Source: Candidatus Poribacteria bacterium (GTDB lineage Bacteria; Poribacteria; WGA-4E; WGA-3G). From it: a DNA stretch of 64,000 nucleotides. This document shows, one piece after another, positions 1 through 64,000 of this stretch. The notes under the pieces were generated by a model. It saw only the letters and a list, made by a program, of their open reading frames with translations, did not search any database and was not told where the DNA came from. Position numbers and translations under genes: made by a program. How positions within the stretch are numbered: position 1 is the first letter of the stretch; every line of letters begins with the position of its first letter. The stretch is from positions 3,360,001-3,424,000 of the forward strand of contig CBDANF010000003.1 in assembly GCA_965197475.1 (NCBI GenBank), read 5' to 3'.

Positions 1-12
1 AACTATCTCAGA

Positions 13-3000
13 TTGATTTTCCGCGAGTTTTGGTTGCGGAATTTACAGGAAACGTTATATATCAAATTCCAAAAAGAGTTAAACGCAGAAAAAGGTAGGA
101 ACCGTATCTATCCAAGTTTGGCACTCAGTTACTGCTATTGGTGGGATGGAAAACGCGACAAAGCACAAGAGGTCCTCTCCACCCTGCAAAAAGAATTTCC
201 GGATGACCTTACGCTTAAACTCAACACAGCGTTTGTCTCTATTCAGACAGGGAAATTTAGGGAGGCTCTAATTATAGTTGAGGAGATTGCTGAGTCAGAG
301 CCAAGAAACCGTCGCCAATATAACGATCTATTACTGCAGCTTGCCATTCAGACAGGTGATACTGTCACTTTACGTGAGTTGATAGCAAAACTCTTGAATT
401 CACCGACTAGTGCACAAGAACTTTATGAGTTCTCGTACAACCTTCAAGATGCAGGCTTCACACAGTACGCGATTGCTACAGCCCAAAAAGCGATGGCATT
501 AGCGATGACACAACGTAGTCCGAATTTCCTGATGGATTTGGGGGAACATCTGGAAGGGCTCGGTAGAGGACAAGATGCAGCACGGCTTGCGGAACGTGCC
601 CTACGTTTCGCCTACCACCCTGACCGCTACGGACGAACGATGTACGCATCGAATTTCCAACAAGCGACTAATTTAGTCCGTCGCTCCCAAAATATAAAGA
701 GTCAGGAAAATTCGTATATCGCGGAGGTCGAAAAAAAACCGGAGTCCTTCCAAGCTCAACTCAAACTTGCAATGTTCTATGAGAGCTCTGATCAGATTAA
801 CAAAGCTGCAGAAGCATTTAAGGCGGCACTGGCACTACGACCTAAGGACAGGAACACTCGCCTCAGATACGTTCAGATGTTAGAGCAAAGTGGAAAAGTA
901 AAAGAAGCTGTACCACAATATGAGATACTTCTAAAAAACGACTCATCCGCACTCGGCTACGATTATGAAGGGGCGATAGATGCCTTTATTGCTACTGGCA
1001 AATTTGATGAACTGATTTCTCTCACAAAAGATATAATTCTTCCTGTTGGACAATACGCAGGTAACGATTTCACGCAGAAAGTCGCACGGCGGTGTCTGAC
1101 CGAAAATAGACCTAAAGATGCTGTTGAGATATTCGAAAAGATTCTTGAAGTTCATCCGGGATGGAACTACGTTTACCAAGAATTAGCATCAGCTTATGTT
1201 GCTGCTGGCGGCCCTGAAAAAGCAATTCAGTACTTAACTGAGAAACAGGAACTTGGTGTAACATCTCTCTCACAAGTGGAGTTTGTATTAAAAATTGCTG
1301 AATTCCATGAGGTAGCTGGTGGACGTGAGAGAGCGATCAAATTCCTGCAAGAAAAATCTGAAACTGCTGATTTAGCAAACGCCCAGGTGTCCTACGTATT
1401 AAAACTCTCCGAATTCTATAAGGAAAGTGGTGAATTAGAAAAGTTCATCGCAGAATATGAGGCAAAACTCGCTGAAGAGCCTACGGACGCTAAACTATTA
1501 TATCTTGTAGCATCTATGAAGATTAAAGCAGAGGATATTGAAGGCGCGAACCTGCATGTTACGACATTGATTGATAATGCACTCATGTCTGTCCAAACGC
1601 AATGGCTCTTCAACCTCGCCAGTACTTGTGAAAAAGCTGGTGGTAATGATCTCCAATTCCGTCTACTTGAGGCCGCCGCTGAGAAACTTGAACGTGAGAA
1701 TTCATGGGAACTTGCAACATGTTACCGGAAATTGGGAGCGGCATACGCTAAGAAAGGTAAGAAGGAAAAGGCACAAAACGCATTTCGTAAAATGGGCAAT
1801 ATCCAGACTATGCAAAATAGTGGCGGCAGCATATATGATAAAAGGAGACTTGCCTCAACATACATGCAACACGAAATGTGGAACGATGCGGAAACAGTCT
1901 ATACCGAAATCACCAACGATATGTCAGCTTCATCCTATTACCGTGAAGATGCACAAGAACAACTCATTGAAATCTATAAACAACGTGGAGAACTTGAAAC
2001 GACCGATCAACTTACGGAAAAGACAAAAGAATTGGACATCGGAATGCAGCGTTTGATGGCGAAAGAATATGAGCGGTCAAACGATCTCTCCAAAGCTGTT
2101 CAGATTTACGAACATATTGCCAATTCAGTGCCGGAGGATTTTGAATCTCGCGCGCAACTTGCAAACGTCTACACCCGCATTAATGAGCATGAAAAGGCAT
2201 CAGAAACATGGACGGCACTGCTTGATGCAGACCCAGAAAATACCAAGTATCAAGATGGACTTGTCAACAGTTTTCAAGAAGCAGGCAAGCTAAACGAGGC
2301 ATTTGATCTTGCCCAGAAATACATTGAAGATGATCCACAAACTGGTGCCCATTATGTGCGAATGGCAAAGCTATATGTTAACGATGCCCGACTTGAAGAT
2401 GCTGTCACTGCTTATGAAAAAGCCGTTGAACTCATTCCGGGAAATCAGCAACTCTGGCAAGTATTAGCGGGTCTATATACTTACATAGGTGATGCCGATT
2501 CCGCCGGCCATGCGTTCAAAGAAGCGATTCAATATACCGCAAGAGACTATGATCGTGAGAGAATTGAACAAAAACTGATAGGTTTATACCGCCAAATCGG
2601 TAAATTAGATGAGATGCTACTCAAAGCGGAAAGTGAGAATACGATTAGCCCCGAAATGCAAAAGACGCTTGCGCAACGTTTTCGGAATACAGGAAATCTG
2701 GAAAAAGCAACTGTCGCATATAACAAAGCACTTGACATGACTCAGTATGATTATGATCGGAATGGGATCTCTAACGATTTGATTGACTTATACGTCAAAC
2801 TCGGCAAGACAGATGCTGCGTTAGAAATCTACGAAAAAATTGTTAATTCTGGTTCTTCCAATAGGACAATCCGTTACACTTCTTCCGGTATAATACTTGA
2901 TTACTATAGTGATCGTACACGCGAGGCTTTGATGAATGTTTACAGAGGTCAGAATCAGCTAAAACAGTTAGAGGCTTTCTTTGAAGCCAAGCTTGACAAG

Positions 3001-6000
3001 GATCCAGAGAATCCTACCACCCTTGAAATGCTTGCTAAGATTTATAACGATGCGAAAAATTACAAAAAAGCTGCTGATACCTACATCGCGCTTTCTAAAG
3101 CTGACCCAATCAATGTCCGTAGTTTCTTTAAGGCTGCGATGCTTGTAAATCAAATGGGGCAGCCTGAATTGGCGAAAAAACTGATTGCCCAAGGCGAAAA
3201 GGCACTCTCATCAAGCAGCAAAAAGGATGATCGGTGGGTTCTCGCTGAACTCGCAACTATCTGTTATGATAATAAAATGTACACTTGGGCTATTAAATTC
3301 GGAAATTCTGTACTTGCTGATAGTAGTAGTTACAGAGGTAGTTCCATCTATGAAACTATATACAAAATTCTTGGTAATAGTCATATAGCTGAAAAACAGT
3401 ATGAAGAAGCTTACAATGTGTACAAGCAGATGGAGCGTGATGTAACATGGAGTAGTGCCAGAGCAGATGCAAGATCCGGTATGCACAAGGCAGCAAAAGA
3501 CGGGAAACTATACGAAAAGTGGATACCAGAACAATTAAAGAAGGTTGAACAAAACCCTGATGATCCAAATGCCCTTTCTGAACTTGCACAAAGTTACGAA
3601 TCGAGCAACAAAATCAAAGAGGCAGTTGAGCAATATGAAAAACTCAATAAACTTCAACCTGACAACTCACAGTGGTACAAAAAACTTGGTTCCCTTTATC
3701 AAAATCTGCCACTGGAGAAACGTGAGACAGGTGAAGTGACTGAAGGCATTGCGCTTACGCTTGGCGGAAATGGGAGTTTCGTTGAAATCGGTGACAGTGA
3801 GTCTTTAGACAACATTACTGAACAAGTGACGGTGTCTGCGTGGATAAAACCAACCAGTTACCCAGACAGATATGTACGCATTATCTTGAGAAGTGATGAG
3901 CAAAAACAAAATTATAGGCAACGAAGTTACATCCTTGTTATTAGATCGGATGGGAAACTCAAAATTTCTTCCTCACCTCAAGATGGAGGGTACGCCTCCC
4001 TTTATTCTCCACCGGATCTCATAAAATTAAACACATGGACTCACATTGCTGGTGTTATCAATGCAAAGAAGGATTACATGAAGATTTTCGTTAATGGGTA
4101 TGAAGTTGGACATAGACATTATAATGGAGAAGATAGTTTCGTTAAATGTCGTCTTCCATTACGCATAGGTGCTACACATAGAATAGACCAGGAGGCACAA
4201 TCCTCTTTTGTAGGACAAATTGATGAGGTGCGTGTATGGAACGTTGCGCGTACTGTAGATGAGATTCGTTCGGATATGAACACACAACTCAACGGGGATG
4301 AACAGGGTTTAGTTGGATATTGGAAATTTGACAAAGAGACGGAAGGCAGAATATTCGATTCTTCACCTAACAAAAATGATGGCAAACTAATTGGAAATAC
4401 CAAACTGGAGTCTTACACGCGTCCAATTTTTGAGATTTTAAAATCTGATGACTTTGAAAAGACAATTGCTATTTACGAAAAAGCAATTGAACAGCAGCCT
4501 AATTCGTATGAATTCTACAACTTGTTGGCACAAATCTATAAGAAAAAGGAGGATACGTCACAAGTAGAAGCAATGTATCGTCGAGCATTGAAAGCCCCCC
4601 TTACGCAGCGCGAGTATGAGAGTGCAATTAATGCCATCCAGAGTCTTTATGCTGACGAAGATCAAACGGAAAAATGGATTGCGATCCTTGAAGAGATGCA
4701 ACCGAAATTAGAAGAGAGTGCTGTCCTACACGAACTGTTAGGCGATGCCTATAAGAAAACGGGAGATGTTGAAAAATCTGAACTTGCTTACGCCAAATGG
4801 TTAAAGATTCGAAAAAAAGAGTTGAACCGACAAAACTATTATCGTTACTATAGAGATTTTGCAGAGAAACTGCTTGATAGAGACATGTTTCCAGGAACAG
4901 CCTTAAATTTCGCAAAACGTGCATCATTAAGTGTAACAGGATCAATCGATTATCTCACTACCTTAGGTACCGCTTATATCGTAAATGGTAATTATGATGA
5001 CGCACTTGAACAGTTCAAAATGTGTGTTAACATGGTCTCCTCAGATTATTCATCGGACCAGTTTTGGGAAAAAATTATCAAAGCAAGTAATAAAGCTAAC
5101 GACAAGGAACGACACATTCAAATGCTTGATACATTAATAAACACCATTCCATCGGGAAATGCCAGTGCCCGCGCAAATGCACACCGTATGATTGCACAAT
5201 TCTATAGTCAGAAAGGAATGCCTAAAACTGCAGAAAGTTATGTTTTGAAGGGGGGCTTTATTCCTGAAACGCGTTGGATAACGCTCGGACCGTTTAAGAA
5301 TATAGATTCAAGTGGTGTTTTATATGCCTATATCCATGAGGAAACCACACAAATTGACACAACCGCAAAATATTTCGGGAGAGATAAGGATAAGCTCATC
5401 AGTTGGGAAAAGTCGAGCGATAATAAATTAGATGGACGTTACGATTTCGGTAACGACGACGGTATCAATGATTGGAGCGCAGCTTATGTATGGGCGGTTG
5501 TTATTTCGCCAGATGAACGTGACATTACATTCCGATTTGACAGCGATGACCAAGGGATTATCTGGTTAAACGGGAAGAGGGTCTTTGAACATTCCAGAGC
5601 TAGTATTGGTGGTGGTGGTGTACAAATTGATCGTCATACCATTCCAGTTACATTGAAACAGGGAGAGAACACTATCCTTATCAAAGTCTGCAATTCATCG
5701 CAAACTTGGGATTTGTATATGCGGCTTACTGACGCTGACGGCAATTCGTTTGAGGATTTGAAATTCAAAACTGCCGATGCGTTGCTGAACGCGCCGCCTC
5801 CCGAACCAACATTCCACCTAAATGTCAACCTCGGCTTGGCTGAATACTATAGCAAAAACAACATGCCCGATAAGGCAATGGAACAAATGCGGCAAACGGG
5901 CATCATTCATGAAAATGCGTGGTTGATTCTAGGCCCGTTTGACAATACTGCAGGAGTCGGATACAATACTGTGTACATTCCCGAAGACATAACGCAGATT

Positions 6001-6405
6001 GATAAGACTGCAAAATATGAAGGCGTAGGTGAACAGATAAGTTGGAAAAAGTTTACAGATGATGTTTTCGATGGGTTTATTGATTTCGGGAAGGACATTA
6101 ATTGGCGTGTTTCCTACGCATGGGCAACCGTTACTTCACCTGACGAGCGAGAAGTGCAATTCCGATTTGATAGCGACGACCAAAGCAAAATCTGGTTAAA
6201 TGGCAATGAAGTATTTGCCAATACGCAAGCACATGCAGCAATAGTTGACCGCTACACTATTCCCGTAAAGTTGAAAGTAGGCAAAAACAGTATCCTTGTC
6301 AAAGTTTGCAATGAAGAAGGCGGATGGGGATATTATCTGCGAATTACCGATGCTGATGGAAAACCCTTTGAAGATTTGCAAATTAACGATGCACAAGACA
6401 ATTAG
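13..6405 (+). CDS. Giant TPR-repeat protein with an inserted LamG/ConA-like domain and two C-terminal PA14-like beta-sandwich repeats; probably 5'-partial
   Basis: 2130-aa ORF with many TPR helical repeats. LamG motifs TVSAWIKP, WTHIAGV and GQIDEVRVWN. Two repeats of W-x-x-LGPF...FRFDSDDQ..IWLNG...G-x-N-x-ILxKV. The frame is open to the window edge with no RBS, so the true start is likely upstream. Confidence 0.85.
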   Translation: MIFREFWLRNLQETLYIKFQKELNAEKGRNRIYPSLALSYCYWWDGKRDKAQEVLSTLQKEFPDDLTLKLNTAFVSIQTGKFREALIIVEEIAESEPRNRRQYNDLLLQLAIQTGDTVTLRELIAKLLNSPTSAQELYEFSYNLQDAGFTQYAIATAQKAMALAMTQRSPNFLMDLGEHLEGLGRGQDAARLAERALRFAYHPDRYGRTMYASNFQQATNLVRRSQNIKSQENSYIAEVEKKPESFQAQLKLAMFYESSDQINKAAEAFKAALALRPKDRNTRLRYVQMLEQSGKVKEAVPQYEILLKNDSSALGYDYEGAIDAFIATGKFDELISLTKDIILPVGQYAGNDFTQKVARRCLTENRPKDAVEIFEKILEVHPGWNYVYQELASAYVAAGGPEKAIQYLTEKQELGVTSLSQVEFVLKIAEFHEVAGGRERAIKFLQEKSETADLANAQVSYVLKLSEFYKESGELEKFIAEYEAKLAEEPTDAKLLYLVASMKIKAEDIEGANLHVTTLIDNALMSVQTQWLFNLASTCEKAGGNDLQFRLLEAAAEKLERENSWELATCYRKLGAAYAKKGKKEKAQNAFRKMGNIQTMQNSGGSIYDKRRLASTYMQHEMWNDAETVYTEITNDMSASSYYREDAQEQLIEIYKQRGELETTDQLTEKTKELDIGMQRLMAKEYERSNDLSKAVQIYEHIANSVPEDFESRAQLANVYTRINEHEKASETWTALLDADPENTKYQDGLVNSFQEAGKLNEAFDLAQKYIEDDPQTGAHYVRMAKLYVNDARLEDAVTAYEKAVELIPGNQQLWQVLAGLYTYIGDADSAGHAFKEAIQYTARDYDRERIEQKLIGLYRQIGKLDEMLLKAESENTISPEMQKTLAQRFRNTGNLEKATVAYNKALDMTQYDYDRNGISNDLIDLYVKLGKTDAALEIYEKIVNSGSSNRTIRYTSSGIILDYYSDRTREALMNVYRGQNQLKQLEAFFEAKLDKDPENPTTLEMLAKIYNDAKNYKKAADTYIALSKADPINVRSFFKAAMLVNQMGQPELAKKLIAQGEKALSSSSKKDDRWVLAELATICYDNKMYTWAIKFGNSVLADSSSYRGSSIYETIYKILGNSHIAEKQYEEAYNVYKQMERDVTWSSARADARSGMHKAAKDGKLYEKWIPEQLKKVEQNPDDPNALSELAQSYESSNKIKEAVEQYEKLNKLQPDNSQWYKKLGSLYQNLPLEKRETGEVTEGIALTLGGNGSFVEIGDSESLDNITEQVTVSAWIKPTSYPDRYVRIILRSDEQKQNYRQRSYILVIRSDGKLKISSSPQDGGYASLYSPPDLIKLNTWTHIAGVINAKKDYMKIFVNGYEVGHRHYNGEDSFVKCRLPLRIGATHRIDQEAQSSFVGQIDEVRVWNVARTVDEIRSDMNTQLNGDEQGLVGYWKFDKETEGRIFDSSPNKNDGKLIGNTKLESYTRPIFEILKSDDFEKTIAIYEKAIEQQPNSYEFYNLLAQIYKKKEDTSQVEAMYRRALKAPLTQREYESAINAIQSLYADEDQTEKWIAILEEMQPKLEESAVLHELLGDAYKKTGDVEKSELAYAKWLKIRKKELNRQNYYRYYRDFAEKLLDRDMFPGTALNFAKRASLSVTGSIDYLTTLGTAYIVNGNYDDALEQFKMCVNMVSSDYSSDQFWEKIIKASNKANDKERHIQMLDTLINTIPSGNASARANAHRMIAQFYSQKGMPKTAESYVLKGGFIPETRWITLGPFKNIDSSGVLYAYIHEETTQIDTTAKYFGRDKDKLISWEKSSDNKLDGRYDFGNDDGINDWSAAYVWAVVISPDERDITFRFDSDDQGIIWLNGKRVFEHSRASIGGGGVQIDRHTIPVTLKQGENTILIKVCNSSQTWDLYMRLTDADGNSFEDLKFKTADALLNAPPPEPTFHLNVNLGLAEYYSKNNMPDKAMEQMRQTGIIHENAWLILGPFDNTAGVGYNTVYIPEDITQIDKTAKYEGVGEQISWKKFTDDVFDGFIDFGKDINWRVSYAWATVTSPDEREVQFRFDSDDQSKIWLNGNEVFANTQAHAAIVDRYTIPVKLKVGKNSILVKVCNEEGGWGYYLRITDADGKPFEDLQINDAQDN

Positions 6406-6638
6406 AGAAAATTCGACAGTTCTTAGCATCTACACTACATTTGTGGAACAGAATTCAGATAACCCAATTTCACCGATTGTCTCCAAAATATGAGACATAA
6501 ATTTGTCTTGATTTTAAATTTGAGTCGCTATAATATATTTCTATAACATGGTAACATCCGCGTTATACGAGTTTAGGTCCGCAGTAGCAGCGGGAAGAGG
6601 TATAAAGTTTAATTGTAACGTTAATAGGAGGTATTCCA

Positions 6639-7427
6639 ATGGTACGATCAATAATGTTTTCCTTCTTAGCCATACTAATGTTAATCACAGTCAGTAGTCT
6701 TATGGCAGGACTTGAAGACGATCTTGTCGTCTACTTCACGTTTGACGTTGTTGAAGACAAAACGATTCATGATAGTTCTCCTAATGGATTAGATGCAAAC
6801 ATCGTTGCTAATGCTGAAATTGTCACAGGCAAAAATGGCAATGCGATCAAGATCACCGCTAAAGGCGCGGATTGTGTGAACGTTCCCGCTCACGAAAAAC
6901 TGAAAATCAGCGGTGAAATTACCATGGCCTCCTGGATCTATCGAGAAGCGTGGAATAGTGATGGACAGTGGTTTGATAAAAACTGCCATAACGGAGGTGA
7001 GCATACCTCCTACGGTATGGGTGCTTTTGAAGGTGGCAAGAATATGAATGTGATGTTAGGAAGTGGTAATGCCCGTCCCAGATTGGACAAACCGCACTCG
7101 CTAAAAGCACAAACGTGGCACTATGTCGTCGGAACCTTCAATGGTGAAACGATGAAAGTCTATGTTGATGGTGAATTAGCACTTGAACATGCCGAGGCGT
7201 TTAATTTTACCGGCACTAACGATCAAGACCTGCGGATCGGATGCGCTAAGGACCGTGCAAACTACGGGTTCAATAACGGTATGATTGACGATGCCGCAAT
7301 ATGGAGTCGCGCACTCAGCGAAGATGAAATCAACGAGTCAATGGGCGGTGGTCTTCTCGCTGTTACACCGAAAAATAAAGCCGCGACAACCTGGGGCAAT
7401 ATTAAGCAAAGAACTATTGCCTACTAA
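6639..7427 (+). CDS. Secreted LamG-like jellyroll protein with C-terminal TWG motif
   Basis: RBS AGGAGG, signal peptide, motifs ITMASWI, WHYVVGTF and GMIDDAAIWSRALS; ends AVTPKNKAATTWGNIKQRTIAY. Confidence 0.9.
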   Translation: MVRSIMFSFLAILMLITVSSLMAGLEDDLVVYFTFDVVEDKTIHDSSPNGLDANIVANAEIVTGKNGNAIKITAKGADCVNVPAHEKLKISGEITMASWIYREAWNSDGQWFDKNCHNGGEHTSYGMGAFEGGKNMNVMLGSGNARPRLDKPHSLKAQTWHYVVGTFNGETMKVYVDGELALEHAEAFNFTGTNDQDLRIGCAKDRANYGFNNGMIDDAAIWSRALSEDEINESMGGGLLAVTPKNKAATTWGNIKQRTIAY

Positions 7428-7452
7428 CCGCTGGCTTTCACTAATTTTAAAC

Positions 7453-7495
7453 GGCACAGGTGTCCTTATAAGATCAGACATCTGTGCCTTCTTCT
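7453..7495 (+). terminator. Putative intrinsic terminator or stability hairpin
   Basis: Stem GGCACAGGTGTC/GACATCTGTGCC followed by TTCTTCT, just after the stop at 7427. Confidence 0.55.
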
Positions 7496-7514
7496 ATAGA
7501 ATAAGGATAAAAAA

Positions 7515-8564
7515 ATGATAAAAATCGGAATTGTTGGCATCGGATTTATGGGGATGATTCACTACTATGGTATTCAACGAGGAACGGGGGCAGAAGTAGT
7601 TGCTATCTGTACGCGTGATCCGAAAAAACTCAATGGTGATTGGACAGGTATTCAAGGTAATTTTGGACCCCGTGGTGGAATGGAAGACCTCTCTAACATC
7701 CGAAAATACAGTGATATTGACGAACTACTTGCCGATGAAGACATTGATCTGGTTGATATATGTTTACCTACACATCTTCATAAATCTGTTAGCATTGCAT
7801 CTCTTAAGGCGGGAAAGCATACTCTCGTTGAAAAACCGATCTCTATTGACATTGACGATGCAAACGAAATTGTTGAACTTTCTGAACAAACAGACAAAGA
7901 ATTTATGGTGGCGCATGTGCTGCCTTTCTTTGCTGAATATGCGTATGCAAAAAAACTTGTTGAAAGCGGGGAATATGGTGCACTTCTCGGCGCACATTTT
8001 AAGCGTGTTATCTCTAAACCGAGTTGGTCAAGAGACATTGCCGACATTGAAAAAAGTGGCGGTCCTGGCATCGATTTGCATATTCACGATACACATTTTA
8101 TTCAACTGCTCTGTGGTGTTCCCGATGCTGTTTTTTCACAAGGTAAGTTGGTAGGTGGTAATTTCGTGGACTATTTGACGACACAATATATCTACAATGA
8201 TAAGGAACTAACGGTGAGTTGTTCATCAGGCGCGATCTCACAAAAGGGTAGAGCCTTTTCACACGGGTTTGAACTCTATCTTGAAAAAGCGACACTTTTG
8301 TTTGATTTCTCGACGCTTGCAGGTGAGCCTTCTACTGCAGTGCCGCTGACACTCATCACCGAGGATGGCAACGTTGAACAAGTGGATTTAGGCGAAGTTG
8401 ACCCGATTGATGCATTTACCGCTGAGATCCAATACGCTGTTGATGCACTTGATTGGGAGGAGGCACCGACAGCACTGTCGGGTGTAGGTGCAAGAGACGC
8501 ACTTCTTCTCTGCTACAAAGAAGCGGAATCAGTAAAAACTGGGGAGATTGTGGCAATCCGCTAA
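7515..8564 (+). CDS. Gfo/Idh/MocA family oxidoreductase
   Basis: GIVGIGFMG Rossmann motif, AGKHTLVEKP, DLHIHD. Confidence 0.92.
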   Translation: MIKIGIVGIGFMGMIHYYGIQRGTGAEVVAICTRDPKKLNGDWTGIQGNFGPRGGMEDLSNIRKYSDIDELLADEDIDLVDICLPTHLHKSVSIASLKAGKHTLVEKPISIDIDDANEIVELSEQTDKEFMVAHVLPFFAEYAYAKKLVESGEYGALLGAHFKRVISKPSWSRDIADIEKSGGPGIDLHIHDTHFIQLLCGVPDAVFSQGKLVGGNFVDYLTTQYIYNDKELTVSCSSGAISQKGRAFSHGFELYLEKATLLFDFSTLAGEPSTAVPLTLITEDGNVEQVDLGEVDPIDAFTAEIQYAVDALDWEEAPTALSGVGARDALLLCYKEAESVKTGEIVAIR

Positions 8565-8579
8565 ACCCTCCCACACAAA

Positions 8580-9713
8580 ATGAACACATTTTATTCCGTT
8601 AGTCATATTGGAGAACTTTATGTCCCTACTGAATGTCGGGAAGCAGTCTTTGCACGGGGAAGCGTAAAGTTGTTTGCTCATCAAGAGTTAGAACATCTCG
8701 GGCGTATTTTTACACATATTCAACGGGGTGGCGTTGCTGTTGTTGAAGGGGAATGGGAACAAATTACCACCGTAATGGACTATATCCAGCGACACAAAAA
8801 GGAATTATCAACGTCAAATACCGATCAGTTTAAAAAAGGAAAGTCGCGTGGGAAACGCAACAATCCGAAACAGGCTCGAGATGCGGTGCTATCGAATTTG
8901 ATGTGTTGGGCGGATAAGGATGGCATACTTCAGGTTGAACCTGCTCCCGTGTTGCCGCATTTACTGGAATTGATTGGTGAACTGCCAGACGCTAATCAAG
9001 ATTGTCCGTTTCTCATGCCTATCGTTAAAATTCAACGTATTCGACACGCGCTTGAAGAGATTTATCCTATCAATGCCTTAGGTGAATCCCTTGTTGCGTC
9101 CGAAAACGTGCTTGCACCGCGTTCTCAGGAAACAATTGAATGTTTTCAAGAGGCACTACAAAGTGTCCGAAGTGAAAACTTGCACAGCACCCCCATAATT
9201 GCGGATGTCGGTAGTGGCAGTGGGTGCTTGACACTGCTCGCTCGGCAGGAATTCGGGGAGGGGGCGGAAGTATACGCATCAGATTTACTTCCAGAAGCAG
9301 TAGCAACAACGAAATTGAATGTTCAGCGGGTGTTATCAAATTCAGAGAATTTGCACGTCATGCCACCTGGAGACTTGTTTGATCCGTTTCCGTCAGTCCA
9401 ATTCGACATTATTATTTTCAATGCGCCGTGGGTGGTTGCGCGAGTGCGAAACAGAGCGGAATTGGCAATCCATGACGAAAAACAGCAAACATTGAAACGT
9501 TTTTTTGAACAGGTGCCGAATTACTTAAAACCTGATGGAACGCTACTTTTAGGGTATGCGGATGCATCCGGACCAAAAGCAATAGCGAACCTTGAAGCAA
9601 TAATAGGTGAGTCAGGTTTTGTCTGTAGAAACCTCTTTAAAAGGCGAGTCGCAACGCATCGGTCTAAACGGAAATGGGAACAGATTCAAGTGTATGTTTT
9701 AAGTAGGAAGTAG
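8580..9713 (+). CDS. Class I SAM-dependent methyltransferase (MTS/HemK-like)
   Basis: Motif I DVGSGSG, GDLFDP, and FDIIIFNAPW (NPPW-like). Confidence 0.85.
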   Translation: MNTFYSVSHIGELYVPTECREAVFARGSVKLFAHQELEHLGRIFTHIQRGGVAVVEGEWEQITTVMDYIQRHKKELSTSNTDQFKKGKSRGKRNNPKQARDAVLSNLMCWADKDGILQVEPAPVLPHLLELIGELPDANQDCPFLMPIVKIQRIRHALEEIYPINALGESLVASENVLAPRSQETIECFQEALQSVRSENLHSTPIIADVGSGSGCLTLLARQEFGEGAEVYASDLLPEAVATTKLNVQRVLSNSENLHVMPPGDLFDPFPSVQFDIIIFNAPWVVARVRNRAELAIHDEKQQTLKRFFEQVPNYLKPDGTLLLGYADASGPKAIANLEAIIGESGFVCRNLFKRRVATHRSKRKWEQIQVYVLSRK

Positions 9714-9723
9714 TCAGATATAG

Positions 9724-11316
9724 TTAATCGCGCACAACTGAAACTGAAACCCCATTTTTAAGCAGATGCTGATCATCAACAATCACTCGTGTTGTCTGTG
9801 CAAGGCGCGAGGTAACCTCTATTTCGCTCCCGTATATTCCTTCCACGTTCACCTGTTTTAGGCGTGCCACATTTTCCTCAACGACAAAAATGTTACCTTT
9901 TCCGTTCTGAATCTGCAGAACAGCACGACGTGGAAGCAACAACACGTTTTTCCGCTCACCCGTTTTGATAGAGATGGTAATGGATGTGCCCGGTTTCAAC
10001 CTGCTATTATCAGTGGAAGCAGAGGAATCGGTCTCATCATTATTCATGTCAGTTGAATTACGCAGCGTAGCGTGAACCACGACTGTATTCTCTCCCTGTT
10101 TGACAATTGGACTGATGAAATCAATTGTCCCTATAATGTTTTGAATGCCGGAAGCTGCAGAGATTAACACCATATTTCCATTCTTAATTTGGCTTATATC
10201 ACTAACAGGCACCGTCCAAACGGCTTTGAGTACATCAATTGCAACAACCGTAAACACCGGTTGCCCCGGCGAAGCAGCGGATTTAGCATAGTCCCCTACC
10301 TCAAGGTGACGCTGAGAAATAACGCCATCAATTGGAGAAATAATAGCTGCTTGATTCACCTGTTCCCGAGCAAGTTTCATCTGTTCTTCTGCTTCACTGA
10401 CAGCAGATTGCGCGATTGCTATTTCGCGTTCCCATGCTTTGGCATCCACGAGTTTTTGAGCGGTCACAAGGTTGGCTTTTGCTTGTGTGACCTTTGATTC
10501 AGCAGCGGCGATTTCACGCTCCCAACCGCGGCTCTCCACTATTTTCCTCGCAACTGCCAATTCTGCTTTTGCCTTTTCCACTGCGACTTGCGCTGTGCCA
10601 TCCTCATACTGGCTTGATGCAGCTACAGCTTCTTCATGTCGGCTTTGCACCAGTTTGTAACGCGTTTCTGATGATTCAAAATCACTGTCACTGATAAGCT
10701 CTTTTTTGTGAAGTTCTTTATCCCGTTCAAAATCGGAAGTAGCTTTGGTATACTCCGCTTTCGCACGTTCCAACCCCTGTTTCGCGCTTACCTTTGAACG
10801 TTCAAAGTTTGACTCGGCAGCTTTGTAGGCAGATTCCGCCTGTATCAACTGATTTCGTACACGCATTTCGGCAAGTGATTTTGTCTCCTCAAGCTTCGCC
10901 TCTGCTTCTGCAACCGCCTCTTTTGCTGTCACAAGCTGCGTTTCTACACGCGCCTGCGCGTTTGCCTCTGTTGTTGTTAGCTGCGATTTCGCCACGCTCA
11001 ACACCACCTCAGTCTTTATTGCATCAATGCTCGCTTGGCGCGCACTGCTCTGCGCTAACATATCTCCTTTTGCCACGGTCTGTCCAGCTTCTGCATTTAG
11101 GCTTATGATTTTTCCCTGAATGTTGGCATACACCTTAACTTCTGCACGCGGTTGTAAAAGCCCATTATAAGTCTTTTCTGAAACGATTGTAACACGCCGC
11201 GGCGATTCTACTTTCACAGATGTCGGTGGTTCCGCGTCTTGTGCAATCACATTGTTCGTGATGAAACAAAGTGAAAGTGCAGCAGTCAATATAACACCAA
11301 TAAAATTCGGTTTCAA
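9724..11316 (-). CDS. Efflux RND periplasmic adaptor (HlyD/MFP family) with long coiled coil
   Basis: Lipoyl-like halves GQTVAKGDMLA and IISPIDGVIS flank a long Ala/Glu/Lys coiled coil. Start set at TTG 11316 after a GGAGG RBS. Confidence 0.85.
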   Translation of the reverse strand: MKPNFIGVILTAALSLCFITNNVIAQDAEPPTSVKVESPRRVTIVSEKTYNGLLQPRAEVKVYANIQGKIISLNAEAGQTVAKGDMLAQSSARQASIDAIKTEVVLSVAKSQLTTTEANAQARVETQLVTAKEAVAEAEAKLEETKSLAEMRVRNQLIQAESAYKAAESNFERSKVSAKQGLERAKAEYTKATSDFERDKELHKKELISDSDFESSETRYKLVQSRHEEAVAASSQYEDGTAQVAVEKAKAELAVARKIVESRGWEREIAAAESKVTQAKANLVTAQKLVDAKAWEREIAIAQSAVSEAEEQMKLAREQVNQAAIISPIDGVISQRHLEVGDYAKSAASPGQPVFTVVAIDVLKAVWTVPVSDISQIKNGNMVLISAASGIQNIIGTIDFISPIVKQGENTVVVHATLRNSTDMNNDETDSSASTDNSRLKPGTSITISIKTGERKNVLLLPRRAVLQIQNGKGNIFVVEENVARLKQVNVEGIYGSEIEVTSRLAQTTRVIVDDQHLLKNGVSVSVVRD

Positions 11317-11407
11317 TACTCTTACCTCCCAACTAAAAAAATAAAAGGGTCTCTCAATACAAGGAAGTGGACTCACACAGCCATCTTCCAGCATTTAAGA
11401 GAGTACC

Positions 11408-11947
11408 CTATTTAGATTTGAGCTTATCATTAAAATCTTTTGTGAACTTATTCATCTTCGGATGAATCACGAGTTGACAATACGGTTGCCTCGGATTCAA
11501 TTGGAAATAGTTTTGGTGATAGTCTTCAGCAGGATAGAAGACATCAACCTCTGTGATCTCCGTGACAATCGGGTCATCCCATATATCAGATTTATCCATC
11601 TCTGCTTTAGATTCTTCAGCAATAGAACGCTGTGTTTCAGAATGGTAGAAAATGGCAGAACGATACTGTGTGCCGACATCGTTCCCTTGCCGATTTAACG
11701 TTGTCGGATCGTGTGTTTGCCAGAAAACTTCCAACAGTTCTTCGTAAGCAATAACATCAGGATCAAACTGTATCTGAATAACCTCTGCGTGTCCTGTCAT
11801 CCCCATACATACAGCACGATAATTGGGATTGACTGTCGTGCCACCCGTGTAACCTGAAACGACCTTATGAACGCCTTCTACTTGCTGAAAAACTGCCTCA
11901 ACACACCAAAAACAACCCGCACCAAACGTCGCAGTTTCTAATTGCAT
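11408..11947 (-). CDS. msrA: Peptide-methionine (S)-S-oxide reductase
   Basis: GAGCFWCVE, TGHAEV, HDPTTLNRQGNDVGTQYRSAIF, AEDYHQNY. Confidence 0.97.
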   Translation of the reverse strand: MQLETATFGAGCFWCVEAVFQQVEGVHKVVSGYTGGTTVNPNYRAVCMGMTGHAEVIQIQFDPDVIAYEELLEVFWQTHDPTTLNRQGNDVGTQYRSAIFYHSETQRSIAEESKAEMDKSDIWDDPIVTEITEVDVFYPAEDYHQNYFQLNPRQPYCQLVIHPKMNKFTKDFNDKLKSK

Positions 11948-12136
11948 CTTTTCTATACGGCTTCCACACGTTGGCGAACACCGCAATATCCTACAATCCG
12001 GAAATTCTTACTTTATGTGAAAGTATGATACCACAAATTTACGTGATATGCAACCTACTTAGCGTAAGTTCAATAAAGGATTCAAGTGTAGGTTGGGTTC
12101 AACAACCAAAATTGGATTTGTCAAATGTTATTCTTT

Positions 12137-12169
12137 CTTGTGGGAGGGTTTACAAAACCCTCCCACAAG
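12137..12169. repeat. REP-like palindrome (GTGGGAGGGTTT/AAACCCTCCCAC family)
   Basis: Near-perfect inverted repeat CTTGTGGGAGGGTTT-ACA-AAACCCTCCCACAAG; partial copies at ~8563-8577 and ~17629-17651. Confidence 0.75.
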
Positions 12170-12208
12170 GGGAGAGGTTAGGTTAAACTAAACACTGAGG
12201 GAAGCGCA

Positions 12209-13159
12209 TCACAGCAATATCCCTGTATTGGTATCGGGATCAACCATCTCTTTTAGACATGCATCCCAGTACGCCACAGTATACTGTTTTACCACATCAG
12301 ATTGATTATCCTGCTCAAGATAGTTTTCAATCCAATCAAGCAGACGTTGGCAAGGTGCAGAACGAATCTCACCACTGCTTTCATCATAGATGATGTCTCG
12401 AAAATCGGAAAGCGTGTCGGCTTCTAACTGCAAATCAGGCTCATAATACAACGTTAAATTTGCCATCAAACTGAGTGTTAACGTTTGAATTGGGTCAATA
12501 GCGATGCTGAGTGGTGGGTCAATCGTAAAAATATCGTCTAGTGGCAATGTTTGGACATAATTCCACCGAGCCTCAATATAATCTAACTGTTGGCGGATAA
12601 TCTCCATATCAGACAGATTTGTAAAGGCTCGAGGCGGATGGTTATTTCTTATTGTTACTTGGGCAGTGGAAATCGTAGTGTGGTATGCAGGTAGGGCGTT
12701 TAAAAATTCCGCTTCGGCATGGTTATAGATACGAACGTTGTCAATATCAAGATGGGTAAGGGATTCAGGCGGTTGAATCACCGCGTGTTCAAGAATATGG
12801 CTTGCCTTTTTCAGTAATTTATCTGTGAGCGTATTACCAATTTGGAAAAATTTGAAGATAGGGTTTGCAAGCAGCACTTGCACTGCTTTGTCCAAATTTC
12901 CACTGCTTCCGTATTCTAAGCCTAAACTCGTCAAAGCAAAGGAGGTTTGAATCTGTGCACGGAGTGCTGCTTCATCGGAAAGGTCATCAACCTTCATAGT
13001 AATAAGTTTATGTGCAAGTGCAGCGATATCCTCAGATAGCACCTCCGCTTTATCGGCATCAATTCTGCCGAGGGTATCGCCATGCACTAAGGTACGAGCC
13101 AAGAAAGATTGCCCATCAAGGGCTGCGTCTGTTACGAGGGAAAATTTACTCGTCCGCAT
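12209..13159 (-). CDS. Hypothetical helical protein, possibly the C-terminal half of a DUF6178-like protein
   Basis: ATG at 13159 overlaps the stop of the upstream gene. The segment LAHKLI...SLGLEY...AVQVL...FFQIG resembles the DUF6178 C-terminal part (recalled, not searched). Confidence 0.6.
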   Translation of the reverse strand: MRTSKFSLVTDAALDGQSFLARTLVHGDTLGRIDADKAEVLSEDIAALAHKLITMKVDDLSDEAALRAQIQTSFALTSLGLEYGSSGNLDKAVQVLLANPIFKFFQIGNTLTDKLLKKASHILEHAVIQPPESLTHLDIDNVRIYNHAEAEFLNALPAYHTTISTAQVTIRNNHPPRAFTNLSDMEIIRQQLDYIEARWNYVQTLPLDDIFTIDPPLSIAIDPIQTLTLSLMANLTLYYEPDLQLEADTLSDFRDIIYDESSGEIRSAPCQRLLDWIENYLEQDNQSDVVKQYTVAYWDACLKEMVDPDTNTGILL

Positions 13160-13952
13160 TATCCTCTTCATCCTCGGCAAGTTCAAGCGAATCCAAGTCA
13201 ACATGCTGCTGCAAGTCAGATTCAGTGACTTTGATTCCGGCTTTTTCATCGCGTGCTTTGACACGTTCAGCTCTTTCTGCGCTTGCCTTTTCTAATGCGG
13301 AGACTAATTCGGTTTCTACATCAACCTCTCTGTCAAGGACAAACATTTCTCGTAAGAGTTGCGTGAAGAGGTCGCCATCTGCCTCCCATATTGCATTGAG
13401 AATTGCTTTGGCTTGTTCATCTTTACAGTCAATTGAGGGTGAACTCGGATCAATGATACCTTCATCTACCATCATCGCACTGAGAGCACCTTTCAACCTA
13501 ACACGATTCTTAAGGAGCCCAGCAAGAATGCGCAAATCTATTTGTCTGAGGAACCGACTAAGGTCATCTCTCTCACATTCAGATAATTCAAACAGCCACA
13601 GATTCAGCGAATTTTCATCTAACTTTCCGTCGTGCCAAATAGCAATATCAATGATCTCTTCAAATTGTTCGTTGGACAAACATGGTAATAGACCGCAAGC
13701 GAGGCCGGTTCCAAGGAGTGTGTCTAACACCTGTAGAACATCTTCAGTAGGACTCTCCTGAATTAATTCTGTGCAATCTGGAACGAGATAATACAATTCT
13801 TCTCGTTGTTTGGGGTTGCGGGTGGCACGGATAATCTCAAGTTGCTGATCTTTTTCATAACTCCGAAAAAGTTGTTCTGCTTCGCGTGTTGGGAGCGATA
13901 ATAGTTTCTTAACTTCTGGTTGTGGGATAACCAATTTTGTTGAATTGCTCAT
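13146..13952 (-). CDS. Hypothetical acidic helical protein, possibly the N-terminal half of a DUF6178-like protein
   Basis: 268-aa ORF with a GGAGG RBS. The pattern SNEQFEEIIDIAIWHDGKLD...LWL resembles the DUF6178 N-terminal part. Confidence 0.62.
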   Translation of the reverse strand: MSNSTKLVIPQPEVKKLLSLPTREAEQLFRSYEKDQQLEIIRATRNPKQREELYYLVPDCTELIQESPTEDVLQVLDTLLGTGLACGLLPCLSNEQFEEIIDIAIWHDGKLDENSLNLWLFELSECERDDLSRFLRQIDLRILAGLLKNRVRLKGALSAMMVDEGIIDPSSPSIDCKDEQAKAILNAIWEADGDLFTQLLREMFVLDREVDVETELVSALEKASAERAERVKARDEKAGIKVTESDLQQHVDLDSLELAEDEEDNADE

Positions 13953-14090
13953 TCCAACCCTCCCGTTGGGCAGTGCGAGGTATCGCGTCTTTTTGTAAAT
14001 AAATGATTATTTCTCAATGTCTTTTCTCTTGGACTACTCGGTTTTCTGTAGGATAATTAAAAATCGTCCTACAGCCACAATCTATCAAGT

Positions 14091-14855
14091 TCAAAAGTTG
14101 TTCCTGACAAAGTTTAGGTTCTTTGCTGCTGACGCGATCGGGTCGTCTTTCCCTGGTGTTTCCAAGACAAACCAACTATCGTAGCCAATCGCATGTGCCG
14201 ACTCAAAAACTGCGGGGAAGTCAACATCACCTTCACCAGCGTGGTTACCGCCCGTGTCTTTAATATGCATTTGTACGATTGAACTGCCTAAACTCCGAAT
14301 TTCTGAAGGTGAGTCGTAGCCGAAATTTGTCGCATTTCCCATATCATAATATACGCCAACATTTTTTGAACTGACTTGGTCAATAATTTGTTGGTGTTGG
14401 TCCGCACTTAATGTGGATTCAATTGCGAGAAAAACGTTCTGTTTTTCAGCAGTTTCTGCGGCAGCCTTTAACCCATCAAGGAAACGAGACGCGGTGATAT
14501 GCTCATCCGCAATTTGACCGCCACTAAAAAACGGCACAAGAATTACATTCACTCCTAATTTCGGGCATGTTTCCGCGAGATACTGCAACTTCGCAATGCC
14601 TTCTGACCGCACACTATCCGTTGGATGCATAAAAGAAAATGCCGTAAAACCACCCGGTGACAACGATGATACTTCAATGCCCGCTTCTTCAGCAAGGCTA
14701 TTTACTGTGTCAATCCCACCTTCTTTCCAAAGCGTGTGCTGCCGATAATTTACACCCATGCAGACTTCTATTCCATCAAAACCAATCTCTTTTGCTTTCT
14801 TAAACGATTCTTCAAACGGAACGCGTAGCATCCCGTCTCTAATACCTACTTTCAT
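14091..14855 (-). CDS. Sugar phosphate isomerase/epimerase (xylose isomerase-like TIM barrel)
   Basis: GFDGIE, LAIES, YYDMGN, MHIKD, GEGDVDF, LET; AGGAGG RBS before ATG 14855. Confidence 0.9.
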   Translation of the reverse strand: MKVGIRDGMLRVPFEESFKKAKEIGFDGIEVCMGVNYRQHTLWKEGGIDTVNSLAEEAGIEVSSLSPGGFTAFSFMHPTDSVRSEGIAKLQYLAETCPKLGVNVILVPFFSGGQIADEHITASRFLDGLKAAAETAEKQNVFLAIESTLSADQHQQIIDQVSSKNVGVYYDMGNATNFGYDSPSEIRSLGSSIVQMHIKDTGGNHAGEGDVDFPAVFESAHAIGYDSWFVLETPGKDDPIASAAKNLNFVRNNF

Positions 14856-14920
14856 ATTTCCCTCCTGTTGATTTTGAATTTTAACATAATCTTGGGCAGA
14901 TTTCAAATCGATTTTCATTT

Positions 14921-15598
14921 TTAGATGTGTAACATATTTGTCAAAAGTATGTATGGCGAAATGTTGCGAGGTCTATCGAAAAATAGCACCCTTCCTAAAA
15001 CCATTTTTTGTTGATAGGAACGGATACCAATGCTTAGTATACCATTAAAAAGTTGTGGGGTCAAAGAGAAACACGCTAACAACCTCTTGGTTTTACAGGA
15101 TGTCAAGCTGGCATTTGGTACTGCCGAGACAAAACACGCATCCAACGCCAGTTCAACCAGACGCACATCAGGGCGTGATGCGCTCGCCATCAGAACACCC
15201 ACAGGTCCCCCACGCTTTTCTGTAATCGCTACAAGTTTTGCCCCTTTACCACACTTCGTCTTACCGACACAAGCACCCCCTTTTTCCGCTGCAATGAACT
15301 TCGCATCAATGTAGCACTCACTCAGATTTAGTTGATGCCGTTTGTGAAGTTTATCTGCTACAGCTTTAAGCACTTTTTCCAGCGTTCCATCAGTAGACCA
15401 TTTCTGGAAACGACGATGGCACGTTTGATACGGCGGATACTTCTTCGGTAAATCACGCCACGGTGCTCCTGTCCGCAACACCCAAAGTATCGCATCTAAC
15501 ACTTCTCTATTTCCACGCCAAGGTCTCCCACGCTGTCCAGTCGACAGTTCAAGCAACAGTGGCTCAACGATTTTCCACGCTTTATCACTCAGTTCCAT
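14921..15598 (-). pseudogene. IS5-family transposase, 3'-truncated
   Basis: Lacks the second D (ADxGY) and the E (VER) catalytic motifs, and runs into unrelated sequence. Confidence 0.8.
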
Positions 15599-15699
15599 AC
15601 AAACCATCTCCTAACTTTCAGACATGCTCAAAAGTTTAACAGAGGTGAGTACTTATTAAAAGACTTTTTAGATTATTTGATTATTTATGAGATACGCTC
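15110..15699 (-). mobile_element. Truncated IS5-family element (IS427/IS1031-like)
   Basis: Transposase N-terminal HTH (GRPW..REVLDAILWVLRTGAPWRDLP..YPPYQTCHRRF) followed by YIDA and KGG..VGKTK. Similarity is lost after ..LDACFVSAVP. Left end TA-GAGCGTATCTC at ~15699; no matching right end seen. Confidence 0.85.
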
Positions 15700-15911
15700 T
15701 AATAAACTGAATATTTATAAAACTAAATAACCCTGAGCATGAGTGTGTGTAAAAATTTTGTCGTTAAGCGCGGTCTGTCTATTGTCAAAATCGCGATTCA
15801 GACAGCAAAATATTTACATGCTTAAAAATAGGTTGCCAAATGCTCACAAAAATTGGGTATAATATATAAGACTTATCCGAAATGTCGATTGTTTAGAACT
15901 CATTCCGTTTT

Positions 15912-16775
15912 ATGAAAGGGAAACAGGTGGCAGCACCAATCTACGGATTAACCGTCCGCGGTGTTACGAAACATTTTCACCGACCCAAAAAGTCGGACGA
16001 AAAACTACGTTTTCATCAGAAGATTCGCCAGTTGTTCAAGCGCGAAAAAGAGACAATTCGCGCAGTTGATGGTGTCTCTTTAGATGTCAACATCGGTGAA
16101 ATTTATGGCATCTTGGGTGTGAACGGTTCAGGGAAATCTACCTTAATTCGTCTCATCTCAACGCTTCTCTTGCCAGATGCGGGGAGCATTCACGTCTTTG
16201 GAGATGATGTCGTAACAAATAGTATGAAGGTGAGACGTGTCATGAACCGCGTCTCTGTTGAGGCATCCTTTTTTAAACGTCTTTCTTCCGCAGAAAATCT
16301 GATTTATGCCGCACGGCTCTACGGCATCTCAGCTGCGGAAGCTACCAAGAAGGCACGCGACATTTTGGAAAGACTCGGTTTTGATGTGAAGCGGATGGAT
16401 GCAGAAATGGAACAACTCTCGCGTGGCATGCAACAGAAGGTCGCTATTGCACGCGCCTTGTTAACTACACCGATGCTTCTGTTACTTGATGAACCGACAA
16501 CAGGCCTTGATCCGAAATCCAAACGCGATGTGCAAGCCTTCATTGAGGATATCCGAAACGAACGCAACGCTGTTATCGTGCTTACGACACATGATATGGT
16601 AGAGGCAGAGAGGTTGTGCGACAGGATCGCTATTATTGATAACGGCAAGTTTATTGCTGAAGGCACTGTTAAGGAATTGATCGCCAAGGTCTCATCGAAA
16701 GACAGTGCGCCGGTGACATTAGAAGATGTCTTCATCGCGCTGACAGGAAAAGCGATAGAGGAGGGAGAAGAATAA
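15912..16775 (+). CDS. ABC transporter ATP-binding protein (DrrA-like exporter)
   Basis: Walker A GVNGSGKST, signature LSRGMQQK, Walker B LLLLDEP. Confidence 0.95.
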   Translation: MKGKQVAAPIYGLTVRGVTKHFHRPKKSDEKLRFHQKIRQLFKREKETIRAVDGVSLDVNIGEIYGILGVNGSGKSTLIRLISTLLLPDAGSIHVFGDDVVTNSMKVRRVMNRVSVEASFFKRLSSAENLIYAARLYGISAAEATKKARDILERLGFDVKRMDAEMEQLSRGMQQKVAIARALLTTPMLLLLDEPTTGLDPKSKRDVQAFIEDIRNERNAVIVLTTHDMVEAERLCDRIAIIDNGKFIAEGTVKELIAKVSSKDSAPVTLEDVFIALTGKAIEEGEE

Positions 16776-16779
16776 GACA

Positions 16780-17586
16780 ATGCTGAATCTCAGGCGAGAA
16801 ACTGTTATCTCTTACGCTTTTATTGAGAGAAATTTTAATCTGCTAAAGCGGTATCTGAATTGGGAGATTCTATTTTTCAGTTACTCTATTGTCAACGCGT
16901 TAACTATTGGTTTAATTATGGTTGGACGTGGGAGTAGCGAAGACGTGCTTTACCTTGTGATTGGCGCACTGATTTGGGGTTTTCTTTCTATTATGATGCG
17001 TGAGGTTAGCGATGCAATTACATGGGAACGGTGGGAAGGCACAATTGAATATACTTTCATGGCACCGATTTACCGCATCACACATCTTGTGGGTTCATGC
17101 CTCTTCGCGATTCTATATGGGCTATTACGAACTGGGTTAGTTTTGGCGATAATGCCCTTCTTTTTCGGTGAACACATCAACTTAGGGAATGCAAATTGGA
17201 TCACAATGGGAGTAACCGTTGCTGTTTCGAGTCTATCCTTTATCGGTATCGGTTTGATGGCTGCTATTTTTCCACTGCTCTCACCAGAAAAAGGACAAGC
17301 TGCGACGGGTATTCTTCAATCAGTGTTGTTATTAGTATCCGGCATCTATTATGAAATCGAGGTATTGCCGGACTGGCTTCAACCGCTCTCACAAATTTCA
17401 CCGGCGACTTACACGCTCCGATCCATACGTGCAGCAATGTTGGAAAATGCTTCAATTGAAAGCCAAGCAGGAAATCTGTTGCTATTGCTAATTATCGGTA
17501 TGGTCCTTATACCATTTGGGTTTTGGGTTTTTCATCTTGCCGAAAGATATGCGAAACGCGTGGGGAGGTTAAAACGGAGTGGATAG
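16780..17586 (+). CDS. ABC-2 type exporter permease
   Basis: About six hydrophobic segments, ERWEGTIE motif, LPDWLQ; 4 bp after the ATPase gene. Confidence 0.92.
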   Translation: MLNLRRETVISYAFIERNFNLLKRYLNWEILFFSYSIVNALTIGLIMVGRGSSEDVLYLVIGALIWGFLSIMMREVSDAITWERWEGTIEYTFMAPIYRITHLVGSCLFAILYGLLRTGLVLAIMPFFFGEHINLGNANWITMGVTVAVSSLSFIGIGLMAAIFPLLSPEKGQAATGILQSVLLLVSGIYYEIEVLPDWLQPLSQISPATYTLRSIRAAMLENASIESQAGNLLLLLIIGMVLIPFGFWVFHLAERYAKRVGRLKRSG

Positions 17587-17690
17587 GGTTAAACGAAAAC
17601 AATGGTTTATCCAATCATCAAATATATCGGGTTTACAAAACCCTCCCACAATGAGTTGCACAACTACAAACGTTGTTTGCGCTGAACTCT

Positions 17691-18470
17691 CTACCACGTA
17701 TCGCGTACACTCACACCTTCATCCGATAGATAGGTTTTGATGCTTTCAATCGTGAATTCGCCATAGTGGGTGATAGAAGCGACAATCGCCGCATCGGCAT
17801 TGCTTTCGACAAAAACATCACGTAGATGTTGCGGATTTCCCGCACCTCCAGAAGCAATTACAGGGACTGGTACCAAATCCGCGATAGCACCCGTTAATGC
17901 CAATTCATACCCTGCCTTAGTGCCATCCGCATCAATACTATTAACTACAATTTCACCCGCGCCCAAGTCAACACCACGGGCTGACCATTCCAATGCATCC
18001 CAACCGACCGGTTTCCGTCCACCATCAATATAGATTTCATATCCGCTTGGAATCTGTTCACTTTTGGCGACCTTTTTTACCTGCATACTCAATACGACAC
18101 ACTGACTGCCGAACGCTCGCGCCCCCTCAGAAATAATATCAGGGTTGCGCACTGCACCGGAATCTATACTGACCTTTTCTGCGCCAGCAAGTAGGACGCG
18201 CCGCATATCCTCAAGCGTGCGCAATCCACCGCCGACAGAAAACGGAATGAAGATCTCTGATGCGACAGCTGAAACGACATCAATCATGATATCGCGCCGT
18301 TCATTGCTTGCCGTGATGTCGTAAAAAACGAGTTCGTCAGCACCACCTTCGTAATAAAATCGCGCCATTTCCACTGGATCGCCAACATCAACATTGCCTT
18401 CAAAAGCGATGCCTTTGGTAACTTTTCCTGCACGTACGTCTAAACATGGTATTATTCGTTTTGTTAGCAT
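17691..18470 (-). CDS. hisF: Imidazole glycerol phosphate synthase cyclase subunit
   Basis: [34 protein letters not shown]. Confidence 0.97.
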
Positions 18471-18554
18471 ATTTCCTTTATCTAAATTCTACTGTAAGAG
18501 CAAGTCCTTCGAAAAGTGTAAAATCTATAAGTTAGGTGGTACTCTCAAAATAAT

Positions 18555-19640
18555 TCATGGAGACGCATACTTTTCATTTTCGATGGATGTCTCAACACCA
18601 TATAACGCTTTTATATTTCCCCACTGCATGGGCAACTTTCCCTGCGGAGACACAGGCAAAGGTCCCTCTATCCAATCCGGATAATAGTCAAAACTCGGTT
18701 CCCGTGTCAATCGCCTGAGTCTACGTGTCGCAATCTCATACTTGTAGATGTCATGATCCGGGTCCTTTTCGGGAACATCTGTCCGTTTTGCTGAGAAAAG
18801 AATAGTGCGCCCGTTGTCCATCCAACTCAACCCGCCACCTGCCCACTCTCCACCGATCTTCTCATCAATATCAATTTCCTTTTTCCTACCGGTTTTAGAC
18901 AGAATAACGAATCGGTTGACAGGGTGTTCCCACTGTCCTATTGATTCAATAAAGAGAATCTGTTTTCCATCTGTTGACCAACGTGGGTAGAACCTGAAAA
19001 CGAATCCATCTTCTCCATCCGGATCTGGCACGAATGGTCGCTGGTTCTGTCCATCCGTGGACATGATCCAGACGGTTTTATGACTGATCCCTTTACCGCT
19101 TGGGACAAACTTTCCATAGACAATCTCTTCGCCGTTCGGGGACCAATCAGGACTGTATGAACCTGAGCCTTTTTTACCTTTAGCATCCGTTAACTGTTTT
19201 ACCTCTCGACTTTCCAAATCCATCACATAAATTTCCCGATGTCCACTTCTGTTGCTCTTAAATGCCAAATATCTTCCGTCTGGTGACCATGCAGAAGCTC
19301 CGTTTATATCGCCTTCAACGCTGTGGGTGAGCTGCTGTTGGTTAGTGCCGTCTGCGTTCATGATAAAAAGTTGATACTTTTGTGTGTCCTTCTCAAGGTT
19401 CCTATCAAAAGCGATACGCGTTCCATCCGGTGACCACCGCGGTCTGAGCTCCCAAAACTGATTGTCTGTTAACCTACGTCTGCCACTGCCATCATCGTTC
19501 ATGACGTAGATACTGCCGTACGCGTTATAGGCGATTTTGGCATTGGCAACGTAAGGAACAAACAACAAGAGGAGACAACAAGATATTAAAATTTGTGTAA
19601 CGTGTAGGATTAAAAGTTTCTTAAAGTTAGCAAGTTTCAT
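18555..19640 (-). CDS. Secreted TolB-like (PD40) beta-propeller with TWG-type motif (cassette 1)
   Basis: Signal peptide ending ANA-KI; repeats PRWSPDG, AWSPDG and PDWSPNG; PVSPQGKLPMQWGNIK near the C-terminus; AGGAG RBS before ATG 19640. Confidence 0.9.
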   Translation of the reverse strand: MKLANFKKLLILHVTQILISCCLLLLFVPYVANAKIAYNAYGSIYVMNDDGSGRRRLTDNQFWELRPRWSPDGTRIAFDRNLEKDTQKYQLFIMNADGTNQQQLTHSVEGDINGASAWSPDGRYLAFKSNRSGHREIYVMDLESREVKQLTDAKGKKGSGSYSPDWSPNGEEIVYGKFVPSGKGISHKTVWIMSTDGQNQRPFVPDPDGEDGFVFRFYPRWSTDGKQILFIESIGQWEHPVNRFVILSKTGRKKEIDIDEKIGGEWAGGGLSWMDNGRTILFSAKRTDVPEKDPDHDIYKYEIATRRLRRLTREPSFDYYPDWIEGPLPVSPQGKLPMQWGNIKALYGVETSIENEKYASP

Positions 19641-19660
19641 CACTTTTCTCCTATGATTAG

Positions 19661-19691
19661 GGCGGACGCAAGATATACATCCGCGCCCGCC
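19661..19691 (-). promoter_or_regulatory. Intergenic GC-rich hairpin between the cassette-1 genes
   Basis: On the minus strand GGCGGGCGCGGA-TGTATA-TCTTGCGTCCGCC, immediately before the RBS of the TolB-like gene; no U-tract. Confidence 0.6.
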
Positions 19692-19737
19692 ATTAAGAAC
19701 GCAGTAGTGGTAGACATCCGCATTCAGTTTGAAGGGG

Positions 19738-20367
19738 TTACTGCCCATCCCAATTCCAATCGTCTATGCCCAGAGGCTGGTGGACAAGTTCAATAACCAG
19801 TTCGTCATCTACCTCCCATATATCTATCTCTCTAATCCCATCACCATTAAGATCCTTCTTTGCTGTTAAGGTAGACTCTGCAGTAAGCGTGTATCTGCCC
19901 GCATGTTTAGTACCCAGATTGTATTCCTTAAGATGCTCGTCGTCCACCCACCAGTAGCCAAGATCATCGGGATTATTTGCCCAATACGAACCTAAAAAGC
20001 CGTGGTGGCTCCAAACATCGTCATCCGCATAACTAAGAGGTCCTTCAATCCTGCTGACGAAGTCAACGTAGAATCGAAGATCGTTAATCTGATCCGGCCA
20101 GTCAGGGAGACCTCCCGAATAATTATTGATGTATGCTGAATGAACGCTGTGAGCTATTGGGTATTCATACCCCGTCCATACTACAACGCGTCCGTATACA
20201 AAAGTTAGGATCTGATGTTTTCCGCCGAATCCCTCAACGCGCTCTGATTCTGACCATGGATGTGCAATCTCACCATCGTCCGTATAGACGTGCGCGTGAA
20301 GATGCGTTGAAACAAAACAGGTCAATCCTATTAGCCCGATGAGGGCTATCATTGCTAAATTTTTCAC
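19738..20367 (-). CDS. Secreted hypothetical beta-rich protein (cassette 1)
   Basis: AAGGAG RBS, GTG start, signal peptide, acidic/aromatic composition; no family recognised. Confidence 0.85.
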   Translation of the reverse strand: MKNLAMIALIGLIGLTCFVSTHLHAHVYTDDGEIAHPWSESERVEGFGGKHQILTFVYGRVVVWTGYEYPIAHSVHSAYINNYSGGLPDWPDQINDLRFYVDFVSRIEGPLSYADDDVWSHHGFLGSYWANNPDDLGYWWVDDEHLKEYNLGTKHAGRYTLTAESTLTAKKDLNGDGIREIDIWEVDDELVIELVHQPLGIDDWNWDGQ

Positions 20368-20396
20368 AATTTTCTCCTTATTGTTAGTTATACCAA

Positions 20397-20824
20397 GGAG
20401 ACGTATCTATTTTAGCACGTCTCCGTTTTTGTGTAAATAAAATAAACAAATTGTAAGTAGTTGCACCTATTCTGTTTTGATGTGCGTTGTGCGCGAATAG
20501 AATAGGGATAACAAGCATTGCGGTGTCCGCGATGCAACAACAAAAGCCCGCGGCGAAACACTTCATAGAAACGAAGTGCACGTGCGGGCGCGAAAATACT
20601 GCAGCTTCTAACGTCTGCAATACGACCTTGTCCACTGAAATAATTAACAAATGTGAAGTGGGGGTAGTAACTAACAGTTAAAACGAAACCACCAGGTATT
20701 GTGTCAGAACAACCCTGTTCAGATAGCAAACATCTGAAATGTTCATTTTTGGAGGGTATTGGTTAAATAATGATGCAAGAATTAGCGGGATACCCTCTGA
20801 ACCGCGCTGCATCATATTTCAGTT
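20397..20824 (-). ncRNA. Candidate large structured leader RNA or ncRNA with pseudoknot
   Basis: Begins right after a consensus promoter; about nine stems plus an 8-bp pseudoknot, found by manual pairing (see findings). Confidence 0.6.
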
Positions 20825-20830
20825 GCGGTA

Positions 20831-20859
20831 ATGATAACACTTATAACGAGAGTTGTCAA
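20831..20859 (-). promoter_or_regulatory. sigma70-type promoter
   Basis: TTGACA-17 bp-TATCAT on the minus strand. Confidence 0.75.
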
Positions 20860-20889
20860 TGAAAAAATCAGACTGATTTTCATTGACTT

Positions 20890-21686
20890 ATATGCCTAAA
20901 ACTTGTATCCTCATTGAAAACAACTCATTTCTACTCACAGGAGGATACCATGAAAGCGTGTCCAAGATGTCAACATATTCACTTCGTCAAAAACGGGTTC
21001 GTCAACGCAAAACAACGTTATAAATGTCCAAGTTGCCACTATCAATTCACACGCAAAACACCACGAGGTAAACCCCAGACACATAAAACCCTCGCTCTGC
21101 TCTTGGACTGCCACGGTATTTCAATGAATGCTATCTCAAAACTCTTCAACATTCATGTAACAACTGTTCTCAAATGGGGACGCTCCTATGCGAAAAAACA
21201 CGCCCCGAAACGGACATTTTCACCCGGATCCACCGTAGTTTTGGAGCTTGATGAAATGTGGCATTATATCGGAAAGAAGAAAAACAAACTTTGGATATGG
21301 AAAGCACTTGACAGGAACACAGGATACCTCATAGATTGGCAATGCGGCGGACGCAACACAGAAACCCTTGAAAAACTGACGCATCGCCTCAAAGCCTTGA
21401 ATGTCAAAATGTCCTACACCGACAAGTGGCAGGTGGACGAATCCATCCTACCTGCTTCAAAACATGTTCAAACGAAGGCGGAGACACATCGCATTGAACG
21501 CAACAATTGCTTGATGCGGCACTGGTTCGGCCGGTTCAAACGTCCGTCCATTATTGTTTCAAAAAGTGTGGAGATGGTGAACCTAACGATTGCCTTGTTC
21601 GCACGATTTCGTGTTAATGGAGACGTGTTTGACATTTTAAAACTTGGCGGAATGGAAACCATGAATATCATTAGTTAGGCAATACC
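20890..21686 (+). mobile_element. IS1-family insertion sequence
   Basis: Right end reads GGTATTGCCTAA on the minus strand (IS1-type GGT end). Degenerate left end TATGCCTAA at ~20891. Contains a transposase. Confidence 0.85.
20950..21678 (+). CDS. IS1-family transposase (single-ORF InsAB)
   Basis: Zn finger CPRC...YKCPSC, HTH, DDE motifs LDEMW, TDKW and IERNN; GGAGG RBS. Confidence 0.93.
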   Translation: MKACPRCQHIHFVKNGFVNAKQRYKCPSCHYQFTRKTPRGKPQTHKTLALLLDCHGISMNAISKLFNIHVTTVLKWGRSYAKKHAPKRTFSPGSTVVLELDEMWHYIGKKKNKLWIWKALDRNTGYLIDWQCGGRNTETLEKLTHRLKALNVKMSYTDKWQVDESILPASKHVQTKAETHRIERNNCLMRHWFGRFKRPSIIVSKSVEMVNLTIALFARFRVNGDVFDILKLGGMETMNIIS

Positions 21687-21687
21687 C

Positions 21688-23510
21688 TCGAAAAATTTAC
21701 TGATTGTTCCCTTATTGTTAGTCTTGATTCTGTTTTCTCTAAACGTATGTGCTCAGGACTATATGAAATGGGGACTTCCTGAAAATGCTACGCTTCGTCT
21801 TGGGAAAGGGCAAATTTACGACCTAAAGCATTCACCAAATGGCGACCTGATTGCAGTAGCAAGTTCCATCGGAGTTTGGTTGTATGACGCTCATTCTGGT
21901 AAAGAAATTAGGTTGCTGCAAAAACACAGCTATCCGGTTAATTCATTGGCGTTCTCATCAAATAGCAAAATGTTAGCAAGTGGTGGTTCAGATGGTATCC
22001 ATCTGTGGGAACCTCACACTGGGCAGCATCTATTTACGCTCACAGAATCAGCGGCTAACAATTTGGTTTTTTTCCTGATGGACGAACGCTGGTAAGTACA
22101 AGTGATAAAATAATTAGGTTTTGGGATGTGGCGAACAGGACTATTTCTAAAACCCTTACAGGACATACATGGCAAATTTTGTCTCTCGCGGTTTCACCAA
22201 ATGGAAAAACTATAGTTAGTGGTTCTCATGTTAATGATGAACTGAAACAAAGTAATGGACTGCGTTGGTGGGATGTTGAAACTGGAAGAATGTTGTTTTT
22301 TTCAACAGCCATGGATTCAGCGGTTACTGCTCTAGCGTTTTCCCCTAATGGAAAAATACTAGCTTGTGCAAATAGTTTCAGCAGGTCGGAGAATCGAAAC
22401 ATCTATTTATTTGATGGTGTTAGTGGTGAAATATTAAGGACGCTGCCCGAACTGCACGGTAAAACCATAAGCTTAGAATTTTCTCCTGATGGCAAAACGC
22501 TAGCCAGTACTGGATGGGATGGTACAATCCGCCTTTGGGATCCACACACTGGGCACCATATCCATACGTTTAGAGGATACGTGGGGTGGTTATCGTTTTC
22601 GCCTGATGGTAAAACCCTTGTGAGTGGTGGAGATGGGGTAATTCGGTTTTGGGATACATCAACGAAACAACAGCGTTTTAGTGTTTCTGGTCACTGGAAT
22701 AGTATAGGTGCGTTGACGTTTTCATCCGATAGTAAAACGCTAATCAGCGGTGGTTATGAAACTCCCATAATTCATAAATGGGATGTATCTACGGGCCAAC
22801 TCATGTCTACCTTAACACTAACGTCTGCTGATGCAGAACAAATTTGGGCTTTTAATGCGAAACGCGGTTTATGTGCTAGTACAAGTAGGGAACAATCTTC
22901 CTATAAAATTTGTATCCGTGACATTGATACCGGTCAACTTCACGCTTCAATGGACTATCAGTTTCTCTTACCACTAATTTCAGAATTTTCACCATTAACA
23001 TTTTCACACAATGGAGAGACAATAATTGTTTTGAACGAACAAGAAATTGGTAGTAAAAAAGTGTTGGAATTTGAATTTTGGGATTCATGGCTTCATTCCG
23101 TTAAATTTAAGTTTATGCCACATAAAAATGAAATTTTTAAATATTCTACACATACTGACGTTACGGCTCTCACATCTTCACCAGATAACACGCTTCTCGC
23201 TACTGCTGTAGGAGGTCGGGTTGCCCTTTGGAAGTTTGGCACCGACGAACTTATTCTGTCCTATCCTGAATTTGATCGCCTTAGTTGCTACGCGTTGGCA
23301 TTTTCTAATGATAGCAAAATTCTTGCTATCGGAGACTCTCTGGATATCTGTCTAATTGAAGTGGATACCGGAAATCTTATAACAACCTTGTCTAAACATA
23401 ACAACTGGGTTAAAGCGTTGGCATTTTCCGCTGATGGCAAAATGCTTGCAAGTGGAAGTAAAGACGGCACAATTTTGATTTGGGACTTAGATAAAATTAT
23501 GAAGAATTAG
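21688..23510 (+). pseudogene. Secreted WD40-repeat protein; start apparently removed by IS1, frameshift at ~22070
   Basis: Signal-like SKNLLIVPLLLVLILF abuts the IS end; WGLPENATLRLGKG; many FSPDG..LAS..D..I..WD repeats. The two ORFs join through LVF(S)PDGRTLVSTSDKIIRFWD if one base is added at the T-run. Confidence 0.82.
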
Positions 23511-23513
23511 TTT

Positions 23514-23699
23514 TTAGTTTGGACTCAGATTTTTCTTGCATCTTCTTGCGATAAGGAGAAAAATCAGTATATTTCGCCCCTGCTTTATACGCTGTTCCCG
23601 GCGTTTTTTCAAAAAATCCATCAGAGAATCCACATCACCGAACAACACGGCAAGTCGTTCCTTCGCTTGTTGACATTCTTTCAAAATTTCATCATTCAT
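23514..23699 (-). CDS. Small hypothetical protein (possible TA-associated remnant)
   Basis: 61-aa ORF with GAGG RBS and a charged helical N-terminal part. Confidence 0.5.
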   Translation of the reverse strand: MNDEILKECQQAKERLAVLFGDVDSLMDFLKKRREQRIKQGRNILIFLLIARRCKKNLSPN

Positions 23700-23897
23700 G
23701 AGAGTTCCTCAATTATCGCTTTTGGAGATACGACGTAAAGTGGGAATTAACCTGTCTCACGGTAGGTTGACTGATGACTCAAACTAATATTTAGTATAAA
23801 AGGAAATGTACTCAAGAATTACATTATAGAATTTGGAGGATTCAGCCTCTGAATATCCTAGTTGTAAAATACAGTTGTTACAAGCATAGAAACCTGA

Positions 23898-24332
23898 TTA
23901 AGTGCTCCTCAGGTGTGAAGGGAAAATTTCATGGTTAGAATCCCACCATAATAGAAAAGCCTCTGTTTCCGATCGAATTGCCCAAAGGCGTTTTCTGCCA
24001 CTTATACGAAATGAAACCAATTCCTCTTGATCATCATGTTTTAGTTCTCGTAGCCGTTCTTGGGCAGGTTTTATGATGTCACTGACAGGTATCATGTGGT
24101 GACTTCTACCTAATATTTGACCCCATGTCATAGTTTCAAAGTTACGCATCTTGCCCCATATATTCCTGAGGAAATCAGGACAAGATATATTATTCCAACC
24201 CCATTGACCTTCATCGTCAATTTTTGAAACTTTCCACACAAGTTGCTTATTTTGAGTGCTCGGGGTACGAGCAGATGTGGCTTTCTTTCTTCCTTTCGGG
24301 TCACGGCCTCGACGAGGATTTTTCCTACTCAT
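23898..24332 (-). CDS. Putative toxin of a Panacea-type TA pair (RelE-like nuclease candidate)
   Basis: Motifs MTW..I, LVSFRISGRKRLWAIR and LLWWDSNHEIFPS; ATG overlaps the antitoxin stop. Confidence 0.7.
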   Translation of the reverse strand: MSRKNPRRGRDPKGRKKATSARTPSTQNKQLVWKVSKIDDEGQWGWNNISCPDFLRNIWGKMRNFETMTWGQILGRSHHMIPVSDIIKPAQERLRELKHDDQEELVSFRISGRKRLWAIRSETEAFLLWWDSNHEIFPSHLRST

Positions 24333-24959
24333 CAAGATCTTCCTCAACTGGCAAGGAACTATAATAATCTGCCATCGCGTCTAATGGTATAACCTTATCT
24401 CCACGCTCCAGTGGGGGCAGACCCTCTCTTGCCAGGATCCAAGGGTCTTCAAGGTGTGTAAGTTCAATTAGCCATTGGGCGGATTTATCCCCATAGTAAT
24501 CAAGCACCGCATCAACGGTATTTGCTGTTCCTGATCTAACAAACGCGGGTTGCCAATTTCTACGGTTTCTATTTAGTATCTTCCGCGATGATAATAAAAT
24601 AAATCTCTTACAACGGGACCATTTGCCCAAGCCTCAATGTTTTCCTCAAATAAAGGTTTCTCATCCCACACCATTGACCATGCTTGACTATAATATACCA
24701 GTTTCTGAAGTTTCATGGTACTCATTATCCCTTTTTTCTCTAAAATGTACGCGGCAACATCAAAAACACGGATTTCAGGTGTCCGAAAATTATCGTCTTG
24801 AACTTTTCTCCAGGTTACATCTTTTTCTAACTCTTGAAATTTGGTGTCTAGATCAATTTCTGAATTAAAAGTTTTTATAGACGTTTTATCGTAGGATATA
24901 TCTTTTGATAAAGTATCTTCTTCTTCAGGAGTGATACTTGTATCATTCCATTTATTCAT
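24325..24959 (-). pseudogene. Panacea/SocA (DUF4065) antitoxin with N-terminal extension; nonsense codon plus frameshift
   Basis: STMKLQKLVYYSQAW, IEAWANGPVV and L.ELTHLEDPW motifs; in-frame TAA at 24573-24575 and a 1-bp frameshift near 24520. Confidence 0.85.
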
Positions 24960-25653
24960 TCAGTTTCCCCTTTCAATTCCGAACGATAGATTTCAGAGAT
25001 AAATTTTGCTGCCTTTTCCTTCAATTCAAGTATGGAAGTTTCAGATATTTTCGTCTTGAATTGGGTTAAATCGCGAATCTCGAAATGAAAATTTAATTTA
25101 AAAGTATAACCTTCTCATTTTTGACGAAATGAAAATTTAATTTAAAAATAACCTTCTCATTTTTGACTTCAATCGTAAAATTAAGGATTCTGCCATCCAA
25201 TTCCAAATTACGTGTATATTGTTGTCCGATTAATAATGCACCAAACTTCTCAATTTTACCAAGATCTTTTGGACGAATAATACTTTCGATATCTTCACTA
25301 ATTTTGTTGTCAATGAAAACAAAATTGACACCGAATCCTGAAACAGGGGTATGTGGCAAATAACCTGTGAGTAACAATGCAATTTCTTCTATACGTCTAA
25401 AGTTTTCATCTTTGCTTTCTACTAGACTAATACTTAATTTATTACCTTGCAATTGAATTCTAATTTCTTTAGACGATACTCGTTGTGAAGCAAATTGTGG
25501 GTTAAAACCGTGGAGTAGTTCTGCCAGGATATCAACCTTTAATTTCTCTTTTTTCCCATCAAAAAGATATCTTCTAATCCAATTTGGATTAAATATATGT
25601 GCGTTCCAACCGCCTACGATAACTAACGCGCAAGAAGAATGGTCTAATTTCAT
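24956..25653 (-). pseudogene. Hypothetical protein (TIGR04255-like), frameshifted by a tandem duplication
   Basis: LVIVGGWNAHIFNPNW and LPHTPVSGFGVNF. A 42/44-bp tandem duplication at ~25082-25167 shifts the frame; the restored tail EIRDLTQ...KGETE ends in an ATGA overlap with the next gene. Confidence 0.7.
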
Positions 25654-26272
25654 AAGCAATACCTTTCAAGAGTTTCGCGGGAGTGTTTATACAACATCGG
25701 GCGTAGCAGATGTCTAATACGGGAATCGTATACCGATTGATTGGTCCAGAAGTGCTATCATAGTAAACCTGCAATTACATAGACACCATTGACAGCGCGC
25801 TCATAAAGCACCTGCTGGAAATGTTCACATATTTCAATTTCACTACAAGTAATAAATTACTTGTTTTAATTAACGTTAACATAATTATAACATATTTTAA
25901 CTCAAAGATCAACAACTTTTGTTGATATAGGTGAACTCGGGACCGAGAGCAAAACAAGAAATCAACTATCATTTTAATAAATAAACAGATTTTAAACAAT
26001 CATGTTGTTCCTTCTAATGACATGCTCTTCGGTTTTGTGCTATTTTTTCTATAGGTAAATAATAGCATCTTTTGCCGAAAAATGCAATATTTTTAGAAGC
26101 ACTAAGCAGCGTTGATTTGACAGCAGGTCCCCAAAATCCTCGGAATTTGTGTAATCTGCCTAATCCCATGGTTCAGACAAAAAGCAATAATAATGTTCAG
26201 ACAAATTGATTTGCAATCAAAACAAGCGTGTGCTAAAATAAATTTAATCGTAGCGTTGCATATAGAGGAGAT

Positions 26273-29200
26273 ATGATGAATTACGCAGAACTGCCACTCC
26301 CACAACGTCAGAGAGAAGAAATTCATCGGATTTTATCAGACGTATCCGATAGAGACGGAGGCGTGGACAGCGAATCTATATTGCGAGGCATACAAGAACT
26401 CGCCACAGAAGATACAGACACCCGATCCTATTTTGCAGATATCGTTATTCCGTTGTTAGAAACCTGCCTTGACTCTCCCAATCCCGAAGCAGCATTAACT
26501 AATTTTTCCCGTTTTACAGTCGTAGCATTTAATCGGAAATGGGTCTATCAACTGTTGCGGGATGCACCGTTTCTGATGCAAACGGTGATGCTCATTTTTG
26601 GTGCGTCCTCATATCTGTCAGAAATACTGATTCGTAATCCCATCTATTTTTACGACATCATTGATGCCAATGTGATGGACGCGTTGAAAACACCTGACAG
26701 CATGTATAACGAACTTTCTACGGCAATCGGCAGATATCGAGACGTTGATCAGAAGCTTCATATCATTCGGCGATATAAACAGCGCGAAAGTCTTCGTATA
26801 GCACTGCGTGACTTGCTTCATGCTGCAGATGTTGAGACAACGACATTGGAGATGACCAATTTGGCAGAAGCTGCACTGCAGCACTGCTATGAAATCGGGC
26901 GTGACCAGATGATGAAATCGAAGTTCGGTACTCCGCTCAATGAAGATGGCACAGCACCCTGTCGCTTTGCTGTTATCGGAATGGGGAAACTTGGCGGCTT
27001 TGAACTCAACTTTAGTTCTGATATTGACTTGATCTTTGTTTATTCAGACGAAGGACAAACCGATGAAGGTGTTGATAATAGCGAATACTATTCCCGGTTG
27101 TGTGAGTTTATAATTAAAGCGATGAGTGAGGTAACGGTAGAAGGATATGTGTTTCGTGTGGATATCCGTTTGCGGCCGGAAAGCAGCGCAGGGGTCATCA
27201 TCCGTTCTATGGAAAGCTACGAAAGTTATTATGAAGGGTGGGGTGATTTATGGGAACGTCAGGCATTAATTAAAGCACGTCCTGTCGCGGGGGATATGGC
27301 GTTTGGCGATGAGTTTATCCGTATGATACAGCCGTTTGTATATCAACGCTACTTAGACGGTGTAACGCTCAATGAAATTAAGGTAGATATTCACAATACT
27401 AAAATGCGTATAGAGGAACGACTCGTAGGTGAAAGGGCAGACCTTGAAAAGCATGTGAAACTCGGTCCGGGTGCTATTCGGGATATTGAGTTTACCGTCC
27501 AGTGCCTTCAGATGATTCATGGTGGAAAGCGAAAGTCACTCTGTTCCCAGAATACTTTGGAGACTATCGCGGCGTTGAAGGCTAACGAACAACTGGATGC
27601 ACAGGACGCAGACGCGCTATCGGAAGCTTATCGGTATTTAAGAAGGGTTGAAAACTGCATTCAAATTGAGGCGGACCAACAACGTTACGCAGTTCCAGTC
27701 AAAGAAGAAGAGGAAATCCAACTTGCCAGACGGTTAGGTTACCGTGCTGCTGCGCTTGAAACATTTCGCCAAGATTACCGAACCCACAAAACGCGTGTCC
27801 GTGAAATTTTTGAGAAAGTCATGAACGTCCATGAACCGGATCGGTTAGATGTACCAGTTCTGCTTAGCCAAGATAACCCCGAAGAGATTCAGATGCAATT
27901 GGGCAAGTTCGGTTTTGAGAATGCGCGCGAAGCACATCGTTTACTAAGGCAACTTGCTAACGGCACGGATGGACAGCAGTTCTCACCTGCAGTTAGACGA
28001 ACTTTTTTCAAACTCGCCCCGGTCCTTCTGAAATGTTTAAGTGAATCCCCCGATCCGGACATGGCACTTCGTTACTTTGATGCGTTTGCCGCTAAGGTCG
28101 GCGCGCGGAGCAGCTACTACACCATGTTCATGGAAAGACAAGGGGCACTTGAAGCACTCACAAGTGTTTGTGGTTCCAGCCTTTACTTGGCGGATTTACT
28201 GATTGCAAGTCCAGAACTGTTTGACCTATTGACAGTGCCGACTTTTACCGAATACCCTAAAACACTTGCCAAAAAACAAGAAGAGGTTTTACAAATTCTT
28301 GCGAATACACCTGATGCTCACTTACTGAGAGCACTCAGGCGTTACAAGAACGATGAGATTTGGCGTATTGCCTTACGAAATATCCTCGGCAACGCTGACC
28401 TGCCTACGACGACCGAAGAACTATCCGATTTAGCCGAAGCAATACTGCAAGGTATTTATCCGCAAATTGACGCGCAGCTGCGTGAAGAACACGGCACTCC
28501 GCTGATCAATGACCGAACACCTGTTACGTTCGCCATCATAGCAATGGGCAAGTTTGGCGGTCGAGAACTCAACTTCAGCTCAGATTTAGATGTCATGTAT
28601 GTCTATACAGCAGATGGCGAAACAACACAAGGTATGCCAAATTCGGAATACTTCTCAATCCTCGGTTTGGAGTTGGTAAACCAGCTTGGCGGGAATCACG
28701 ACATGAGTATTTATGAACTTGATCTACGGCTCCGTCCTTACGGCACGGGTGGCGCGATTGCATTGCCGCTCAAAGGGTATCAGAATTACTACGATCATAC
28801 CGCAGAAATTTGGGAACGTCAAGCACTCACACGCGCGCGCGTCGTAGCAGGAGATGTGGAGGGCGTAGGAAACCAATTTATGGAGATGGCTCATGCCTTT
28901 AGTTATCGGCAGCCACTTACTTCTGAAGATATTGCTGAAATTGTGCGGACACGCCAACGAAAGGAAGCACAAGCCACCCGAAAAACTAAACCAAGACGTA
29001 GACGAAGCGGAAAAGTGCAAAAACCCACTGCTAACGTGAAGTCGGGATATGGCGGACTTGTTGACATTGAATTCGCTGTGCAAACCCTTCAACTTATCCA
29101 CGGCACGGATACGACTTCTGTCCGGGTGCCAAATACGCTCCTCGCAATTGACAGATTGCACGCTATTGGTGTGCTTACAGAAGAACAGCGCACCGGATTA

Positions 29201-29425
29201 TCAGAAGCGTATCAATATCTTAGGTGCGTCGAAAACGCATTGCGGATTGTGCATGATCGCGCATTAGATGCGTTGCCTACAAACCGATCAGAATTGACAC
29301 AATTAGCACGGCGGCTTGGATACACGGAAACTGATAATACATCTATCGTAGAGGCGTTTTTGCAGGATTACGGAAAATGGACTGAAAAGACTCGTTCATT
29401 ATTCAATGAGATTCTTGTTAATTGA
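26273..29425 (+). CDS. glnE: Bifunctional glutamine synthetase adenylyltransferase/adenylyl-removing enzyme
   Basis: Two nucleotidyltransferase domains, GMGKLGGFELNFSSDIDL and AMGKFGGRELNFSSDLDV; RLRP; WERQAL. Confidence 0.96.
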   Translation: MMNYAELPLPQRQREEIHRILSDVSDRDGGVDSESILRGIQELATEDTDTRSYFADIVIPLLETCLDSPNPEAALTNFSRFTVVAFNRKWVYQLLRDAPFLMQTVMLIFGASSYLSEILIRNPIYFYDIIDANVMDALKTPDSMYNELSTAIGRYRDVDQKLHIIRRYKQRESLRIALRDLLHAADVETTTLEMTNLAEAALQHCYEIGRDQMMKSKFGTPLNEDGTAPCRFAVIGMGKLGGFELNFSSDIDLIFVYSDEGQTDEGVDNSEYYSRLCEFIIKAMSEVTVEGYVFRVDIRLRPESSAGVIIRSMESYESYYEGWGDLWERQALIKARPVAGDMAFGDEFIRMIQPFVYQRYLDGVTLNEIKVDIHNTKMRIEERLVGERADLEKHVKLGPGAIRDIEFTVQCLQMIHGGKRKSLCSQNTLETIAALKANEQLDAQDADALSEAYRYLRRVENCIQIEADQQRYAVPVKEEEEIQLARRLGYRAAALETFRQDYRTHKTRVREIFEKVMNVHEPDRLDVPVLLSQDNPEEIQMQLGKFGFENAREAHRLLRQLANGTDGQQFSPAVRRTFFKLAPVLLKCLSESPDPDMALRYFDAFAAKVGARSSYYTMFMERQGALEALTSVCGSSLYLADLLIASPELFDLLTVPTFTEYPKTLAKKQEEVLQILANTPDAHLLRALRRYKNDEIWRIALRNILGNADLPTTTEELSDLAEAILQGIYPQIDAQLREEHGTPLINDRTPVTFAIIAMGKFGGRELNFSSDLDVMYVYTADGETTQGMPNSEYFSILGLELVNQLGGNHDMSIYELDLRLRPYGTGGAIALPLKGYQNYYDHTAEIWERQALTRARVVAGDVEGVGNQFMEMAHAFSYRQPLTSEDIAEIVRTRQRKEAQATRKTKPRRRRSGKVQKPTANVKSGYGGLVDIEFAVQTLQLIHGTDTTSVRVPNTLLAIDRLHAIGVLTEEQRTGLSEAYQYLRCVENALRIVHDRALDALPTNRSELTQLARRLGYTETDNTSIVEAFLQDYGKWTEKTRSLFNEILVN

Positions 29426-29558
29426 TCAGAAGATTTCTAATCAAGTTAGTTGGTATAAAAAGTTATAGGTGGCAACTTGGGTTATTAAATATGCCCATTT
29501 TGTGCAGCTTTTTCTCAATATTTTGTAGAAAACCCTGTCAGTACAGTCCTTTCCAGAT

Positions 29559-29574
29559 TGGCACGGAATTTGCG
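29559..29574 (+). promoter_or_regulatory. sigma54 (-24/-12) promoter
   Basis: TGGCACGGAATTTGCG matches TGGCACG-N4-TTGC, ~120 bp before the ATG at 29696. Confidence 0.75.
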
Positions 29575-29695
29575 TGACGTAGCCAGGGTGTCCCAATCCT
29601 TTATTCAACGTGTAGAAGGTCTACCGAAAAGGATAGGGAACCTGATAAATAACCGATATGCTACAAAAGCATGTCACCTTAAAAGGAGCTATAAA

Positions 29696-30601
29696 ATGCG
29701 GATATTAAGATCAATCGGCATTGCAGCGGCGATGCTATGTTCTCTATTGCTAATTGGGATAAATAGCAGCGATGCTTATGAAATTGTGGAATTCCCGTCT
29801 GATACCGAAGTTCAGACGTATGGTGATTACACATACCACATGGCGCATCTAAAAACCGACGTGCCATATCTTTGGATAGAATGGTATGTTGACGATAAGC
29901 TCGTAGATATAGACCGGGGCGATGGTGTCAAAACTAAATCCTATTTCTCCCCCTACGGTAAAATACCCGGTGCCGTTCAAGGGGAAAAACATACGATAGA
30001 GGCATTTGCTGCTTTCACGTATGTGGAGGATCTGGAGAATGTGGATTGGGACAGGATATGGGACTGGGTGTATGCTTGGAGGATATTGATTTTCATGGAT
30101 TCCGATTCCTACAAGGTGAGATCCTTTGAATCCGTCCCCAGTTTTGCTAATGGCATCCTACAGACATCCTGGGAAAAACCCCGTGTCACCGGTGTCGCTG
30201 GCTACGCGTATGTCACACGCCACTATTTCAACGGAACCGCTTTCGTTATGGAGGCTTATGTCTATGCCTACAACGGCACCGAGCACGACTTCGCGGTCGC
30301 ATCCTGGTTCCGACAGCAGAAGTACACCGCAGACGGGGGCGTGGAGTGGGGAAAACGAGATCCGCCTTTTAACACACCCATTGTTTCCGTTCCGCTTCCG
30401 GCCGGACAATCGTATTCTGATTCCGCCAATTCTGGGGTGATCGAATATCCATTCGAAGGACCGATCGGACGTAATGAAACGCTTTATTTTGATGCACATA
30501 CGCACCTCCAAGTGCATGGTGTAGTACAGGGTAAGACTATCGTAGACGACTGGGAAGCGGATACAACTGTTCTGGAGTTTACGGAAGAACACAATCCATA
30601 A
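29696..30601 (+). CDS. Secreted hypothetical beta-rich protein (cassette 2)
   Basis: AAGGAG RBS, signal peptide MRILRSIGIAAAMLCSLLLIGINSSDA; no family recognised. Confidence 0.85.
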   Translation: MRILRSIGIAAAMLCSLLLIGINSSDAYEIVEFPSDTEVQTYGDYTYHMAHLKTDVPYLWIEWYVDDKLVDIDRGDGVKTKSYFSPYGKIPGAVQGEKHTIEAFAAFTYVEDLENVDWDRIWDWVYAWRILIFMDSDSYKVRSFESVPSFANGILQTSWEKPRVTGVAGYAYVTRHYFNGTAFVMEAYVYAYNGTEHDFAVASWFRQQKYTADGGVEWGKRDPPFNTPIVSVPLPAGQSYSDSANSGVIEYPFEGPIGRNETLYFDAHTHLQVHGVVQGKTIVDDWEADTTVLEFTEEHNP

Positions 30602-30609
30602 ATCCACTA

Positions 30610-30642
30610 TAACGGCAGGGGACACGTTCCCCTGCCATTTCT
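30610..30642 (+). repeat. 33-bp hairpin direct repeat, copy 1
   Basis: TAACGGCAGGGGACACGTTCCCCTGCCATTTCT; identical copy at 31710-31742. Confidence 0.9.
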
Positions 30643-30658
30643 CACAAGGAGAATAGCC

Positions 30659-31695
30659 ATGCGTTTACACAAAGTCGTTTTGCTCAGTCTCTTGCTACTA
30701 CTTTTATCAACTGGAGCGTCTGCCAAAATCGTTTTTGGCTCCGTACGCGACGGTGTGGAGGGTATCTACGTTATGGACGATGACGGTAGCAACCAGACGC
30801 TTATCACCGAAGACAAAGAGTTGCAGCCATACCCCACTTCCTGGTCACCAGACGGTAAACAGATTCTATTTAAGAGACGCGCGCGGATAAACGGAAATGG
30901 TGTTCTTTTCTTGATGAATGCGGACGGCACGAATGTTCGGCAACTCACAGAAGACGATGATAGTTATATCAATACGGGTAGATTTTCACCGGATGGTAAA
31001 TCTATCGTTTTTCGAAGGTCAGTTCGGATAAACAACACGTCCAAATATAGCATCGTCGTGCTAAACATAAAGACAGGGAAGATGAAACAAATATCAGATA
31101 GCTGGGGTATCCAATGCGATTGGTCGCCAGATGGCAAGCATATTGTATTTGCACATCCACGCGGGGGCAATGGTAGCACGATTTGGATTATGGGTTCGGA
31201 TGGTCAAAACCCGCGCGAACTTCTCCCGCACCGCGTTGGTGGAGAATTCACGAATTACCGATCGAGACCGCGCTGGTCACCTAACGGTAAACAGATTGTT
31301 TTTCAACAAATAGAGTATAAATACGTGTTCATACCGAATGAGGGGAACTTTCTTTTCTACAAGGCGTTTCAGTATATGATTTGTGATCAGAACGGAGAGA
31401 ACGTTAGAAAACTACGAATACCGAGTAACTGGAAAGGGTATGGTATGGATTGGATGGATGACGGTAAATCAATCGTTTTCAGTGCGTATGTCAGCATACC
31501 TGTGAACAAACTGCTACCGCGCGGGTTTGTGTCTCCACCGAGCAATATCTATAAGTATCATATCCAGACGCACGAGATCACACGGCTAACAGACATCCGG
31601 GCACAGATGGGACACTGGATTGGATCAGCGATGATGCACATGCTGTGACCGCAGTCGGCAAAAAAAAAGTAACGTGGGGAACGTTGAAAAAATAA
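30659..31695 (+). CDS. Secreted TolB-like (PD40) beta-propeller (cassette 2); 1-bp frameshift near the 3' end
   Basis: Signal peptide ASA-KI and WSPDGK repeats. The alternative frame after ~31594 reads HPGTDGTLDWISDDAHAVTAVGKKKVTWGTLKK-stop (31695). Confidence 0.88.
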
Positions 31696-31709
31696 AGCCC
31701 TAACCATTG

Positions 31710-31742
31710 TAACGGCAGGGGACACGTTCCCCTGCCATTTCT
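31710..31742 (+). repeat. 33-bp hairpin direct repeat, copy 2 (possible terminator)
   Basis: Identical to 30610-30642; followed here by TTATTTT. Confidence 0.9.
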
Positions 31743-31756
31743 TTATTTTATAAGGA

Positions 31757-31878
31757 CAGGACGGACGCATTCCCCCTTGATAAGGGGGGTTAGGGGGGTT
31801 AAAAGTCCTTATTTGGGTGTTTTAAACCCCCTAATCCCCCTTATCAGTGGGACTTTAAGAAAAAATGCGTCCGTCCTG
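31757..31878. mobile_element. MITE-like element (122 bp)
   Basis: Perfect 15-bp terminal inverted repeats CAGGACGGACGCATT/AATGCGTCCGTCCTG enclosing CCCCCTT..AAGGGGG-type palindromes; no ORF. Confidence 0.8.
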
Positions 31879-31954
31879 ATAATTATTATGTATCGGGGAC
31901 GGGATAGGTTTTGAAGCAGTCAAAGCCGCGAGTTACTATGCAGCGGGTGAAACA

Positions 31955-32183
31955 GGTCACAGCAGACCACGAAACGGGTGGATTGCGGGTGCAAAAAAGC
32001 AACGGACAAGGAAAAGTACCTGAAATCTCTTGGTCTACAAGCGGACATACCGTCAGCAATGTGCCACTATACGGTTGGGGCAAGAATGCTGAACATGTTG
32101 AAGGAGTCATGAACAATACGGATCTGATCAAAGTAGTGTTTGGCAACGGTGACTTGAGTGATGTCCAACTCACCCTATTTTAG
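31955..32183 (+). pseudogene. Alkaline phosphatase C-terminal remnant
   Basis: VTADHETGGL metal-binding motif and WSTSGHT..NVPLYGWG...MNNTDL; N-terminal portion absent. Confidence 0.8.
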
Positions 32184-32827
32184 ATCCGCCTATGAGTAAG
32201 AGTATGTTGTCTAACATAGCACGCTGAGAAATCCCTCGCGTGTTGAGCTGCATTTGTGGACGACATAATACCAGACATCACTGCAACCCCGGATGCGCCC
32301 GCCTCCAAACATTCACTAACATGTAACGGTGTAATCCCACCAAGCGCGAACACAGGCAACTTGACCTGCTCTACCAACTTTTGGAGATTTACTATTCCAA
32401 CCGACGGTCCATATCCCGGTTTGCTTTTTGTCGGATAGATTGGACTATAGGTTACAAAATCTGCGCCTTCAGCCTCCCTTTTTTTAGCACTATCAACACC
32501 GTGTATTGAGCAGCCAACCAGAAAATCGTCGCCTGATTGTGCTTTCACTTCCTCAACAGATTTATCAATGTCGGGCAAATGAACGCCTATAGCACCTACA
32601 TCAACCGCAACTTGCACATTGGTATTGATAAATAGACTTGCGTTGTTTGTTCTACACAACTTTGAAATGGGTTGCGCTAACTCGTACAAAGCAATATCAT
32701 CTAAATCCTTTTCACGTAACTGGATTGCTTTGACACCGGCATCTAAAATTTCAGAGATAACTGTGAGTAAAGGCTTGGGTGCACACTGAACTCTGTTGGT
32801 GATAACGTAAAGTTTAAAATCGATCAT
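32180..32827 (-). CDS. thiE: Thiamine-phosphate synthase (ThiE/TenI family)
   Basis: IQLREK, GVHL, PIYPTKSK, PVFALGGI. Confidence 0.85.
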   Translation of the reverse strand: MIDFKLYVITNRVQCAPKPLLTVISEILDAGVKAIQLREKDLDDIALYELAQPISKLCRTNNASLFINTNVQVAVDVGAIGVHLPDIDKSVEEVKAQSGDDFLVGCSIHGVDSAKKREAEGADFVTYSPIYPTKSKPGYGPSVGIVNLQKLVEQVKLPVFALGGITPLHVSECLEAGASGVAVMSGIMSSTNAAQHARDFSACYVRQHTLTHRRI

Positions 32828-32830
32828 TTG

Positions 32831-34204
32831 TTAAGATGAAACTCGACGAAGCCTTGCAGCGAAAGTGCCATCAACACTGTGTTCGTGGGGAAACGTTTGG
32901 AGAAATCCTTCTGGTGTTATTGCACTCTGTGGCACATCAGGTAAAAATTCACCCGCATGTTCTACAGTAAACATAGGAAATTTCTTCAAAAATCGGTTGA
33001 TGACTTCCTCGTTTTCCTGCGGTTCGATTGTACAAGTGCTGTAAACTAAAATGCTACCATTTTTAATATGTGGGGCAGCATTTTCCAAGAAGTAATACTG
33101 AAGGTCGTTGAGGGCACAAAGTTGATTAAATGTTTTGTTCCAACGGATATCTGGATGCCGTCGGAGTGTACCGAATCCTGAACACGGAACATCAATTAGC
33201 ACGGCATCTGCAGCGTTGATGAAACTAAGATCCGCTTTTGCGGCATCTATTGTTCGAGGTTCCACGTTTTGAACACCGATACGTTTGCAATTTTCTCGTA
33301 AAATAGCAAGTTTCTTTTCTGAAATATCAGCGGCGATAATCTTTCCAGAATTTTCCATCATACACGCTATGTGCGTCGTCTTACCCCCTGGTGATGCACA
33401 CAAATCCACCACTAATTGGGAGGATTCCGACATGAGAAGATGTGGGACTAACATCGCACTTTCGTCTTGCACATAGAGATCATTACGATTAAGCAGATCT
33501 TTTAACGTTTTCTCACCAGTAGAATGGGAAATTTCATCGTAGGTGGTGATTGATCGGTTTTCAACCACAATTCCATCTGGCGTGATTTTTGAAATTGCAG
33601 TAGATAGCCCACTTGATTTTAGAGATTCGCAAAGTTCGTCGCGATCTGTTAGAAGGGAATTCACTCGGAAAGTAAGCGGAGCCACCTGATTACTCGCTTC
33701 ACAGAACGCCAAAGTCCAAGCGAGTCCGCGCGCTTGAACCCACCTTTTGATTAACCACTTCGGATATGATAAGGACAAAGATATATGTTCTACTGGGTGA
33801 GTGTCAAGTGAAGGATAGGACAATTCTGAACTCTTGCGTTGAACGGCACGCAAAACAGCATTGATAAAACCCGTGGTTTTCCGATTATCTTTTGTAAGTT
33901 GGACGGTTTCAAAAATAGCAGCGTGGGCGGGGATGCCATCAAGGTGTAATAATTGAAATGCACCGAGTCGGAGGATCGCGCGATGCTTCACATCCAATTG
34001 AAACCGGGGATTGACAAAATGTTCCAGCACCCAATCCAACTGGTTTTGCCACCGAACAACGCCATACACAAGAGCGTTTGCCAATCGGCGTTCGCGACCG
34101 TTTAGCGTGTACTGCCTGAATGCGTTATCAACGACAGACGAAATTGACTCATCAGTCTTAGAAAGGTCTAACAGACATACCAATGCGACTTCGCGTGCGT
34201 TCAT
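32831..34204 (-). CDS. rsmB: 16S rRNA (cytosine967-C5)-methyltransferase
   Basis: NusB-like N-terminus, YVQDESA, DLCASPGGKT, DVPCSGFG, LVYSTCT. Confidence 0.95.
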   Translation of the reverse strand: MNAREVALVCLLDLSKTDESISSVVDNAFRQYTLNGRERRLANALVYGVVRWQNQLDWVLEHFVNPRFQLDVKHRAILRLGAFQLLHLDGIPAHAAIFETVQLTKDNRKTTGFINAVLRAVQRKSSELSYPSLDTHPVEHISLSLSYPKWLIKRWVQARGLAWTLAFCEASNQVAPLTFRVNSLLTDRDELCESLKSSGLSTAISKITPDGIVVENRSITTYDEISHSTGEKTLKDLLNRNDLYVQDESAMLVPHLLMSESSQLVVDLCASPGGKTTHIACMMENSGKIIAADISEKKLAILRENCKRIGVQNVEPRTIDAAKADLSFINAADAVLIDVPCSGFGTLRRHPDIRWNKTFNQLCALNDLQYYFLENAAPHIKNGSILVYSTCTIEPQENEEVINRFLKKFPMFTVEHAGEFLPDVPQSAITPEGFLQTFPHEHSVDGTFAARLRRVSS

Positions 34205-34317
34205 GTTTTATTCTTCCTAGACGCTAACGATGCTACAGGCATGATTTCAAACCGCACCTACCAGAGAGATGTACTCTTGATTGATTCAAGTATATAGGGC
34301 AATTAGTACTGATGTAA

Positions 34318-34590
34318 TTAGGCAGATTGTGCAGTGAGCGTGTTTAACTGACGCGTGATTCGGGATTTTTGGCGATTCGCCATGCCTTTTTTGATGACAC
34401 CTTTACTGGCGGCTCTGTCAAGCAAACTCGCGGTAACTTTGCACAATTCTTGTGCCTTTTCCACGTCACCTTCCTGCAGTGCTAATTCAGCATTTTTGAG
34501 CGAAGTTCTGAAAGTGGTTTTACGGTGTCTGTTCCGCGTTCGTTTTTTGGCATCCGCGCGTGCATGTTTCTTTGCAGATTGTCTATTCAA
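34318..34590 (-). CDS. rpsT: 30S ribosomal protein S20
   Basis: SAKK..R..KKR..RN, LDRAASKGVIKK..A.R.KSR; TTG start with AAGGAG RBS. Confidence 0.93.
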   Translation of the reverse strand: MNRQSAKKHARADAKKRTRNRHRKTTFRTSLKNAELALQEGDVEKAQELCKVTASLLDRAASKGVIKKGMANRQKSRITRQLNTLTAQSA

Positions 34591-34636
34591 AACGTAAAAC
34601 TCCTTTTAAATTTATCTTGGCTTTATACCTTCCTTA

Positions 34637-34665
34637 ATGATACCACAAAAATCTGTGTTTGTCTA
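34637..34665 (-). promoter_or_regulatory. sigma70-type promoter of rpsT
   Basis: TAGACA-17 bp-TATCAT with TG extension, on the minus strand. Confidence 0.6.
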
Positions 34666-34797
34666 TTTTTTCTTTGAGTTTACTGCGTTTGTAGTCGCGC
34701 AATTCATTACGCCTCTTGTTTATAATACCAAATTAAATTGATTATTCATATACCGCGTAAATCCTGGTTCAGACAATTAAGATTATTTGACCCACTG

Positions 34798-36408
34798 TCA
34801 CCGCATAACAGCCACCTTTTTCACGAGGGTATATGTTTCACCTTTTACATCGACTGAAATATAACAGATATAAATCCCTGCCGATACGGCTAACCCATAG
34901 GCGGTTTGCTGATTCCACCATGTCCGCCAAACCCGTTTGTTGAGTCTGTCCTCTACCCCCTCGACTCTTTTAATTAAGCTACCGTGAACATCGTAGATGT
35001 GAACCTTCATACCAGTAATTTCCAGATTTCCCTCAACGCGGAATTCTGTTGGATTGTTGGAACGTACAGGATTAGGGGATATGATTACATCTTTCCATAC
35101 GAATGCTTCTTCTAAAACGACAGATCGCTTCACTGAAGTAGCACCCAGTGGATACCGTGCTATGCCAAGCAGGGTATTTACCCCAGGAGCCAGCGGAATC
35201 GTTGCTGTGTAGGTTTGATTTTCTCTATCTAACTTTGCCTCCACACCGCTTGGATGAAAAATAATATCAATTGGAAAATCGGAACGGAATGTGCCATTGA
35301 TTTGCAGTGGATTCTGTTTGACGATATCGGGTAGTTCAAACGTAATCTGTGGCATTTGCCGTTCAGGTTGGAACATATCAGTGAGGAGACTATCCACTGT
35401 GACAAGCAAAAGTTGTGTAATCTTTGTCACCAAACGGAAGTTGATCTTATCAACAGTATCGCGGAATGTATGATAGAAAGGATTGACATCGTAGTTTTGC
35501 GAATCACGCCACGGTGTTGAACTTTCAATTAATGTGACTGCCGGATAGCCTGAATCCCAGAAAGGTTTGTGTGAAGAGATGTCAATAAATTCATCCTGCG
35601 TTCGCCGAATTTTCAAGCCGATGTCATACCATGAGTTAGAAATTATGAGCGCACGACTTAACCATGCTGAATCTCTGTTGGAAATTACTTCAACAAGGTC
35701 ACTTTTCCAGTTGAACCCAATCATGTCTAAATTAAAAACGGCGGCAATTTTTTCGGAATCCGGTGTGCGCGTTGTCGTTGAAAAATTGTTGTGGGGATTT
35801 CCATTTCCAACTGCTTCTCGGACATAGTTGCGACTCCCCAAAAAACCGAGTTCCTCGCCACCCAAAGCAATAAATTTTATTTCATGATTATATTCATACT
35901 GACTTAGGATATTGGCGATTTCCAACATTGCCGCAACACCTGTGCCGTTTTTGTTTGCTCCGGGCGCACTTGATGCCAAAGGATTCCAATTCGGTTCACG
36001 TCCGGCTTGCGTGTCGTAATGTGCACAGATAATAAAGACACGTTTGCTTGATGAAGTCGGCTTCGGTGGTAGAACTGCTACAACATTCCGAATACCGCCA
36101 ACGATCTGCTCACTCACTTGTAGCTGTCCGGAGCTGCGAAACTTAAATTTGATGTAATCTACAACGTTATCTGTCGCTTTCCGATGATGTGCACTGCGTG
36201 TGCGGTAAGCTAGTTCATTCGGATGATACGAGATATTTTCCTGCAGTGCCGTAACATGGGAAACTAACGCATCGGACTTCACCTCAGTAATGAGTTCATC
36301 TCCACGCTCAGCATTTACCGAAATTGAGGGAAAAAGTGTGAATAGAAAAATTGCGTAGGTTTGCGCTATTAAGAACTTATAGGGTAGACACTTAAATTGG
36401 CTTGACAT
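34798..36408 (-). CDS. Secreted M28-family peptidase with C-terminal FlgD-Ig/T9SS-A-like domain
   Basis: ICAHYD, APGANKNGTG, GEELG, NLDMIG, YHT; tail SPNP...IYDVHGSLIK...SAGIYI. Confidence 0.88.
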   Translation of the reverse strand: MSSQFKCLPYKFLIAQTYAIFLFTLFPSISVNAERGDELITEVKSDALVSHVTALQENISYHPNELAYRTRSAHHRKATDNVVDYIKFKFRSSGQLQVSEQIVGGIRNVVAVLPPKPTSSSKRVFIICAHYDTQAGREPNWNPLASSAPGANKNGTGVAAMLEIANILSQYEYNHEIKFIALGGEELGFLGSRNYVREAVGNGNPHNNFSTTTRTPDSEKIAAVFNLDMIGFNWKSDLVEVISNRDSAWLSRALIISNSWYDIGLKIRRTQDEFIDISSHKPFWDSGYPAVTLIESSTPWRDSQNYDVNPFYHTFRDTVDKINFRLVTKITQLLLVTVDSLLTDMFQPERQMPQITFELPDIVKQNPLQINGTFRSDFPIDIIFHPSGVEAKLDRENQTYTATIPLAPGVNTLLGIARYPLGATSVKRSVVLEEAFVWKDVIISPNPVRSNNPTEFRVEGNLEITGMKVHIYDVHGSLIKRVEGVEDRLNKRVWRTWWNQQTAYGLAVSAGIYICYISVDVKGETYTLVKKVAVMR

Positions 36409-36430
36409 AAGAATAAATTTTTGATATTAT
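36402..36430 (+). promoter_or_regulatory. sigma70-type promoter
   Basis: TTGACA-17 bp-TATTAT upstream of the GTPase gene. Confidence 0.55.
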
Positions 36431-36616
36431 GTAAAATCAGATGTAATAATTCTATTGAAGCAATTTACGGTAGTTCTATAAATTGGTTCGCATGACAACG
36501 CCTCATCTTCAACGCATTGCACAGAATAGTGTTAACTGCTCTGCACTTCTGGCAATAACATCTTTGATTTTACCAGTTTTCTTGAGAGATTGCAAACAAA
36601 GATTCGGAGTGCCATT

Positions 36617-37576
36617 ATGCCAGCAAACCTGCCTCCAACATACTATAAACTCAAACATCAGCATGAAGCAGCCAAAACGGATGCGGAGCGGCTCAGTCTG
36701 TTAGAGGAGATGCTGCGTATTGTTCCGAAACACAAGGGAACGGAGAAAGTCGTATCGGATCTCCGAAAACGTATTGCTGTACTGAAAAAAGATTCGTCTG
36801 GAAAAGGGGGTAAGAGTTCAGGAAAAAGGGGAAATAGTGAACATATTCCGAAGCAGGGAGCTGGGCAAATTGTTATGTTCGGTCCACCAAATAGCGGAAA
36901 ATCGCTGATGCTCGCCAATTTCACAAAAGCAAAATCTGAGGTGTCGCCGACACCATATACGACAACGATACCAGTCGTTGGGATGCTGTCTTATGAAAAT
37001 ATCCAATTCCAACTGATTGATACGCCCTCTATTATGCAGGATTTTATTTCCTCAACGGTGTTGACATTGGTTAGGAATGCCGACTTGTGCTTGGCGGTCG
37101 TGAGTCTTGCGAGTGATAATCTGTTAGACGAATTAGACATAGTACTAACAGTACTGAATGATCAAAAAGGCGATGCTGAGGATGATGCGACAGAATACCT
37201 CGTCGTTGCTAATCAATTGGACACACTGGGTGCATCAGATAGGTTAGAAATTCTTACCGAGTTTTATGGAGAAGATTTTCATATTTATCCGATTTCTGCT
37301 GAAACAGGCGAAGGTAAAGATGCTTTATTGCAAGCACTCTACGACACGTTGAACATCGTCCGTGTTTATCCGAAAGCTCCGGGCAAACCGATAGACCGCG
37401 ATGACCCTATTGTTCTTCAGCACGGTGCAACTGTACTTGATGCTGCCCTCGGCTTACACAAAGATTTTGCTGAATTCAAGTTCGCACGGATATGGGGACC
37501 CGAATGGCACGATGGTCAACCCGTCAGTCGTAACGATGTAGTTTATGATGGAGATGTCGTAGAATTTCATTTATAA
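36617..37576 (+). CDS. DRG/OBG-family GTPase with TGS domain
   Basis: MPANLPP, PKHKGTEK, G1 GPPNSGKS, PYTT, QLIDTP, ISAETG; TGS FARIWG..DGDVVEFH. Confidence 0.92.
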   Translation: MPANLPPTYYKLKHQHEAAKTDAERLSLLEEMLRIVPKHKGTEKVVSDLRKRIAVLKKDSSGKGGKSSGKRGNSEHIPKQGAGQIVMFGPPNSGKSLMLANFTKAKSEVSPTPYTTTIPVVGMLSYENIQFQLIDTPSIMQDFISSTVLTLVRNADLCLAVVSLASDNLLDELDIVLTVLNDQKGDAEDDATEYLVVANQLDTLGASDRLEILTEFYGEDFHIYPISAETGEGKDALLQALYDTLNIVRVYPKAPGKPIDRDDPIVLQHGATVLDAALGLHKDFAEFKFARIWGPEWHDGQPVSRNDVVYDGDVVEFHL

Positions 37577-37637
37577 GCGTTTCCTATTTGAAACATGCTA
37601 AGCAATTTATGAGAGATTTTAAATACGGAGGAAAGTT

Positions 37638-37886
37638 ATGCTAACCAAAATCCAAAAATCAGAAAATAGCGATGGCATCTATTTTACGAAGAATATGTTG
37701 GAAGCAGCACAAATGAACGTAGGGGACGAGGTCCAGGTTACGGTACAGAACGGTAGGATTATTATTGAATCTGCTGCTCAAGCACTTAGACGAACCGATT
37801 TTCAGACATTACTTGCCGAAATGCCAGAGGACTATCAACCAGAAGAAACAGATTGGGGCAAGCCGGTTGGTAAAGAGGTATGGTAG
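37638..37886 (+). CDS. mazE: AbrB/MazE-family antitoxin
   Basis: Swapped-hairpin pattern VGDEVQVTVQNGRIII; C-terminal DWGKPVGKEVW. Confidence 0.9.
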   Translation: MLTKIQKSENSDGIYFTKNMLEAAQMNVGDEVQVTVQNGRIIIESAAQALRRTDFQTLLAEMPEDYQPEETDWGKPVGKEVW

Positions 37887-38231
37887 ATGCCAAGATATAT
37901 TCCAGAGAAGGGAGATTTCGTTTGTCTATCTTTTGATCCGCAATCAGGATATGAACAAAAAGGTAGATGCCCGGCATTGGTCGTCAGCAACACTTTATTT
38001 AATATTCACACCCAGCTAGCTATGGTGTGTCCTATAACCAACACATTCAGAAATGTTCCGTTCCACGTAAAAATTCCATTGAAGTCTTCACTTACAGGAT
38101 ACATTATGGTAGAGCAGATTAAATCTGTTGATTATGCAAGCCGTGATGTTGAGTTCCTTGAAAAGGCATCCACTTGGCTCATTGACGAAGTCCTAAGTGT
38201 GTTAGATGCGTGTCTATATCTGAATTCATAA
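37887..38231 (+). CDS. mazF: PemK/MazF-family endoribonuclease toxin
   Basis: FDPQSGYEQKGRCPALVVS, VCPIT, EQIKSVD; abuts the antitoxin. Confidence 0.92.
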   Translation: MPRYIPEKGDFVCLSFDPQSGYEQKGRCPALVVSNTLFNIHTQLAMVCPITNTFRNVPFHVKIPLKSSLTGYIMVEQIKSVDYASRDVEFLEKASTWLIDEVLSVLDACLYLNS

Positions 38232-38284
38232 TCTTGTAGATGGATTAAGACAACATACCTAAAAAGTATACAAACTCAGTTGAA

Positions 38285-39859
38285 ATGAAATACAAAAAAG
38301 ATCAACATCCATATCTAATATATTCGCTGCTCATCCACATTGTTTTGCTGTTTTGTGTGTGGTGGCTTTATCCGAAAGATGAATTGCGCACGCCTTTCAG
38401 AGGGGGGTTTATCGTTAACATTTTTCAGATGCCTCGTCCTGCTGTAGTAAAGCCACCAGTACAGGTTGAAGAATCACCCGCTCCTATTGTAGAAAAGGTT
38501 GAAAAACTGCCCGCACCCCCGAAACCCCAAGTTAATTTGAACACCGATTTGCTAACAATTGAAAGTGATCAACCGTATCTCTCCACTGATCAAATGCGTA
38601 GGCAGGAAAACCTGAATGTTCATCGAAAGCCAGGAGGCACTGTTACAAACGGTACTCCTGTTGTTCCGAACCCTAAAATATCACAAAAACTCAATGTTCC
38701 CACTAAAACTGATAAGTTTAGTCGTGATTTGATTGCTTTGTCAGCCGCTTCTGAAACAACACAGGAGGTCCCTCAGGCAGATACGAGTCGTATAGCATTA
38801 GATACAAATGATGCTTTAGGTGGTGTATCGCCGACGGTTGGTACGCCGAAGATTTACTACGGAAGTCGACGCGGTGATGTGCTCCGGGCACCAGGAATGG
38901 GCAATGCATGGGGTGGCGGTAGTTATTCTGGTGAAGGCAACGTTAGCGCAATTTATATCAAAATGATGAAGGCTATCGCGCAAGAACTCACAGCAGCAAC
39001 GACCACAAAAAAGGTTGATATCGTTTTTGTCCTTGATGAAACCGCGAGTATGATTGACAATATACGCGGTATCCGAGCATATTTTGATTTCATTTTTGAT
39101 GCCTTCAAACGGGATGGTCGTGATGCCAATTATGGGTTGGTAACATTTACGGATAAGGCTAAAACTTATGGACAGACAGATGACCTCGGCACTCTCAAAA
39201 ACTGGCTTTTTAAGATAGACGTAGACCGAGGCGGAGACATCTCGGAGGCAGGATTAGATGCACTGATGACAGCCGTCCAAAAGATTAAATTCCGCCGAAA
39301 CGCGCAACGTTTCTTCATCCTCGCAAGTGATGCTGCATTCCATGACGCTGATTTTGATGGTAGGTCTTCTTATAGTCTGGATCAGGTGATTGAAACCTTG
39401 CAAAGGGAACAAATTCGCGTTGAAGTAATTGGTCTGGATTACCTGCCGATCAAACAAATTGCTATGGGGACAGGCGGCACTTGGCGCGCAATTCCTGGGA
39501 AAGGTTTTCTCGAATATGTTCCGCCATTAACTTTAACGGTCAAGATGTTATCTAAATTAGGCATTCTCAGTGTTGATGATAGCAATGTTGGTGATAAAAT
39601 CACTGTGTATGTTAACAATCCACCGCGTCCTAAACAGATAAAGCTGACGTGGAAGGTGCTCAACCCTTTGGGGGAGAGATGCTACGGCCCCTTCACGCAG
39701 AAAAAAGATATTCCAGATGATACTTCAACAGCGATAGAATTGACACCTGAACTTGATAGGGCTGCATTTCAGACTATTCCCGGCATCTATACCGTCATCT
39801 ATCGCCTCGAAAATGATAAGGGAGACAAAAGTATTCTCCGAAGAACACTAACATATTAA
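38285..39859 (+). CDS. Membrane-anchored VWA-domain protein
   Basis: N-terminal TM with SLLIH, Pro-rich linker, MIDAS-like DIVFVLDETASM, GGDISE, ILASDA. Confidence 0.88.
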   Translation: MKYKKDQHPYLIYSLLIHIVLLFCVWWLYPKDELRTPFRGGFIVNIFQMPRPAVVKPPVQVEESPAPIVEKVEKLPAPPKPQVNLNTDLLTIESDQPYLSTDQMRRQENLNVHRKPGGTVTNGTPVVPNPKISQKLNVPTKTDKFSRDLIALSAASETTQEVPQADTSRIALDTNDALGGVSPTVGTPKIYYGSRRGDVLRAPGMGNAWGGGSYSGEGNVSAIYIKMMKAIAQELTAATTTKKVDIVFVLDETASMIDNIRGIRAYFDFIFDAFKRDGRDANYGLVTFTDKAKTYGQTDDLGTLKNWLFKIDVDRGGDISEAGLDALMTAVQKIKFRRNAQRFFILASDAAFHDADFDGRSSYSLDQVIETLQREQIRVEVIGLDYLPIKQIAMGTGGTWRAIPGKGFLEYVPPLTLTVKMLSKLGILSVDDSNVGDKITVYVNNPPRPKQIKLTWKVLNPLGERCYGPFTQKKDIPDDTSTAIELTPELDRAAFQTIPGIYTVIYRLENDKGDKSILRRTLTY

Positions 39860-39888
39860 TAGTAGTAGGCACTCCGCGTGCCGTAACC
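39857..39888 (+). repeat. GTAG-type REP palindrome
   Basis: TAGTAGGCAC-TCCGC-GTGCCGTAAC; related copies at 52108 and 57585. Confidence 0.75.
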
Positions 39889-39929
39889 AGAGTAGTATAG
39901 GCGGGCTCCGCAAGGTTTCCATAACCAAA

Positions 39930-41096
39930 ATGAAAGATCTAATTTTTGAACAGTGCCATCATCATTTTAACGACATTGTCGCTATCCGACGCGATATCCA
40001 TCAGCATCCTGAACTCGGTTTTGATGTTGAACGCACCGCAGGGATTGCCGCTGATGCGCTTGACGCACTCGGCATCCAAGTCAAAACCGGCATCGGAAAA
40101 ACAGGGGTTGTCGGTGATTTTGAAGTTTCAGGTGCAACCAAACGGATCGCGTTGCGCGCAGATATGGACGCGCTCCCAATTCGAGAACTTACGGATGTAC
40201 CCTATAAATCGAAGATTAACGGCAAAGCGCACCTATGCGGACACGATGCACACACTGCGATGCTCATCGGTACCGCCAGAATTTTATCGCATCTCGAAAG
40301 TCGGCTCAATGCCAATATCCGATTCATCTTTCAACCGTGTGAGGAATCGTTCCCAGGTGGTGCACAAGCAATGATATCAGATGGCGCACTGGATGATGTT
40401 GACGAAATCTACGGTATACATGTCTTTCCGCTTTATGCTGTCGGCCAGTATGCCACTTGTGCTGGTCCGATGCTCGCGCAATCGGATACCTTTGAGATTA
40501 CTATCACAGGAAGAGGCGGACACGCTGCTTTTCCACACCTTACTGTTGACCCGATTATCCTTGGCACACAGTTTGTAAACGCTGCACAGTCAGTTGTTTC
40601 AAGATATGTGGATCCGTTAGACTCTGCGGTTGTCAGCATTACACAGTTCCAGGGTGGAGATGCTAAAAACGTTATTCCTGCCTCTGTAACACTTGGTGGT
40701 ACGGTACGAACTCTGGAAAAAGAGGTTCAAAAACGGGTTAGGGCACAGTTGGAAAACCTACTTGCTGGAATTGCAAATGCCCACAATGCAACTTATACTT
40801 TCACTTACCAAGAGGGATGTCCAGTCACCTACAACCATGAACCATGTGTTGACACAGCAGTCTCCTCAGCGCAGGCTTTAGTTGGAGAGGAAAATGTCAT
40901 TTTTCCGATATCCCCAATACTTGGAGGCGAAGATTTTGCCTGCTACTCACAGAAGATTCCTGCCTGTTTTGTGATGGTCGGTGCGGGGAATGAACAGAAA
41001 GGTATCGTTAACATGTGCCATCACCCGCAGTTTGATATTGACGAAACCTGTATGATATACGGCATGGCACTCACTGTGAGTCTGGGTTTAATGTGA
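39930..41096 (+). CDS. M20D amidohydrolase
   Basis: HQHPELG, RADMDALP, CGHDAH, FQPCEE, GEDF, HHPQF. Confidence 0.93.
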   Translation: MKDLIFEQCHHHFNDIVAIRRDIHQHPELGFDVERTAGIAADALDALGIQVKTGIGKTGVVGDFEVSGATKRIALRADMDALPIRELTDVPYKSKINGKAHLCGHDAHTAMLIGTARILSHLESRLNANIRFIFQPCEESFPGGAQAMISDGALDDVDEIYGIHVFPLYAVGQYATCAGPMLAQSDTFEITITGRGGHAAFPHLTVDPIILGTQFVNAAQSVVSRYVDPLDSAVVSITQFQGGDAKNVIPASVTLGGTVRTLEKEVQKRVRAQLENLLAGIANAHNATYTFTYQEGCPVTYNHEPCVDTAVSSAQALVGEENVIFPISPILGGEDFACYSQKIPACFVMVGAGNEQKGIVNMCHHPQFDIDETCMIYGMALTVSLGLM

Positions 41097-41119
41097 TAAC
41101 AAGATTATAGGGAAGGAAA

Positions 41120-43426
41120 ATGGACAGTAAAATGCTACAATCAATTGCCTACTTGAAGCGAATTTCAATCTCAGTGCCAATTGTAATGCTACTCCTCTTT
41201 GTTGGCACCTATGTTTTTGCGCAGGTACAACCTAACGATGATGCAGCGGCAAGAATTCGGACATTAAACGCTATTCAGGATGCAAACGATCACTATTACA
41301 AAAAACGGTACTCGGAAGCGATCAAAGCATATCAAGCGTTGCTTAAAACCAAACTGAGTCGGAGCCAAAAGGATTCCATGCGCCTCATGCTGGGTCAGAG
41401 CTACACGAAACTTGGCGAAGACGCGGAGGCACGCCGCATCTTTAAGGAGATTATAGATGACGATCCTGATGGGTCTTACGCGACACAAGCCGTACATCAA
41501 CTCTCTAATCTGTATCGGCAACGTTATCAGTTCAAAGAGGCTATTGTACTATGTAAGCACATTGTGAAACAACATCCTGACAGTGCTGCGGCTGCAGTTG
41601 CTGCTTACCTTACTGCGTACTATCAATATGTAGAAGGCAAGTATGAAGATGCCATGGCGAGTTATAAGTCTTTCTTGAATAATTATCCGAATTCAATCTA
41701 TCGCTCAACTGCAGTGAGCAGTCTTGTTCGCCTATATACGCAAAATGAACGCTTTGCTGATGCCGAAAAACTTATCACGGAACGGATGAAACTTAATCCG
41801 ACTGATACAACCCTTTTAGAGGAGCTTGCAAACTTATATCAACAACAGGGAAAGTATCAGAAAGCATTGGAACTCTATAAGGATGTGCTTGAAAAGAATC
41901 CTGCAAATACATCTATCCGACAAAAACTTGGTTCTCTCTATGCTGAACTTGGCAACAAGGAACAGGCAATAGCTGAATGGAAAAAATTGGTAGTAGGTAA
42001 TTTTGATCAACATCAGCAGCTGGGGACAATTTACCTATCTCACAAAATGTACACTGAAGCGATAAAAGCGTTTCAGCAAGCGATTAAGGCGAATCCGAGA
42101 TATGGGTACCTCTATATCCAGCTTGCGGGAGCTTACAATATTCAGGGAGATATTGAAAAAGCGGCCGCTACCTATCTTGATGGGTTACAAAGCATCGGTC
42201 CGAGCGGCAGTCAACGTACATCAATATGGAAAGCGATGCTTGAAATTTATCAAGGCGAACGACAAAGATTCCTCCGTGAAAAACTGATTGCCCAATACCG
42301 AAAAGTCTATCAGTCTGCTCCGCAAAATCTAAATAACGCGTTGACTTTGGGGGAATTGTTTTTCTATGCAGACCAACTTGACGAAGCACTTAAAACGTTC
42401 ACGCAACTCCACCGAAACTATCCCACTTCAATTGACGCAACATTGGAAAGATTCGGAGATGTTTTAGAACGCAACCAAAACCCATCAGCAATTGATTTTT
42501 ATAAAAAACTGTTGCAGCTTTCAAGAGACATAAGGATACTCACAAATACACGATATAAACTTGCAAAACTTTACCGAAATGCAGAGCAGTGGGGTGAGGC
42601 AGCCAATATCCTAAAGGAATTAGGCATGAATAGTCCTGCTTCCATTGACAGTCAACTCCTGCTTGCACAGATTCAATTGCGTGGTCTTCATGATCCCAAA
42701 GCTGCGCAAATGACGCTCCAACCACTGCTTGCTAAACGTTTAATTTCTAACCAATATACGGAAGCGCAATTGCTACTTGCAGAATGCCATATCCTTCTAA
42801 AAAGATATACCCTTGCAAGGCAGGACTTGACTCCCATAGCCGACAGTGTCAATCGTTCAAGTGCAGCAGCACGCAAACTAATTGGCGACTCGTACTTCTT
42901 CGCCACAGAATTTGAAAACGCTGTCACGGAATATAGAAAGGTGATCCGTATCTCGCAATCAGATAAACTCACGAACGATGCACTTGAACGAATTGTCCTA
43001 ATCCAAGACAATCAAGACTATCTCACCATACCGTTAACTGACTATGCTAACGCGCTGCAGCTCTACATGACCGGTGACATCAAAGCAGCGACAACACAGT
43101 GTGAAGACACGATTTCACTCCATCCGAAAGCACTTATTGTTGATGATCTGTGGATGCTTCTTGGTTCAATATATCGTTCCCAACATGCTTATGGTGATGC
43201 TATTCATTCATATCGACAGGTCGTTTCGCAAAATAGTCCCTTAGCAGCGGAAGCTCTAACGCAAATCGCAGAGATTTATCATAAAAAGAGAGATTTCACG
43301 AATGCTCTGGATACCTACACGACACTGCTCACAACATATCCGGACAACAGCATTGTTCCATATGCACGCCAACAATTGGACAAAATTACCAAGTTAATGA
43401 AAAGCACAGATTCCAATTCCCCTTGA
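41120..43426 (+). CDS. Secreted TPR-repeat protein
   Basis: Signal peptide; YfiO/TPR-like repeats (FLNNYPNS, LLTTYPDNS). Confidence 0.88.
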   Translation: MDSKMLQSIAYLKRISISVPIVMLLLFVGTYVFAQVQPNDDAAARIRTLNAIQDANDHYYKKRYSEAIKAYQALLKTKLSRSQKDSMRLMLGQSYTKLGEDAEARRIFKEIIDDDPDGSYATQAVHQLSNLYRQRYQFKEAIVLCKHIVKQHPDSAAAAVAAYLTAYYQYVEGKYEDAMASYKSFLNNYPNSIYRSTAVSSLVRLYTQNERFADAEKLITERMKLNPTDTTLLEELANLYQQQGKYQKALELYKDVLEKNPANTSIRQKLGSLYAELGNKEQAIAEWKKLVVGNFDQHQQLGTIYLSHKMYTEAIKAFQQAIKANPRYGYLYIQLAGAYNIQGDIEKAAATYLDGLQSIGPSGSQRTSIWKAMLEIYQGERQRFLREKLIAQYRKVYQSAPQNLNNALTLGELFFYADQLDEALKTFTQLHRNYPTSIDATLERFGDVLERNQNPSAIDFYKKLLQLSRDIRILTNTRYKLAKLYRNAEQWGEAANILKELGMNSPASIDSQLLLAQIQLRGLHDPKAAQMTLQPLLAKRLISNQYTEAQLLLAECHILLKRYTLARQDLTPIADSVNRSSAAARKLIGDSYFFATEFENAVTEYRKVIRISQSDKLTNDALERIVLIQDNQDYLTIPLTDYANALQLYMTGDIKAATTQCEDTISLHPKALIVDDLWMLLGSIYRSQHAYGDAIHSYRQVVSQNSPLAAEALTQIAEIYHKKRDFTNALDTYTTLLTTYPDNSIVPYARQQLDKITKLMKSTDSNSP

Positions 43427-43454
43427 TAGTACATGCCACAATTTATTCGATGCG

Positions 43455-45118
43455 ATGGAAAATACTTCACACCTCCTATTCATCTGCGCGCTATTTTTCA
43501 CATACCTTCTGCCCTTAAACGCAGATGAACCAACGATCCTCTTTACCGAACAGACTGAAGCAGCTGGAATCCATTTCAGACATATCAACGGAGCATCCGA
43601 ACAGAAATATCTACCCGAAACGATGGGAGCTGGTTGCCTATTCTTTGACTATGACAATGACGGTTTCCCTGATATCTATCTTGTCAATAGTGGTAAATCT
43701 TGTGAGAACGTTTCTCAACCCCGTACCCAACCTGATGAGATGAACGTTCTTTATCATAACAATGGCGATGGAACGTTTACCGATGTAACTATACAATCGA
43801 GATTTCAGGAAAATTTTGGTTATGGAATGGGTTGTCTCTCCGCTGATTACGACAACGATGGCGATGCAGACTTGTATCTCACCAACTTCGGAAGGAACCA
43901 ACTCTATCGCAACAATAGCGATGGCACTTTCACAGATGTTACAAACAATGCTGGTGTCGGCGATTCACACTGGAGTGTCAGCGCGTCCTTCGGAGACTAT
44001 AACCTTGATGGATATCTCGATCTGTATGTGACAAACTATCTCGATTATCATGTTAAAACTGCACATGCCTGTTCACTGCAAGGCGTTCATATTTACTGCG
44101 GCCCACACGAATACCCAGGCGCACCGGATACGCTTTATCGCAACAACGGCGATGGTACTTTTACAGATGTCACTACAAAGTCAGGGTGCGTAATGCTGGA
44201 AAAGGGTTAGGCGTTATCTTCACAAATTACAACAATGATGGCTATCCCGATATTTTCGTGGCAAACGATGCTGTCCAAGATTTTCTTTATCGCAACAACG
44301 GTGATGGAACATTTACCGATGTTGCAATCACAGCAGGGATTGCATATAATTCAGAGGGACGCGCAACGGCAAGTATGGGGATTGCAAATGGAGATTACGA
44401 TAACGACGGTGTTTTAGACCTTTTTGTTACAAACTTTTCGCTGGAAGTCAACAGTCTTTTCCACAACGATGGCAATGGATTTTACACAATGACTACGTTT
44501 GAAACAGGACTTGCAGAGCCCAGTTTCTCACAACTCGGTTTTGGTACACAATTTCTTGATGCCGACAATACCGGCACTTTGGACCTTTTCGTAGCGAACG
44601 GGCATGTATGGGACAACGTCTCGCAAATCACACCATCGCTATCCTACAAACAGACATACCAATTTTTCAGTAACACCGGAACAGGAAATTTCAAGGAAAT
44701 TTCTAAAGTAGCAGGAAAGTTTTTCACACGTCCAGTAGTTGCGCGCGGCACCGCCATCGGTGATTACGATAAAGATGGGGACACGGATATTCTCATCACA
44801 ACTTGTGGTGGAAAACCCATACTTCTACAGAACGATTCTAAAAGGGTAAACAATTGGTTGAAAATCAAATTAGTCGGTACTAAAAACAATCGCGATGGAA
44901 TCGGCGCGAAAGTTTATCTGAAAACTGATAACACAACACAAGTCAGAGAAGTTACTTGTGGCGGCAGCTACGCCTCTGGGAGTAAGCACACGGTTCATTT
45001 TGGGCTTCGCACCCACACAAAAGTGCAATCCATTGAAGTGAAATGGCCAGGAGGACATATCCAAAGGCTTGAGAATCTATCCACAAATCAAATTATCCGT
45101 GTTGAAGAAAACCGTTGA
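43455..45118 (+). CDS. CRTAC1-family FG-GAP/ASPIC-UnbV protein; frameshift at ~44185
   Basis: Repeats DYDNDG..D and YRNNGDGTFTDV; UnbV tail NRDGIGA..GGSYAS..HFGL. The two ORFs join as SGVRNAGKG if one G is added. Confidence 0.88.
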
Positions 45119-45257
45119 GTTTGATGAAATATTCTGCTATGCTGTAGCGCGAGGTCTCTGTGCCTTGCATTCCCTTAAGAACAGACTAAAAAATTTCAAT
45201 TTTATATTGATAAACATCCGTAACTTCCGTTACAATTGAAGACAGGAGGTTATATTT

Positions 45258-46022
45258 ATGAAAAACCGTAACTTTTGGAAAATTGTTGGTTATAGTGCTA
45301 TCATCTGTTTACTCACACCGATGTCTGTGTGGGTAATTACTGCAGATGCAGCTGAATCATTCGGTGACCCGTTTGATGGTGGCGAATTGCAGAATCCAAA
45401 TTGGAAATGGCAAAACGAGCCAGCAAATTGGGATATCAGCGAAACCCACGACGGATTCCTGTACATTAAGACTGATGATGCAAATAGGGATCTCTGGGCA
45501 AACGACATGTCGCATTTCTTATATCAGGAAACTGAAACTGATATGTTTGATGTTGAAACCCGTTTCTTCGCCAGATGGGATACAAATAGCAGTGTAAATG
45601 GGCTGCTTGTAAAAAGCCCTTCTGACAATAATTGGGTGACAATTAAATTCTGGTCAAGAGATGCTGCTAATAGGGGGCACATCCAGTATCAAACCAGGGA
45701 AGCTGGGTTGGAACCGGATGATATACAATGGAGATTTGGTGATTGGGGTGACATCGAAATGTCCCTCCGACTCAAAAAAGAGGGTGATACATACACTGCA
45801 TGGTATAAAGCAATGGATGATGAGGATTGGGTAGATATCGGACAAGATAACTTTGCCCTGACTCCGCCACTTTGGCTCGGTATCTATGCCGGCGTTGCCA
45901 ACGATCAAGGTGGTACGCTTGAGGTTGAATACGAATATTTCCAAGACAATATGAACGAGTTTCCTGTTGAACCGGGTGGTAAAGCAACAACAACTTGGGG
46001 AGCAGTCAAAACCCGATATTAA
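45258..46022 (+). CDS. Secreted ConA-like beta-sandwich (DUF1349-like) protein with TWG motif
   Basis: AGGAGG RBS, signal peptide, LRLKKEGDTYTAWYK, GIYA; ends PVEPGGKATTTWGAVKTRY. Confidence 0.82.
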   Translation: MKNRNFWKIVGYSAIICLLTPMSVWVITADAAESFGDPFDGGELQNPNWKWQNEPANWDISETHDGFLYIKTDDANRDLWANDMSHFLYQETETDMFDVETRFFARWDTNSSVNGLLVKSPSDNNWVTIKFWSRDAANRGHIQYQTREAGLEPDDIQWRFGDWGDIEMSLRLKKEGDTYTAWYKAMDDEDWVDIGQDNFALTPPLWLGIYAGVANDQGGTLEVEYEYFQDNMNEFPVEPGGKATTTWGAVKTRY

Positions 46023-46036
46023 GGAGGACAAAAGCA

Positions 46037-47921
46037 ATGCGATGCAGCTTAATCATATTTCTCTGTTTCTGTGTCGTTTCTCCTCTACTGGCTGAGACTT
46101 TCACAGATGTAAGTCAAGTGGCAGGAGTTCATCAGCGAGAAACTCCAATAGATCCGAATTCCGGGGCTTGGATGGGCCCCGGAACCGCCGCTGTAGATTA
46201 CGATAACGATGGCTGCTGGCTTGACATCTTCGTTGTTGGAGATGGTAGTTTACCCAATGCGCTTTACCATAATAACGGTGATGGAACATTTATGGATATA
46301 GCAGCCGAAGCAGGGGTGGCAAACACGCCAAACGGACGCGGGTGCGTCTGGTTTGACTATAACAATGATGGTTGGCGTGATCTTTATGTAACCTGTGCGG
46401 GACCAAACTTTCTCTTCATGAACAATGGGGATAGCACCTTCACAGATGTAAGTGAAGAGGCAGGGGGTCACTGATGCCCAGCACGGTACCAGTGCCTCGG
46501 TTGCTGATTATGACCACGATGGATGGCTTGATATCTATGTTGCGAACTGGGGACGCCCGGTCTCCCTTTTAGTTTTTGATCCTGCTCCCAGAATAAACGT
46601 GCTATATCGGAACAAAGGAGATGGCACTTTTGAAGAGGTAACAGACTCGGCAGGAGTCGCAGATGATGGAATTGCTTGGGGTGCAATCTTTTTTGATTAC
46701 GATGGCGATACATGGGCAGATTTGTTCGTAGCAAACGACCACGGTCCTGATAAACTCTATCGCAACAGAGGTGATGGCACCTTCACAGATGTTTCGGAGC
46801 AATCTGGCATTGTTACGCTCATCAGAGGAAAACCAACTGGTGCGATGGGACTTTGCGTCGGAGACTATGACAACGATACTGACCTTGATCTTTTCGTTAC
46901 AAACTACGATGAAGATCTGCTCTGGCGAAATAACGGTGATGGCACCTTTACTAACGTTGCTGAAGATGTTGGCGTTGCGAACGTAGGTGTAGGTTGGTAT
47001 GCCAGTTTCATTGACTTTGATAACGATGGATATCGCGACCTTTATGTTGTCAACGGTGATGTAGATAATTCGCAAAAGACAAACCGTAACCGTCTCTATC
47101 ATAATACTAAAGATGGAAAGTTTGTAGATCGTTCCGATGCGTTCAATACAACTGTTGATACCGTCGCACGTGGTGCAACTGCTGGAGATTTTGATAACGA
47201 TGGCGATGTCGATTTCTTTGTCGTCAACAACACTGGCAATACACTTCTTCTAAACGATCTTGATCCTCCATGGCGGTCCAATTATCCTGCCCTTCGGCGC
47301 AACTTAGCTAAGAATCAACGTCTCAAAATTCGTTTGCATGGAACAAAAAGCAACCGCGATGGCATCGGCACACGGGTTGCAGTGAAAGTAAGGGACTTCG
47401 TTCAAACGCAAGAATTAATCTGCGGCACCGGCTTTCTCGGTAGCGACAGTTTAGAACTTGAATTTGGACTGGCAGGTGCTAATAGAATCGATTCAATTAC
47501 GCTGACATGGCCATCTGGAATTGTCGAAACTTATGAACACCTATACGCATCAGACCTGTTCATTTTTACTGAAGGAGAAATGCAAAAGTTTGTAGTCGCG
47601 GTTGAACCAACAGGAAAACAGGCGACAACGTGGGGAAAGATCAAAACTGCAGAGGTGTTTCAAAACTATCCTAACCCATTTAACCCTGAAACGTGGATAC
47701 CGTATAATCTTTTTGAATCCAGTGATGTGAAATTTTCAATTTTTTCTCAGAGTGGAGATTTGGTACGAGAATTTAAAATTGGACAACAATCGCGTGGTGA
47801 AAAGAAATTATATTGGGATGGCAAAAACGCAAATGGCGAAACTGTTGCCAGTGGAATCTATTTCTATCAGTTTAAGGCTGGCAATACCCAAAGTGTGCGA
47901 AAAATGTGGTTAATGAAATAG
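46037..47921 (+). CDS. CRTAC1-family protein with TWG motif and FlgD-Ig/T9SS-A-like tail; frameshift at ~46465
   Basis: FG-GAP repeats, UnbV domain, AVEPTGKQATTWGKIK then QNYPNPFNPETWIPY...WDGKN..GE.VASGIYFY. Removing one G from the G5 run joins the two ORFs. Confidence 0.88.
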
Positions 47922-47930
47922 ATTTGTACT

Positions 47931-47961
47931 ATAATTTTACGCATTCAATCGTTTTGGACTT
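47931..47961 (+). repeat. 31-bp TIR-like repeat
   Basis: ATAATTTTACGCATTCAATCGTTTTGGACTT; inverted copy at 49383-49413 and direct copy at 62841-62871. Confidence 0.65.
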
Positions 47962-48080
47962 GAACCTTGCGTCATCTGAGGGTTAACGCTGGTTATGTTT
48001 GACGAGTTTATTTGACAAAATATTATTATGATATTTATGCTAATAGGTAACACAAATCTCACCTTGATGGAGTTACATTA

Positions 48081-48199
48081 ACGTGAGCTCGGTGTAAGAG
48101 AAATGAAGTTTTTAATGCCTTGAATTCTACTCTCAAAGCCACGGTAGGTGCGGTTTCTAACCGCACCGATGCCCAAAATTACTTATACTGAACTCACGT
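48081..48199. mobile_element. MITE with IS982-like ends
   Basis: TIRs ACGTGAGCTCGGTGTAAG / CTTATACTGAACTCACGT; 7-bp direct repeat TACATTA on both sides; internal GTAGGTGCGGTTTCTAACCGCACC palindrome. Confidence 0.8.
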
Positions 48200-48228
48200 T
48201 ACATTATGAACTTCGACAGCAAATATAA

Positions 48229-49167
48229 TCAAACGATAATAGAAGACATCATATTATTTCACAATCGTATACTAGGCGATTTAGCTTCGAGTCATTCAGG
48301 GAGCCGAGCAGACAAAGAGTATACGCAATGGACAAGAGTGGGATTATATCAACCCGAAAAATTTCAAGGTTAAATTATATAAGAGGATATAACACAAAAC
48401 CCACAGAGGAGATGTTTGCAAAAATAGAAAGAGTATCACGATATTCAATAGATTCTGTAGTAAGGGGCGAATTTACATCTCAGTCCATAAATGAAATTAA
48501 ATTACTAACTTCCTATTTTATATCAAATGATCCATCTATTAGATCATGTTTTTATAAGATATTAACAAAAGGTAAAGAATCAGAAAAAGAAGAACAAGGC
48601 ACACTAAACCTATTGAAACTTATGTATCAGATACTAACAAAGTGGGACTTTATAATCCATAGAATAAAAGAGGGTGTTAATCAATATCAAAAATATATTA
48701 CAAGTGACAGACCAGTCTACCTAGATTCAATCCAATTCAGTCTTTTATCGTATGTATCACCAAAAATACATGTGTGGCAAACAATGCAGGAAATAGCACA
48801 AGAAATAACAGATATTGAGGTTGCAAATAAATTGAAAAAACAGGCGCACCATGAGTTAATGGAGGAAATCAAAAATATACAAAGGTCAAAGAACAAGTTA
48901 ATATGTCAGCGGATATTCACTGAAAATATAGATAAAATTGAACCTATATCAGTATTTTTAGTGTCTGAAGACATGATGATAACTTTACCTCTTAACCCAT
49001 ATACAGTCATACATTTTTATCAAAATGAAAAACAAAAAGAACTTATTAATAACCAGAAATTAATAGTGCAAAAATCAAATATGTTACAGTTAAATAATTG
49101 CGAAAAATATGTAATAAGTCATAGTGAAGATATATTAAAAGAGTTAAAAAAGATACAAACTAATTAA
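48229..49167 (+). CDS. AT-rich DUF4238-like protein; 5' end uncertain or disrupted
   Basis: The frame is open from 48229 and contains RRHHIISQSYTRRF (DUF4238-like N-terminal motif) upstream of the first ATG at 48328; also YITSDRPV and LPLNP. Confidence 0.6.
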   Translation, partial: SNDNRRHHIISQSYTRRFSFESFREPSRQRVYAMDKSGIISTRKISRLNYIRGYNTKPTEEMFAKIERVSRYSIDSVVRGEFTSQSINEIKLLTSYFISNDPSIRSCFYKILTKGKESEKEEQGTLNLLKLMYQILTKWDFIIHRIKEGVNQYQKYITSDRPVYLDSIQFSLLSYVSPKIHVWQTMQEIAQEITDIEVANKLKKQAHHELMEEIKNIQRSKNKLICQRIFTENIDKIEPISVFLVSEDMMITLPLNPYTVIHFYQNEKQKELINNQKLIVQKSNMLQLNNCEKYVISHSEDILKELKKIQTN

Positions 49168-49382
49168 GTTACTTTCTTGCCAACATCGTGCCAAGGGTGA
49201 ATAATCCGTTATACTATTACGGTGTGTAATTGCGATGTTATTAAGGCTTTTATCTGTTGTTAGGTATGTATTATCAACTATATTAGCATGTTTGATAGTG
49301 CTTGAAATATACTATGGTGCATCAAAATATCGGAAGTGATTAATGCAAAAATGTACTTTCATAACAACCTACCGAATTTCCT

Positions 49383-49413
49383 AAGTCCAAAACGGCTAAT
49401 TGCGTAATTTTAT
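49383..49413 (-). repeat. 31-bp TIR-like repeat (inverted copy)
   Basis: Minus strand ATAAAATTACGCAATTAGCCGTTTTGGACTT, 25/31 identical to the 47931 copy. Confidence 0.65.
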
Positions 49414-49453
49414 GCTTACTAAAACCGAACTGATTAAGTAATGGGAGAAAAAA

Positions 49454-49723
49454 ATGGCTTTAATAATAGAACAAGGCGAGGTAAACAACGGTGGCATTGT
49501 TTTATCTAAGCCTTTGTCGTTGCCAGAAGGCACCAAAGTCCGCATACAAATTGAACCGATTGACACTGATGATAGCCAAAGCACGACATCCGATGATCAC
49601 GAAGACTTTACTAAATTGCCTTGCTTTGGAATGTGGGCTGACAGAGAGGATATGCGCGACAGTGTTGCATGGGTTAGAAAACAGAGAGAAAAATGTTTAG
49701 AACGAATAACACGAACGGAATAA
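49454..49723 (+). CDS. Putative VapB-like antitoxin
   Basis: PLSLPEGTKVRI and FGMWADREDM..S..WVRK.RE; overlaps the PIN gene. Confidence 0.8.
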   Translation: MALIIEQGEVNNGGIVLSKPLSLPEGTKVRIQIEPIDTDDSQSTTSDDHEDFTKLPCFGMWADREDMRDSVAWVRKQREKCLERITRTE

Positions 49724-50091
49724 TTGATACCGATATTCTTATTGATGCTATGAACGGTGTTGGAGAGGCAATCGGATTTTTGGCGGAAAGGGAAACGGAA
49801 AAAATTGAGATTAGTATCGTCTCTGCTATAGAATTAACCATTGGTTGTCGGAATAAAGATGAGATGAAGGAATTACAGAAATTTCTTCAAAAATGTATCC
49901 TTTTACCTATAACTCCTACCGCGTCACAAAGTGCTCTTCAACTGATAGAATCGTACTATCTGAGTCATGGACTTCTCATGGGAGATGCACTTATCGCAGC
50001 GACAGTCATGGAGCGCGGTGCAACCCTTTATACAAAAAACACTCGCCACTTCCAAATGATCCCAAGATTAGCAATTATTCGACCTTACTGA
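49693..50091 (+). CDS. vapC: VapC PIN-domain toxin
   Basis: IDTDILID, E, DALIAAT, LYTKNTRHF. Confidence 0.9.
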   Translation: MFRTNNTNGIIDTDILIDAMNGVGEAIGFLAERETEKIEISIVSAIELTIGCRNKDEMKELQKFLQKCILLPITPTASQSALQLIESYYLSHGLLMGDALIAATVMERGATLYTKNTRHFQMIPRLAIIRPY

Positions 50092-50119
50092 ACTATAAGG
50101 AAGAAAAGAGGTATTCGCT

Positions 50120-51013
50120 ATGGAAAGCATATTTCTGAGATGGTGGGGGTGCGGTGCATTTGACGCATGTTTTGGCGATGTAAATATCGCATTTGATCCC
50201 TATTTGTTCAATAAGAACTTAGCGGATGCCGAACCGATATATGATTACATCTTCATCTCCCATGAGCATTTCGACCACTGCCACCCCGCCACCTTACAGA
50301 AATTGTGTTGTGGCACACGTTTTAAAAAGTTATTTGTTAATTCTGGATGCATCACGCCTGCCCTGCCCATCAATGAAAAATACGGGGATGCTGCCTTTGA
50401 ACGCGACCTACCGATAACCAAGCATGTCCCTGCCAATAAAGTCCAGATACTATACCCCAAACATCTCAACGACAAGCAAGGCACGTCCCGTTCATTTCAA
50501 GGTTCAGAGATACTTGACCTCGGTCCTATTCACGTCGAGACAATTGAAAGTGGCGAGAACCAAACGCCTGATTTGCCAACAAACGGCTATTTCATTACAC
50601 ACCTTGCAAAGAATGTCTCTATCCTACACATCGGTGATTTGCACGAACCGTATCCAGCACTGGCAAACCTCCAAAGTAAAGTTGATTTCCTGATTCACAT
50701 GAAACTTGGTCTCGGTGCTGGGCTTGCAGATCGGCTAATTAAACTGATAGAACTCATCCAACCCCGTTTCATGATACCGACACACTATCGCACTAATCGA
50801 AAATCGGATCCGATACCTGAAGGGCATTGGCCTCCAAACGTCACCGATGAAATGGCGTTCATTGAGTCAATCCGTGAAATTGTAGGAGAGAAAACCAACA
50901 TATTTCCTTTTACTGCTGGAATAGAATACGAAATTAAAATGCCAGAGAAACAGGTTATCTGGAAATGGGATTGGTTTAACACATGGACTGTTCCGCCTTG
51001 GCGTAAAAACTAA
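50120..51013 (+). CDS. MBL-fold metallo-hydrolase (UlaG-like)
   Basis: SHEHFDH, HIGD, IPTHY. Confidence 0.9.
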   Translation: MESIFLRWWGCGAFDACFGDVNIAFDPYLFNKNLADAEPIYDYIFISHEHFDHCHPATLQKLCCGTRFKKLFVNSGCITPALPINEKYGDAAFERDLPITKHVPANKVQILYPKHLNDKQGTSRSFQGSEILDLGPIHVETIESGENQTPDLPTNGYFITHLAKNVSILHIGDLHEPYPALANLQSKVDFLIHMKLGLGAGLADRLIKLIELIQPRFMIPTHYRTNRKSDPIPEGHWPPNVTDEMAFIESIREIVGEKTNIFPFTAGIEYEIKMPEKQVIWKWDWFNTWTVPPWRKN

Positions 51014-51081
51014 TTAAAGCGAATAGCAATTATTGCATCTATCTTGAATGTCCGACTTTAACAAATGGGAGTACACGTATT

Positions 51082-52104
51082 GTGTCAACAACCTCCAAAG
51101 TTCGCGTTGCTTTCTACGGATGCGGAAATTTTGCAAACCGAACCCGAATTCCGAACCTTTTACAGCAGGATTCCGTTAATATTGTTGCAGTGTGTGATAG
51201 TAATGTGAAAACGGTACAAGAAACAGTGGAACGTTTCAACGGCGCACATGTCTACCATAGCGAGAATGGTGGTGCACACGAAATGCTTGATACGCAAGAT
51301 TTTGACGTGTTATACTCTATCGTGCCAGCTTATGTACGGACTGATGTTGAAGTCATTGCTGCGGAAAAAGGCATACATATTTTCAGTGAAAAACCGCAGG
51401 CACTTACAATGCAGGTGGCAAATCGAATTGATAAAGCAATTCAGCAATCAGGGGTTATCAGTACTGTCGGGTTTCGCGAAAGGTACCGCCCGATTTTCCA
51501 AAAAGCACGCGAATTTTTGGCTGATAAAAAGGTCGTCCATGTCCGCTTCCAAAGTTATGGGAGACTACCGTCTGCAGCGGGGAGCGAAGCAAAAACGTGG
51601 TGGGCAGATATGAATAAATCGGGTAGTCGCGCTCTTGATTGGGGTGTTCATGCGACAGATTATAGCCGTTTTATGACAGGATTGAACGTTGTCCGTGCGC
51701 AAGCGTTCTATTGTGAACGCTCAGCTTATGCCACGCCGCTATCGTCTATTTTCAATTACTGCTTTGAGAACGGTGCTACGATGACACTCAACTTTGTTTC
51801 TGCTGGTACGAGTCCGAAAGACGAACCTTGGTTTACCGTTTTCTATGAAGGTGGACATCTTGCAATCTACCGATACGACAAGATTGAGGTAAACGGTGAG
51901 AAGTTTTATCAGGCAGAGGAATTTAATCCGTGGTTAGAACAGGATAAAACTTTTATCCGTGCTGTTCAGACAGAAGATGCAAGTATATTACAAAGTGATT
52001 ATCACGATGGACTTTTCTCTTTAGCACCTGTTTTAGCAGGTTGGGAATCTGCACGCCGCAATGGAGAATGTATTGATCTGGATTCATTCATGAATGTTTC
52101 TTAA
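51082..52104 (+). CDS. Gfo/Idh/MocA family oxidoreductase
   Basis: GCGNFA, HIFSEKP, DWGVHATD. Confidence 0.9.
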   Translation: MSTTSKVRVAFYGCGNFANRTRIPNLLQQDSVNIVAVCDSNVKTVQETVERFNGAHVYHSENGGAHEMLDTQDFDVLYSIVPAYVRTDVEVIAAEKGIHIFSEKPQALTMQVANRIDKAIQQSGVISTVGFRERYRPIFQKAREFLADKKVVHVRFQSYGRLPSAAGSEAKTWWADMNKSGSRALDWGVHATDYSRFMTGLNVVRAQAFYCERSAYATPLSSIFNYCFENGATMTLNFVSAGTSPKDEPWFTVFYEGGHLAIYRYDKIEVNGEKFYQAEEFNPWLEQDKTFIRAVQTEDASILQSDYHDGLFSLAPVLAGWESARRNGECIDLDSFMNVS

Positions 52105-52107
52105 TAG

Positions 52108-52131
52108 TAGTAGGCACACTCCGTGTGCCGT
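52108..52131 (+). repeat. GTAG-type REP palindrome
   Basis: TAGTAGGCACACTCCGTGTGCCGT, identical to 57585-57608. Confidence 0.8.
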
Positions 52132-52602
52132 CAACCATACAAAAGATCAGTAATATTTACATGTGCGGTAGGCGCGCTTTGTAAGCGCACGAATAGGGGC
52201 CATTGAGAACCAATTATACAATAATTATGCAAACTCATTAACTGATATTTCTCAAAAGCACTCAGAAATCAGTATCTATCTATGGTCTCTCAATACGCGG
52301 TTATGAAAATGCTAAAAAATACTAATTGATAAACCTCCATTATGTGAAAAAAGCACTTTATTTTCAATACAAAATAGAATAAATTGTCCATTAAATGGGT
52401 TTTTTATAGGTATTTCGTATTGATGTTATTAGGTTTAGAGGAATTAGAAAAACTTCACTCATGTAAAATGTGTGTGCGTTTGTTTTCACGAAGTCAATGG
52501 TCATAGGGGTAAAAAGTTTCATTTGCACTTATTTTTTACATGAGCCGAACAATTGTGAGAAATGTCAGATTAAGATAATTTAATTTGGAGGATTAATAAA
52601 AT

Positions 52603-52818
52603 ATGGATGCAAAACTAAAAAAGATACAGATCACACCGATGAAGTTTGACAAAGACGGTGACGTGCAAAAAGAGGAATTTGCAACCCTCACAATAGAGGT
52701 TCCGATGGATAGTGCAGGGCAACGCGAAGCAATTGTGTCAGTGCTACAACTCCTTAGCCGAGAGTGGGTTGTTCTGCACGTTGAAGGTAAAACTCCTGGA
52801 GCTGTGGGAACCGCTTAG
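52603..52818 (+). CDS. Small hypothetical protein
   Basis: 71 aa, GGAGG RBS, ends 7 bp before the next gene. Confidence 0.75.
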   Translation: MDAKLKKIQITPMKFDKDGDVQKEEFATLTIEVPMDSAGQREAIVSVLQLLSREWVVLHVEGKTPGAVGTA

Positions 52819-52825
52819 GTCAACC

Positions 52826-53959
52826 ATGAAAAAAAGTTATCTCTTTACGCCAGGTCCAACGCCAATTCCGCCAGAAGCGTTGTTAGCAATGGCGCAGCCG
52901 ATTGATTACCACCGAAGTGAAGATGCTATAGCGTTAATTAAAGACGTTTTGGAAAAACTTAAACACGTTTTTCAAACTGACAATGACGTTCTCTTCTTGA
53001 CATCGTCTGGAACAGGTGCAATGGACGGAGCAGTTGCTAATCTATTGTGCCGAGGTGATAAAGTTATAGTTATTCGAAGTGGCAAATTTGGTGAACGGTG
53101 GGCAGAAATCTGTGAGGCTTATGAGATTGAAGTTATCCCTATTGATGTTGCATGGGAAGATTCAGTCGCACCTGAAGCAGTGGAAGCACAGTTAACCACT
53201 CATCCGGACGTAAAAGCGGTTTTCGCTACACTTTGTGAAACGTCTACAGGGGCTTTGCACGACATTCAGGCACTCGCGCGTTTAACACAATCCAGTCCAA
53301 CGCTGCTTGTTGTTGATGCGGTTAGCGCACTCGGTGCAGACGATTTACAGATGGACAATTGGGGTGTTGATGTTGTCGTGTCCTGTTCACAAAAAGGTTT
53401 GATGACACCACCGGGTCTCGCTTTCGCTGCGCTGAATCGTCGTGCATGGGAAGCGGTTGATCGTTCTGACCTGCCGAAGTATTATCTTGATTTCCGCAAG
53501 GCGCATCAAAGTGGACTTGAAGGTTCAGTTCCCTATACACCAGCTATTACGCTCCTTACAGCACTGCAATGTGCGCTAAATAGAGTCTGTGTAGAGGGTA
53601 TCCGAAATACCATTTCTCGCCACAACCGTATGGCTATTGCAACACGAAGTGCTGTTAAGGCGATTGGACTGCCGCTATTCGCAACATGCCCTGCCAATAC
53701 ATTAACTTCAATCCGTTTACCTGAAGAAATTGATGGAAAAGCATTTGTTAAGATGATGCGAGAAAAACACGGCATCACGTATGCAGGTGGACAGAGTGAT
53801 TTGAGTGGTAAGATCATTCGTATTGCACACCTCGGCTGGATGAACGAAAACGATGTTATCGTTGCTATCTCTGCTTTTGAGAGGGGTTTAGCAGAAATCG
53901 GCTATGATGTTGCCCTTGGTGCGGGTGTAACCGCTGCACAAGAGGTTTTTAGAAAGTAA
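52826..53959 (+). CDS. Alanine-glyoxylate/serine-pyruvate aminotransferase family (class V PLP)
   Basis: FTPGPT, SGTGAM, ETSTG, VDAVS, SQKGLMTPPG. Confidence 0.93.
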   Translation: MKKSYLFTPGPTPIPPEALLAMAQPIDYHRSEDAIALIKDVLEKLKHVFQTDNDVLFLTSSGTGAMDGAVANLLCRGDKVIVIRSGKFGERWAEICEAYEIEVIPIDVAWEDSVAPEAVEAQLTTHPDVKAVFATLCETSTGALHDIQALARLTQSSPTLLVVDAVSALGADDLQMDNWGVDVVVSCSQKGLMTPPGLAFAALNRRAWEAVDRSDLPKYYLDFRKAHQSGLEGSVPYTPAITLLTALQCALNRVCVEGIRNTISRHNRMAIATRSAVKAIGLPLFATCPANTLTSIRLPEEIDGKAFVKMMREKHGITYAGGQSDLSGKIIRIAHLGWMNENDVIVAISAFERGLAEIGYDVALGAGVTAAQEVFRK

Positions 53960-53971
53960 AGGTAATAAAAG

Positions 53972-54949
53972 ATGAATGTAGTTCCAAAAGAATTTATCCG
54001 CGTTATGCCAGATACAATGCAAGGTTTCATCAGTGAAGCTTTCCAGAAGGCAGGGACCTCGGAGGAGGGTGCTGCGCACATGGCTCACCTGCTTGTTCTC
54101 ACTGATCTGCGCGGTGTGTTCAGTCATGGCACGTGGCAAACGCCGGGATATGTGGGAATGATGCTTGACGGCAAAGTAAATCCACGTCCAAACGTCCGAT
54201 GCATTGATGAATCCCCGACGACGGCGGTCTATGACGGCGATGGCGGTATGGGACATTTTGCTTCGTATCATGCTGCAAAGGCAGCGGTCAAAAAAGCCAA
54301 AGAGATGGGATTAGGTGCTGCAACGAGTCGGAATCACTTCCACTTTGGGAGTGCTGGCAAGTATTCACGGCTCGCGCTTGAAGCGGATTGCGCCGGGTTT
54401 GCCGTCTCTTGCCACCGTTTTCGCCACAGCCCTGGCGGTGTGATTGCCACCGCAACTGGAGCTTCGCCGATGAGTTTTGCGATTCCGGCGGGCAACCAGC
54501 CGCCCATAGTCGCCGATATGGCAACCGGCATTGATGCCAGGCTGCCGTTAGAACAGGCGTTTGAACAGAGTCCCGCTGCGTTCTTCAAGATGTTGGGTTT
54601 GAGTCATGTGAGTCATGCACTCGGGGGGTTTATGGCAGGCATCTGGCTATTTGATAAGCCTCCAGATCCCCCAACAATCTGGGAAGGTGCCAATCAAGGT
54701 GCTTTCATTGCAGCGATTGATATTTCCCGGTTCCGACCAATTGACGAGTATAAAGCGGAGATCGACCAACATATTTACGATGCACGACAGATGCGACCTG
54801 CACCGGGTTATGACCGAGCGGATCTGCCCGGTGGATTAGAATGGGAGCGCGAACGGGAATGGGCAGAAATCGGCATTCCGGTTGGCGAGGCACATCAGGA
54901 ACAGTTGAAAACAGTTGCTGAACGAGTTGGCATTCCTCTACCATTCTAA
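53972..54949 (+). CDS. Ldh_2 (LDH2/MDH2) family oxidoreductase
   Basis: DLRGVFSHG, DGDGGMG, NHFHFG, DMAT, LPG. Confidence 0.9.
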   Translation: MNVVPKEFIRVMPDTMQGFISEAFQKAGTSEEGAAHMAHLLVLTDLRGVFSHGTWQTPGYVGMMLDGKVNPRPNVRCIDESPTTAVYDGDGGMGHFASYHAAKAAVKKAKEMGLGAATSRNHFHFGSAGKYSRLALEADCAGFAVSCHRFRHSPGGVIATATGASPMSFAIPAGNQPPIVADMATGIDARLPLEQAFEQSPAAFFKMLGLSHVSHALGGFMAGIWLFDKPPDPPTIWEGANQGAFIAAIDISRFRPIDEYKAEIDQHIYDARQMRPAPGYDRADLPGGLEWEREREWAEIGIPVGEAHQEQLKTVAERVGIPLPF

Positions 54950-55092
54950 ATGCTGACTTCTATTTTATTAACCCTACTTTAATTAGTGGGAACATGCTTG
55001 ATACATAGGACTGATGGAAGAATAGTAGAAAGGAAAGGGAACAATGCGTCTATTCTCATTTACTTCTTGACTTCACACTTCCCGATAAGAAT

Positions 55093-56367
55093 ATGTCTGA
55101 AACCACACTATTTGATGTCTCTTATGAACAGCGAAAAAAACCACTGCTGACTCAAACGTTGGAAAGACTCCGCCCCATCTACAGCAAGTCAGAACTTAAC
55201 GTCTTACGGATAGACAGCACAAGTCGAGAAGGGTTATCGCAACGTTCAGGGCGGGGGTTTGTCAATCGTGACATTCTTGAAACCGTTCTGGGAAATCTAT
55301 TGGAATGCGTTGCCCCAGGATCTCACAATGCCCCACATCTTTTTAACCAAAAACGTGAACTTTCGGAAGCGATCGAAGAGGTAGCAGATCAGTTGTATGC
55401 GATGGTCGCACAATCGTTTTTGGCAGTTACGGACGAAACACATCTGGGTGTTGCCCTTGAAACTGCTTTTTCACTCCTCTGGGAACTGCCTCGACTCAAA
55501 AGTCGCGCACTTTGGAATCGTTTCGCATCCCTCAAAGATCCGGCTGTCTGGGATGCGTATCTCCTACATAACGGTATCTCTCGCGAAAAACTTGCAGCTC
55601 TTGATTTCCGTTCCCAAATTGACAACGCAATTAAGGAACGAAGTTTTGACCCATATCAAGATTTTCTCGGCACTTTGAATCTTGCTTCCGTTTTTGAATA
55701 TCAACTTCAACTGGTAGTCAGCACTTATCCTGGGTGGCGCGTGCTATTCTACCACGATGTGGCACACGCTTTGACGCGTAGCGAACCACCGGATGATAAT
55801 CCAGACCTCCACAGAATCCCGGTTCCGTTGTTACCGCGTGCTATTTCGGAACTCGGCGGTCGTTATTACCAAGCCGATTTACATCCAGAAACCCAGATAG
55901 GCGATGCCAATCTATTAGAACATCCACATCGTGGTGTTACGACCGGTCAAACTGGTATTATCGGTTCTGGGTGCGTTATCTACCCTTGCACACTTGGGGG
56001 GTTGAGTGTGAAAGTGAAGCAACGACACCCAGTCATCGGCGACTTCGTGGAGATAGGCACAGATACAAGCCTCCTCGGGCCAGTCCAAATTGCTGACCGC
56101 ACGACTATCGGGACAAATACCGAGATTTACGGGTTTGTTGAAATTGATCAACGGTGTCGTATTGGTTCATCGGTTGTCATCGGAACTATCCGCGGTGCAG
56201 CAGAACATCCTGGGAAAATTATGATTGGAGATGAAGTGCGTATCGGTGACGGCACTGTTATTGAAAATACATCTGAAATGGATTTGATTATACCGACACG
56301 GGCGCAGATTCCTGCACGAAGCCACGTGGCAAATGATGGCTTTGGGTTTCCCAGATATGTAACATAA
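55093..56367 (+). CDS. Atypical serine O-acetyltransferase-like hexapeptide-repeat protein
   Basis: ADLHPETQIG, EHPHRGV, TLGG, RHPVIGD and further hexapeptide repeats; long N-terminal helical region. Confidence 0.75.
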   Translation: MSETTLFDVSYEQRKKPLLTQTLERLRPIYSKSELNVLRIDSTSREGLSQRSGRGFVNRDILETVLGNLLECVAPGSHNAPHLFNQKRELSEAIEEVADQLYAMVAQSFLAVTDETHLGVALETAFSLLWELPRLKSRALWNRFASLKDPAVWDAYLLHNGISREKLAALDFRSQIDNAIKERSFDPYQDFLGTLNLASVFEYQLQLVVSTYPGWRVLFYHDVAHALTRSEPPDDNPDLHRIPVPLLPRAISELGGRYYQADLHPETQIGDANLLEHPHRGVTTGQTGIIGSGCVIYPCTLGGLSVKVKQRHPVIGDFVEIGTDTSLLGPVQIADRTTIGTNTEIYGFVEIDQRCRIGSSVVIGTIRGAAEHPGKIMIGDEVRIGDGTVIENTSEMDLIIPTRAQIPARSHVANDGFGFPRYVT

Positions 56368-56487
56368 AAATGTATTTGAGTTTACAGTATCAAGGTTACA
56401 GACCTCTCCCACCAGATCACTTATATGTTAGGATTATACCATCTCCTGTAAGATTGAAAATAGAATAGAGGTTAAGACGGACGAAAT

Positions 56488-58071
56488 ATGAAGAAAATTG
56501 AACGCGCGCTCATCAGCACTTATGACAAAACGGATCTCATAGAGATCGCAAATGTGCTTGTGGAATGCGGTGTTGAAATCCTTTCCACTAGCGGTACAGC
56601 CCGACACCTCCGTGAGACTGGAATTGAACTCATTGATGTCTCTGACTATACCGGTTTTCCTGAAATGTTAGACGGAAGAGTTAAGACACTTCACCCTAAA
56701 ATCCATGGCGGATTGTTGGCGAAATGGGACAATTTGGAACACGCAGCGCAGGCAAAAGATAACGGCATAAAACCGATCGACATGGTGATTTGCAACCTCT
56801 ATCCGTTTGAAGCAACCGTTGCTAAACCCGATGTCACACTTGAGGAAGCAATTGAAAATATTGACATCGGCGGACCGACAATGATTCGCGCTGCAGCAAA
56901 AAATTACAGGCACGTTGCAGTCCTCACAAATCCCAATCAATATCCACGAATTATTGCTGATTTAGATGCCAACGATGCATGTCTATCCGAAGCGGGACGA
57001 TTTGAGTTAGCAAAAACAGCGTTTCTCCACACCGCACATTACGACAACGCAATTTCTACCTATCTTACCAATTTGGAAACAGATGGAGAATTCAGCGATA
57101 TTCTGACGCTCCGTTTTCAGAAAGCTGAATCGTTAAGATACGGTGAAAATCCGCACCAAAGTGCTGCTTTCTATAAGACTGAAACTGCACCTGCGCCATG
57201 TGCTGCATGGGCAAAGCAGCTGAATGGATCACCGCTATCGTTCAACAACATTCTTGATTTAGATGCCGCCTTAGAGATTGTTAAGGACTTTAAAACCCCT
57301 ACCTGTGCAATCATCAAGCATAATAATCCGTGCGGGCTTGCGACTGCAGGCAACCTACAAGATGCCTTTATAAACGCCCTTGAATGTGATAGAACTTCTG
57401 CTTTCGGTTCAATTGTCGGTTTAAATCGAAAAGTGACAATTCAGACAGCAAACACGATTCGCGATGCTGCAAAATCAGGAGTGAAAATTGAAGCGATAAT
57501 CGCGCCGAGTTACACCGAAAAAGCATTGCGTGCATTGTCTCGTGTTGAAAACCGCCGGATCCTTGAAACAGGACCGTTGCATAATAGTAGGCACACTCCG
57601 TGTGCCGTAACAAATCCCATGCAAATGCGTAATGTAACCGGCGGCGTGCTTGTTCAAGAACAGGATACGCATAACATTGAAAAAAGTGGCTTACAATTTG
57701 TCACTAAACGTAAACCCACGGACAAAGAGATAGAATCTTTACTTTTTGCCTGGAAGGCATGTAAGCATGTCAAATCCAACTGTATCCTGCTTGCTCAGGA
57801 CACACAAACGGTCGGCATCGGTGCGGGACAGATGAGCCGTGTAGATGCTGCTATTATTGCTGTCCGGAAGGCGGGTGAAAAGGCAAAAGACTCAGTTTTA
57901 GCTTCTGATGCCTTCTTTCCATTCCCTGACGGTGTTGAAATTGCTGGAGAGGCTGGCATCCGTGCAGTCATTCAACCCGGTGGCTCAGTAAACGATGCGG
58001 CTGTGATTGAGACTGCGGACGCTTACGGTATGGCAATGGTGTTGACAGGTGTTAGACATTTCCGACATTAA
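56488..58071 (+). CDS. purH: Bifunctional AICAR transformylase/IMP cyclohydrolase
   Basis: [50 protein letters not shown]. Confidence 0.98.
57585..57608 (+). repeat. REP palindrome inside purH
   Basis: 24/24 identical to the intergenic copy at 52108-52131. Confidence 0.85.
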
Positions 58072-58195
58072 TTCTGAAATTGTTTGATTATATTCAGTTT
58101 TGTGGTATACTTCAAAAAAGATAGAACACCACTTACAGAGGTGTATTAATCTGCTTGCCTATCGTTAAAATATTTTTTGCGCAGGAAAATGAAAA

Positions 58196-59368
58196 TTGCC
58201 TACCACATTCTCACTCCCTCCTACAATCATTACAGGTGCTGGTGCATCTAAAAAAGTCGGTGAACAAGCAAAACGACTCGGTGCTACGAACGCACTCATC
58301 GTAACAGACCCAGGCATTGCCAAAATTGGATATACCGACCAAATTGCCCAATACTTGCACAATGCTGAAATAGCCACCTCTATCTTTTCTGATGTCACAC
58401 CCGACCCAACGTTACATAACGTTACGGACGGACTAAAGCAATACCTTGCCGAAAACTGCAATGTGATAATAAGTCTCGGTGGAGGCAGCGCGATTGACTG
58501 CGGAAAAGGCATCGCCATGAAACTCACCAACGATGGCGAATTTGCTGACTATATGGGTGTGGACAAAATCCCCAATCCAGGTGCTCCATTGATTGCGATC
58601 CCTACTACCGCTGGTACAGGAAGCGAAGTTTCTAAAGTCACCGTTGTTACTGATACAGATCGTAATGTCAAAATGATGCTGAGTAGTGCGTGTTTACTTG
58701 CATCTGTTGCACTGGTCGATCCGTTGTTATCCCTCACAACCCCGCCGCACCTGACTGCTGCTGTTGGCGTTGATGCCTTGACACATGCAATAGAGGCATA
58801 CATCTCAAAACGCGCCCAACTGATGACAGATGCACTCGCATTGAAAGCAATCGGATTGATTTCAGGTTCATTGCGACAAGCATGGGCAGATGGAGAAAAC
58901 ATCCCCGCCCGAACAGATATGATGCTCGGTGCGTCAATTGCAGGTATGGCGTTCAGCAATTCATCTGTGGCATTAGTCCACGGCATGTCCCGACCCATCG
59001 GTGCATATTTCCATATTCATCACGGTTTATCAAACGCTGTGCTGCTGCTTGATGTGATGGAGTTTAGCGTTGTCGGTGCGCCAAAACGTTTTGCTGATAT
59101 TGCGCAAGCAATGGGTGAACCGATTGAAGGATTGTCCCCGATGAAACAAGCAGATGCAGCGATTTCGGCAGTGGAACGTCTTGTCAACGATATACAAATG
59201 CCGCGTCTTGGAGAAATTGGTATTGATGGAGAGAAGTTTGAGCAGGTTATTGATCAGATGGCAATTGATGCAATTGCAAGCGGGAGTCCAGCAAACAATC
59301 CTCGTCAAGCTTCGGCAGAAGAGATAGTGGCACTGTATCGGAAATGCTTCTCCCAACGAAGTACATAG
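58196..59368 (+). CDS. Iron-containing alcohol dehydrogenase
   Basis: GGGSAID, PTTAGTGSE, DALTHAIE, HGMS, HHGLSNA. Confidence 0.95.
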   Translation: MPTTFSLPPTIITGAGASKKVGEQAKRLGATNALIVTDPGIAKIGYTDQIAQYLHNAEIATSIFSDVTPDPTLHNVTDGLKQYLAENCNVIISLGGGSAIDCGKGIAMKLTNDGEFADYMGVDKIPNPGAPLIAIPTTAGTGSEVSKVTVVTDTDRNVKMMLSSACLLASVALVDPLLSLTTPPHLTAAVGVDALTHAIEAYISKRAQLMTDALALKAIGLISGSLRQAWADGENIPARTDMMLGASIAGMAFSNSSVALVHGMSRPIGAYFHIHHGLSNAVLLLDVMEFSVVGAPKRFADIAQAMGEPIEGLSPMKQADAAISAVERLVNDIQMPRLGEIGIDGEKFEQVIDQMAIDAIASGSPANNPRQASAEEIVALYRKCFSQRST

Positions 59369-59447
59369 ATACGCAAGGTTTGCACATACCGAAGTAAATT
59401 TAAAAGTGTTCTGAAGTTTAAAACTAAAGGCGTGTAAGAACAGAATA

Positions 59448-61004
59448 ATGGCACAAGTACCAATTATTGAGATGCGCGGCATCGGTAAACGATTTGGACA
59501 GGTACAAGCTAACGATGCCGTAGATTTTACGCTACAGCGCGGTGAAATACACGCTATTGTTGGAGAGAACGGCGCAGGTAAATCTACGTTGATGAAAATC
59601 CTTTACGGATTATATCAATCGGACGAAGGGGAAATCTATGTTGATAGACAACCTGTTACTATCCCAACACCGCGGCGAGCAATGCGTCTCGGTTTAGGAA
59701 TGATTCAGCAACATTTTACATTAATTCCTGCTTTCACTGCACTTCAAAACATTATCCTCGCAAAAGAGACATGTAAATTCGGAACCCTCCTGGATTATCA
59801 AAAGGCTGAAGATGAAGTAACAGAACTCGCTGAACAAGTTGGGTTTGATGTGCCTTTGAACACTCCTATAGAATCCCTACCCATTGGCGCACAACAACAC
59901 ACAGAAATCCTAAAAGTCCTTTACCACGGTGCCGAAATCTTGATTATGGATGAACCGACTGCTGTGCTTGTCCCACAAGAGATTGAGGGGTTGTTTGAAT
60001 GCATGCGTAGTCTTAAAAAAGAGGGTAAGAGCATAATCATCATAACCCATAAACTTGATGAAGTGATGACGATAGCCGATACTGTTACCGTGATGCGCCG
60101 CGGGAAAGCCGTGGCGACATCTTCTATTTCCGATACTAATCCAAATCTGTTGGCGGAACTAATACTTGGCGAACCAGTCCTTCAAAGCTCAATAGAGCGA
60201 AAGGAAATCGACCAAGAAAATCCTATGCTACACTTAGAAGATGTAAAGTTAAAAGCTGGGACAGGTAAAAACCTACTTGATGGAATTAACCTTGATGTTT
60301 TCTCAGGTGAAATTGTTGGAATAGCAGGTGTAGAAGGAAACGGGCAAACGGAACTGATTGAAGTGCTTACGGGGTTGAAACATATTCAGCATGGGAAAAT
60401 CACCTTAAACGGAGAATCTGTCATCAACGCATCACCAGCAGAATTCCGAGAAAAACACGTCGCGCATCTGCCTGCAGATAGACATCGCCACGGGGTTAGT
60501 CTAAATAACCGAATTGATGAAAATTTTATTATTGGGAAACATAAACAGAAACTGTTTTCTCATAACGCAATGCTAAATGCAAAAAACATCCAACGATTTA
60601 CGATAAACGCATTGGACAGATACCAGATTCGAGCTGGAAATATTGCAGAACCGATCAAAACGCTCTCCGGCGGAAATCAGCAGAAGGTTGTCGTTGCCCG
60701 TGAATTGTCCGGCGATCCTTCCCTTATCATTGCTGCACACCCGACGCGTGGTCTGGACGTTCATGCTGCGAAATTTGTTCATACACGTCTTATTCAGGCA
60801 CGTAACCGTGGAAAATCAGTTTTACTTGTGTCCTCTGAATTGGAGGAACTACTTCACCTCAGCGATAGGATAGCGGTTATGTACAATGGCAAAATTGCTG
60901 GAATTGTCATACCTGCCGCTGATGATGAACTTGCCAGTGATTTGCAGGAAACAGATAAGCAGAAACTCGGTGCCTTAATGCTTGGATTGTCTTTAGAACA
61001 TTAG
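59448..61004 (+). CDS. Sugar/nucleoside ABC importer ATP-binding protein (two fused domains)
   Basis: GENGAGKST, DEPT, LSGGNQQK, PTRGLD. Confidence 0.94.
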   Translation: MAQVPIIEMRGIGKRFGQVQANDAVDFTLQRGEIHAIVGENGAGKSTLMKILYGLYQSDEGEIYVDRQPVTIPTPRRAMRLGLGMIQQHFTLIPAFTALQNIILAKETCKFGTLLDYQKAEDEVTELAEQVGFDVPLNTPIESLPIGAQQHTEILKVLYHGAEILIMDEPTAVLVPQEIEGLFECMRSLKKEGKSIIIITHKLDEVMTIADTVTVMRRGKAVATSSISDTNPNLLAELILGEPVLQSSIERKEIDQENPMLHLEDVKLKAGTGKNLLDGINLDVFSGEIVGIAGVEGNGQTELIEVLTGLKHIQHGKITLNGESVINASPAEFREKHVAHLPADRHRHGVSLNNRIDENFIIGKHKQKLFSHNAMLNAKNIQRFTINALDRYQIRAGNIAEPIKTLSGGNQQKVVVARELSGDPSLIIAAHPTRGLDVHAAKFVHTRLIQARNRGKSVLLVSSELEELLHLSDRIAVMYNGKIAGIVIPAADDELASDLQETDKQKLGALMLGLSLEH

Positions 61005-61060
61005 CACACTCAGTGGTTAGCATTTTGATAAAACAGCACCTTAACTTTGAGGAAACAACA

Positions 61061-61909
61061 ATGATAATTGATTCTCATACACACGCATGGCCCCGCTGGC
61101 CTTACCAACCTCCTGTCCCTGATGATGAAAGCCGTGGAATAGTTGAACAACTCCTCCATGAAATGGATTTGCACAACGTTGATCAGGCAGTCCTTATCTG
61201 TGCACGCATTGATAGAAATATCGACAATAACGACTATGCTGCGGAATGTGTTAAACGCTATCCTGAACGACTTATTCAGTTCGCCGATGTAGATTGTTCT
61301 TGGACAGAAACATATCACACCGATGGCGCAGCTGAGCGGCTCAAAACCGAAGTGGAGAGATATAAACTCAAAGGTTACACCCACTACCTCAGAGGCGATG
61401 ACGATGGCAGTTGGTTCTTTTCGGAAGAGGGACAACGTTTCTTTCAAACAACAGCAGAACTTAGACTAATTGCAAGCATCGCTATGGGAAGTCATCAACA
61501 CGTTCCGCTCCGTAAATTAGCAGCACAGTTCCCCAAGGTTCCCTTTCTGTGCCATCACATGGCTGGTGCGCGGGCAGGTGAGGAACATCCTTACCCGCAA
61601 CTCAAAGAAGTGCTTGCATCTGCAAATGTTCCAAATATCCACGTGAAGATGTCGGGGTTTGCTTATGTCTCACAGGTTTCGTGGGACTATCCGTATTCGG
61701 ATACACACTGGATTGTTCGTGCGCTTTATGAACATTTTGGTCCTGGTCGCCTGTGTTGGGGATCAGACTATCCGGTAGTCCGCAATTTTATGACCTATCA
61801 ACACGCACTTGAGGCGTTCCGCACCCATTGCACCTTTATCCCTGAAACCGACAAAGCGGAAATATTAGGTGGAACCCTTCACAGATTGTTATCTGAAGCA
61901 GGATTATAG
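61061..61909 (+). CDS. Amidohydrolase_2 family protein
   Basis: IDSHTHAW, VKMSG, WGSDYP. Confidence 0.9.
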   Translation: MIIDSHTHAWPRWPYQPPVPDDESRGIVEQLLHEMDLHNVDQAVLICARIDRNIDNNDYAAECVKRYPERLIQFADVDCSWTETYHTDGAAERLKTEVERYKLKGYTHYLRGDDDGSWFFSEEGQRFFQTTAELRLIASIAMGSHQHVPLRKLAAQFPKVPFLCHHMAGARAGEEHPYPQLKEVLASANVPNIHVKMSGFAYVSQVSWDYPYSDTHWIVRALYEHFGPGRLCWGSDYPVVRNFMTYQHALEAFRTHCTFIPETDKAEILGGTLHRLLSEAGL

Positions 61910-61914
61910 TTTTC

Positions 61915-61943
61915 TTGATTTTTTAATAACATTCTGGTATAAT
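61915..61943 (+). promoter_or_regulatory. sigma70-type promoter
   Basis: TTGATT-17 bp-TATAAT with TG extension. Confidence 0.6.
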
Positions 61944-62012
61944 AAAATTAAAAGAGCAGTTCCGTTTTAGCATTTAGAAAGGCGAATCTGAAATCAGAAG
62001 GGAGAAATTGTT

Positions 62013-62666
62013 ATGAAAAGGATCATTGTTTTTACAACCTTGGCACTTATCCTAATATCTGGGTTTGCAATTGCTACAGAAAACCCGATTGTGCAAGGTG
62101 AGTATATAGAAGCCCGGTCAGCAAGTGTTTATGTCGGCGCATGCCATTTCGGTGCGGAATTTGTGGAAGGTGGTAAAGAGGCAACACTTGTTTGGAACAT
62201 CCATAATGGCAGTTGGAACAACGTCGCATTAGATGGATTAACCGTTGTTGCTGTTGTCAGTGCCAAAAACAATTTGGCGATTGATACAAAGACACGCAAG
62301 AGTGTATTGTATGTGGACGCAAAAGCCACACCAGAACAACGCGCTGCGCTCACCAATATGCTTGTCACGAAACGTTCTGATGTTCTCGGTAAAGTTGTCG
62401 CAACGCAAATCGCCCCCACCACATTTACCAAAAAAGGAACAAAATACGATGTGACGGTTGGGAAAGTGTTTACATTATCTGCGAATCGTTATCCGTGCGC
62501 CAAATGCACACAACCCCACCAAATTTGGTATGAACCGTTAACAACAGTTCAAAATGCGATTGTGGGAAAATCTGAAATCTATCGCTATAAAGATACGCAC
62601 TTGCCAGTTAATTGGCAGCAAGGCGATGCAGCCAATAACGTCTTTGTCGGTAGTTTTTCGATGTAA
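62013..62666 (+). CDS. Secreted DUF1326-like protein
   Basis: Signal peptide; GEYIEARSASVYVGAC, W.I..G....V.LDGL.V, YVDAKATPEQR.AL. Confidence 0.75.
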   Translation: MKRIIVFTTLALILISGFAIATENPIVQGEYIEARSASVYVGACHFGAEFVEGGKEATLVWNIHNGSWNNVALDGLTVVAVVSAKNNLAIDTKTRKSVLYVDAKATPEQRAALTNMLVTKRSDVLGKVVATQIAPTTFTKKGTKYDVTVGKVFTLSANRYPCAKCTQPHQIWYEPLTTVQNAIVGKSEIYRYKDTHLPVNWQQGDAANNVFVGSFSM

Positions 62667-62674
62667 CGTATCAA

Positions 62675-62708
62675 CGTCTGTAGTTGCCTTGTGGGGTAAC
62701 TACAGACG
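62675..62708 (+). terminator. Hairpin after the stop codon (terminator or REP-like)
   Basis: Stem CGTCTGTAGTTGCC / GGTAACTACAGACG. Confidence 0.6.
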
Positions 62709-62896
62709 CTATTTACACGCATCATAATCGTGGTTTTATAACTTGCCCCTTGATATCCTCCTCTTTTTCTAAACTTTTAGTTCAATATGGTACGGTTTTT
62801 ACAAACCATTGGCATACTACGTCTAATGAAATAATACCATATAAATTTACGCAATGAGTAGTTTTGGACTTGATAAATTTGAGAAAAATTTTTCAC

Positions 62897-62925
62897 TTGA
62901 CAAAATCCTGCCAGTATAGTATCCT
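62897..62925 (+). promoter_or_regulatory. sigma70-type promoter
   Basis: TTGACA-17 bp-TATCCT. Confidence 0.7.
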
Positions 62926-62933
62926 ATTAACAT

Positions 62934-63012
62934 CACGAATTTTGGTAGAGAATGTTAGCCGCGTCGCAAGGCGCGGTCTCTACCTCAACCGCCTAACATC
63001 GGAAAATTCGTG
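62934..63012 (+). ncRNA. Candidate pseudoknotted structured RNA
   Basis: Four complementary pairings directly after the promoter (see findings). Confidence 0.55.
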
Positions 63013-63125
63013 TGTGTGAATTCGTGAATCAATGCAACACATTTCATATATTTTATGGACTCACACAATGGAGTCTTTGCATCTAAAACCCCATTGTGCT
63101 GTGTCCTATGCCAAAGGAGTTTAGG

Positions 63126-63588
63126 ATGCACAAAAAAGTTGGACCTGGTGGCGTTATTCTTAATCCTGTAAGCACACCACCGTGGGAATCACCAATAGAT
63201 GAGGTTATAATACCTCCAGCATTGTCACGTCCAGATGAATTTAAAACCAACTGGAAACAATTGTCGTTTTCATTCAAAGGTAGAATAAACCGAAAAGACT
63301 TTTGGATATATTTCTTAGGTACTGGTTTATTATACATAACTTTTTGGGGCATTTTTGATATATACAGTAGGTGAAATTGCGTATTACGCTTTTATGATAC
63401 CAATTAGTATCGTGAAATTCTTCTGGTGTGATAACGCTGTTATCGTGAAACGATGCCATGATTTTGGTAGATCTGCTTGGTATCTTATCCTATTTTACAT
63501 ACCTCCGATTGGTATAGTCATTTGGTTTATGCTTGCTTTCAGTAAAGGTGATCCCGAACCAAACAAGTATGGCAACCCACCTAAATAA
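63126..63588 (+). pseudogene. DUF805-family membrane protein; frameshift at ~63345
   Basis: FSFKGRINRKDFW in the first ORF; VKRCHDFGRSAW..GDPEPNKYG in the second. They join if one G is removed from TTTTGGGG. Confidence 0.85.
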
Positions 63589-63637
63589 CCCAACAACGAG
63601 GGGACTCTGTCCCCTCTAACCACAAAGGAGAAATCCG

Positions 63638-63889
63638 ATGAATAATTTAGTCCAAGAACAACAAGGACAACTTCAACGAAAAGAAGATATTCAGAAAGGA
63701 GTAGCAGAACTTTTAATTACTCCACTTCTGGATGACCTTGAAAAAGCATATAACGATTTTAAAAGTAAAGATTTAAAATCTATCCATCAACTAACACAGG
63801 CTTTGAGTATATTTGTGAAAAAGACAAATGAAATTAATTCACAAGTTAGTTATGTGAATAGTGTTCTTAATTATCTTTCACAGAATTAA
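63638..63889 (+). CDS. Small hypothetical helical protein
   Basis: AAGGAG RBS preceded by the hairpin GAGGGGAC-TCT-GTCCCCTC; 83 aa. Confidence 0.65.
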   Translation: MNNLVQEQQGQLQRKEDIQKGVAELLITPLLDDLEKAYNDFKSKDLKSIHQLTQALSIFVKKTNEINSQVSYVNSVLNYLSQN

Positions 63890-64000
63890 CCTTTTGACAC
63901 ATTTCATCAATAAGATGAAGACCTTTGTTAAGTCTTTTTGTGTCACCGATATTCGTTCTTTTTACTAAATCAGTCATAGGACCGCGTAGGAATTGGATAT

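Follow-up and report, generated by a model that had tools for sequence, protein, structure and literature searches.

Two-gene cassettes of a variable exported protein and a PD40 propeller, with leader RNAs and intercistronic hairpins, in a sponge-associated Candidatus Poribacteria genome

The window analyzed here, a stretch of 64,000 nucleotides (contig CBDANF010000003.1, positions 3,360,001 to 3,424,000 of the forward strand), belongs to the genome of a Candidatus Poribacteria bacterium, a sponge symbiont. This genome contains four two-gene cassettes (A to D) of the same order: an exported, variable first protein, a stem-loop, an AGGAG ribosome-binding site and an exported PD40 propeller with a TWG-type tail. 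A common layout of loci A (minus strand) and B (plus strand) had been proposed in an earlier note made from the sequence alone, and is borne out by the open reading frames (ORFs), the hairpins and the PD40 matches. The features of both loci are the following.

20409..20437, minus strand: promoter-like site of cassette A, TTTACA-17-TAAAAT with TG before the -10 (10/12 matches, promoter scan)
20368..20408, minus strand: short 5' leader of A1, in whose predicted fold UCUCCUU can pair with the AAGGAGA ribosome-binding site
19738..20367, minus strand: A1, ORF of an exported protein of 209 aa with GTG start and signal peptide
19661..19725, minus strand: two intercistronic stem-loops of cassette A, at about 19725..19697 and 19691..19661 (RNAfold of the spacer)
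18555..19640, minus strand: A2, exported PD40 propeller of 361 aa (PD40 E 3.8e-24)
about 18609..18653, minus strand: TWG-type motif of A2, VSPQGKLPMQWGNIK, which reads ..KLPMQWGNIK and is followed by an 18-residue extension
29579..29678, plus strand: structured leader RNA motif of about 100 nt (model R2), an outer helix around a hairpin, then a second hairpin
29696..30601, plus strand: B1, ORF of an exported protein of 301 aa with signal peptide, member of a multi-copy family
30610..30642, plus strand: hairpin copy 1 (model R1, 55.4 bits), stem-loop 30614..30636, between B1 and B2
30659..31695, plus strand: B2, exported propeller of the PD40 type, with an intact frame up to about 31590 (end of the called ORF, 31648)
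31710..31742, plus strand: hairpin copy 2 (model R1, 59.4 bits), stem 31714..31736, after B2

The reading frame of B2 is broken in the assembly near 31590-31599. Its true tail, ..DWISDDAHAVTAVGKKKVTWGTLKK (..KKKVTWGTLKK, to 31695), lies in another frame (31567..31695) and is thus out of frame in the assembly. A contig from a DNA run lacks two letters at 31595 and has two substitutions in this stretch, which brings the B2 tail into frame. The break may stem from the assembly or from variation between strains.

Conserved order and unequal divergence of the two genes

The upstream gene and spacer of the propellers in related genomes, proposed earlier as a check, showed the same layout throughout. 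In 19/19 loci fetched from other genomes, the next gene after a B1-family member was a PD40-TWG gene in the same orientation, and the same was true for A1-family genes in 13/13 fetched loci of related genomes. Pairing followed type in these loci, A1 occurring with A2-type and B1 with B2-type propellers. The first genes diverge about twice as fast as the propeller genes, and the propeller was the more conserved member in 99-100% of the pairwise cassette comparisons, while the pairwise similarities of first and second genes are correlated (r 0.63 and 0.84). Synteny and divergence rates thus support the proposal that this two-gene module is lineage-specific and recurrent and combines a variable first protein with a propeller that is conserved. 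Binding between the two proteins, a chaperone or anchor role of the propeller and a stoichiometry set by the hairpin, which the earlier note also suggested, are hypothetical.

Cassettes are also duplicated as a unit. B1 paralogues sit in cassettes C and D, and B and C are block duplicates, with a nucleotide identity of 77% in the leader and of 74% in the segment of the propeller gene with its two flanking hairpins. The first-gene matches reach 14-16 in a single genome, the cassettes comprise at least three first-gene families, and the cassette family occurs mainly in one genus of Candidatus Poribacteria. The IS1-family element that adjoins the cassettes is multi-copy and distinct from them. 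Searches of Pfam, NCBIfam and Rfam gave no match for the module, and the literature searched gave no description of it, in agreement with the earlier impression that this is not a described system.

Leader RNAs and intercistronic hairpins

Strong promoters and structured leaders had been described for both loci, and each was recovered at one of them: a promoter-like site was detected before A1 but, in the same scan, none upstream of B1, whereas the B1 leader is well structured (fold z -4.5) and the short A1 leader folds weakly (-8.7 kcal/mol, z -1.99, 11/200 shuffles equal or better). The -10 of the promoter-like site of cassette A falls within an inverted repeat, and the TTTACA/TAAAAT arrangement precedes the first gene in 7/13 A-type loci when the rows are read with the locus of the window counted. 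The sequence of the A1 leader is kept in related A-type loci.

The second hairpin of the B1 leader motif lies 15-25 nt ahead of the ribosome-binding site. The model of the whole motif gave 35 matches in 16/40 genomes of the genus, and 12 of its 25 base pairs are changed on both sides, against 2.3 in shuffled alignments (0/500 shuffles reach this). A search of positions 18000-32200 of the window with Rfam 15 (E up to 1) yielded no match on the leader or the intercistronic hairpins; four weak matches elsewhere (three miRNA models and one snoRNA model) were nowhere near the gathering score. In related genomes the leader heads first genes of three families, namely the B1 type, a distantly A1-like type and a third one, and in 28/30 cases a PD40 gene lies downstream. 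Because the same leader RNA precedes different first-gene families, the cassette types can be regarded as one system. RNA-library contigs identical to the window span 29564-29775 (leader and 5' end of B1), and pieces of 19734-20385 (A1) were found in 3/3 runs of one study; RNA ends and levels lie outside what such contigs show.

A GC-rich hairpin directly ahead of an AGGAG ribosome-binding site, as claimed in the earlier note, is present at loci A and B and in related spacers. In cassette A, it is the second, GC-rich stem-loop (about 19691..19661) that lies 9 nt ahead of AGGAG; the spacer fold has a z of -4.4 (0/200 shuffles equal), and in other A-type spacers this position is taken by GC hairpins that differ in sequence. 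In cassette B, copy 1 lies 8 nt past the B1 stop codon and 3 nt ahead of AAGGAG and is identical to copy 2 over 33 nt. A T-rich run then follows copy 2, and the tail of copy 1 is weaker. A terminator scan requiring a GC-rich stem and then at least 5 T in 8 lists copy 2 (31714..31736) as terminator-like, and copy 1 and the hairpins of locus A are absent from that list. The spacers measure 57-140 nt, and the stem-loop ends 3-12 nt ahead of AGGAG. Across 34 cassettes, the spacer folds have a median z of -4.3, 29/34 being below -2; in two of the five others the script had cut the spacer inside the hairpin. The promoter scan found no promoter-like site within the spacers. More divergent cassettes have a hairpin of unrelated sequence at the same spot. 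Together, the spacer folds and the related loci establish the intercistronic stem-loop as a conserved cassette feature.

Two copies of the 23-nt B hairpin are present in the window, where 0 are expected. Four copies of the B-type hairpin are found in the 5.7 Mb genome, only at cassettes, and in B and C they flank the propeller gene on both sides. Of the 36 copies counted in the fetched loci, 25 separate a B1-family gene from a PD40 gene, 3 sit in the gap of a PD40 gene pair and 5 follow a PD40 gene; 34/36 adjoin PD40 genes. All are co-oriented with the genes, and their spacing to the stop codon and to the ribosome-binding site is constant. By a count of rows, a run of at least four T precedes the ribosome-binding site in 15 of the 25 intergenic copies. 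The remaining 10, the window's own among them, lack such a run, and termination there may therefore be weak or absent. Compensatory change in the R1 hairpin affects 2/9 pairs, no better than shuffles (47/500 as good), and the sequence itself is conserved across species. Since sequence is conserved and pairing does not covary, recognition of the DNA or RNA sequence is as likely as a purely structural role. In other operons, the REP sequences of malEFG and the hairpins of the puf operon cause cistrons to be expressed unequally, and likewise are stable stem-loops between co-oriented cistrons, just past the first stop codon. Unlike these, the present element is restricted to a single operon family, keeps its sequence between species and often recurs after the second gene.

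The variable first proteins and the TWG-tailed propellers

Neither A1 nor B1 matches a Pfam or NCBIfam family, which confirms their earlier description as signal-peptide proteins of no recognizable family. The A1 family is small: 11 homologues were found, and its profile matches 16 clusters among 1.84 billion proteins, none at the 240-330 aa typical of the B1 family. A shared C-terminal pattern of A1 and B1, which had also been suggested, is unsupported (BLASTP best E 0.63; hhalign probability 2.4%, E 0.02), although the hhalign alignment is colinear over 128 columns; by sequence, the two are not detectably homologous. In the fold comparison proposed in the earlier note, both proteins are modeled as Ig-like or FnIII-like beta-sandwiches. 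A1 is predicted as a single eight-strand sandwich (pLDDT 78.9) and B1 as two sandwich domains (pLDDT 84.5). Foldseek retrieves arrestin, RbmA and VPS26-like two-sandwich proteins for B1 (E about 2e-6, TM only 0.2-0.33), and the neighbors of A1 include RbmA (Z 7.0), the curli factors CsgC and CsgH (Z 6.5-6.6) and a fimbrial subunit (Z 6.0), all within the range of a common arrangement (Z under 8; TM 0.2-0.33). RbmA, a biofilm scaffold of Vibrio cholerae with two FnIII-like domains, is also exported and is among the best structural matches of B1 (E 2.2e-6), and its second domain aligns with A1 over 103 residues (Z 7.0, rmsd 3.1). With an identity of 11-13% and a TM of 0.23-0.33, this resemblance indicates neither common descent nor function.

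The propellers are clear paralogues, as previously noted (A2 versus B2: 34% identity, E 1e-45), and both exceed the Pfam gathering score of 20.9 for PD40 (PF07676; A2 84.5 bits, B2 59.3 bits, E 3.1e-16 for B2). In both, the signal peptide ends in A and is followed by KI, in line with the mature start A-KI described before, and A34, K35 and I36 are invariant across 13 A2-type sequences. TolB of the Tol-Pal system is a PD40 beta-propeller that binds Pal and the ‘TolB box’ peptides of colicins, and acts by docking of a partner on the propeller. TolB chains have the same propeller repeat family and are the closest solved relatives of A2 by sequence (E 1.7e-26); like TolB, the cassette propellers are periplasmic and Sec-exported. 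An assignment of A2 and B2 as TolB (TIGR02800) was rejected at 123.3 and 91.1 bits against a cut-off of 343.15. The N-terminal alpha/beta domain of TolB is absent: the TIGR02800 matches cover profile positions 161-418 only, with best stretches at 161-295 (A2) and 248-407 (B2) of 418, and mature A2 and B2 begin with the first propeller strand, KI... The cassette propellers further differ from TolB in being multi-copy, in their added TWG tail and in being paired with a variable exported protein instead of Pal. Two of the six close PD40-TWG paralogues in the genome stand without a first gene, thus the propeller does not strictly need the partner.

We defined the TWG tail as K-x(2-7)-W-G-x-[LIVM]-K within 60 residues of the C-terminus in proteins with a signal peptide. 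Both A2 (MQWGNIK) and the out-of-frame B2 tail (VTWGTLKK) contain it; the claim that the propellers end in this motif therefore stands for its presence in both tails, but A2 has 18 more residues and the B2 tail is out of frame. Among 18757 crude ORFs, 74 have the tail, compared with 11 matches to the motif in other protein parts. The tail is carried genome-wide by about 70 unrelated proteins rather than being special to propellers. A2 and some B-type propellers have 18-30 residues beyond the motif, which makes it a poor fit to a signal bound to a free C-terminus. The genome has 51 matches to the type IX sorting domain (TIGR04183) and a SprA-like open frame of 2194 aa; the TWG motif stands directly ahead of the sorting domain in 2 of the 51 proteins, and a TLGQIK variant in three more. 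Type IX cargo carries a C-terminal sorting domain of about 70-80 residues, and A2 and B2 were rejected as such cargo, as no TIGR04183 match was obtained for A2, B2 or the B2 tail (E up to 1). In contrast to cargo, they end in the TWG motif, or in the motif and a short extension, without a sorting domain. The abstracts in the literature searched do not place type IX secretion in the phylum Poribacteria.

A possible working of the cassette

The cassette is probably a modular device of the cell envelope or surface. As the best explanation we tentatively put forward a modular operon family in which a co-transcribed, leader-controlled pair cooperates in the envelope. It is rather doubtful that the two are instead co-located, co-inherited secreted proteins that act independently, with their order reflecting block duplication and not cooperation. 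The stem-loop would then simply terminate transcription of the first gene, and the propeller gene would depend on read-through or on its own weak promoter. The block duplication of B and C, from which alone correlated gene distances are expected, fits this account, as do the PD40-TWG genes that are solitary or in arrays. Against it, the order is kept in 32/32 loci of many species, though the first gene falls to about 33-43% identity, and also where one leader is followed by first genes of three unrelated families, which is hard to explain without selection for pairing.

Quite unlikely is a role of the hairpins as recombination or mobility sites that make the propeller gene a movable or amplifiable cassette (integron-like or repeat-mediated) and the source of PD40 arrays. 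In B and C the propeller gene is bracketed by the same 33-nt element, model matches are paired about 1.1-1.2 kb apart in at least seven other places (coordinates read), and both the conserved hairpin sequence and the restriction of the element to cassettes and PD40 genes would suit such a role. However, by reading, the ORF list of the region shows no integrase or recombinase adjoining the loci, the IS1-family neighbor is a separate element, the orientation and fixed spacing to the stop codon and ribosome-binding site are those expected of an RNA signal, and the hairpins at this position in more divergent cassettes are unrelated in sequence. Less probable still is that the first protein acts on the propeller as an inhibitor or is its substrate or assembly client, as would be a subunit polymerizing into a matrix or fiber and handled by the propeller in the periplasm. 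The proximity of the A1 and B1 models to RbmA, CsgC/CsgH and a fimbrial subunit points that way, yet all of these matches are in the common-arrangement range, and no polymerization motif or usher-like gene was seen.

In the cooperating, leader-controlled operon that we favor, 5' control would be exerted in type A by a sigma-70-like promoter and a short leader able to mask the ribosome-binding site, and in type B by the 100-nt structured leader RNA, which may turn the whole cassette on or off upon some signal. Both genes would be co-transcribed, and the stem-loop might act as a leaky terminator and/or as a stabilizer of RNA ends, such that the variable protein is made in excess of the propeller. 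The two proteins would then cooperate at the cell surface or within the envelope, with the propeller as a constant platform, the TWG tail tying it to a shared partner or route as in the 70-odd other TWG proteins, and the sandwich protein as putative specificity subunit. A more elaborate version, which we consider unlikely, is a riboregulated, diversifying surface module. Here, the leader RNA would be a riboswitch-like or protein-bound sensor, and varied beta-sandwich ‘specificity’ proteins would be combined with a constant propeller, fixed in the envelope by a tail derived from the type IX cargo junction, to vary the display of the cell to host or phages.

Poribacteria are widespread, uncultured sponge symbionts. 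A multi-copy family, found mainly in one genus, with exported parts and a fast-evolving first gene has the traits expected of an outward-facing module. Three of its components are new to the libraries searched: a covarying 100-nt leader RNA, an operon-specific punctuation hairpin and a tail shared by about 70 proteins. If the two proteins bind each other, the cassette would represent a natural scaffold-plus-variable-binder system.

Gene content and conservation of the cassette

Loci A and B are copies of a conserved two-gene cassette with the same parts in the same order: a variable gene for an exported first protein (A1, B1), an intercistronic hairpin and a gene for a PD40 propeller (A2, B2).

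Features of loci A and B (positions in the window)
19738..20367, minus strand: A1, 209 aa, N-terminal signal peptide
18555..19640, minus strand: A2, 361 aa, PD40 propeller
29579..29678, plus strand: leader RNA of B1, 100-nt structured element, z -4.5
29696..30601, plus strand: B1, 301 aa, N-terminal signal peptide
30614..30636, plus strand: B hairpin, copy 1, 9-bp GC-rich stem-loop
start 30659, tail read to 31695, plus strand: B2, PD40 propeller

At E up to 1, neither A1 nor B1 hits a Pfam or NCBIfam family. The propellers score 84.5 bits (A2) and 59.3 bits (B2) against PD40 (cut-off 20.9) and, with 34% identity (E 1e-45), are clear paralogues. Their mature parts start KI.., directly after a ..A cleavage site, and A34, K35 and I36 are invariant among 13 A2-type sequences. 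A2 contains ..VSPQGKLPMQWGNIK, followed by 18 further residues. The B2 frame is broken near 31590-31599 and its tail, ..DWISDDAHAVTAVGKKKVTWGTLKK, lies in another frame, to 31695. Because a contig from a DNA run containing 89% of the sampled words of this stretch has two letters fewer and two substitutions at this point, which brings the tail in frame, the break may stem from the assembly or from strain variation. In the same way as B2, four more PD40 paralogues are each divided by frame breaks into a pair of adjacent ORFs; given the three-contig assembly, these may be indel errors rather than decay. PADLOC returned PDC-M58B on a weak PD40-type match only (E 6.6e-6 and 5.1e-5), with no stretch passing alone, and this was not taken as a defence system.

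Further cassettes and split PD40 paralogues of the genome
contig 3, 2077211-2079156: cassette C
contig 2, 673409-675341: cassette D
contig 2, 278581-279582: split PD40 paralogue, frame break
contig 2, 322385-323403: split PD40 paralogue, frame break
contig 2, 674239-675341: split PD40 paralogue, frame break
contig 3, 1717204-1718096: split PD40 paralogue, frame break

The 5.7-Mb genome carries four cassettes (A, B, C and D), and the window sequence is also present in sponge metagenome runs. B1 and the first proteins of C and D belong to one family, in which B1 and C1 are 36% identical (E 2e-41) and the similarity of B1 to D1 (E 1e-12) is limited to the N-terminal domain. B and C are block duplicates, with nucleotide identities of 74% over the propeller gene together with the hairpins on either side of it, and of 77% over the leader and signal peptide. 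Their propellers are 64% identical at the protein level, and the body of the first gene is far more diverged.

Related loci are from Candidatus Poribacteria. Of 36 other genomes in the genus, 29 have B1 matches, compared with none of 24 genomes from three other families of the order; in a draw across the phylum, the B1 profile had matches in 25 of 32 genomes from the genus and in 3 of 44 from its sister genus, and elsewhere gave only weak partial ones. A1 is rarer (10 of 39 other genomes of the genus). The earlier note had described a repeated two-gene layout with a hairpin and a PD40 propeller ending in the TWG tail, a short motif near the C-terminus (MQWGNIK in A2, VTWGTLKK in B2), and the related loci bear this out. 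A TWG-tailed PD40 gene directly follows the B1-family gene on the same strand in 19/19 fetched loci (one best match per genome), and an A2-type propeller adjoins A1 in 13/13 fetched A1 loci, so each first-gene family travels with its own propeller subtype. Of the two genes, the first invariably evolves faster: the propeller is the better conserved in 99-100% of pairwise comparisons, with mean similarities, in bits per residue, of 0.37 (first gene) versus 0.97 (propeller) in B-type pairs and 0.68 versus 1.22 in A-type pairs.

Insertion sequences lie near two of the cassettes. An IS1-family element of 938 bp (20752-21689; transposase ORF 20914..21678), its borders marked by read ends in four runs, is located 385 nt upstream of A1, and another copy (contig 2, 672425-673371) sits between the conserved promoter motif and cassette D. 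The genome contains 19 copies of 800 nt or more, nine at 99% identity or above and ten at about 79-81%.

Intercistronic hairpins and 5' regions

The stem-loop of B copy 1 starts 12 nt after the B1 stop and ends 9 nt before AAGGAG. The 97-nt spacer of A is filled by two stem-loops, the second of which is GC-rich and lies just before AGGAG. When spacer folding was compared with shuffles for 34 cassettes, the median z was -4.3 and 29 cassettes fell below -2. A further copy of the B hairpin, not described in the earlier note, follows B2 closely at 31710..31742; it is identical over 33 nt and has a T-rich tail and a terminator-like score. In the genome the B-type hairpin has exactly four copies, flanking the propeller genes of cassettes B and C. 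Its covariance model matched 78 times in the genus, in 24 of 40 genomes with one to eleven matches each, and the element is not a repeat spread over the whole genome.

Positions of B-type hairpin copies in fetched loci (n=36)
B1-family gene before and PD40 gene behind the hairpin, mostly 6-7 nt past the stop: 25
PD40 genes on either side: 3
following a PD40 gene: 5
elsewhere: 3

In an alignment fitted to the hairpin covariance model, 93.9% of the cells are paired and two pairs carry compensatory changes, which is no better than shuffles; the hairpin sequence itself is conserved in the B-type family. A plain MAFFT alignment, in which stems of different length were misaligned, yielded only 3 predicted pairs. 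Because B-type covariation does not exceed that of shuffles, the case for a structural role rests on stem-loops of unrelated sequence, which are found at the same place in the more divergent B-type and in all A-type cassettes. A run of at least four T between stem and ribosome-binding site was counted by eye in 15 of 25 intergenic copies and is absent from the window's own copy, so the hairpin resembles gene-end punctuation whose strength as a terminator varies.

Right after the B cassette, a 141-nt palindromic repeat (31745-31885) resembles a MITE or REP element. It has 51 genome copies of 100 nt or more and very high depth in DNA and RNA-library runs; its Rfam matches were to miRNA only and were discarded as spurious.

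Upstream of A1, a promoter-like site (TTTACA-17-TAAAAT with TG) has its -10 inside an inverted repeat, an arrangement conserved in 7 of 13 A-type loci, and the short transcript leader can pair weakly with the ribosome-binding site (z -2.0). The scan gave no sigma-70-like site for B1, which is preceded by the 100-nt leader RNA. A leader model built from four copies matched 35 times in the genus, in 16 of 40 genomes; 88 genomes from 18 other genera in the phylum draw had no match. On 30 copies, 12 of 25 pairs show changes on both sides, compared with 2.3 in shuffles (0/500 as high), and 92.8% of cells pair, compared with 32-45% with partners slid; the alignment was fitted to the model, which favours structure, and both controls agree.

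The leader precedes B1-family genes in 17 copies, a distant A1-like family in six, a third family or unlabelled genes in three and a PD40 gene directly in one, with no suitable downstream ORF found for the remaining 3 of 30. Downstream, 28 of the 30 copies have a PD40 gene. The A1-like family is tied to A1 only transitively, with 16-24 bits to the A1 profile and E values of 1e-10 to 1e-26 to proteins matching that profile. That one leader stands before several first-gene families is the strongest sign that the cassette types are variants of a single system.

Most leader copies elsewhere (loci L081-L108) have a conserved stretch in the 75 nt upstream, consisting of a GGGGCCCC palindrome, then CTCAAC and then ..TGGTTT, which the copies of cassettes B and C lack; with this stretch, the complete RNA or control region could reach about 175 nt. 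At 29559..29573, ending 6 nt before the B1 leader, TGGCAC-N5-TTGC occurs, by eye a match to the sigma-54 -24/-12 consensus and thereby a possible B promoter. The same 17-nt string lies ~45 nt upstream of the leader in another related locus (L104). Only two of the 30 leader copies have the site, and one RNA-library contig begins within it (29564).

Contigs identical to the window were present in RNA libraries of one study of sponge metagenomes (three runs). They cover pieces of A1 (19734-20385) in 3/3 runs and the leader with the B1 5' end (29564-29775) in 2/3. Across the three runs none of the listed contigs falls on A2, and depth is close to nil over the greater part of B1 and B2; as these data are contigs, listed after a filter that drops records, show neither ends nor levels and may include DNA carry-over, the gaps are not readable as lower propeller expression.

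Protein folds and the TWG tail

The predicted models are confident enough to name a fold class: two beta-sandwich domains for B1 (pLDDT 84.5) and one eight-strand sandwich for A1 (pLDDT 78.9). The C-terminal pattern proposed as a link between A1 and B1 found no statistical support. The best BLASTP E value between the two was 0.63, the profile-profile (hhalign) probability 2.4%, in a colinear alignment of A1 44-197 onto the second domain of B1, and a search of 1.84 billion proteins with the A1 profile gave 16 clusters, none of the length typical of the B1 family. A relation is thus not detectable, and common origin is neither established nor excluded by these comparisons. Foldseek gave nothing for A1 at E up to 0.001; its VIA neighbours were the MspA rim domain (best, Z 8.3), RbmA (Z 7.0) and CsgC/CsgH (Z 6.5-6.6). 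Foldseek neighbours of B1 were arrestins, RbmA and VPS26-like two-sandwich proteins (E about 2e-6, TM 0.2-0.33). The ESM Atlas gave no usable match for B1 and only unnamed clusters for A1 (0.91 or less). The Foldseek and VIA neighbours are generic, in a range where, by the tool's own caution, a match may reflect nothing beyond a widespread arrangement, and no family is assignable from them.

The TWG tail is not special to the cassette propellers. Of the 18757 crude ORFs in the genome, 74 have the motif in their last 60 residues, whereas all remaining protein sequence contains 11 matches; judged by eye, LamG-like proteins, propellers and large repeat proteins are among the carriers. Two more TWG-tailed proteins, of other families, are encoded in the window (6639-7427, 45258-46022), one with a LamG-like ..IDDAAIWSRALSEDEI.. 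region seen by eye.

The genome also has 51 type IX sorting-domain matches (TIGR04183), each scoring above the cut-off. It further contains an SprA-like open frame of 2194 aa, whose five pieces sum to ~180 bits, under the cut-off of 200. According to published abstracts, type IX secretion is confined to Bacteroidota or the FCB group. The TWG motif directly precedes the sorting domain in 2 of the 51, one of them in the window (47667..47906), and a TLGQIK variant takes this place in three more. Directly after the stop codon, 16 of the 51 genes (counted by eye) share the same DNA, in-frame ..YQMTIG.LEG.CLLASQ, which is another conserved gene-end element.

Conserved gene-end element, examples
contig 3, near 3207232: downstream of a sorting-domain gene
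contig 3, near 688192: downstream of a sorting-domain gene

Reading of the cassette

No described system was found to fit the cassette: its propellers qualify neither as TolB nor as type IX cargo, and Rfam has no match for the leader or the hairpins. Abstracts of the Poribacteria literature on PD40, TolB, propellers and type IX secretion yielded no paper on the cassette or the tail.

One alternative, which we judge rather unlikely, is that first and second genes are independent neighbours. The pairing of gene families in the fetched loci speaks against it. A complex prediction for A2 (34-361) with A1 (26-209), given alignments and run without controls, scored 0.01 against a mark of 0.32 and favours neither side. 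Less likely still are a role of the hairpins in mobility and a relation in which the first protein is a client and the propeller its handler.

Our preferred reading, cooperation within a regulated cassette, is tentative as a whole, and we place it just short of an even chance: the two exported proteins would cooperate, the hairpin between their genes would tune the protein ratio, and the leader may sense a signal.

Follow-up and report, generated by a model that had tools for sequence, protein, structure and literature searches.

The short leader open reading frames (ORFs) mgtL and mgtP of Salmonella are rich in proline codons, and the speed of their translation sets downstream transcription, via alternative stem-loops and, for mgtA, via Rho. 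Contingency loci include the poly-C tracts of the Bordetella fim promoters and the tracts of Neisseria and Haemophilus surface genes; the known tracts are located either in a promoter spacer or inside the structural gene. Promoters reading outward from the ends of insertion sequences (ISs) are likewise known, examples being pOUT of IS10 and that of ISAba1. In the E. coli pyrBI attenuator a short leader ORF (pyrL) lies beside an intrinsic terminator, and translation across the hairpin suppresses termination; in a PPPPPP-pyrL reporter, a polyproline stall upstream of the intrinsic terminator raises termination without EF-P (both as described in Elgamal et al., mBio 2016, PMC5021804). A literature search combining phase variation, homopolymeric tract, leader peptide and terminator returned a single paper, on Helicobacter LPS genes. 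Within the literature on small RNAs or phase variation in Poribacteria, uncultivated sponge symbionts whose gene regulation is almost unstudied, we found nothing describing the element reported below.

The element is a leader module, one copy of which lies in the window, i.e. the stretch of 64,000 nucleotides of a Candidatus Poribacteria genome analysed here. Like pyrBI, the module places a short leader ORF beside an intrinsic terminator, here a predicted one. Unlike in pyrBI, the commonest reading frame stops 9–37 nt before the first hairpin, so that only the other two frames cross the terminator, and U-rich pausing that would respond to a nucleotide signal is not apparent; moreover, the module is multi-copy, precedes genes of exported proteins and is known here from sequence alone. 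With mgtL and mgtP it shares the short upstream ORF with proline codons; it differs from them by its homopolymeric C tract, by its canonical intrinsic terminator and in that no alternative pairing was found. As with contingency loci, each genome has many sites at which C tracts of 8–34 nt precede genes of exported or surface proteins, the tract length differs between copies and between orthologs, and in 3 of 95 copies another simple repeat replaces the tract, namely (GACTC)8, (TA)n or (CT)n(TA)n. Unlike the known contingency tracts, however, the tract of the module lies within an upstream ORF ahead of a terminator, and the window copy has only five C. Finally, the IS terminus found in the window carries, like those of IS10 and ISAba1, a near-consensus −35/−10 pair directed at the neighbouring gene, which is here a putative promoter. 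The features of the locus are compiled in Table 1.

Table 1. Features of the IS–leader junction and of the adjoining genes (positions within the window; minus-strand features may be given in reading direction).
Feature	Position	Strand	Basis or remark
IS1-family insertion sequence, 938 bp	20752–21689	+	Pfam DDE_Tnp_IS1, own-genome repeats
Transposase ORF, likely ATG at 20950	20914–21678 (as listed)	+	Pfam DDE_Tnp_IS1
Left terminal inverted repeat GAGGGTATTG	20752–20761	+	repeat ends, flank comparison
Right terminal repeat CAATACCCTC	21680–21689		terminal repeat comparison
Internal inverted copy of left terminal repeat	20790–20797	−	motif count
Outward-facing promoter-like TTGACA-17-TATCAT in left IS end	20831–20859	−	11/12 matches
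Half of 8-bp target-site duplication, CATTTTTG on + strand	20744–20751		partner beside another IS copy, 2.03 Mb away
22-codon ORF P0002, remnant of the small upstream ORF	20678–20746	−	5' part and native promoter cut off by IS
Palindrome	20683–20668	−	
Poly-C tract	20664–20660	−	only 5 C
Conserved motif ACTTCACATTTGTTAATT	20659–20642	−	
Conserved CAAGGTC	20630–20624	−	
Hairpin 1, 8 bp	20622–20615 with 20604–20597	−	covariation across 43 copies
Predicted intrinsic-terminator hairpin	20589–20546	−	folds and covariation
U-run of predicted terminator, UUUUGUUGUU	20545–20536	−	folds and covariation
Hairpin 3, GCAUCGCGG..CCGCAAUGC, directly 3' of U-run	20515–20535	−	covariation, 24 copies
Hairpin 4, CCUAUUCU..AGAAUAGG	20466–20506	−	in fold; one compensatory change in ortholog L070 (by eye)
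Promoter-like TTTACA-17-TAAAAT with TG	20437–20409	−	10/12 matches
Inverted repeat GGAGACGT/ACGTCTCC	20424–20397	−	loop holds −10 of TTTACA-17-TAAAAT
UCUCCUU	20401–20395	−	complementary to ribosome-binding site AAGGAGA, 20379–20373
GTG start of 209-aa gene	20367–20365	−	
209-aa protein with N-terminal hydrophobic signal-like segment	19738–20367	−	no Pfam match
PD40 beta-propeller protein, next after 209-aa gene	18555–19748		

A first-pass annotation had read the minus strand of 20397–20859 as one promoter-driven, densely structured RNA of about 450 nt with a pseudoknot. The motifs it quoted are all present on the minus strand where it had placed them, and the TTGACA-17-TATCAT site is preceded at its −10 element by TG. 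In the comparison with dinucleotide-shuffled controls that it had proposed, the 459 nt from the inferred start to the gene fold at −132.2 kcal/mol, compared to −104.1 ± 6.0 kcal/mol for 100 shuffles (z = −4.65), while the non-IS leader part (20368–20751) folded alone yields z = −5.33. It had also recognised no known riboswitch consensus, in line with which Rfam at the gathering score gave no match across the whole 64,000-nt window; with E values up to 10, the region 20200–21000 returned seven sub-threshold matches to eukaryotic snoRNAs, miRNAs and introns (best E = 0.025), none of them usable. The stretch is nevertheless not one evolved RNA: it is the junction of an IS end with a truncated leader module. 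Taken alone, the facts on the IS and those on the module family are close to certain.

The plus-strand element at 20752–21689 encodes a transposase with an IS1-type DDE domain (DDE_Tnp_IS1, PF03400; E = 1.9e-25 in Pfam) and is bounded by terminal inverted repeats; its 8-bp target-site duplications are swapped with those of a second copy. About 20 copies of it reside in the own genome, roughly ten at no less than 99% identity and roughly ten at about 79%, with ends corresponding to 20752 and 21689; a BLAST search against the own genome shows the sequence from 21100 down to 20752 to be one continuous repeat, and the copies of at least 99% identity include four with a further insertion at 20839–20843 and one with an internal gap. 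The sigma-70-like TTGACA-17-TATCAT site falls within the repeat common to all near-identical copies. Thus, a recently inserted IS1-family element supplies the promoter-like site and the entire 5' domain of the proposed RNA; the AUGAUGCA/UGCAUCAU-GCGG/CCGC hairpin and one arm (the 5' one) of the 9-bp closing helix are part of this domain. The octamer GAGGGTAT occurs at 20752–59 (+), 20790–97 (−) and 21682–89 (−), with seven matches within the window compared to 1.0 expected. Since it sits at both arms of the supposed pseudoknot (20790–20797 with 20752–20759), the latter is accounted for by the terminal repeat and its sub-terminal inverted copy. The closing helix ACUGAAAUA/UAUUUCAGU pairs 20823–20815 of the IS with 20642–20634 of the non-IS sequence and is absent from the minimum-energy fold; two perfect 9-mers pairing IS with non-IS sequence were observed compared to 0.6 ± 1.05 in 1000 shuffles, 14% of which contain two or more, so that this helix is at chance level.

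How the leader came to be cut can be read from the flanks of two IS copies. In the window the order is CATTTTTG–IS–GAAAAATT, and at C3:1347452–1348388, a copy in the same orientation 2.03 Mb away on contig C3, it is GAAAAATT–IS–CATTTTTG. The missing 5' part of the leader was found at C3:1348389–1349067, directly adjoining the latter copy. Orthologous leaders in two genomes of the same genus, G022 (84% identity) and G017 (78%), start exactly at the equivalent of position 20751 and lack the IS; both have TTGACA-17-TATAAT, preceded by TG, about 75–100 nt further upstream. Because the target duplications are swapped between the two IS copies, the sequence indicates that the IS inserted into the small ORF of the leader, thereby making the 8-bp duplication, and that the two copies may later have exchanged flanks or may have been joined wrongly by the assembly. 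An exchange between the IS copies would have carried the native promoter and the start of the small ORF 2.03 Mb away. Under exchange and mis-join alike, the window leader now continues into the IS end and is severed from its native promoter. If the window copy is transcribed, it would be from the outward-facing promoter of the IS or from the TTTACA-17-TAAAAT site near the gene. In contigs of four sponge RNA libraries the shared sequence breaks off exactly at 20752 and gives way to various flanks, which is expected of a multi-copy element; no RNA contig bridges the IS/leader junction, which is not evidence either way. For scans of sequence, the locus is a caution: an IS end fused to a structured leader mimics a large RNA with promoter and pseudoknot.

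The remaining part, 20368–20751, represents the 5' leader, in truncated form, of the gene for the 209-aa exported protein. Its segment 20683–20506 has 14 relatives in the own genome at 75–81% identity, with an aligned core of CAAGGUC, the 8-bp hairpin, AUAUUUU, a long GC-rich hairpin and UUUUGUUGUU. The order of the full module is promoter, small upstream ORF (about 40–52 codons), AT palindrome, poly-C read as prolines, ..(L/I)HIR-stop and CAAGGUC, followed by the 8-bp hairpin, the intrinsic terminator, the third hairpin, variable hairpins and the ribosome-binding site of an exported- or membrane-protein gene. A covariance model built from the 15 own copies gave 15 strong (95–115 bits) and three weak (34–39 bits) matches in the own genome and matched 19 of 24 other genomes of the genus with 1–18 copies per genome; among 16 genomes from three other families of the order it gave none. 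An exact degenerate pattern, searched in one genome each for 185,579 species, yielded ten stretches, all in Poribacteria records.

Fitting 43 copies to the model of hairpin 1 and the terminator leaves 96.1% of the cells paired, compared to 26–48% with partners slid, and shows two-sided changes in 17 of 22 pairs, with none of 500 column shuffles reaching any of five measures; these figures are flattering, because the structure guided the alignment and the copies are related, hence fewer independent observations than the counts suggest. Exchanges of G-C for A-U and of C-G for U-A are plain in the alignment rows. Hairpin 3 shows changes on both sides in four of eight pairs among 24 copies (e.g. 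GC in 11 vs AU in 10). The covariation in related genomes for which the first-pass annotation had called is thus seen in the middle and 3' part of the leader, and three of its helices are borne out: UAUUGCAG/CUGCAGUA (hairpin 1, 20622–20597), the terminator-like GCCCGC..GCGGGC stem with its U-run (20589–20536) and GCAU..AUGC (20535–20515). The three hairpins that it had placed at 20736–20660 fall inside the small ORF and are partly kept in three orthologous leaders, with no clear compensatory change by eye. The stable GC-rich stem-loop at 20589–20546, which is followed immediately by a U-run, is present in both minimum-energy folds and is what is expected of an intrinsic terminator; a simple terminator scan did not list it, its stem being interrupted and its loop lying outside the rule of the scan. 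Judged from these alignments and folds, the middle and 3' part form a real, conserved, covarying leader with a predicted terminator, and this leader is attenuator-like. Of the annotation's suggestion of a riboswitch or attenuator, the second half is therefore retained. The first half is unsupported because no aptamer-like conserved junction was found: the core consists of two or three simple hairpins, and no multi-stem junction with invariant unpaired nucleotides, as an aptamer would require, is among them. The annotation's other suggestion, a stand-alone non-coding RNA of about 280 nt, is unlikely because the 5' part of the module is taken up by the small ORF. Neither inspection by eye nor the alignment fold, the two approaches used, revealed an alternative pairing that could serve as antiterminator. 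A pairing of AAGGUC with GGCUUU proposed by RNAalifold was dropped, as it shows one-sided changes only.

Upstream of the core, the copies share an AT palindrome, a C run and then ACTTCACATTCGTTAATT. At the 3' end of the small ORF, the C run encodes 3–5 prolines, followed by (L/I)-H-I-R and a stop codon 9–37 nt before CAAGGUC, P0001 being an example; the N-terminus is conserved as M/V-x-N-x-x-x-N-T-T-I-Q-K, and the middle is poorly conserved. The strict H-I/V-R-stop motif occurs in 51 of 95 distinct copies and ends an ORF of at least 35 codons in 28 of these 51. Among the 37 copies with the N-terminal motif, the ORF ends at ..IR-stop in 21, extends across hairpin 1 and the terminator to a stop codon beyond them in 10, and ends ahead of the C tract in 4 and elsewhere in 2; the other 58 of the 95 copies lack the N-terminal motif as the pattern was defined, and the classification as a whole rests on the chosen motif patterns. 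A short predicted ORF upstream of or overlapping the terminator, as in leader-peptide attenuators, is thus a property of the family, and the IS interrupts this ORF in the window copy. The 49-aa P0001 has no relatives among predicted proteins of 26–86 aa, which carries little weight, since small ORFs are rarely called.

In 20 intact ORFs, the first 12 codons show 0.31, 0.16 and 0.36 differences per site at codon positions 1, 2 and 3. Translation of the 5' part of the small ORF is plausible because this substitution pattern is coding-like. No coding signature is seen in the middle of the peptide (0.57, 0.59 and 0.57 per site), and the overall proportion of synonymous changes is 0.257 compared to 0.23 expected. 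Since the last 14 codons (0.22, 0.20 and 0.16) show no third-position relaxation, what is conserved at the 3' end may be the nucleic acid and not the peptide. Over the interval from the motif through hairpin 1, both alternative frames are free of stop codons in 47 of 62 copies with ..IR-stop, compared to 4.8 expected from dinucleotide shuffles of this AT-rich part; the same is true of 16 of 23 representatives that are less than 80% identical, and the canonical frame holds about two stops. When the whole element is examined, the other two frames remain stop-free through the terminator. The C tract comprises 4–34 C among the 95 copies (8–34 C in 49 of them) and 5, 6 and 10 C across orthologs. 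Of the 15 C/G runs of at least eight in the own genome (5.7 Mb), nine lie within strong copies of the module and three beside weak ones. Every statement on frame is limited by the possibility that long-read MAG assemblies misstate homopolymer lengths.

With regard to the genes served by the module, a co-directional ORF starts 19–387 nt downstream of all 15 own copies, and 42 of the 43 copies with long flanks have one within 480 nt. An N-terminal hydrophobic segment is found in 39 of the 42 downstream proteins, compared to 32.8% of 3349 control ORFs. These proteins comprise at least nine unrelated multi-member families as well as singletons; a Pfam search with ten of them left seven without a match and gave two weak TPR matches below the curated cut-offs and one IS1 transposase (B10 locus). 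In the largest family, membrane proteins of 157 aa with nine own copies, the U-run is followed after only about 50 nt by GGAGG and the start codon. A TTGACA-17-TATAAT-like match in these copies ends one base before the start codon and hence cannot serve the 157-aa gene. Because there is no room for a promoter, the genes of this family must be reached by read-through of the predicted terminator. A promoter-free interval between terminator and gene is true of the 157-aa-family copies, whereas the window copy has TTTACA-17-TAAAAT there. Given this promoter-like site, present in the window and in the orthologs, the window gene may not depend on read-through. Being genus-wide, multi-copy and placed before exported-protein genes, the leader defines a candidate regulon for host interaction, and it is a clonable element.

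Taken together, we consider it reasonably probable that the stretch consists of an IS end and a copy of a module that acts as a translation-coupled attenuator, possibly a phase-variable one, which the IS has disrupted in this window. A ribosome that stops before the hairpin would allow the terminator to form, and one that stays on the RNA through the terminator, as would occur in the two other frames after the C tract, would suppress termination; the polyproline or the length of the tract would set which case applies. The leader ORF crosses the terminator in 10 of the 37 copies with the N-terminal motif, both alternative frames are stop-free, and no antiterminator was found by eye or in the alignment fold. 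A more specific version, in which slippage of the poly-C tract or of the repeats replacing it shifts the small ORF between frames and makes the module a phase-variable leader-peptide attenuator, is tentative, and we regard it as rather doubtful. Hereby, the frame ending just before the hairpin and terminator would let the terminator form and turn the gene off, and in the other two frames the ribosome would pass through the terminator, giving read-through and turning the gene on. As the tract encodes polyproline in every frame, such a switch would also be sensitive to EF-P. If true, it would represent a new coupling of simple-repeat slippage to transcription termination, and with up to 18 loci per genome, each ahead of a different exported or membrane protein, the sponge symbionts could vary their surface or secreted repertoire combinatorially.

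The coding-like substitutions in the N-terminal codons and the TTTACA-17-TAAAAT site, which the window and the orthologs have between terminator and gene and which recurs before other genes, would fit an independent small gene for a peptide of 40–52 aa with its own strong terminator, which would insulate downstream genes that use their own promoters. We consider this unlikely, however, as the 157-aa-family copies leave no promoter room between the U-run and the ribosome-binding site, and hairpin 3, beyond the terminator, is structurally conserved; moreover, the middle of the peptide shows no constraint and differs in frame from one subfamily to another, and in many copies the ORF is broken while hairpin and terminator are intact. 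It is quite improbable that hairpin 1 and the terminator act in trans as a small RNA of about 95 nt, encoded in multiple copies and with a promoter in the ACATTCGTTAATT region. Its architecture would fit the usual form of such RNAs, a 5' hairpin, an AU-rich linker and a terminator with U tail, the single-stranded CAAGGUC and AUAUUUU are strongly conserved, and ACATTCGTTAATT is conserved down to its nucleotides, synonymous variation being absent. The position of the −35 element, however, falls in the poly-C tract of variable length (5 to 34) and holds no acceptable hexamer, the distance from the motif to CAAGGTC varies between 9 and 37 nt, and all 15 own copies have the same orientation directly before genes. 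Candidate sigma-70 and sigma-54 promoters directly upstream of hairpin 1 were rejected, as there is no hexamer pair with workable spacing, which further weakens the small-RNA explanation.

A selfish, MITE-like dispersed repeat with no regulatory role, whose hairpins would be signals for transposition or stability, might be suspected from the multi-copy (1–18 per genome) and patchy distribution among species and from the IS-rich genome in which the module resides. This is very improbable: neither terminal inverted repeats nor target duplications were observed for the module, its orientation to the next gene is fixed, with exported proteins in 39 of 42 cases, and the compensatory changes retain RNA-type pairs including G-U. 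The single riboswitch-like RNA of about 450 nt, starting near 20824, closed by ACUGAAAUA/UAUUUCAGU and containing the pseudoknot, can draw on the promoter-like site, on the presence of all the complementary motifs and on the fold statistics given above, but it is scarcely tenable and already contradicted, as its 5' 75 nt are IS sequence, at least 99% identical to copies elsewhere that have other flanks, the orthologs lack this 5' IS part, the closing helix does not exceed chance and the pseudoknot arms are copies of the IS repeat. What we retain for the stretch is an IS end followed by a disrupted copy of a probable translation-coupled attenuator.

In the gene-proximal part of the window leader, RNA-library contigs from four sponge metatranscriptome runs of one study cover 19668–20385 as well as the IS end; these contigs reveal neither strand nor ends, and DNA carry-over is possible. 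The same libraries contain no contig on 20416–20667 or across 20751/20752, which is not evidence of silence. The cover up to 20385 is compatible with a transcript start near 20400 and is not proof of it. A candidate long-range helix of 20676–20668 with 20390–20382 is roughly kept in three orthologs by eye, but with so few sequences it was set aside. The unit formed by TTTACA-17-TAAAAT and its palindrome recurs upstream of other genes in relatives, with some changes compensatory and some breaking the pairing, and the complementarity of UCUCCUU to the AAGGAGA ribosome-binding site is kept in five other copies.

The IS1-family insertion sequence (IS) of the window has a counterpart of 99.7% identity on contig C3 of the same genome, G000, which lies in the same orientation at a distance of 2.03 Mb (window 20744-21697 and G000:C3:1347444-1348396, spans including the duplications). 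The 8-bp target duplications CATTTTTG and GAAAAATT are swapped between the two copies, which points to either a reciprocal exchange between them, yielding a cointegrate-like order A-IS-B-IS-C, or else a mis-join of the assembly at the IS. At the module side of the window IS, the junction creates a 45-codon ORF (window 20678-20815, minus strand) that starts within the IS end and continues in frame into the 22-codon remnant of the leader ORF; the fused ORF is probably accidental. On the right flank of the IS, ORFs encoding WD40 repeats (126 and 460 aa; window 21715-23510) look like fragments of a single gene, and the shorter one starts 26 nt past the IS end.

Four IS copies in G000 are split by inserts of about 1.36-2.6 kb at the equivalent of window 20839-20843, with an overlap of 5 bp, and the break point corresponds to the spacer of the outward-facing promoter-like site. 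An additional copy of the 133-bp IS end is present in tandem at G000 C2:1264823-1264955.

One promoter motif and one promoter-like unit recur. Upstream of several copies of the leader module we find a shared motif, TTGACAAAA..AAATTCGCGTGTATAAT, the hexamers of which match the consensus at 12/12 positions and which recurs as if it were a component of the module unit. A second, promoter-like unit is found with different genes downstream of its copies and consists of TTTACA, GGAGACGT, a -10 element placed in the loop and ACGTCTCC, in this order; its 3' arm together with UU is complementary to the ribosome-binding site downstream. At own-genome C2:672421 this unit is interrupted by an IS variant of ~79%.

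Recurrent promoter and promoter-like elements and interrupted IS copies (L and B numbers, individual loci)
Feature	Location
TTTACA promoter-like unit	window 20397-20437; L081, L082, L086, L033, L092; own genome C2:672388-672421
TTGACAAAA..AAATTCGCGTGTATAAT promoter motif	upstream of own-genome copies B12-B14 and B11; L070, L071
Interrupted IS copies (G000)	C3:1494463/1492114; C3:2852573/2855178; C2:350770/349413; C2:1423361/1422004

The module itself also varies. In L133 (G007:C1 near 408.5 kb), L137 and L120 (G005), a different simple repeat, (GACTC)x8, (TA)n or (CT)n(TA)n, takes the place of the poly-C tract, its position upstream of the conserved motif being unchanged. In L024 (G000:C2 near 611.5 kb), palindromic G-rich repeats, GGGGGGTTA units with CCCCC..GGGGG arms on either side, are inserted between terminator and gene, just 3' of the module U-run, and may represent a small mobile repeat.

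Apart from the module, the window contains two gene clusters (43647-47228 and 1-6405) with numerous FG-GAP/VCBS-like repeat units (direct-repeat families D1-D3); a 2134-aa ORF extends beyond the window start.

Follow-up and report, generated by a model that had tools for sequence, protein, structure and literature searches.

A Covarying, Pseudoknotted RNA as a 5' Leader of Mobile-Element Genes in Poribacteria

A compact structured RNA of about 80 nt, or about 97 nt when a repeated 3' strand termed S3 is counted, lies in the 64,000-nucleotide stretch of Candidatus Poribacteria DNA analyzed here (the window) and belongs to an RNA family that had not been catalogued before. In Poribacteria, genes of mobile elements have the module as their 5' leader; most often these are IS605-type tnpB genes, and GIY-YIG genes and the cargo at the left end of IS1595 elements are served as well. 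A conserved, covariation-supported, aptamer-like domain is present, in which a closing stem (P1), a P2-P3 arm with a 7-nt bulge, and a P4 hairpin whose loop pairs with that bulge make up a loop-bulge pseudoknot; the resulting architecture is two linked three-way junctions. From the sequences, the 5' strand of P1 (S1) should be able to pair with either of two tandem partner copies, S2 or S3, and in the tnpB-type loci a predicted Shine-Dalgarno (SD) sequence is located between S2 and S3, with a predicted AUG start within S3. We tentatively favor, at somewhat less than an even chance, a cis-acting leader that would control expression through the choice between S1:S2 and S1:S3 pairing and that is shared by mobile-element genes.

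TnpB, from which Cas12 descends, is a compact nuclease for genome editing. A covarying leader in which the start codon of tnpB would be subject to a choice between two pairings provides a testable handle on how this nuclease may be limited or timed, and the decoy-strand design, with one strand facing two identical partners, would be an unusual expression platform. That one RNA module is common to IS605-type, IS1595-type, and GIY-YIG genes suggests that control elements are exchangeable in the way that cargo is. The module probably sets the amount of the downstream gene product, and it adds a well-supported RNA family from the uncultivated phylum Poribacteria, sponge symbionts that RNA catalogues cover poorly.

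The pseudoknotted core and its conservation

Comparison with Rfam 15 (4227 models) at the gathering threshold gave 0 matches across the 64-kb window, and with E values of up to 10 the interval 62840-63140 drew two chance-level hits, to mir-5444 (E 3.1) and WT1-AS_7 (E 6.3), each on the minus strand, and no others. At the gathering threshold on 20 related loci, the same models found two tRNAs only and nothing relevant. The earlier note on this DNA, made from the sequence alone, had regarded the RNA as novel pending such a comparison, and no known family was matched. In the literature searched, likewise, no description of such an RNA or of a structured tnpB 5' leader was found.

The module spans positions 62934-63030 of the window, with the core fold at 62934-63012 (Table 1). 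S1, on the + strand, is complementary to S2, which closes P1; inside it, P2 is followed by the 5' strand of the pseudoknot and by the GCAA-capped P3 hairpin, and P4, with 3 bp, encloses the 3' strand of the pseudoknot. The P1 3' strand recurs, as S3, 5 nt past S2. Folding of the + strand gave -37.7 kcal/mol (z = -4.76), a value that 0 of 200 shuffles equaled, and folding of the - strand was weaker (z = -2.51, with 6 of 200 shuffles as good). The helices that the earlier note had named, along with its pseudoknot, were all found where it had placed them, and they are backed by covariation, including 6 of the 7 pseudoknot pairs. Its alternative GCGGU/ACCGC fold fared differently: the pairing is available in the window's copy, but it is lost in the related type B copies described below (ACCAA), and in 70 of the 80 homologues parsed the position following the P4 strand is occupied by A instead of C.

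Table 1. Features of the module and its surroundings in the window, with covariation of each helix where scored
Feature	Position	Strand	Pairs changed on both sides	Cells paired	Remarks
Left terminal inverted repeat CGCAATGAGTAGTTTTGGACTTGATAAA	62850..62877				28-nt perfect inverted repeat; reverse complement at 3120-3147 of locus L009
Sigma70-type promoter	62897..62925	+			-35 TTGACA 62897-62902, 17-nt spacer, -10 TATCCT 62920-62925
S1, 5' strand of P1, CACGAAUUUU	62934..62943	+	8/9 (P1)	73.6% (P1), low because the model alignment is out of register at P1	Coincides with the predicted transcript start or is a few nt from it
P2 5' strand GGUAGAGA	62944..62951	+	5/8	99%	Compensations also in divergent types
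Pseudoknot 5' strand AUGUUAG	62952..62958	+	6/7	94.5%	7-nt bulge between P2 and P3
P3 hairpin CCGCGUC-GCAA-GGCGCGG	62959..62976	+	7/7	98.4%	GCAA-capped
P2 3' strand UCUCUACC	62977..62984	+
P4 mini-hairpin CCG/CGG	62989..63002	+	3/3	89.4%	CCG 62989-62991, CGG 63000-63002; loop C + CUAACAU (62992-62999), with CUAACAU 62993-62999 as 3' pseudoknot strand
S2, proximal 3' partner of S1, AAAAUUCGUG	63003..63012	+			Closes P1
S3 GAAUUCGUGA (63018-63027) plus conserved AUC/ACC tail	63018..63030	+			Distal second partner of S1
30-codon ORF	63032..63124	+			Judged spurious
Second leader hairpin CACAAUGG ... CCAUUGUG, loop CUUUGCAUCUA	63064..63098	+			Types A and B only
SD AAGGAG (63114-63119) and DUF805 cargo gene (ATG 63126)	63114..63588	+			Pfam DUF805 on both pieces
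Second cargo ORF, 83 aa	63638..63889	+			No Pfam family

The stretch occurs eight times in the window's genome, four times at 100% and four times at 90% identity; we refer to the window's copy and its ~100%-identical sisters as type A and to the 90% copies as type B. Among 36 further genomes of the genus, BLAST found it in 23. A covariance model, R1, gave an alignment of 68 hits, 52 of them distinct, into which the pseudoknot was written. Among the 52 distinct homologues, 90.5% of cells are paired, compared to 73.2% in shuffles, with 0 of 500 shuffles as high, and sliding the partners by 1 to 3 columns drops pairing to 30-46%. The homologue collection that had been suggested as a check on the fold thus revealed compensatory changes, with 29 of 34 pairs altered on both sides. 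MAFFT alignments, too, were out of register at P1, and P1, S2, and S3 were therefore scored by script.

Compensation is apparent even between the two closest types. The pseudoknot reads AUGUUAG/CUAACAU in type A and AUGUUAC/GUAACAU in type B, a compensating G-to-C and C-to-G exchange, and P1 changes from AAUUUU/AAAAUU to AACUUU/AAAGUU, again with compensation. In the second leader hairpin, the stem is changed in the B copies and the loop CUUUGCAUCUA is retained. The alignment also contains about 77 G-U cells, which would read as A-C mismatches on the opposite strand, and R1 scores the window's copy at 88.5 bits on the + strand and 13.8 on the -. The many G-U cells and this asymmetry of model score point to the + strand RNA as the selected entity.

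Several positions and distances vary little. The P2-to-P2 span is fixed at 41 nt in 88 of 94 sequences, and in these there is 1 nt before the pseudoknot strand, none after it, and none on the 3' side of P2/P3. C is found at position 2 of the P3 loop in 88/88 sequences, positions 2 and 6 of the pseudoknot are near-fixed as U and A, and the P3/P2 junction carries a near-invariant G-U step (G in 86 and U in 85 of 88). P4 is more varied, with CCG/CGG in 41, CCA/UGG in 9, and CAG/CUG in 7 of the 80 homologues parsed. The near-invariance of P2 is in part a matter of ascertainment, as both the model and the search pattern select for P2.

The position of the RNA directly after a consensus-like promoter, starting at or beside the predicted +1, agrees with what the earlier note had described, and promoter placement is a recurrent property of the family. 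A TTGACA-like/TATAAT-like pair with a 16- to 18-nt spacer is found upstream in 90 of 108 distinct loci, and in 77 of those 90 promoter-bearing loci the distance from the end of the -10 element to P2 is 14 to 17 nt. Transcription usually starts about 7 nt past the -10 element, so S1, at 8 to 9 nt, is the predicted 5' terminus of the transcript. In the window's copy this distance is 19 nt, which predicts 2 to 3 unpaired nucleotides at the 5' end. The sequence features point to rightward transcription from a near-consensus sigma70 promoter and to a transcript whose 5'-terminal 8 to 10 nt, S1, would be base-paired.

Transcription of the module is consistent with metatranscriptome data. Four runs from a single study carry the label sponge metagenome and contain 46-89% of the words sampled, and contigs from these RNA runs cover the module (for example, 62910-63547), although such contigs carry no start, end, or strand and may include DNA. 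We considered a gap at 62694-62834 and contigs starting at 62960 as possible RNA ends and rejected both; position 62960 follows the base at 62958 that differs between types A and B.

Carriers, genes served, and distribution

The window's copy is carried by an insertion sequence of the IS1595 family, a placement based on a transposase that joins an N-terminal zinc ribbon to an ISXO2-like DDE domain, on terminal inverted repeats, and on the occurrence of the element in several sharply bounded copies. The element is about 2.3 kb in length, runs from 62850 to ~65147, beyond the end of the window, and was delimited from four copies at ~100% identity that share common ends. Its transposase is on the opposite strand and is split into 204 and 74 aa, and Pfam matches on the two transposase open reading frames (ORFs) are to Zn_ribbon_IS1595 (2.2e-9) and DDE_Tnp_IS1595 (5.5e-14 and 6.2e-12). 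The RNA lies about 85 nt inside the left inverted repeat. Downstream of it, the DUF805 gene is split in two frames (92 + 77 aa) at a run of five T residues at 63341-63345, where the RNA-run contigs X3 and X4 have one T fewer, at 63341. The B copies have the same ends and the same RNA with different cargo.

These surroundings bear on how the RNA relates to its neighbors. The earlier note had described a novel structured RNA associated with accessory islets and had imagined a cis-regulatory switch, an antisense-type regulator, or a small ribozyme-like RNA, the last two of which are minority readings here. The tie to accessory and mobile DNA is borne out, but a switch peculiar to this one locus and to DUF805 is not, since mobile elements of several kinds carry the RNA as a portable module at the 5' end. 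A 30-codon upstream ORF at 63032-63124, to which attention had also been drawn, does exist; however, it has no SD, is missing from the 90%-identical B copies, and falls where A and B differ by indels whose lengths are not divisible by three, and we do not regard it as coding. The same judgment applies to a GUG-initiated ORF starting in S3 (63024-63086), which has no SD, meets the same non-triplet indels, and ranges from 3 to 27 codons in length. A suggested kinship with a second RNA of the window, at 20634-20824, was not upheld: with its filters disabled, R1 was applied to the entire window and recovered only 62935-63012 at 88.5 bits, and the next best score anywhere was 18.7 bits.

To describe the genes served, 108 distinct loci were surveyed, and the 91 with a downstream ORF of at least 60 aa were scanned by Pfam, the other 17 being left out. 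OrfB_IS605 was matched by 33 of the 91 ORFs and the TNB domain of TnpB by 31; GIY-YIG (4), N6_N4_Mtase (2), and DUF805 (2) follow, single matches include MvaI/BcnI, the CAP12/Pycsar TIR domain, and AbiJ, and the remainder have no family. The tnpB-type loci share one order, consisting of left-end hairpin, promoter, RNA, tnpB, tail, and right-end hairpin, and an IS1595-type inverted repeat is present upstream in 20 of the 108 loci. At one locus, three units of the RNA follow one another in tandem at a period of 84 nt, and that strand carries no ORF downstream of them; all other loci have single units. An antitoxin RNA of a type III toxin-antitoxin system (ToxI-like), in which pseudoknotted units repeated in tandem precede the gene of an endoribonuclease toxin, was considered and set aside, as this three-unit array is the only one and has no downstream ORF. 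An identity with the hairpins recognized by the IS200/IS605 TnpA was also rejected, because these subterminal imperfect palindromes, common to the left and right ends, are separate, CTTTAG-loop hairpins (for example, CCCAATC-CTTTAG-GTTTGGG) located upstream of the promoter and after tnpB.

Within the window's genome, the family is both abundant and diverse. R1 finds 15 copies there, and a structure descriptor, which recovers 16 of 22 known loci, added others. The sole tnpB of this genome with a TNB domain has a leader of the same architecture and a different sequence, in which P2 is GGCAGACA/UGUCUGCC, the bulge UAAUGAG pairs with CUCAUUA, S2 and S3 stand in tandem, and the AUG is 2 nt downstream of S3. 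This leader has a folding z value of -4.54 and an R1 score of 33 bits. The descriptor found a second copy of this tnpB-type variant, ten copies of a type D with P2 GGGCAGGA/UCCUGCCC, and one copy of a type E with P2 GUCAGGG/CCCUGAC. In the one type D copy examined, the RNA is just inside the same left inverted repeat of an IS1595 element with an intact transposase of 327 aa, an ORF placed with the IS1595 transposase by its closely similar N-terminal sequence, and the remaining nine type D copies adjoin transposase copies at 84% identity. The genome therefore holds at least 28 copies, 15 found by R1 and 13 divergent.

On a broader scale, R1 was run on 40 genomes of the genus, with matches in 33, and on 151 genomes sampled from the class, with matches in 87. 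In the window's family 75 of 98 genomes have a match, and in one other family 11 of 25, all in one genus; in the seven remaining families of the class, R1 matched in 0 of 27 genomes. An exact IUPAC pattern, which matches 37 of 52 known sequences and for which about 4 chance hits are expected, was found in more than 92 stretches of the genome collection, and among the matches listed, 80 of 80 are titled Candidatus or uncultured Poribacteria and 80 of 80 are also hits of the R1 model. The pattern was also found in nine stretches among 241 million metagenome records and in six stretches of viral contigs. Four of these six were examined, and in three the RNA precedes GIY-YIG genes and follows a perfect TTGACA-N17-TATAAT. 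When the descriptor, with a background of 2 positions in 617,162 nt, was applied to 80 TnpB loci of viral contigs (28-38% identity), a phage-biased sample, it gave a single AT-rich hit that is probably false. A restriction to Poribacteria thus means that none was found elsewhere in the data searched, with search patterns that fix the sequence of P2.

A putative two-way strand choice and its possible functions

Complementarity of S1 to both of its partners is maintained as S1 itself changes. The strand is diverse, with 32 different 9-mers among 51 distinct sequences, and among these 51 homologues it can form at least 8 bp with S2 in 41 and at least 7 bp with S3 in 39. In cross-pairing controls, in which S1 of one locus was set against the downstream sequence of another, the corresponding values are 8.5% and 9.4%. 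S3 tracks S1 even inside the IS1595 lineage, where CACGAAUU, CAUGAAAAC, and CACAAUAC are each accompanied by a matching S2 and S3. Of 107 loci, 85 have S2 and S3, 11 have S2 only, and 11 lack S2. Neither P4 nor the S2/S3 duplication figured in the earlier note, and the duplication carries most of the mechanistic information.

The second partner is also linked to the start of the gene. In 43 of the 107 loci, an ORF of at least 60 codons, mostly tnpB, begins inside S3, and an SD-like tetramer is located between S2 and S3 in 37 of these 43, compared to only 6 of the 42 loci that have S3 without such an ORF. When folds were forced with the pseudoknot ignored, S1:S2 was lower in energy than S1:S3 in 13 of 14 examples, with an advantage of 1.1 to 13.2 kcal/mol, exceeding 6 in seven cases; the sole exception favors S1:S3 by 0.4. 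As the energies mostly favor S1:S2, S1:S3 is a plausible, near-lying alternative and not the ground state.

Under the cis-acting control that we tentatively prefer, the folded pseudoknot domain would keep S1 on S2, acting as a decoy, so that the start site in S3 is free and translation is on. Were the domain not stabilized, S1 would shift to S3, the start codon would be occluded, and translation would be off. Candidates for what may set this balance are a ligand, a protein, ions, temperature, and the kinetics of cotranscriptional folding. A further-reaching proposal, that the module is a new class of switch whose pseudoknot domain senses a small molecule or protein and gates TnpB and other nucleases by decoy versus start site, as a cassette passed between transposon families, we hold to be doubtful. 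One observation that speaks against reading the RNA as a switch is that the genes served are selfish or accessory and do not form the coherent metabolic set seen with classical riboswitches. In addition, 42 of the 85 loci with S3 have no long ORF in it, and yet S3 covaries, so masking of a start codon is not the whole role of S3. The window's own copy is of this kind, as no SD accompanies its S3 and DUF805 begins about 100 nt farther downstream. For this reason a promoter-plus-stabilizer is the safer reading of this copy, which, judged from its sequence, most likely has a role in promoting transcription and protecting the 5' end, with switching either vestigial or achieved by another route.

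The energies raise the question of whether there is any switching at all: with S1:S2 favored in nearly every example, and often by a wide interval, the RNA could be constitutively on. It is possible, if rather unlikely, that the family is a constitutive 5' module in which structure at +1 blocks 5'-end-dependent decay and insulates the gene from upstream read-through, while redundancy of S2 and S3 keeps the 5' end paired regardless of a ribosome at S3. The location of S1 at the predicted +1, with a narrow range of distances between the -10 element and P2, would fit this, as would the lower energy of the S1:S2 state, the unrelated nature of the genes served (TnpB, GIY-YIG, methylases, DUF805, and small ORFs), and the occurrence of the module about 100 nt from a start codon, as in the window. 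For such a purpose, however, a simple hairpin would suffice, and the covarying pseudoknot, P4, and the near-fixed loop positions suggest a specific tertiary fold or partner; moreover, the SD found between S2 and S3 at most tnpB-type loci looks designed for control of the start site. The tandem array without an ORF fits a free-standing RNA better than a leader, and with it a trans-acting RNA or protein sink deserves consideration, either as a module that binds a host or element protein or as a processed S1 seed directed against the start regions of sister copies, in a form of copy-number control like that of other insertion sequence antisense RNAs. We consider this improbable. The strong conservation of P2 sequence in the main subfamily, the complementarity of S1 to a start region common to sister tnpB copies, and the 28 copies in one genome are in line with it, but the predicted ground state has S1 tied up in P1, the array is seen at one locus only, and the conservation of P2 is partly due to ascertainment, with compensated P2 changes in the divergent types.

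The remaining explanations concern the RNA as a catalyst, as a modifier of transcription, or not as an RNA at all. A small self-cleaving ribozyme, whose topology would be a circular permutation of the pistol plan, is very unlikely, even though the fold is compact and pseudoknotted with some near-invariant positions, among them the G-U step at the P3/P2 junction, and even though several ribozyme classes are associated with mobile elements. No ribozyme family of Rfam matched at E values of up to 10, the 3' side of the P2/P3 junction has no unpaired nucleotides and only 1 nt separates P2 from the pseudoknot strand, and contigs from the RNA runs cross the junction intact, which is weak evidence. 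To make guide RNA, tnpB transcripts must read through the right-end hairpin, and the RNA, in phage-like as well as transposon settings, directly follows a strong promoter; a leader that modifies RNA polymerase for processive antitermination, so that it reads through hairpins within the element and past its end, could meet that need. Nothing argues for it specifically, however, and it leaves the S2/S3 duplication and the placement of SD and AUG unexplained, and we rate it as highly improbable. The least probable of all is a signal at the level of DNA, such as a binding site for transposase or TnpA or a single-stranded DNA structure used in transposition. The module is near element ends, at the distance already given from the IS1595 inverted repeat and about 60 to 70 nt downstream of the IS605-type left-end hairpin, but the IS605-type end hairpins are separate, recognizable, and outside the promoter, and the same RNA is found in elements of unrelated chemistry (DDE IS1595 and IS605-type) and at GIY-YIG genes. 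The G-U wobbles, the strand asymmetry of the model score, and the promoter at a fixed distance all argue for RNA.

Comparison with known systems

Structured RNAs are known from tnpB elements, and none of those compared is the same as the one described here. The IS605-orfB-I and -II RNA motifs are conserved structures associated with IS605 orfB (tnpB) genes; if these are in Rfam 15, they matched neither the window's copy, at E values of up to 10, nor the 20 related loci, at the gathering threshold. Omega RNA, or reRNA, and the sense-overlapping 3' transcripts described for IS1341-type tnpB genes (PMC4615843) resemble the Poribacteria RNA in being structured noncoding RNAs of the same tnpB transcription unit. 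Those RNAs, however, are at the 3' end of tnpB and span the right end of the element, with omega RNA carrying the guide, whereas the Poribacteria RNA is at the 5' end. Over 29 loci, the longest complementarity between the leader and the omega-RNA tail was 6 to 9 nt and never above the maximum of 30 tail shuffles, and identity with TnpB omega RNA is excluded, as the RNA is 5' of tnpB and lacks complementarity to the tail at 29/29 loci. IStrons place a group I intron, a catalytic and structured RNA, on the 5' side of tnpB within the element (PMC4227781, 10.64898/2026.03.11.711047) and are alike in that respect; these introns are several hundred nucleotides in length and are group I in Rfam, in contrast to the ~80 nt of the Poribacteria RNA, which has no such match.

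A likeness of another kind is to the pistol ribozyme, in which a hairpin loop pairs with the 5' side of an internal loop between two stacked helices, and which keeps its catalytic and cleavage-site nucleotides at the 3' side of P2/P3 and flanking the pseudoknot strand. The Poribacteria RNA may be said to share this topology, with its parts in a circularly permuted order, but the unpaired nucleotides are missing where pistol keeps its catalytic and cleavage-site residues, and neither pistol nor any other ribozyme family of Rfam 15 matched 62840-63140 at E values of up to 10.

In function, two systems come closer. The leader of IS200 tnpA has a stem that sequesters the ribosome binding site. The IS200 tnpA transcript is reported to have a structured 5' end that restricts the initiation of translation and is able to persist as a small structured RNA (10.1101/2024.06.26.600842), and, like this leader or 5'tnpA RNA, the Poribacteria RNA is a structured 5' end of an insertion sequence transcript. 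It differs in that it serves tnpB and cargo genes and not tnpA, in that a pseudoknotted pair of three-way junctions, together with a decoy strand, takes the place of a simple stem-loop, and in that there is no similarity of sequence or model between the two. Translational riboswitches share with it a covarying, P1-closed domain and, by prediction, a P1 strand with a potential alternative partner that holds the start codon (43/107 loci). In contrast to riboswitches, the genes served here are selfish or accessory, with no metabolic set, and no riboswitch of Rfam 15 matched; and, in contrast to the usual antisequestor logic, it is the 5' strand of P1 that would choose between two identical 3' partners, a decoy and the real site. 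The module is best read as a new structured, cis-acting leader of mobile elements, one whose nearest functional counterparts would be the IS200 tnpA leader and the translational riboswitches.

Broken frames in the cargo and transposase genes

The DUF805 cargo gene of the window's A-type element is divided between two frames, of 92 and 77 aa, and this split is common to all four A copies. Relative to the window, contigs X3 and X4, which come from two RNA (metatranscriptome) runs of a sponge metagenome study and in which DNA may be present, have one T fewer at 63341. Loss of that T would join both ORFs into a single DUF805 protein of ~153 aa. The split could represent either a genuine pseudogene variant or a homopolymer error of assembly. 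In the A-type element, the IS1595-family transposase is also broken, into 204 and 74 aa, with the break falling between positions 75 and 97 of the DDE profile. In the sister element of type D, the transposase ORF is intact at 327 aa (G000:C3 about 3095300-3096300).

Features discussed in this part (G000, the window's genome, with contigs C2 and C3; G014, another genome; L numbers, extracted loci)
Feature	Location	Strand	Remark
T5 run	window 63341-63345		inside DUF805 cargo gene
IS1595-family transposase, A-type element	L009 2049-2929 (window ~64049-64929)	-	past window end
Second hairpin in cargo leader	window 63064-63098; L005 ~1690-1740		types A and B compared
Type D element	G000:C3 3094210-3096480		basic-peptide cargo; also L015, L161
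Three tandem RNA units	L190 ~1190-1440 (G014:C144)	-	
Divergent tnpB-type leader, second copy	G000:C3:2864909	-	
GC-rich palindromic repeat, example sites	G000 C2:1139924, C2:1141453, C3:494102, C3:3336892		
Separate ~1.25-kb insertion sequence	L009 3266-4513		immediately right of IS1595-family element, outside window

Leader features and small cargo peptides

In the cargo leader, a second hairpin was observed in types A and B alone; its loop (CUUUGCAUYUA) and 5' flank are conserved between them, whereas the stem is wholly different (CACAAUGG/CCAUUGUG versus CAGCGACAUAAUAA/UUAUUACAUCGCUG). In leaders of IS1595-type elements, among them L005, L011, L016, L018 and type D in G000, the motif GUU(U)AAC(A/G)U(A/C)U is conserved 8-12 nt 3' of S3, the second tandem partner strand of the RNA. 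A similar sequence, UUAACAUCA, lies directly upstream of S1, the 5'-terminal strand.

The first cargo ORF 3' of the RNA in several IS1595-type elements encodes a highly basic peptide of ~43 aa (MAKKATGTRVRDAKDGRF...), and an unrelated basic coiled-coil peptide of 44 aa (MATSRAQYRLKRAQ...) is found at other loci. Both are candidate nucleic-acid binders.

Other leader copies and repeated sequences

The three-unit array at L190 has an 84-nt period, a variant P2 inner helix (GGUAGCGA) and a single upstream TTGACA/TATAAT promoter. On the array's strand no ORF lies downstream, and a converging transporter gene terminates ~190 nt away. Two divergent tnpB-type leaders occur in G000, 2.75 kb apart, against only one match to the TNB domain (the Pfam domain of TnpB); the leader at 2864909 is probably upstream of a tnpB that is truncated or has decayed.

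G000 also contains about a dozen copies of a palindromic, GC-rich repeat (CCCCTTGATAAGGGGGGTTAGGGGGG ... CCCCCTAAATCCCCCTTATCA), which turned up as false positives of the structure descriptor, our pattern search for the RNA's architecture. The ~1.25-kb insertion sequence has one ORF of 96 aa and another of 276 aa and is present genome-wide in >25 copies at 98-99% identity; its appearance suggests an IS3-like element.
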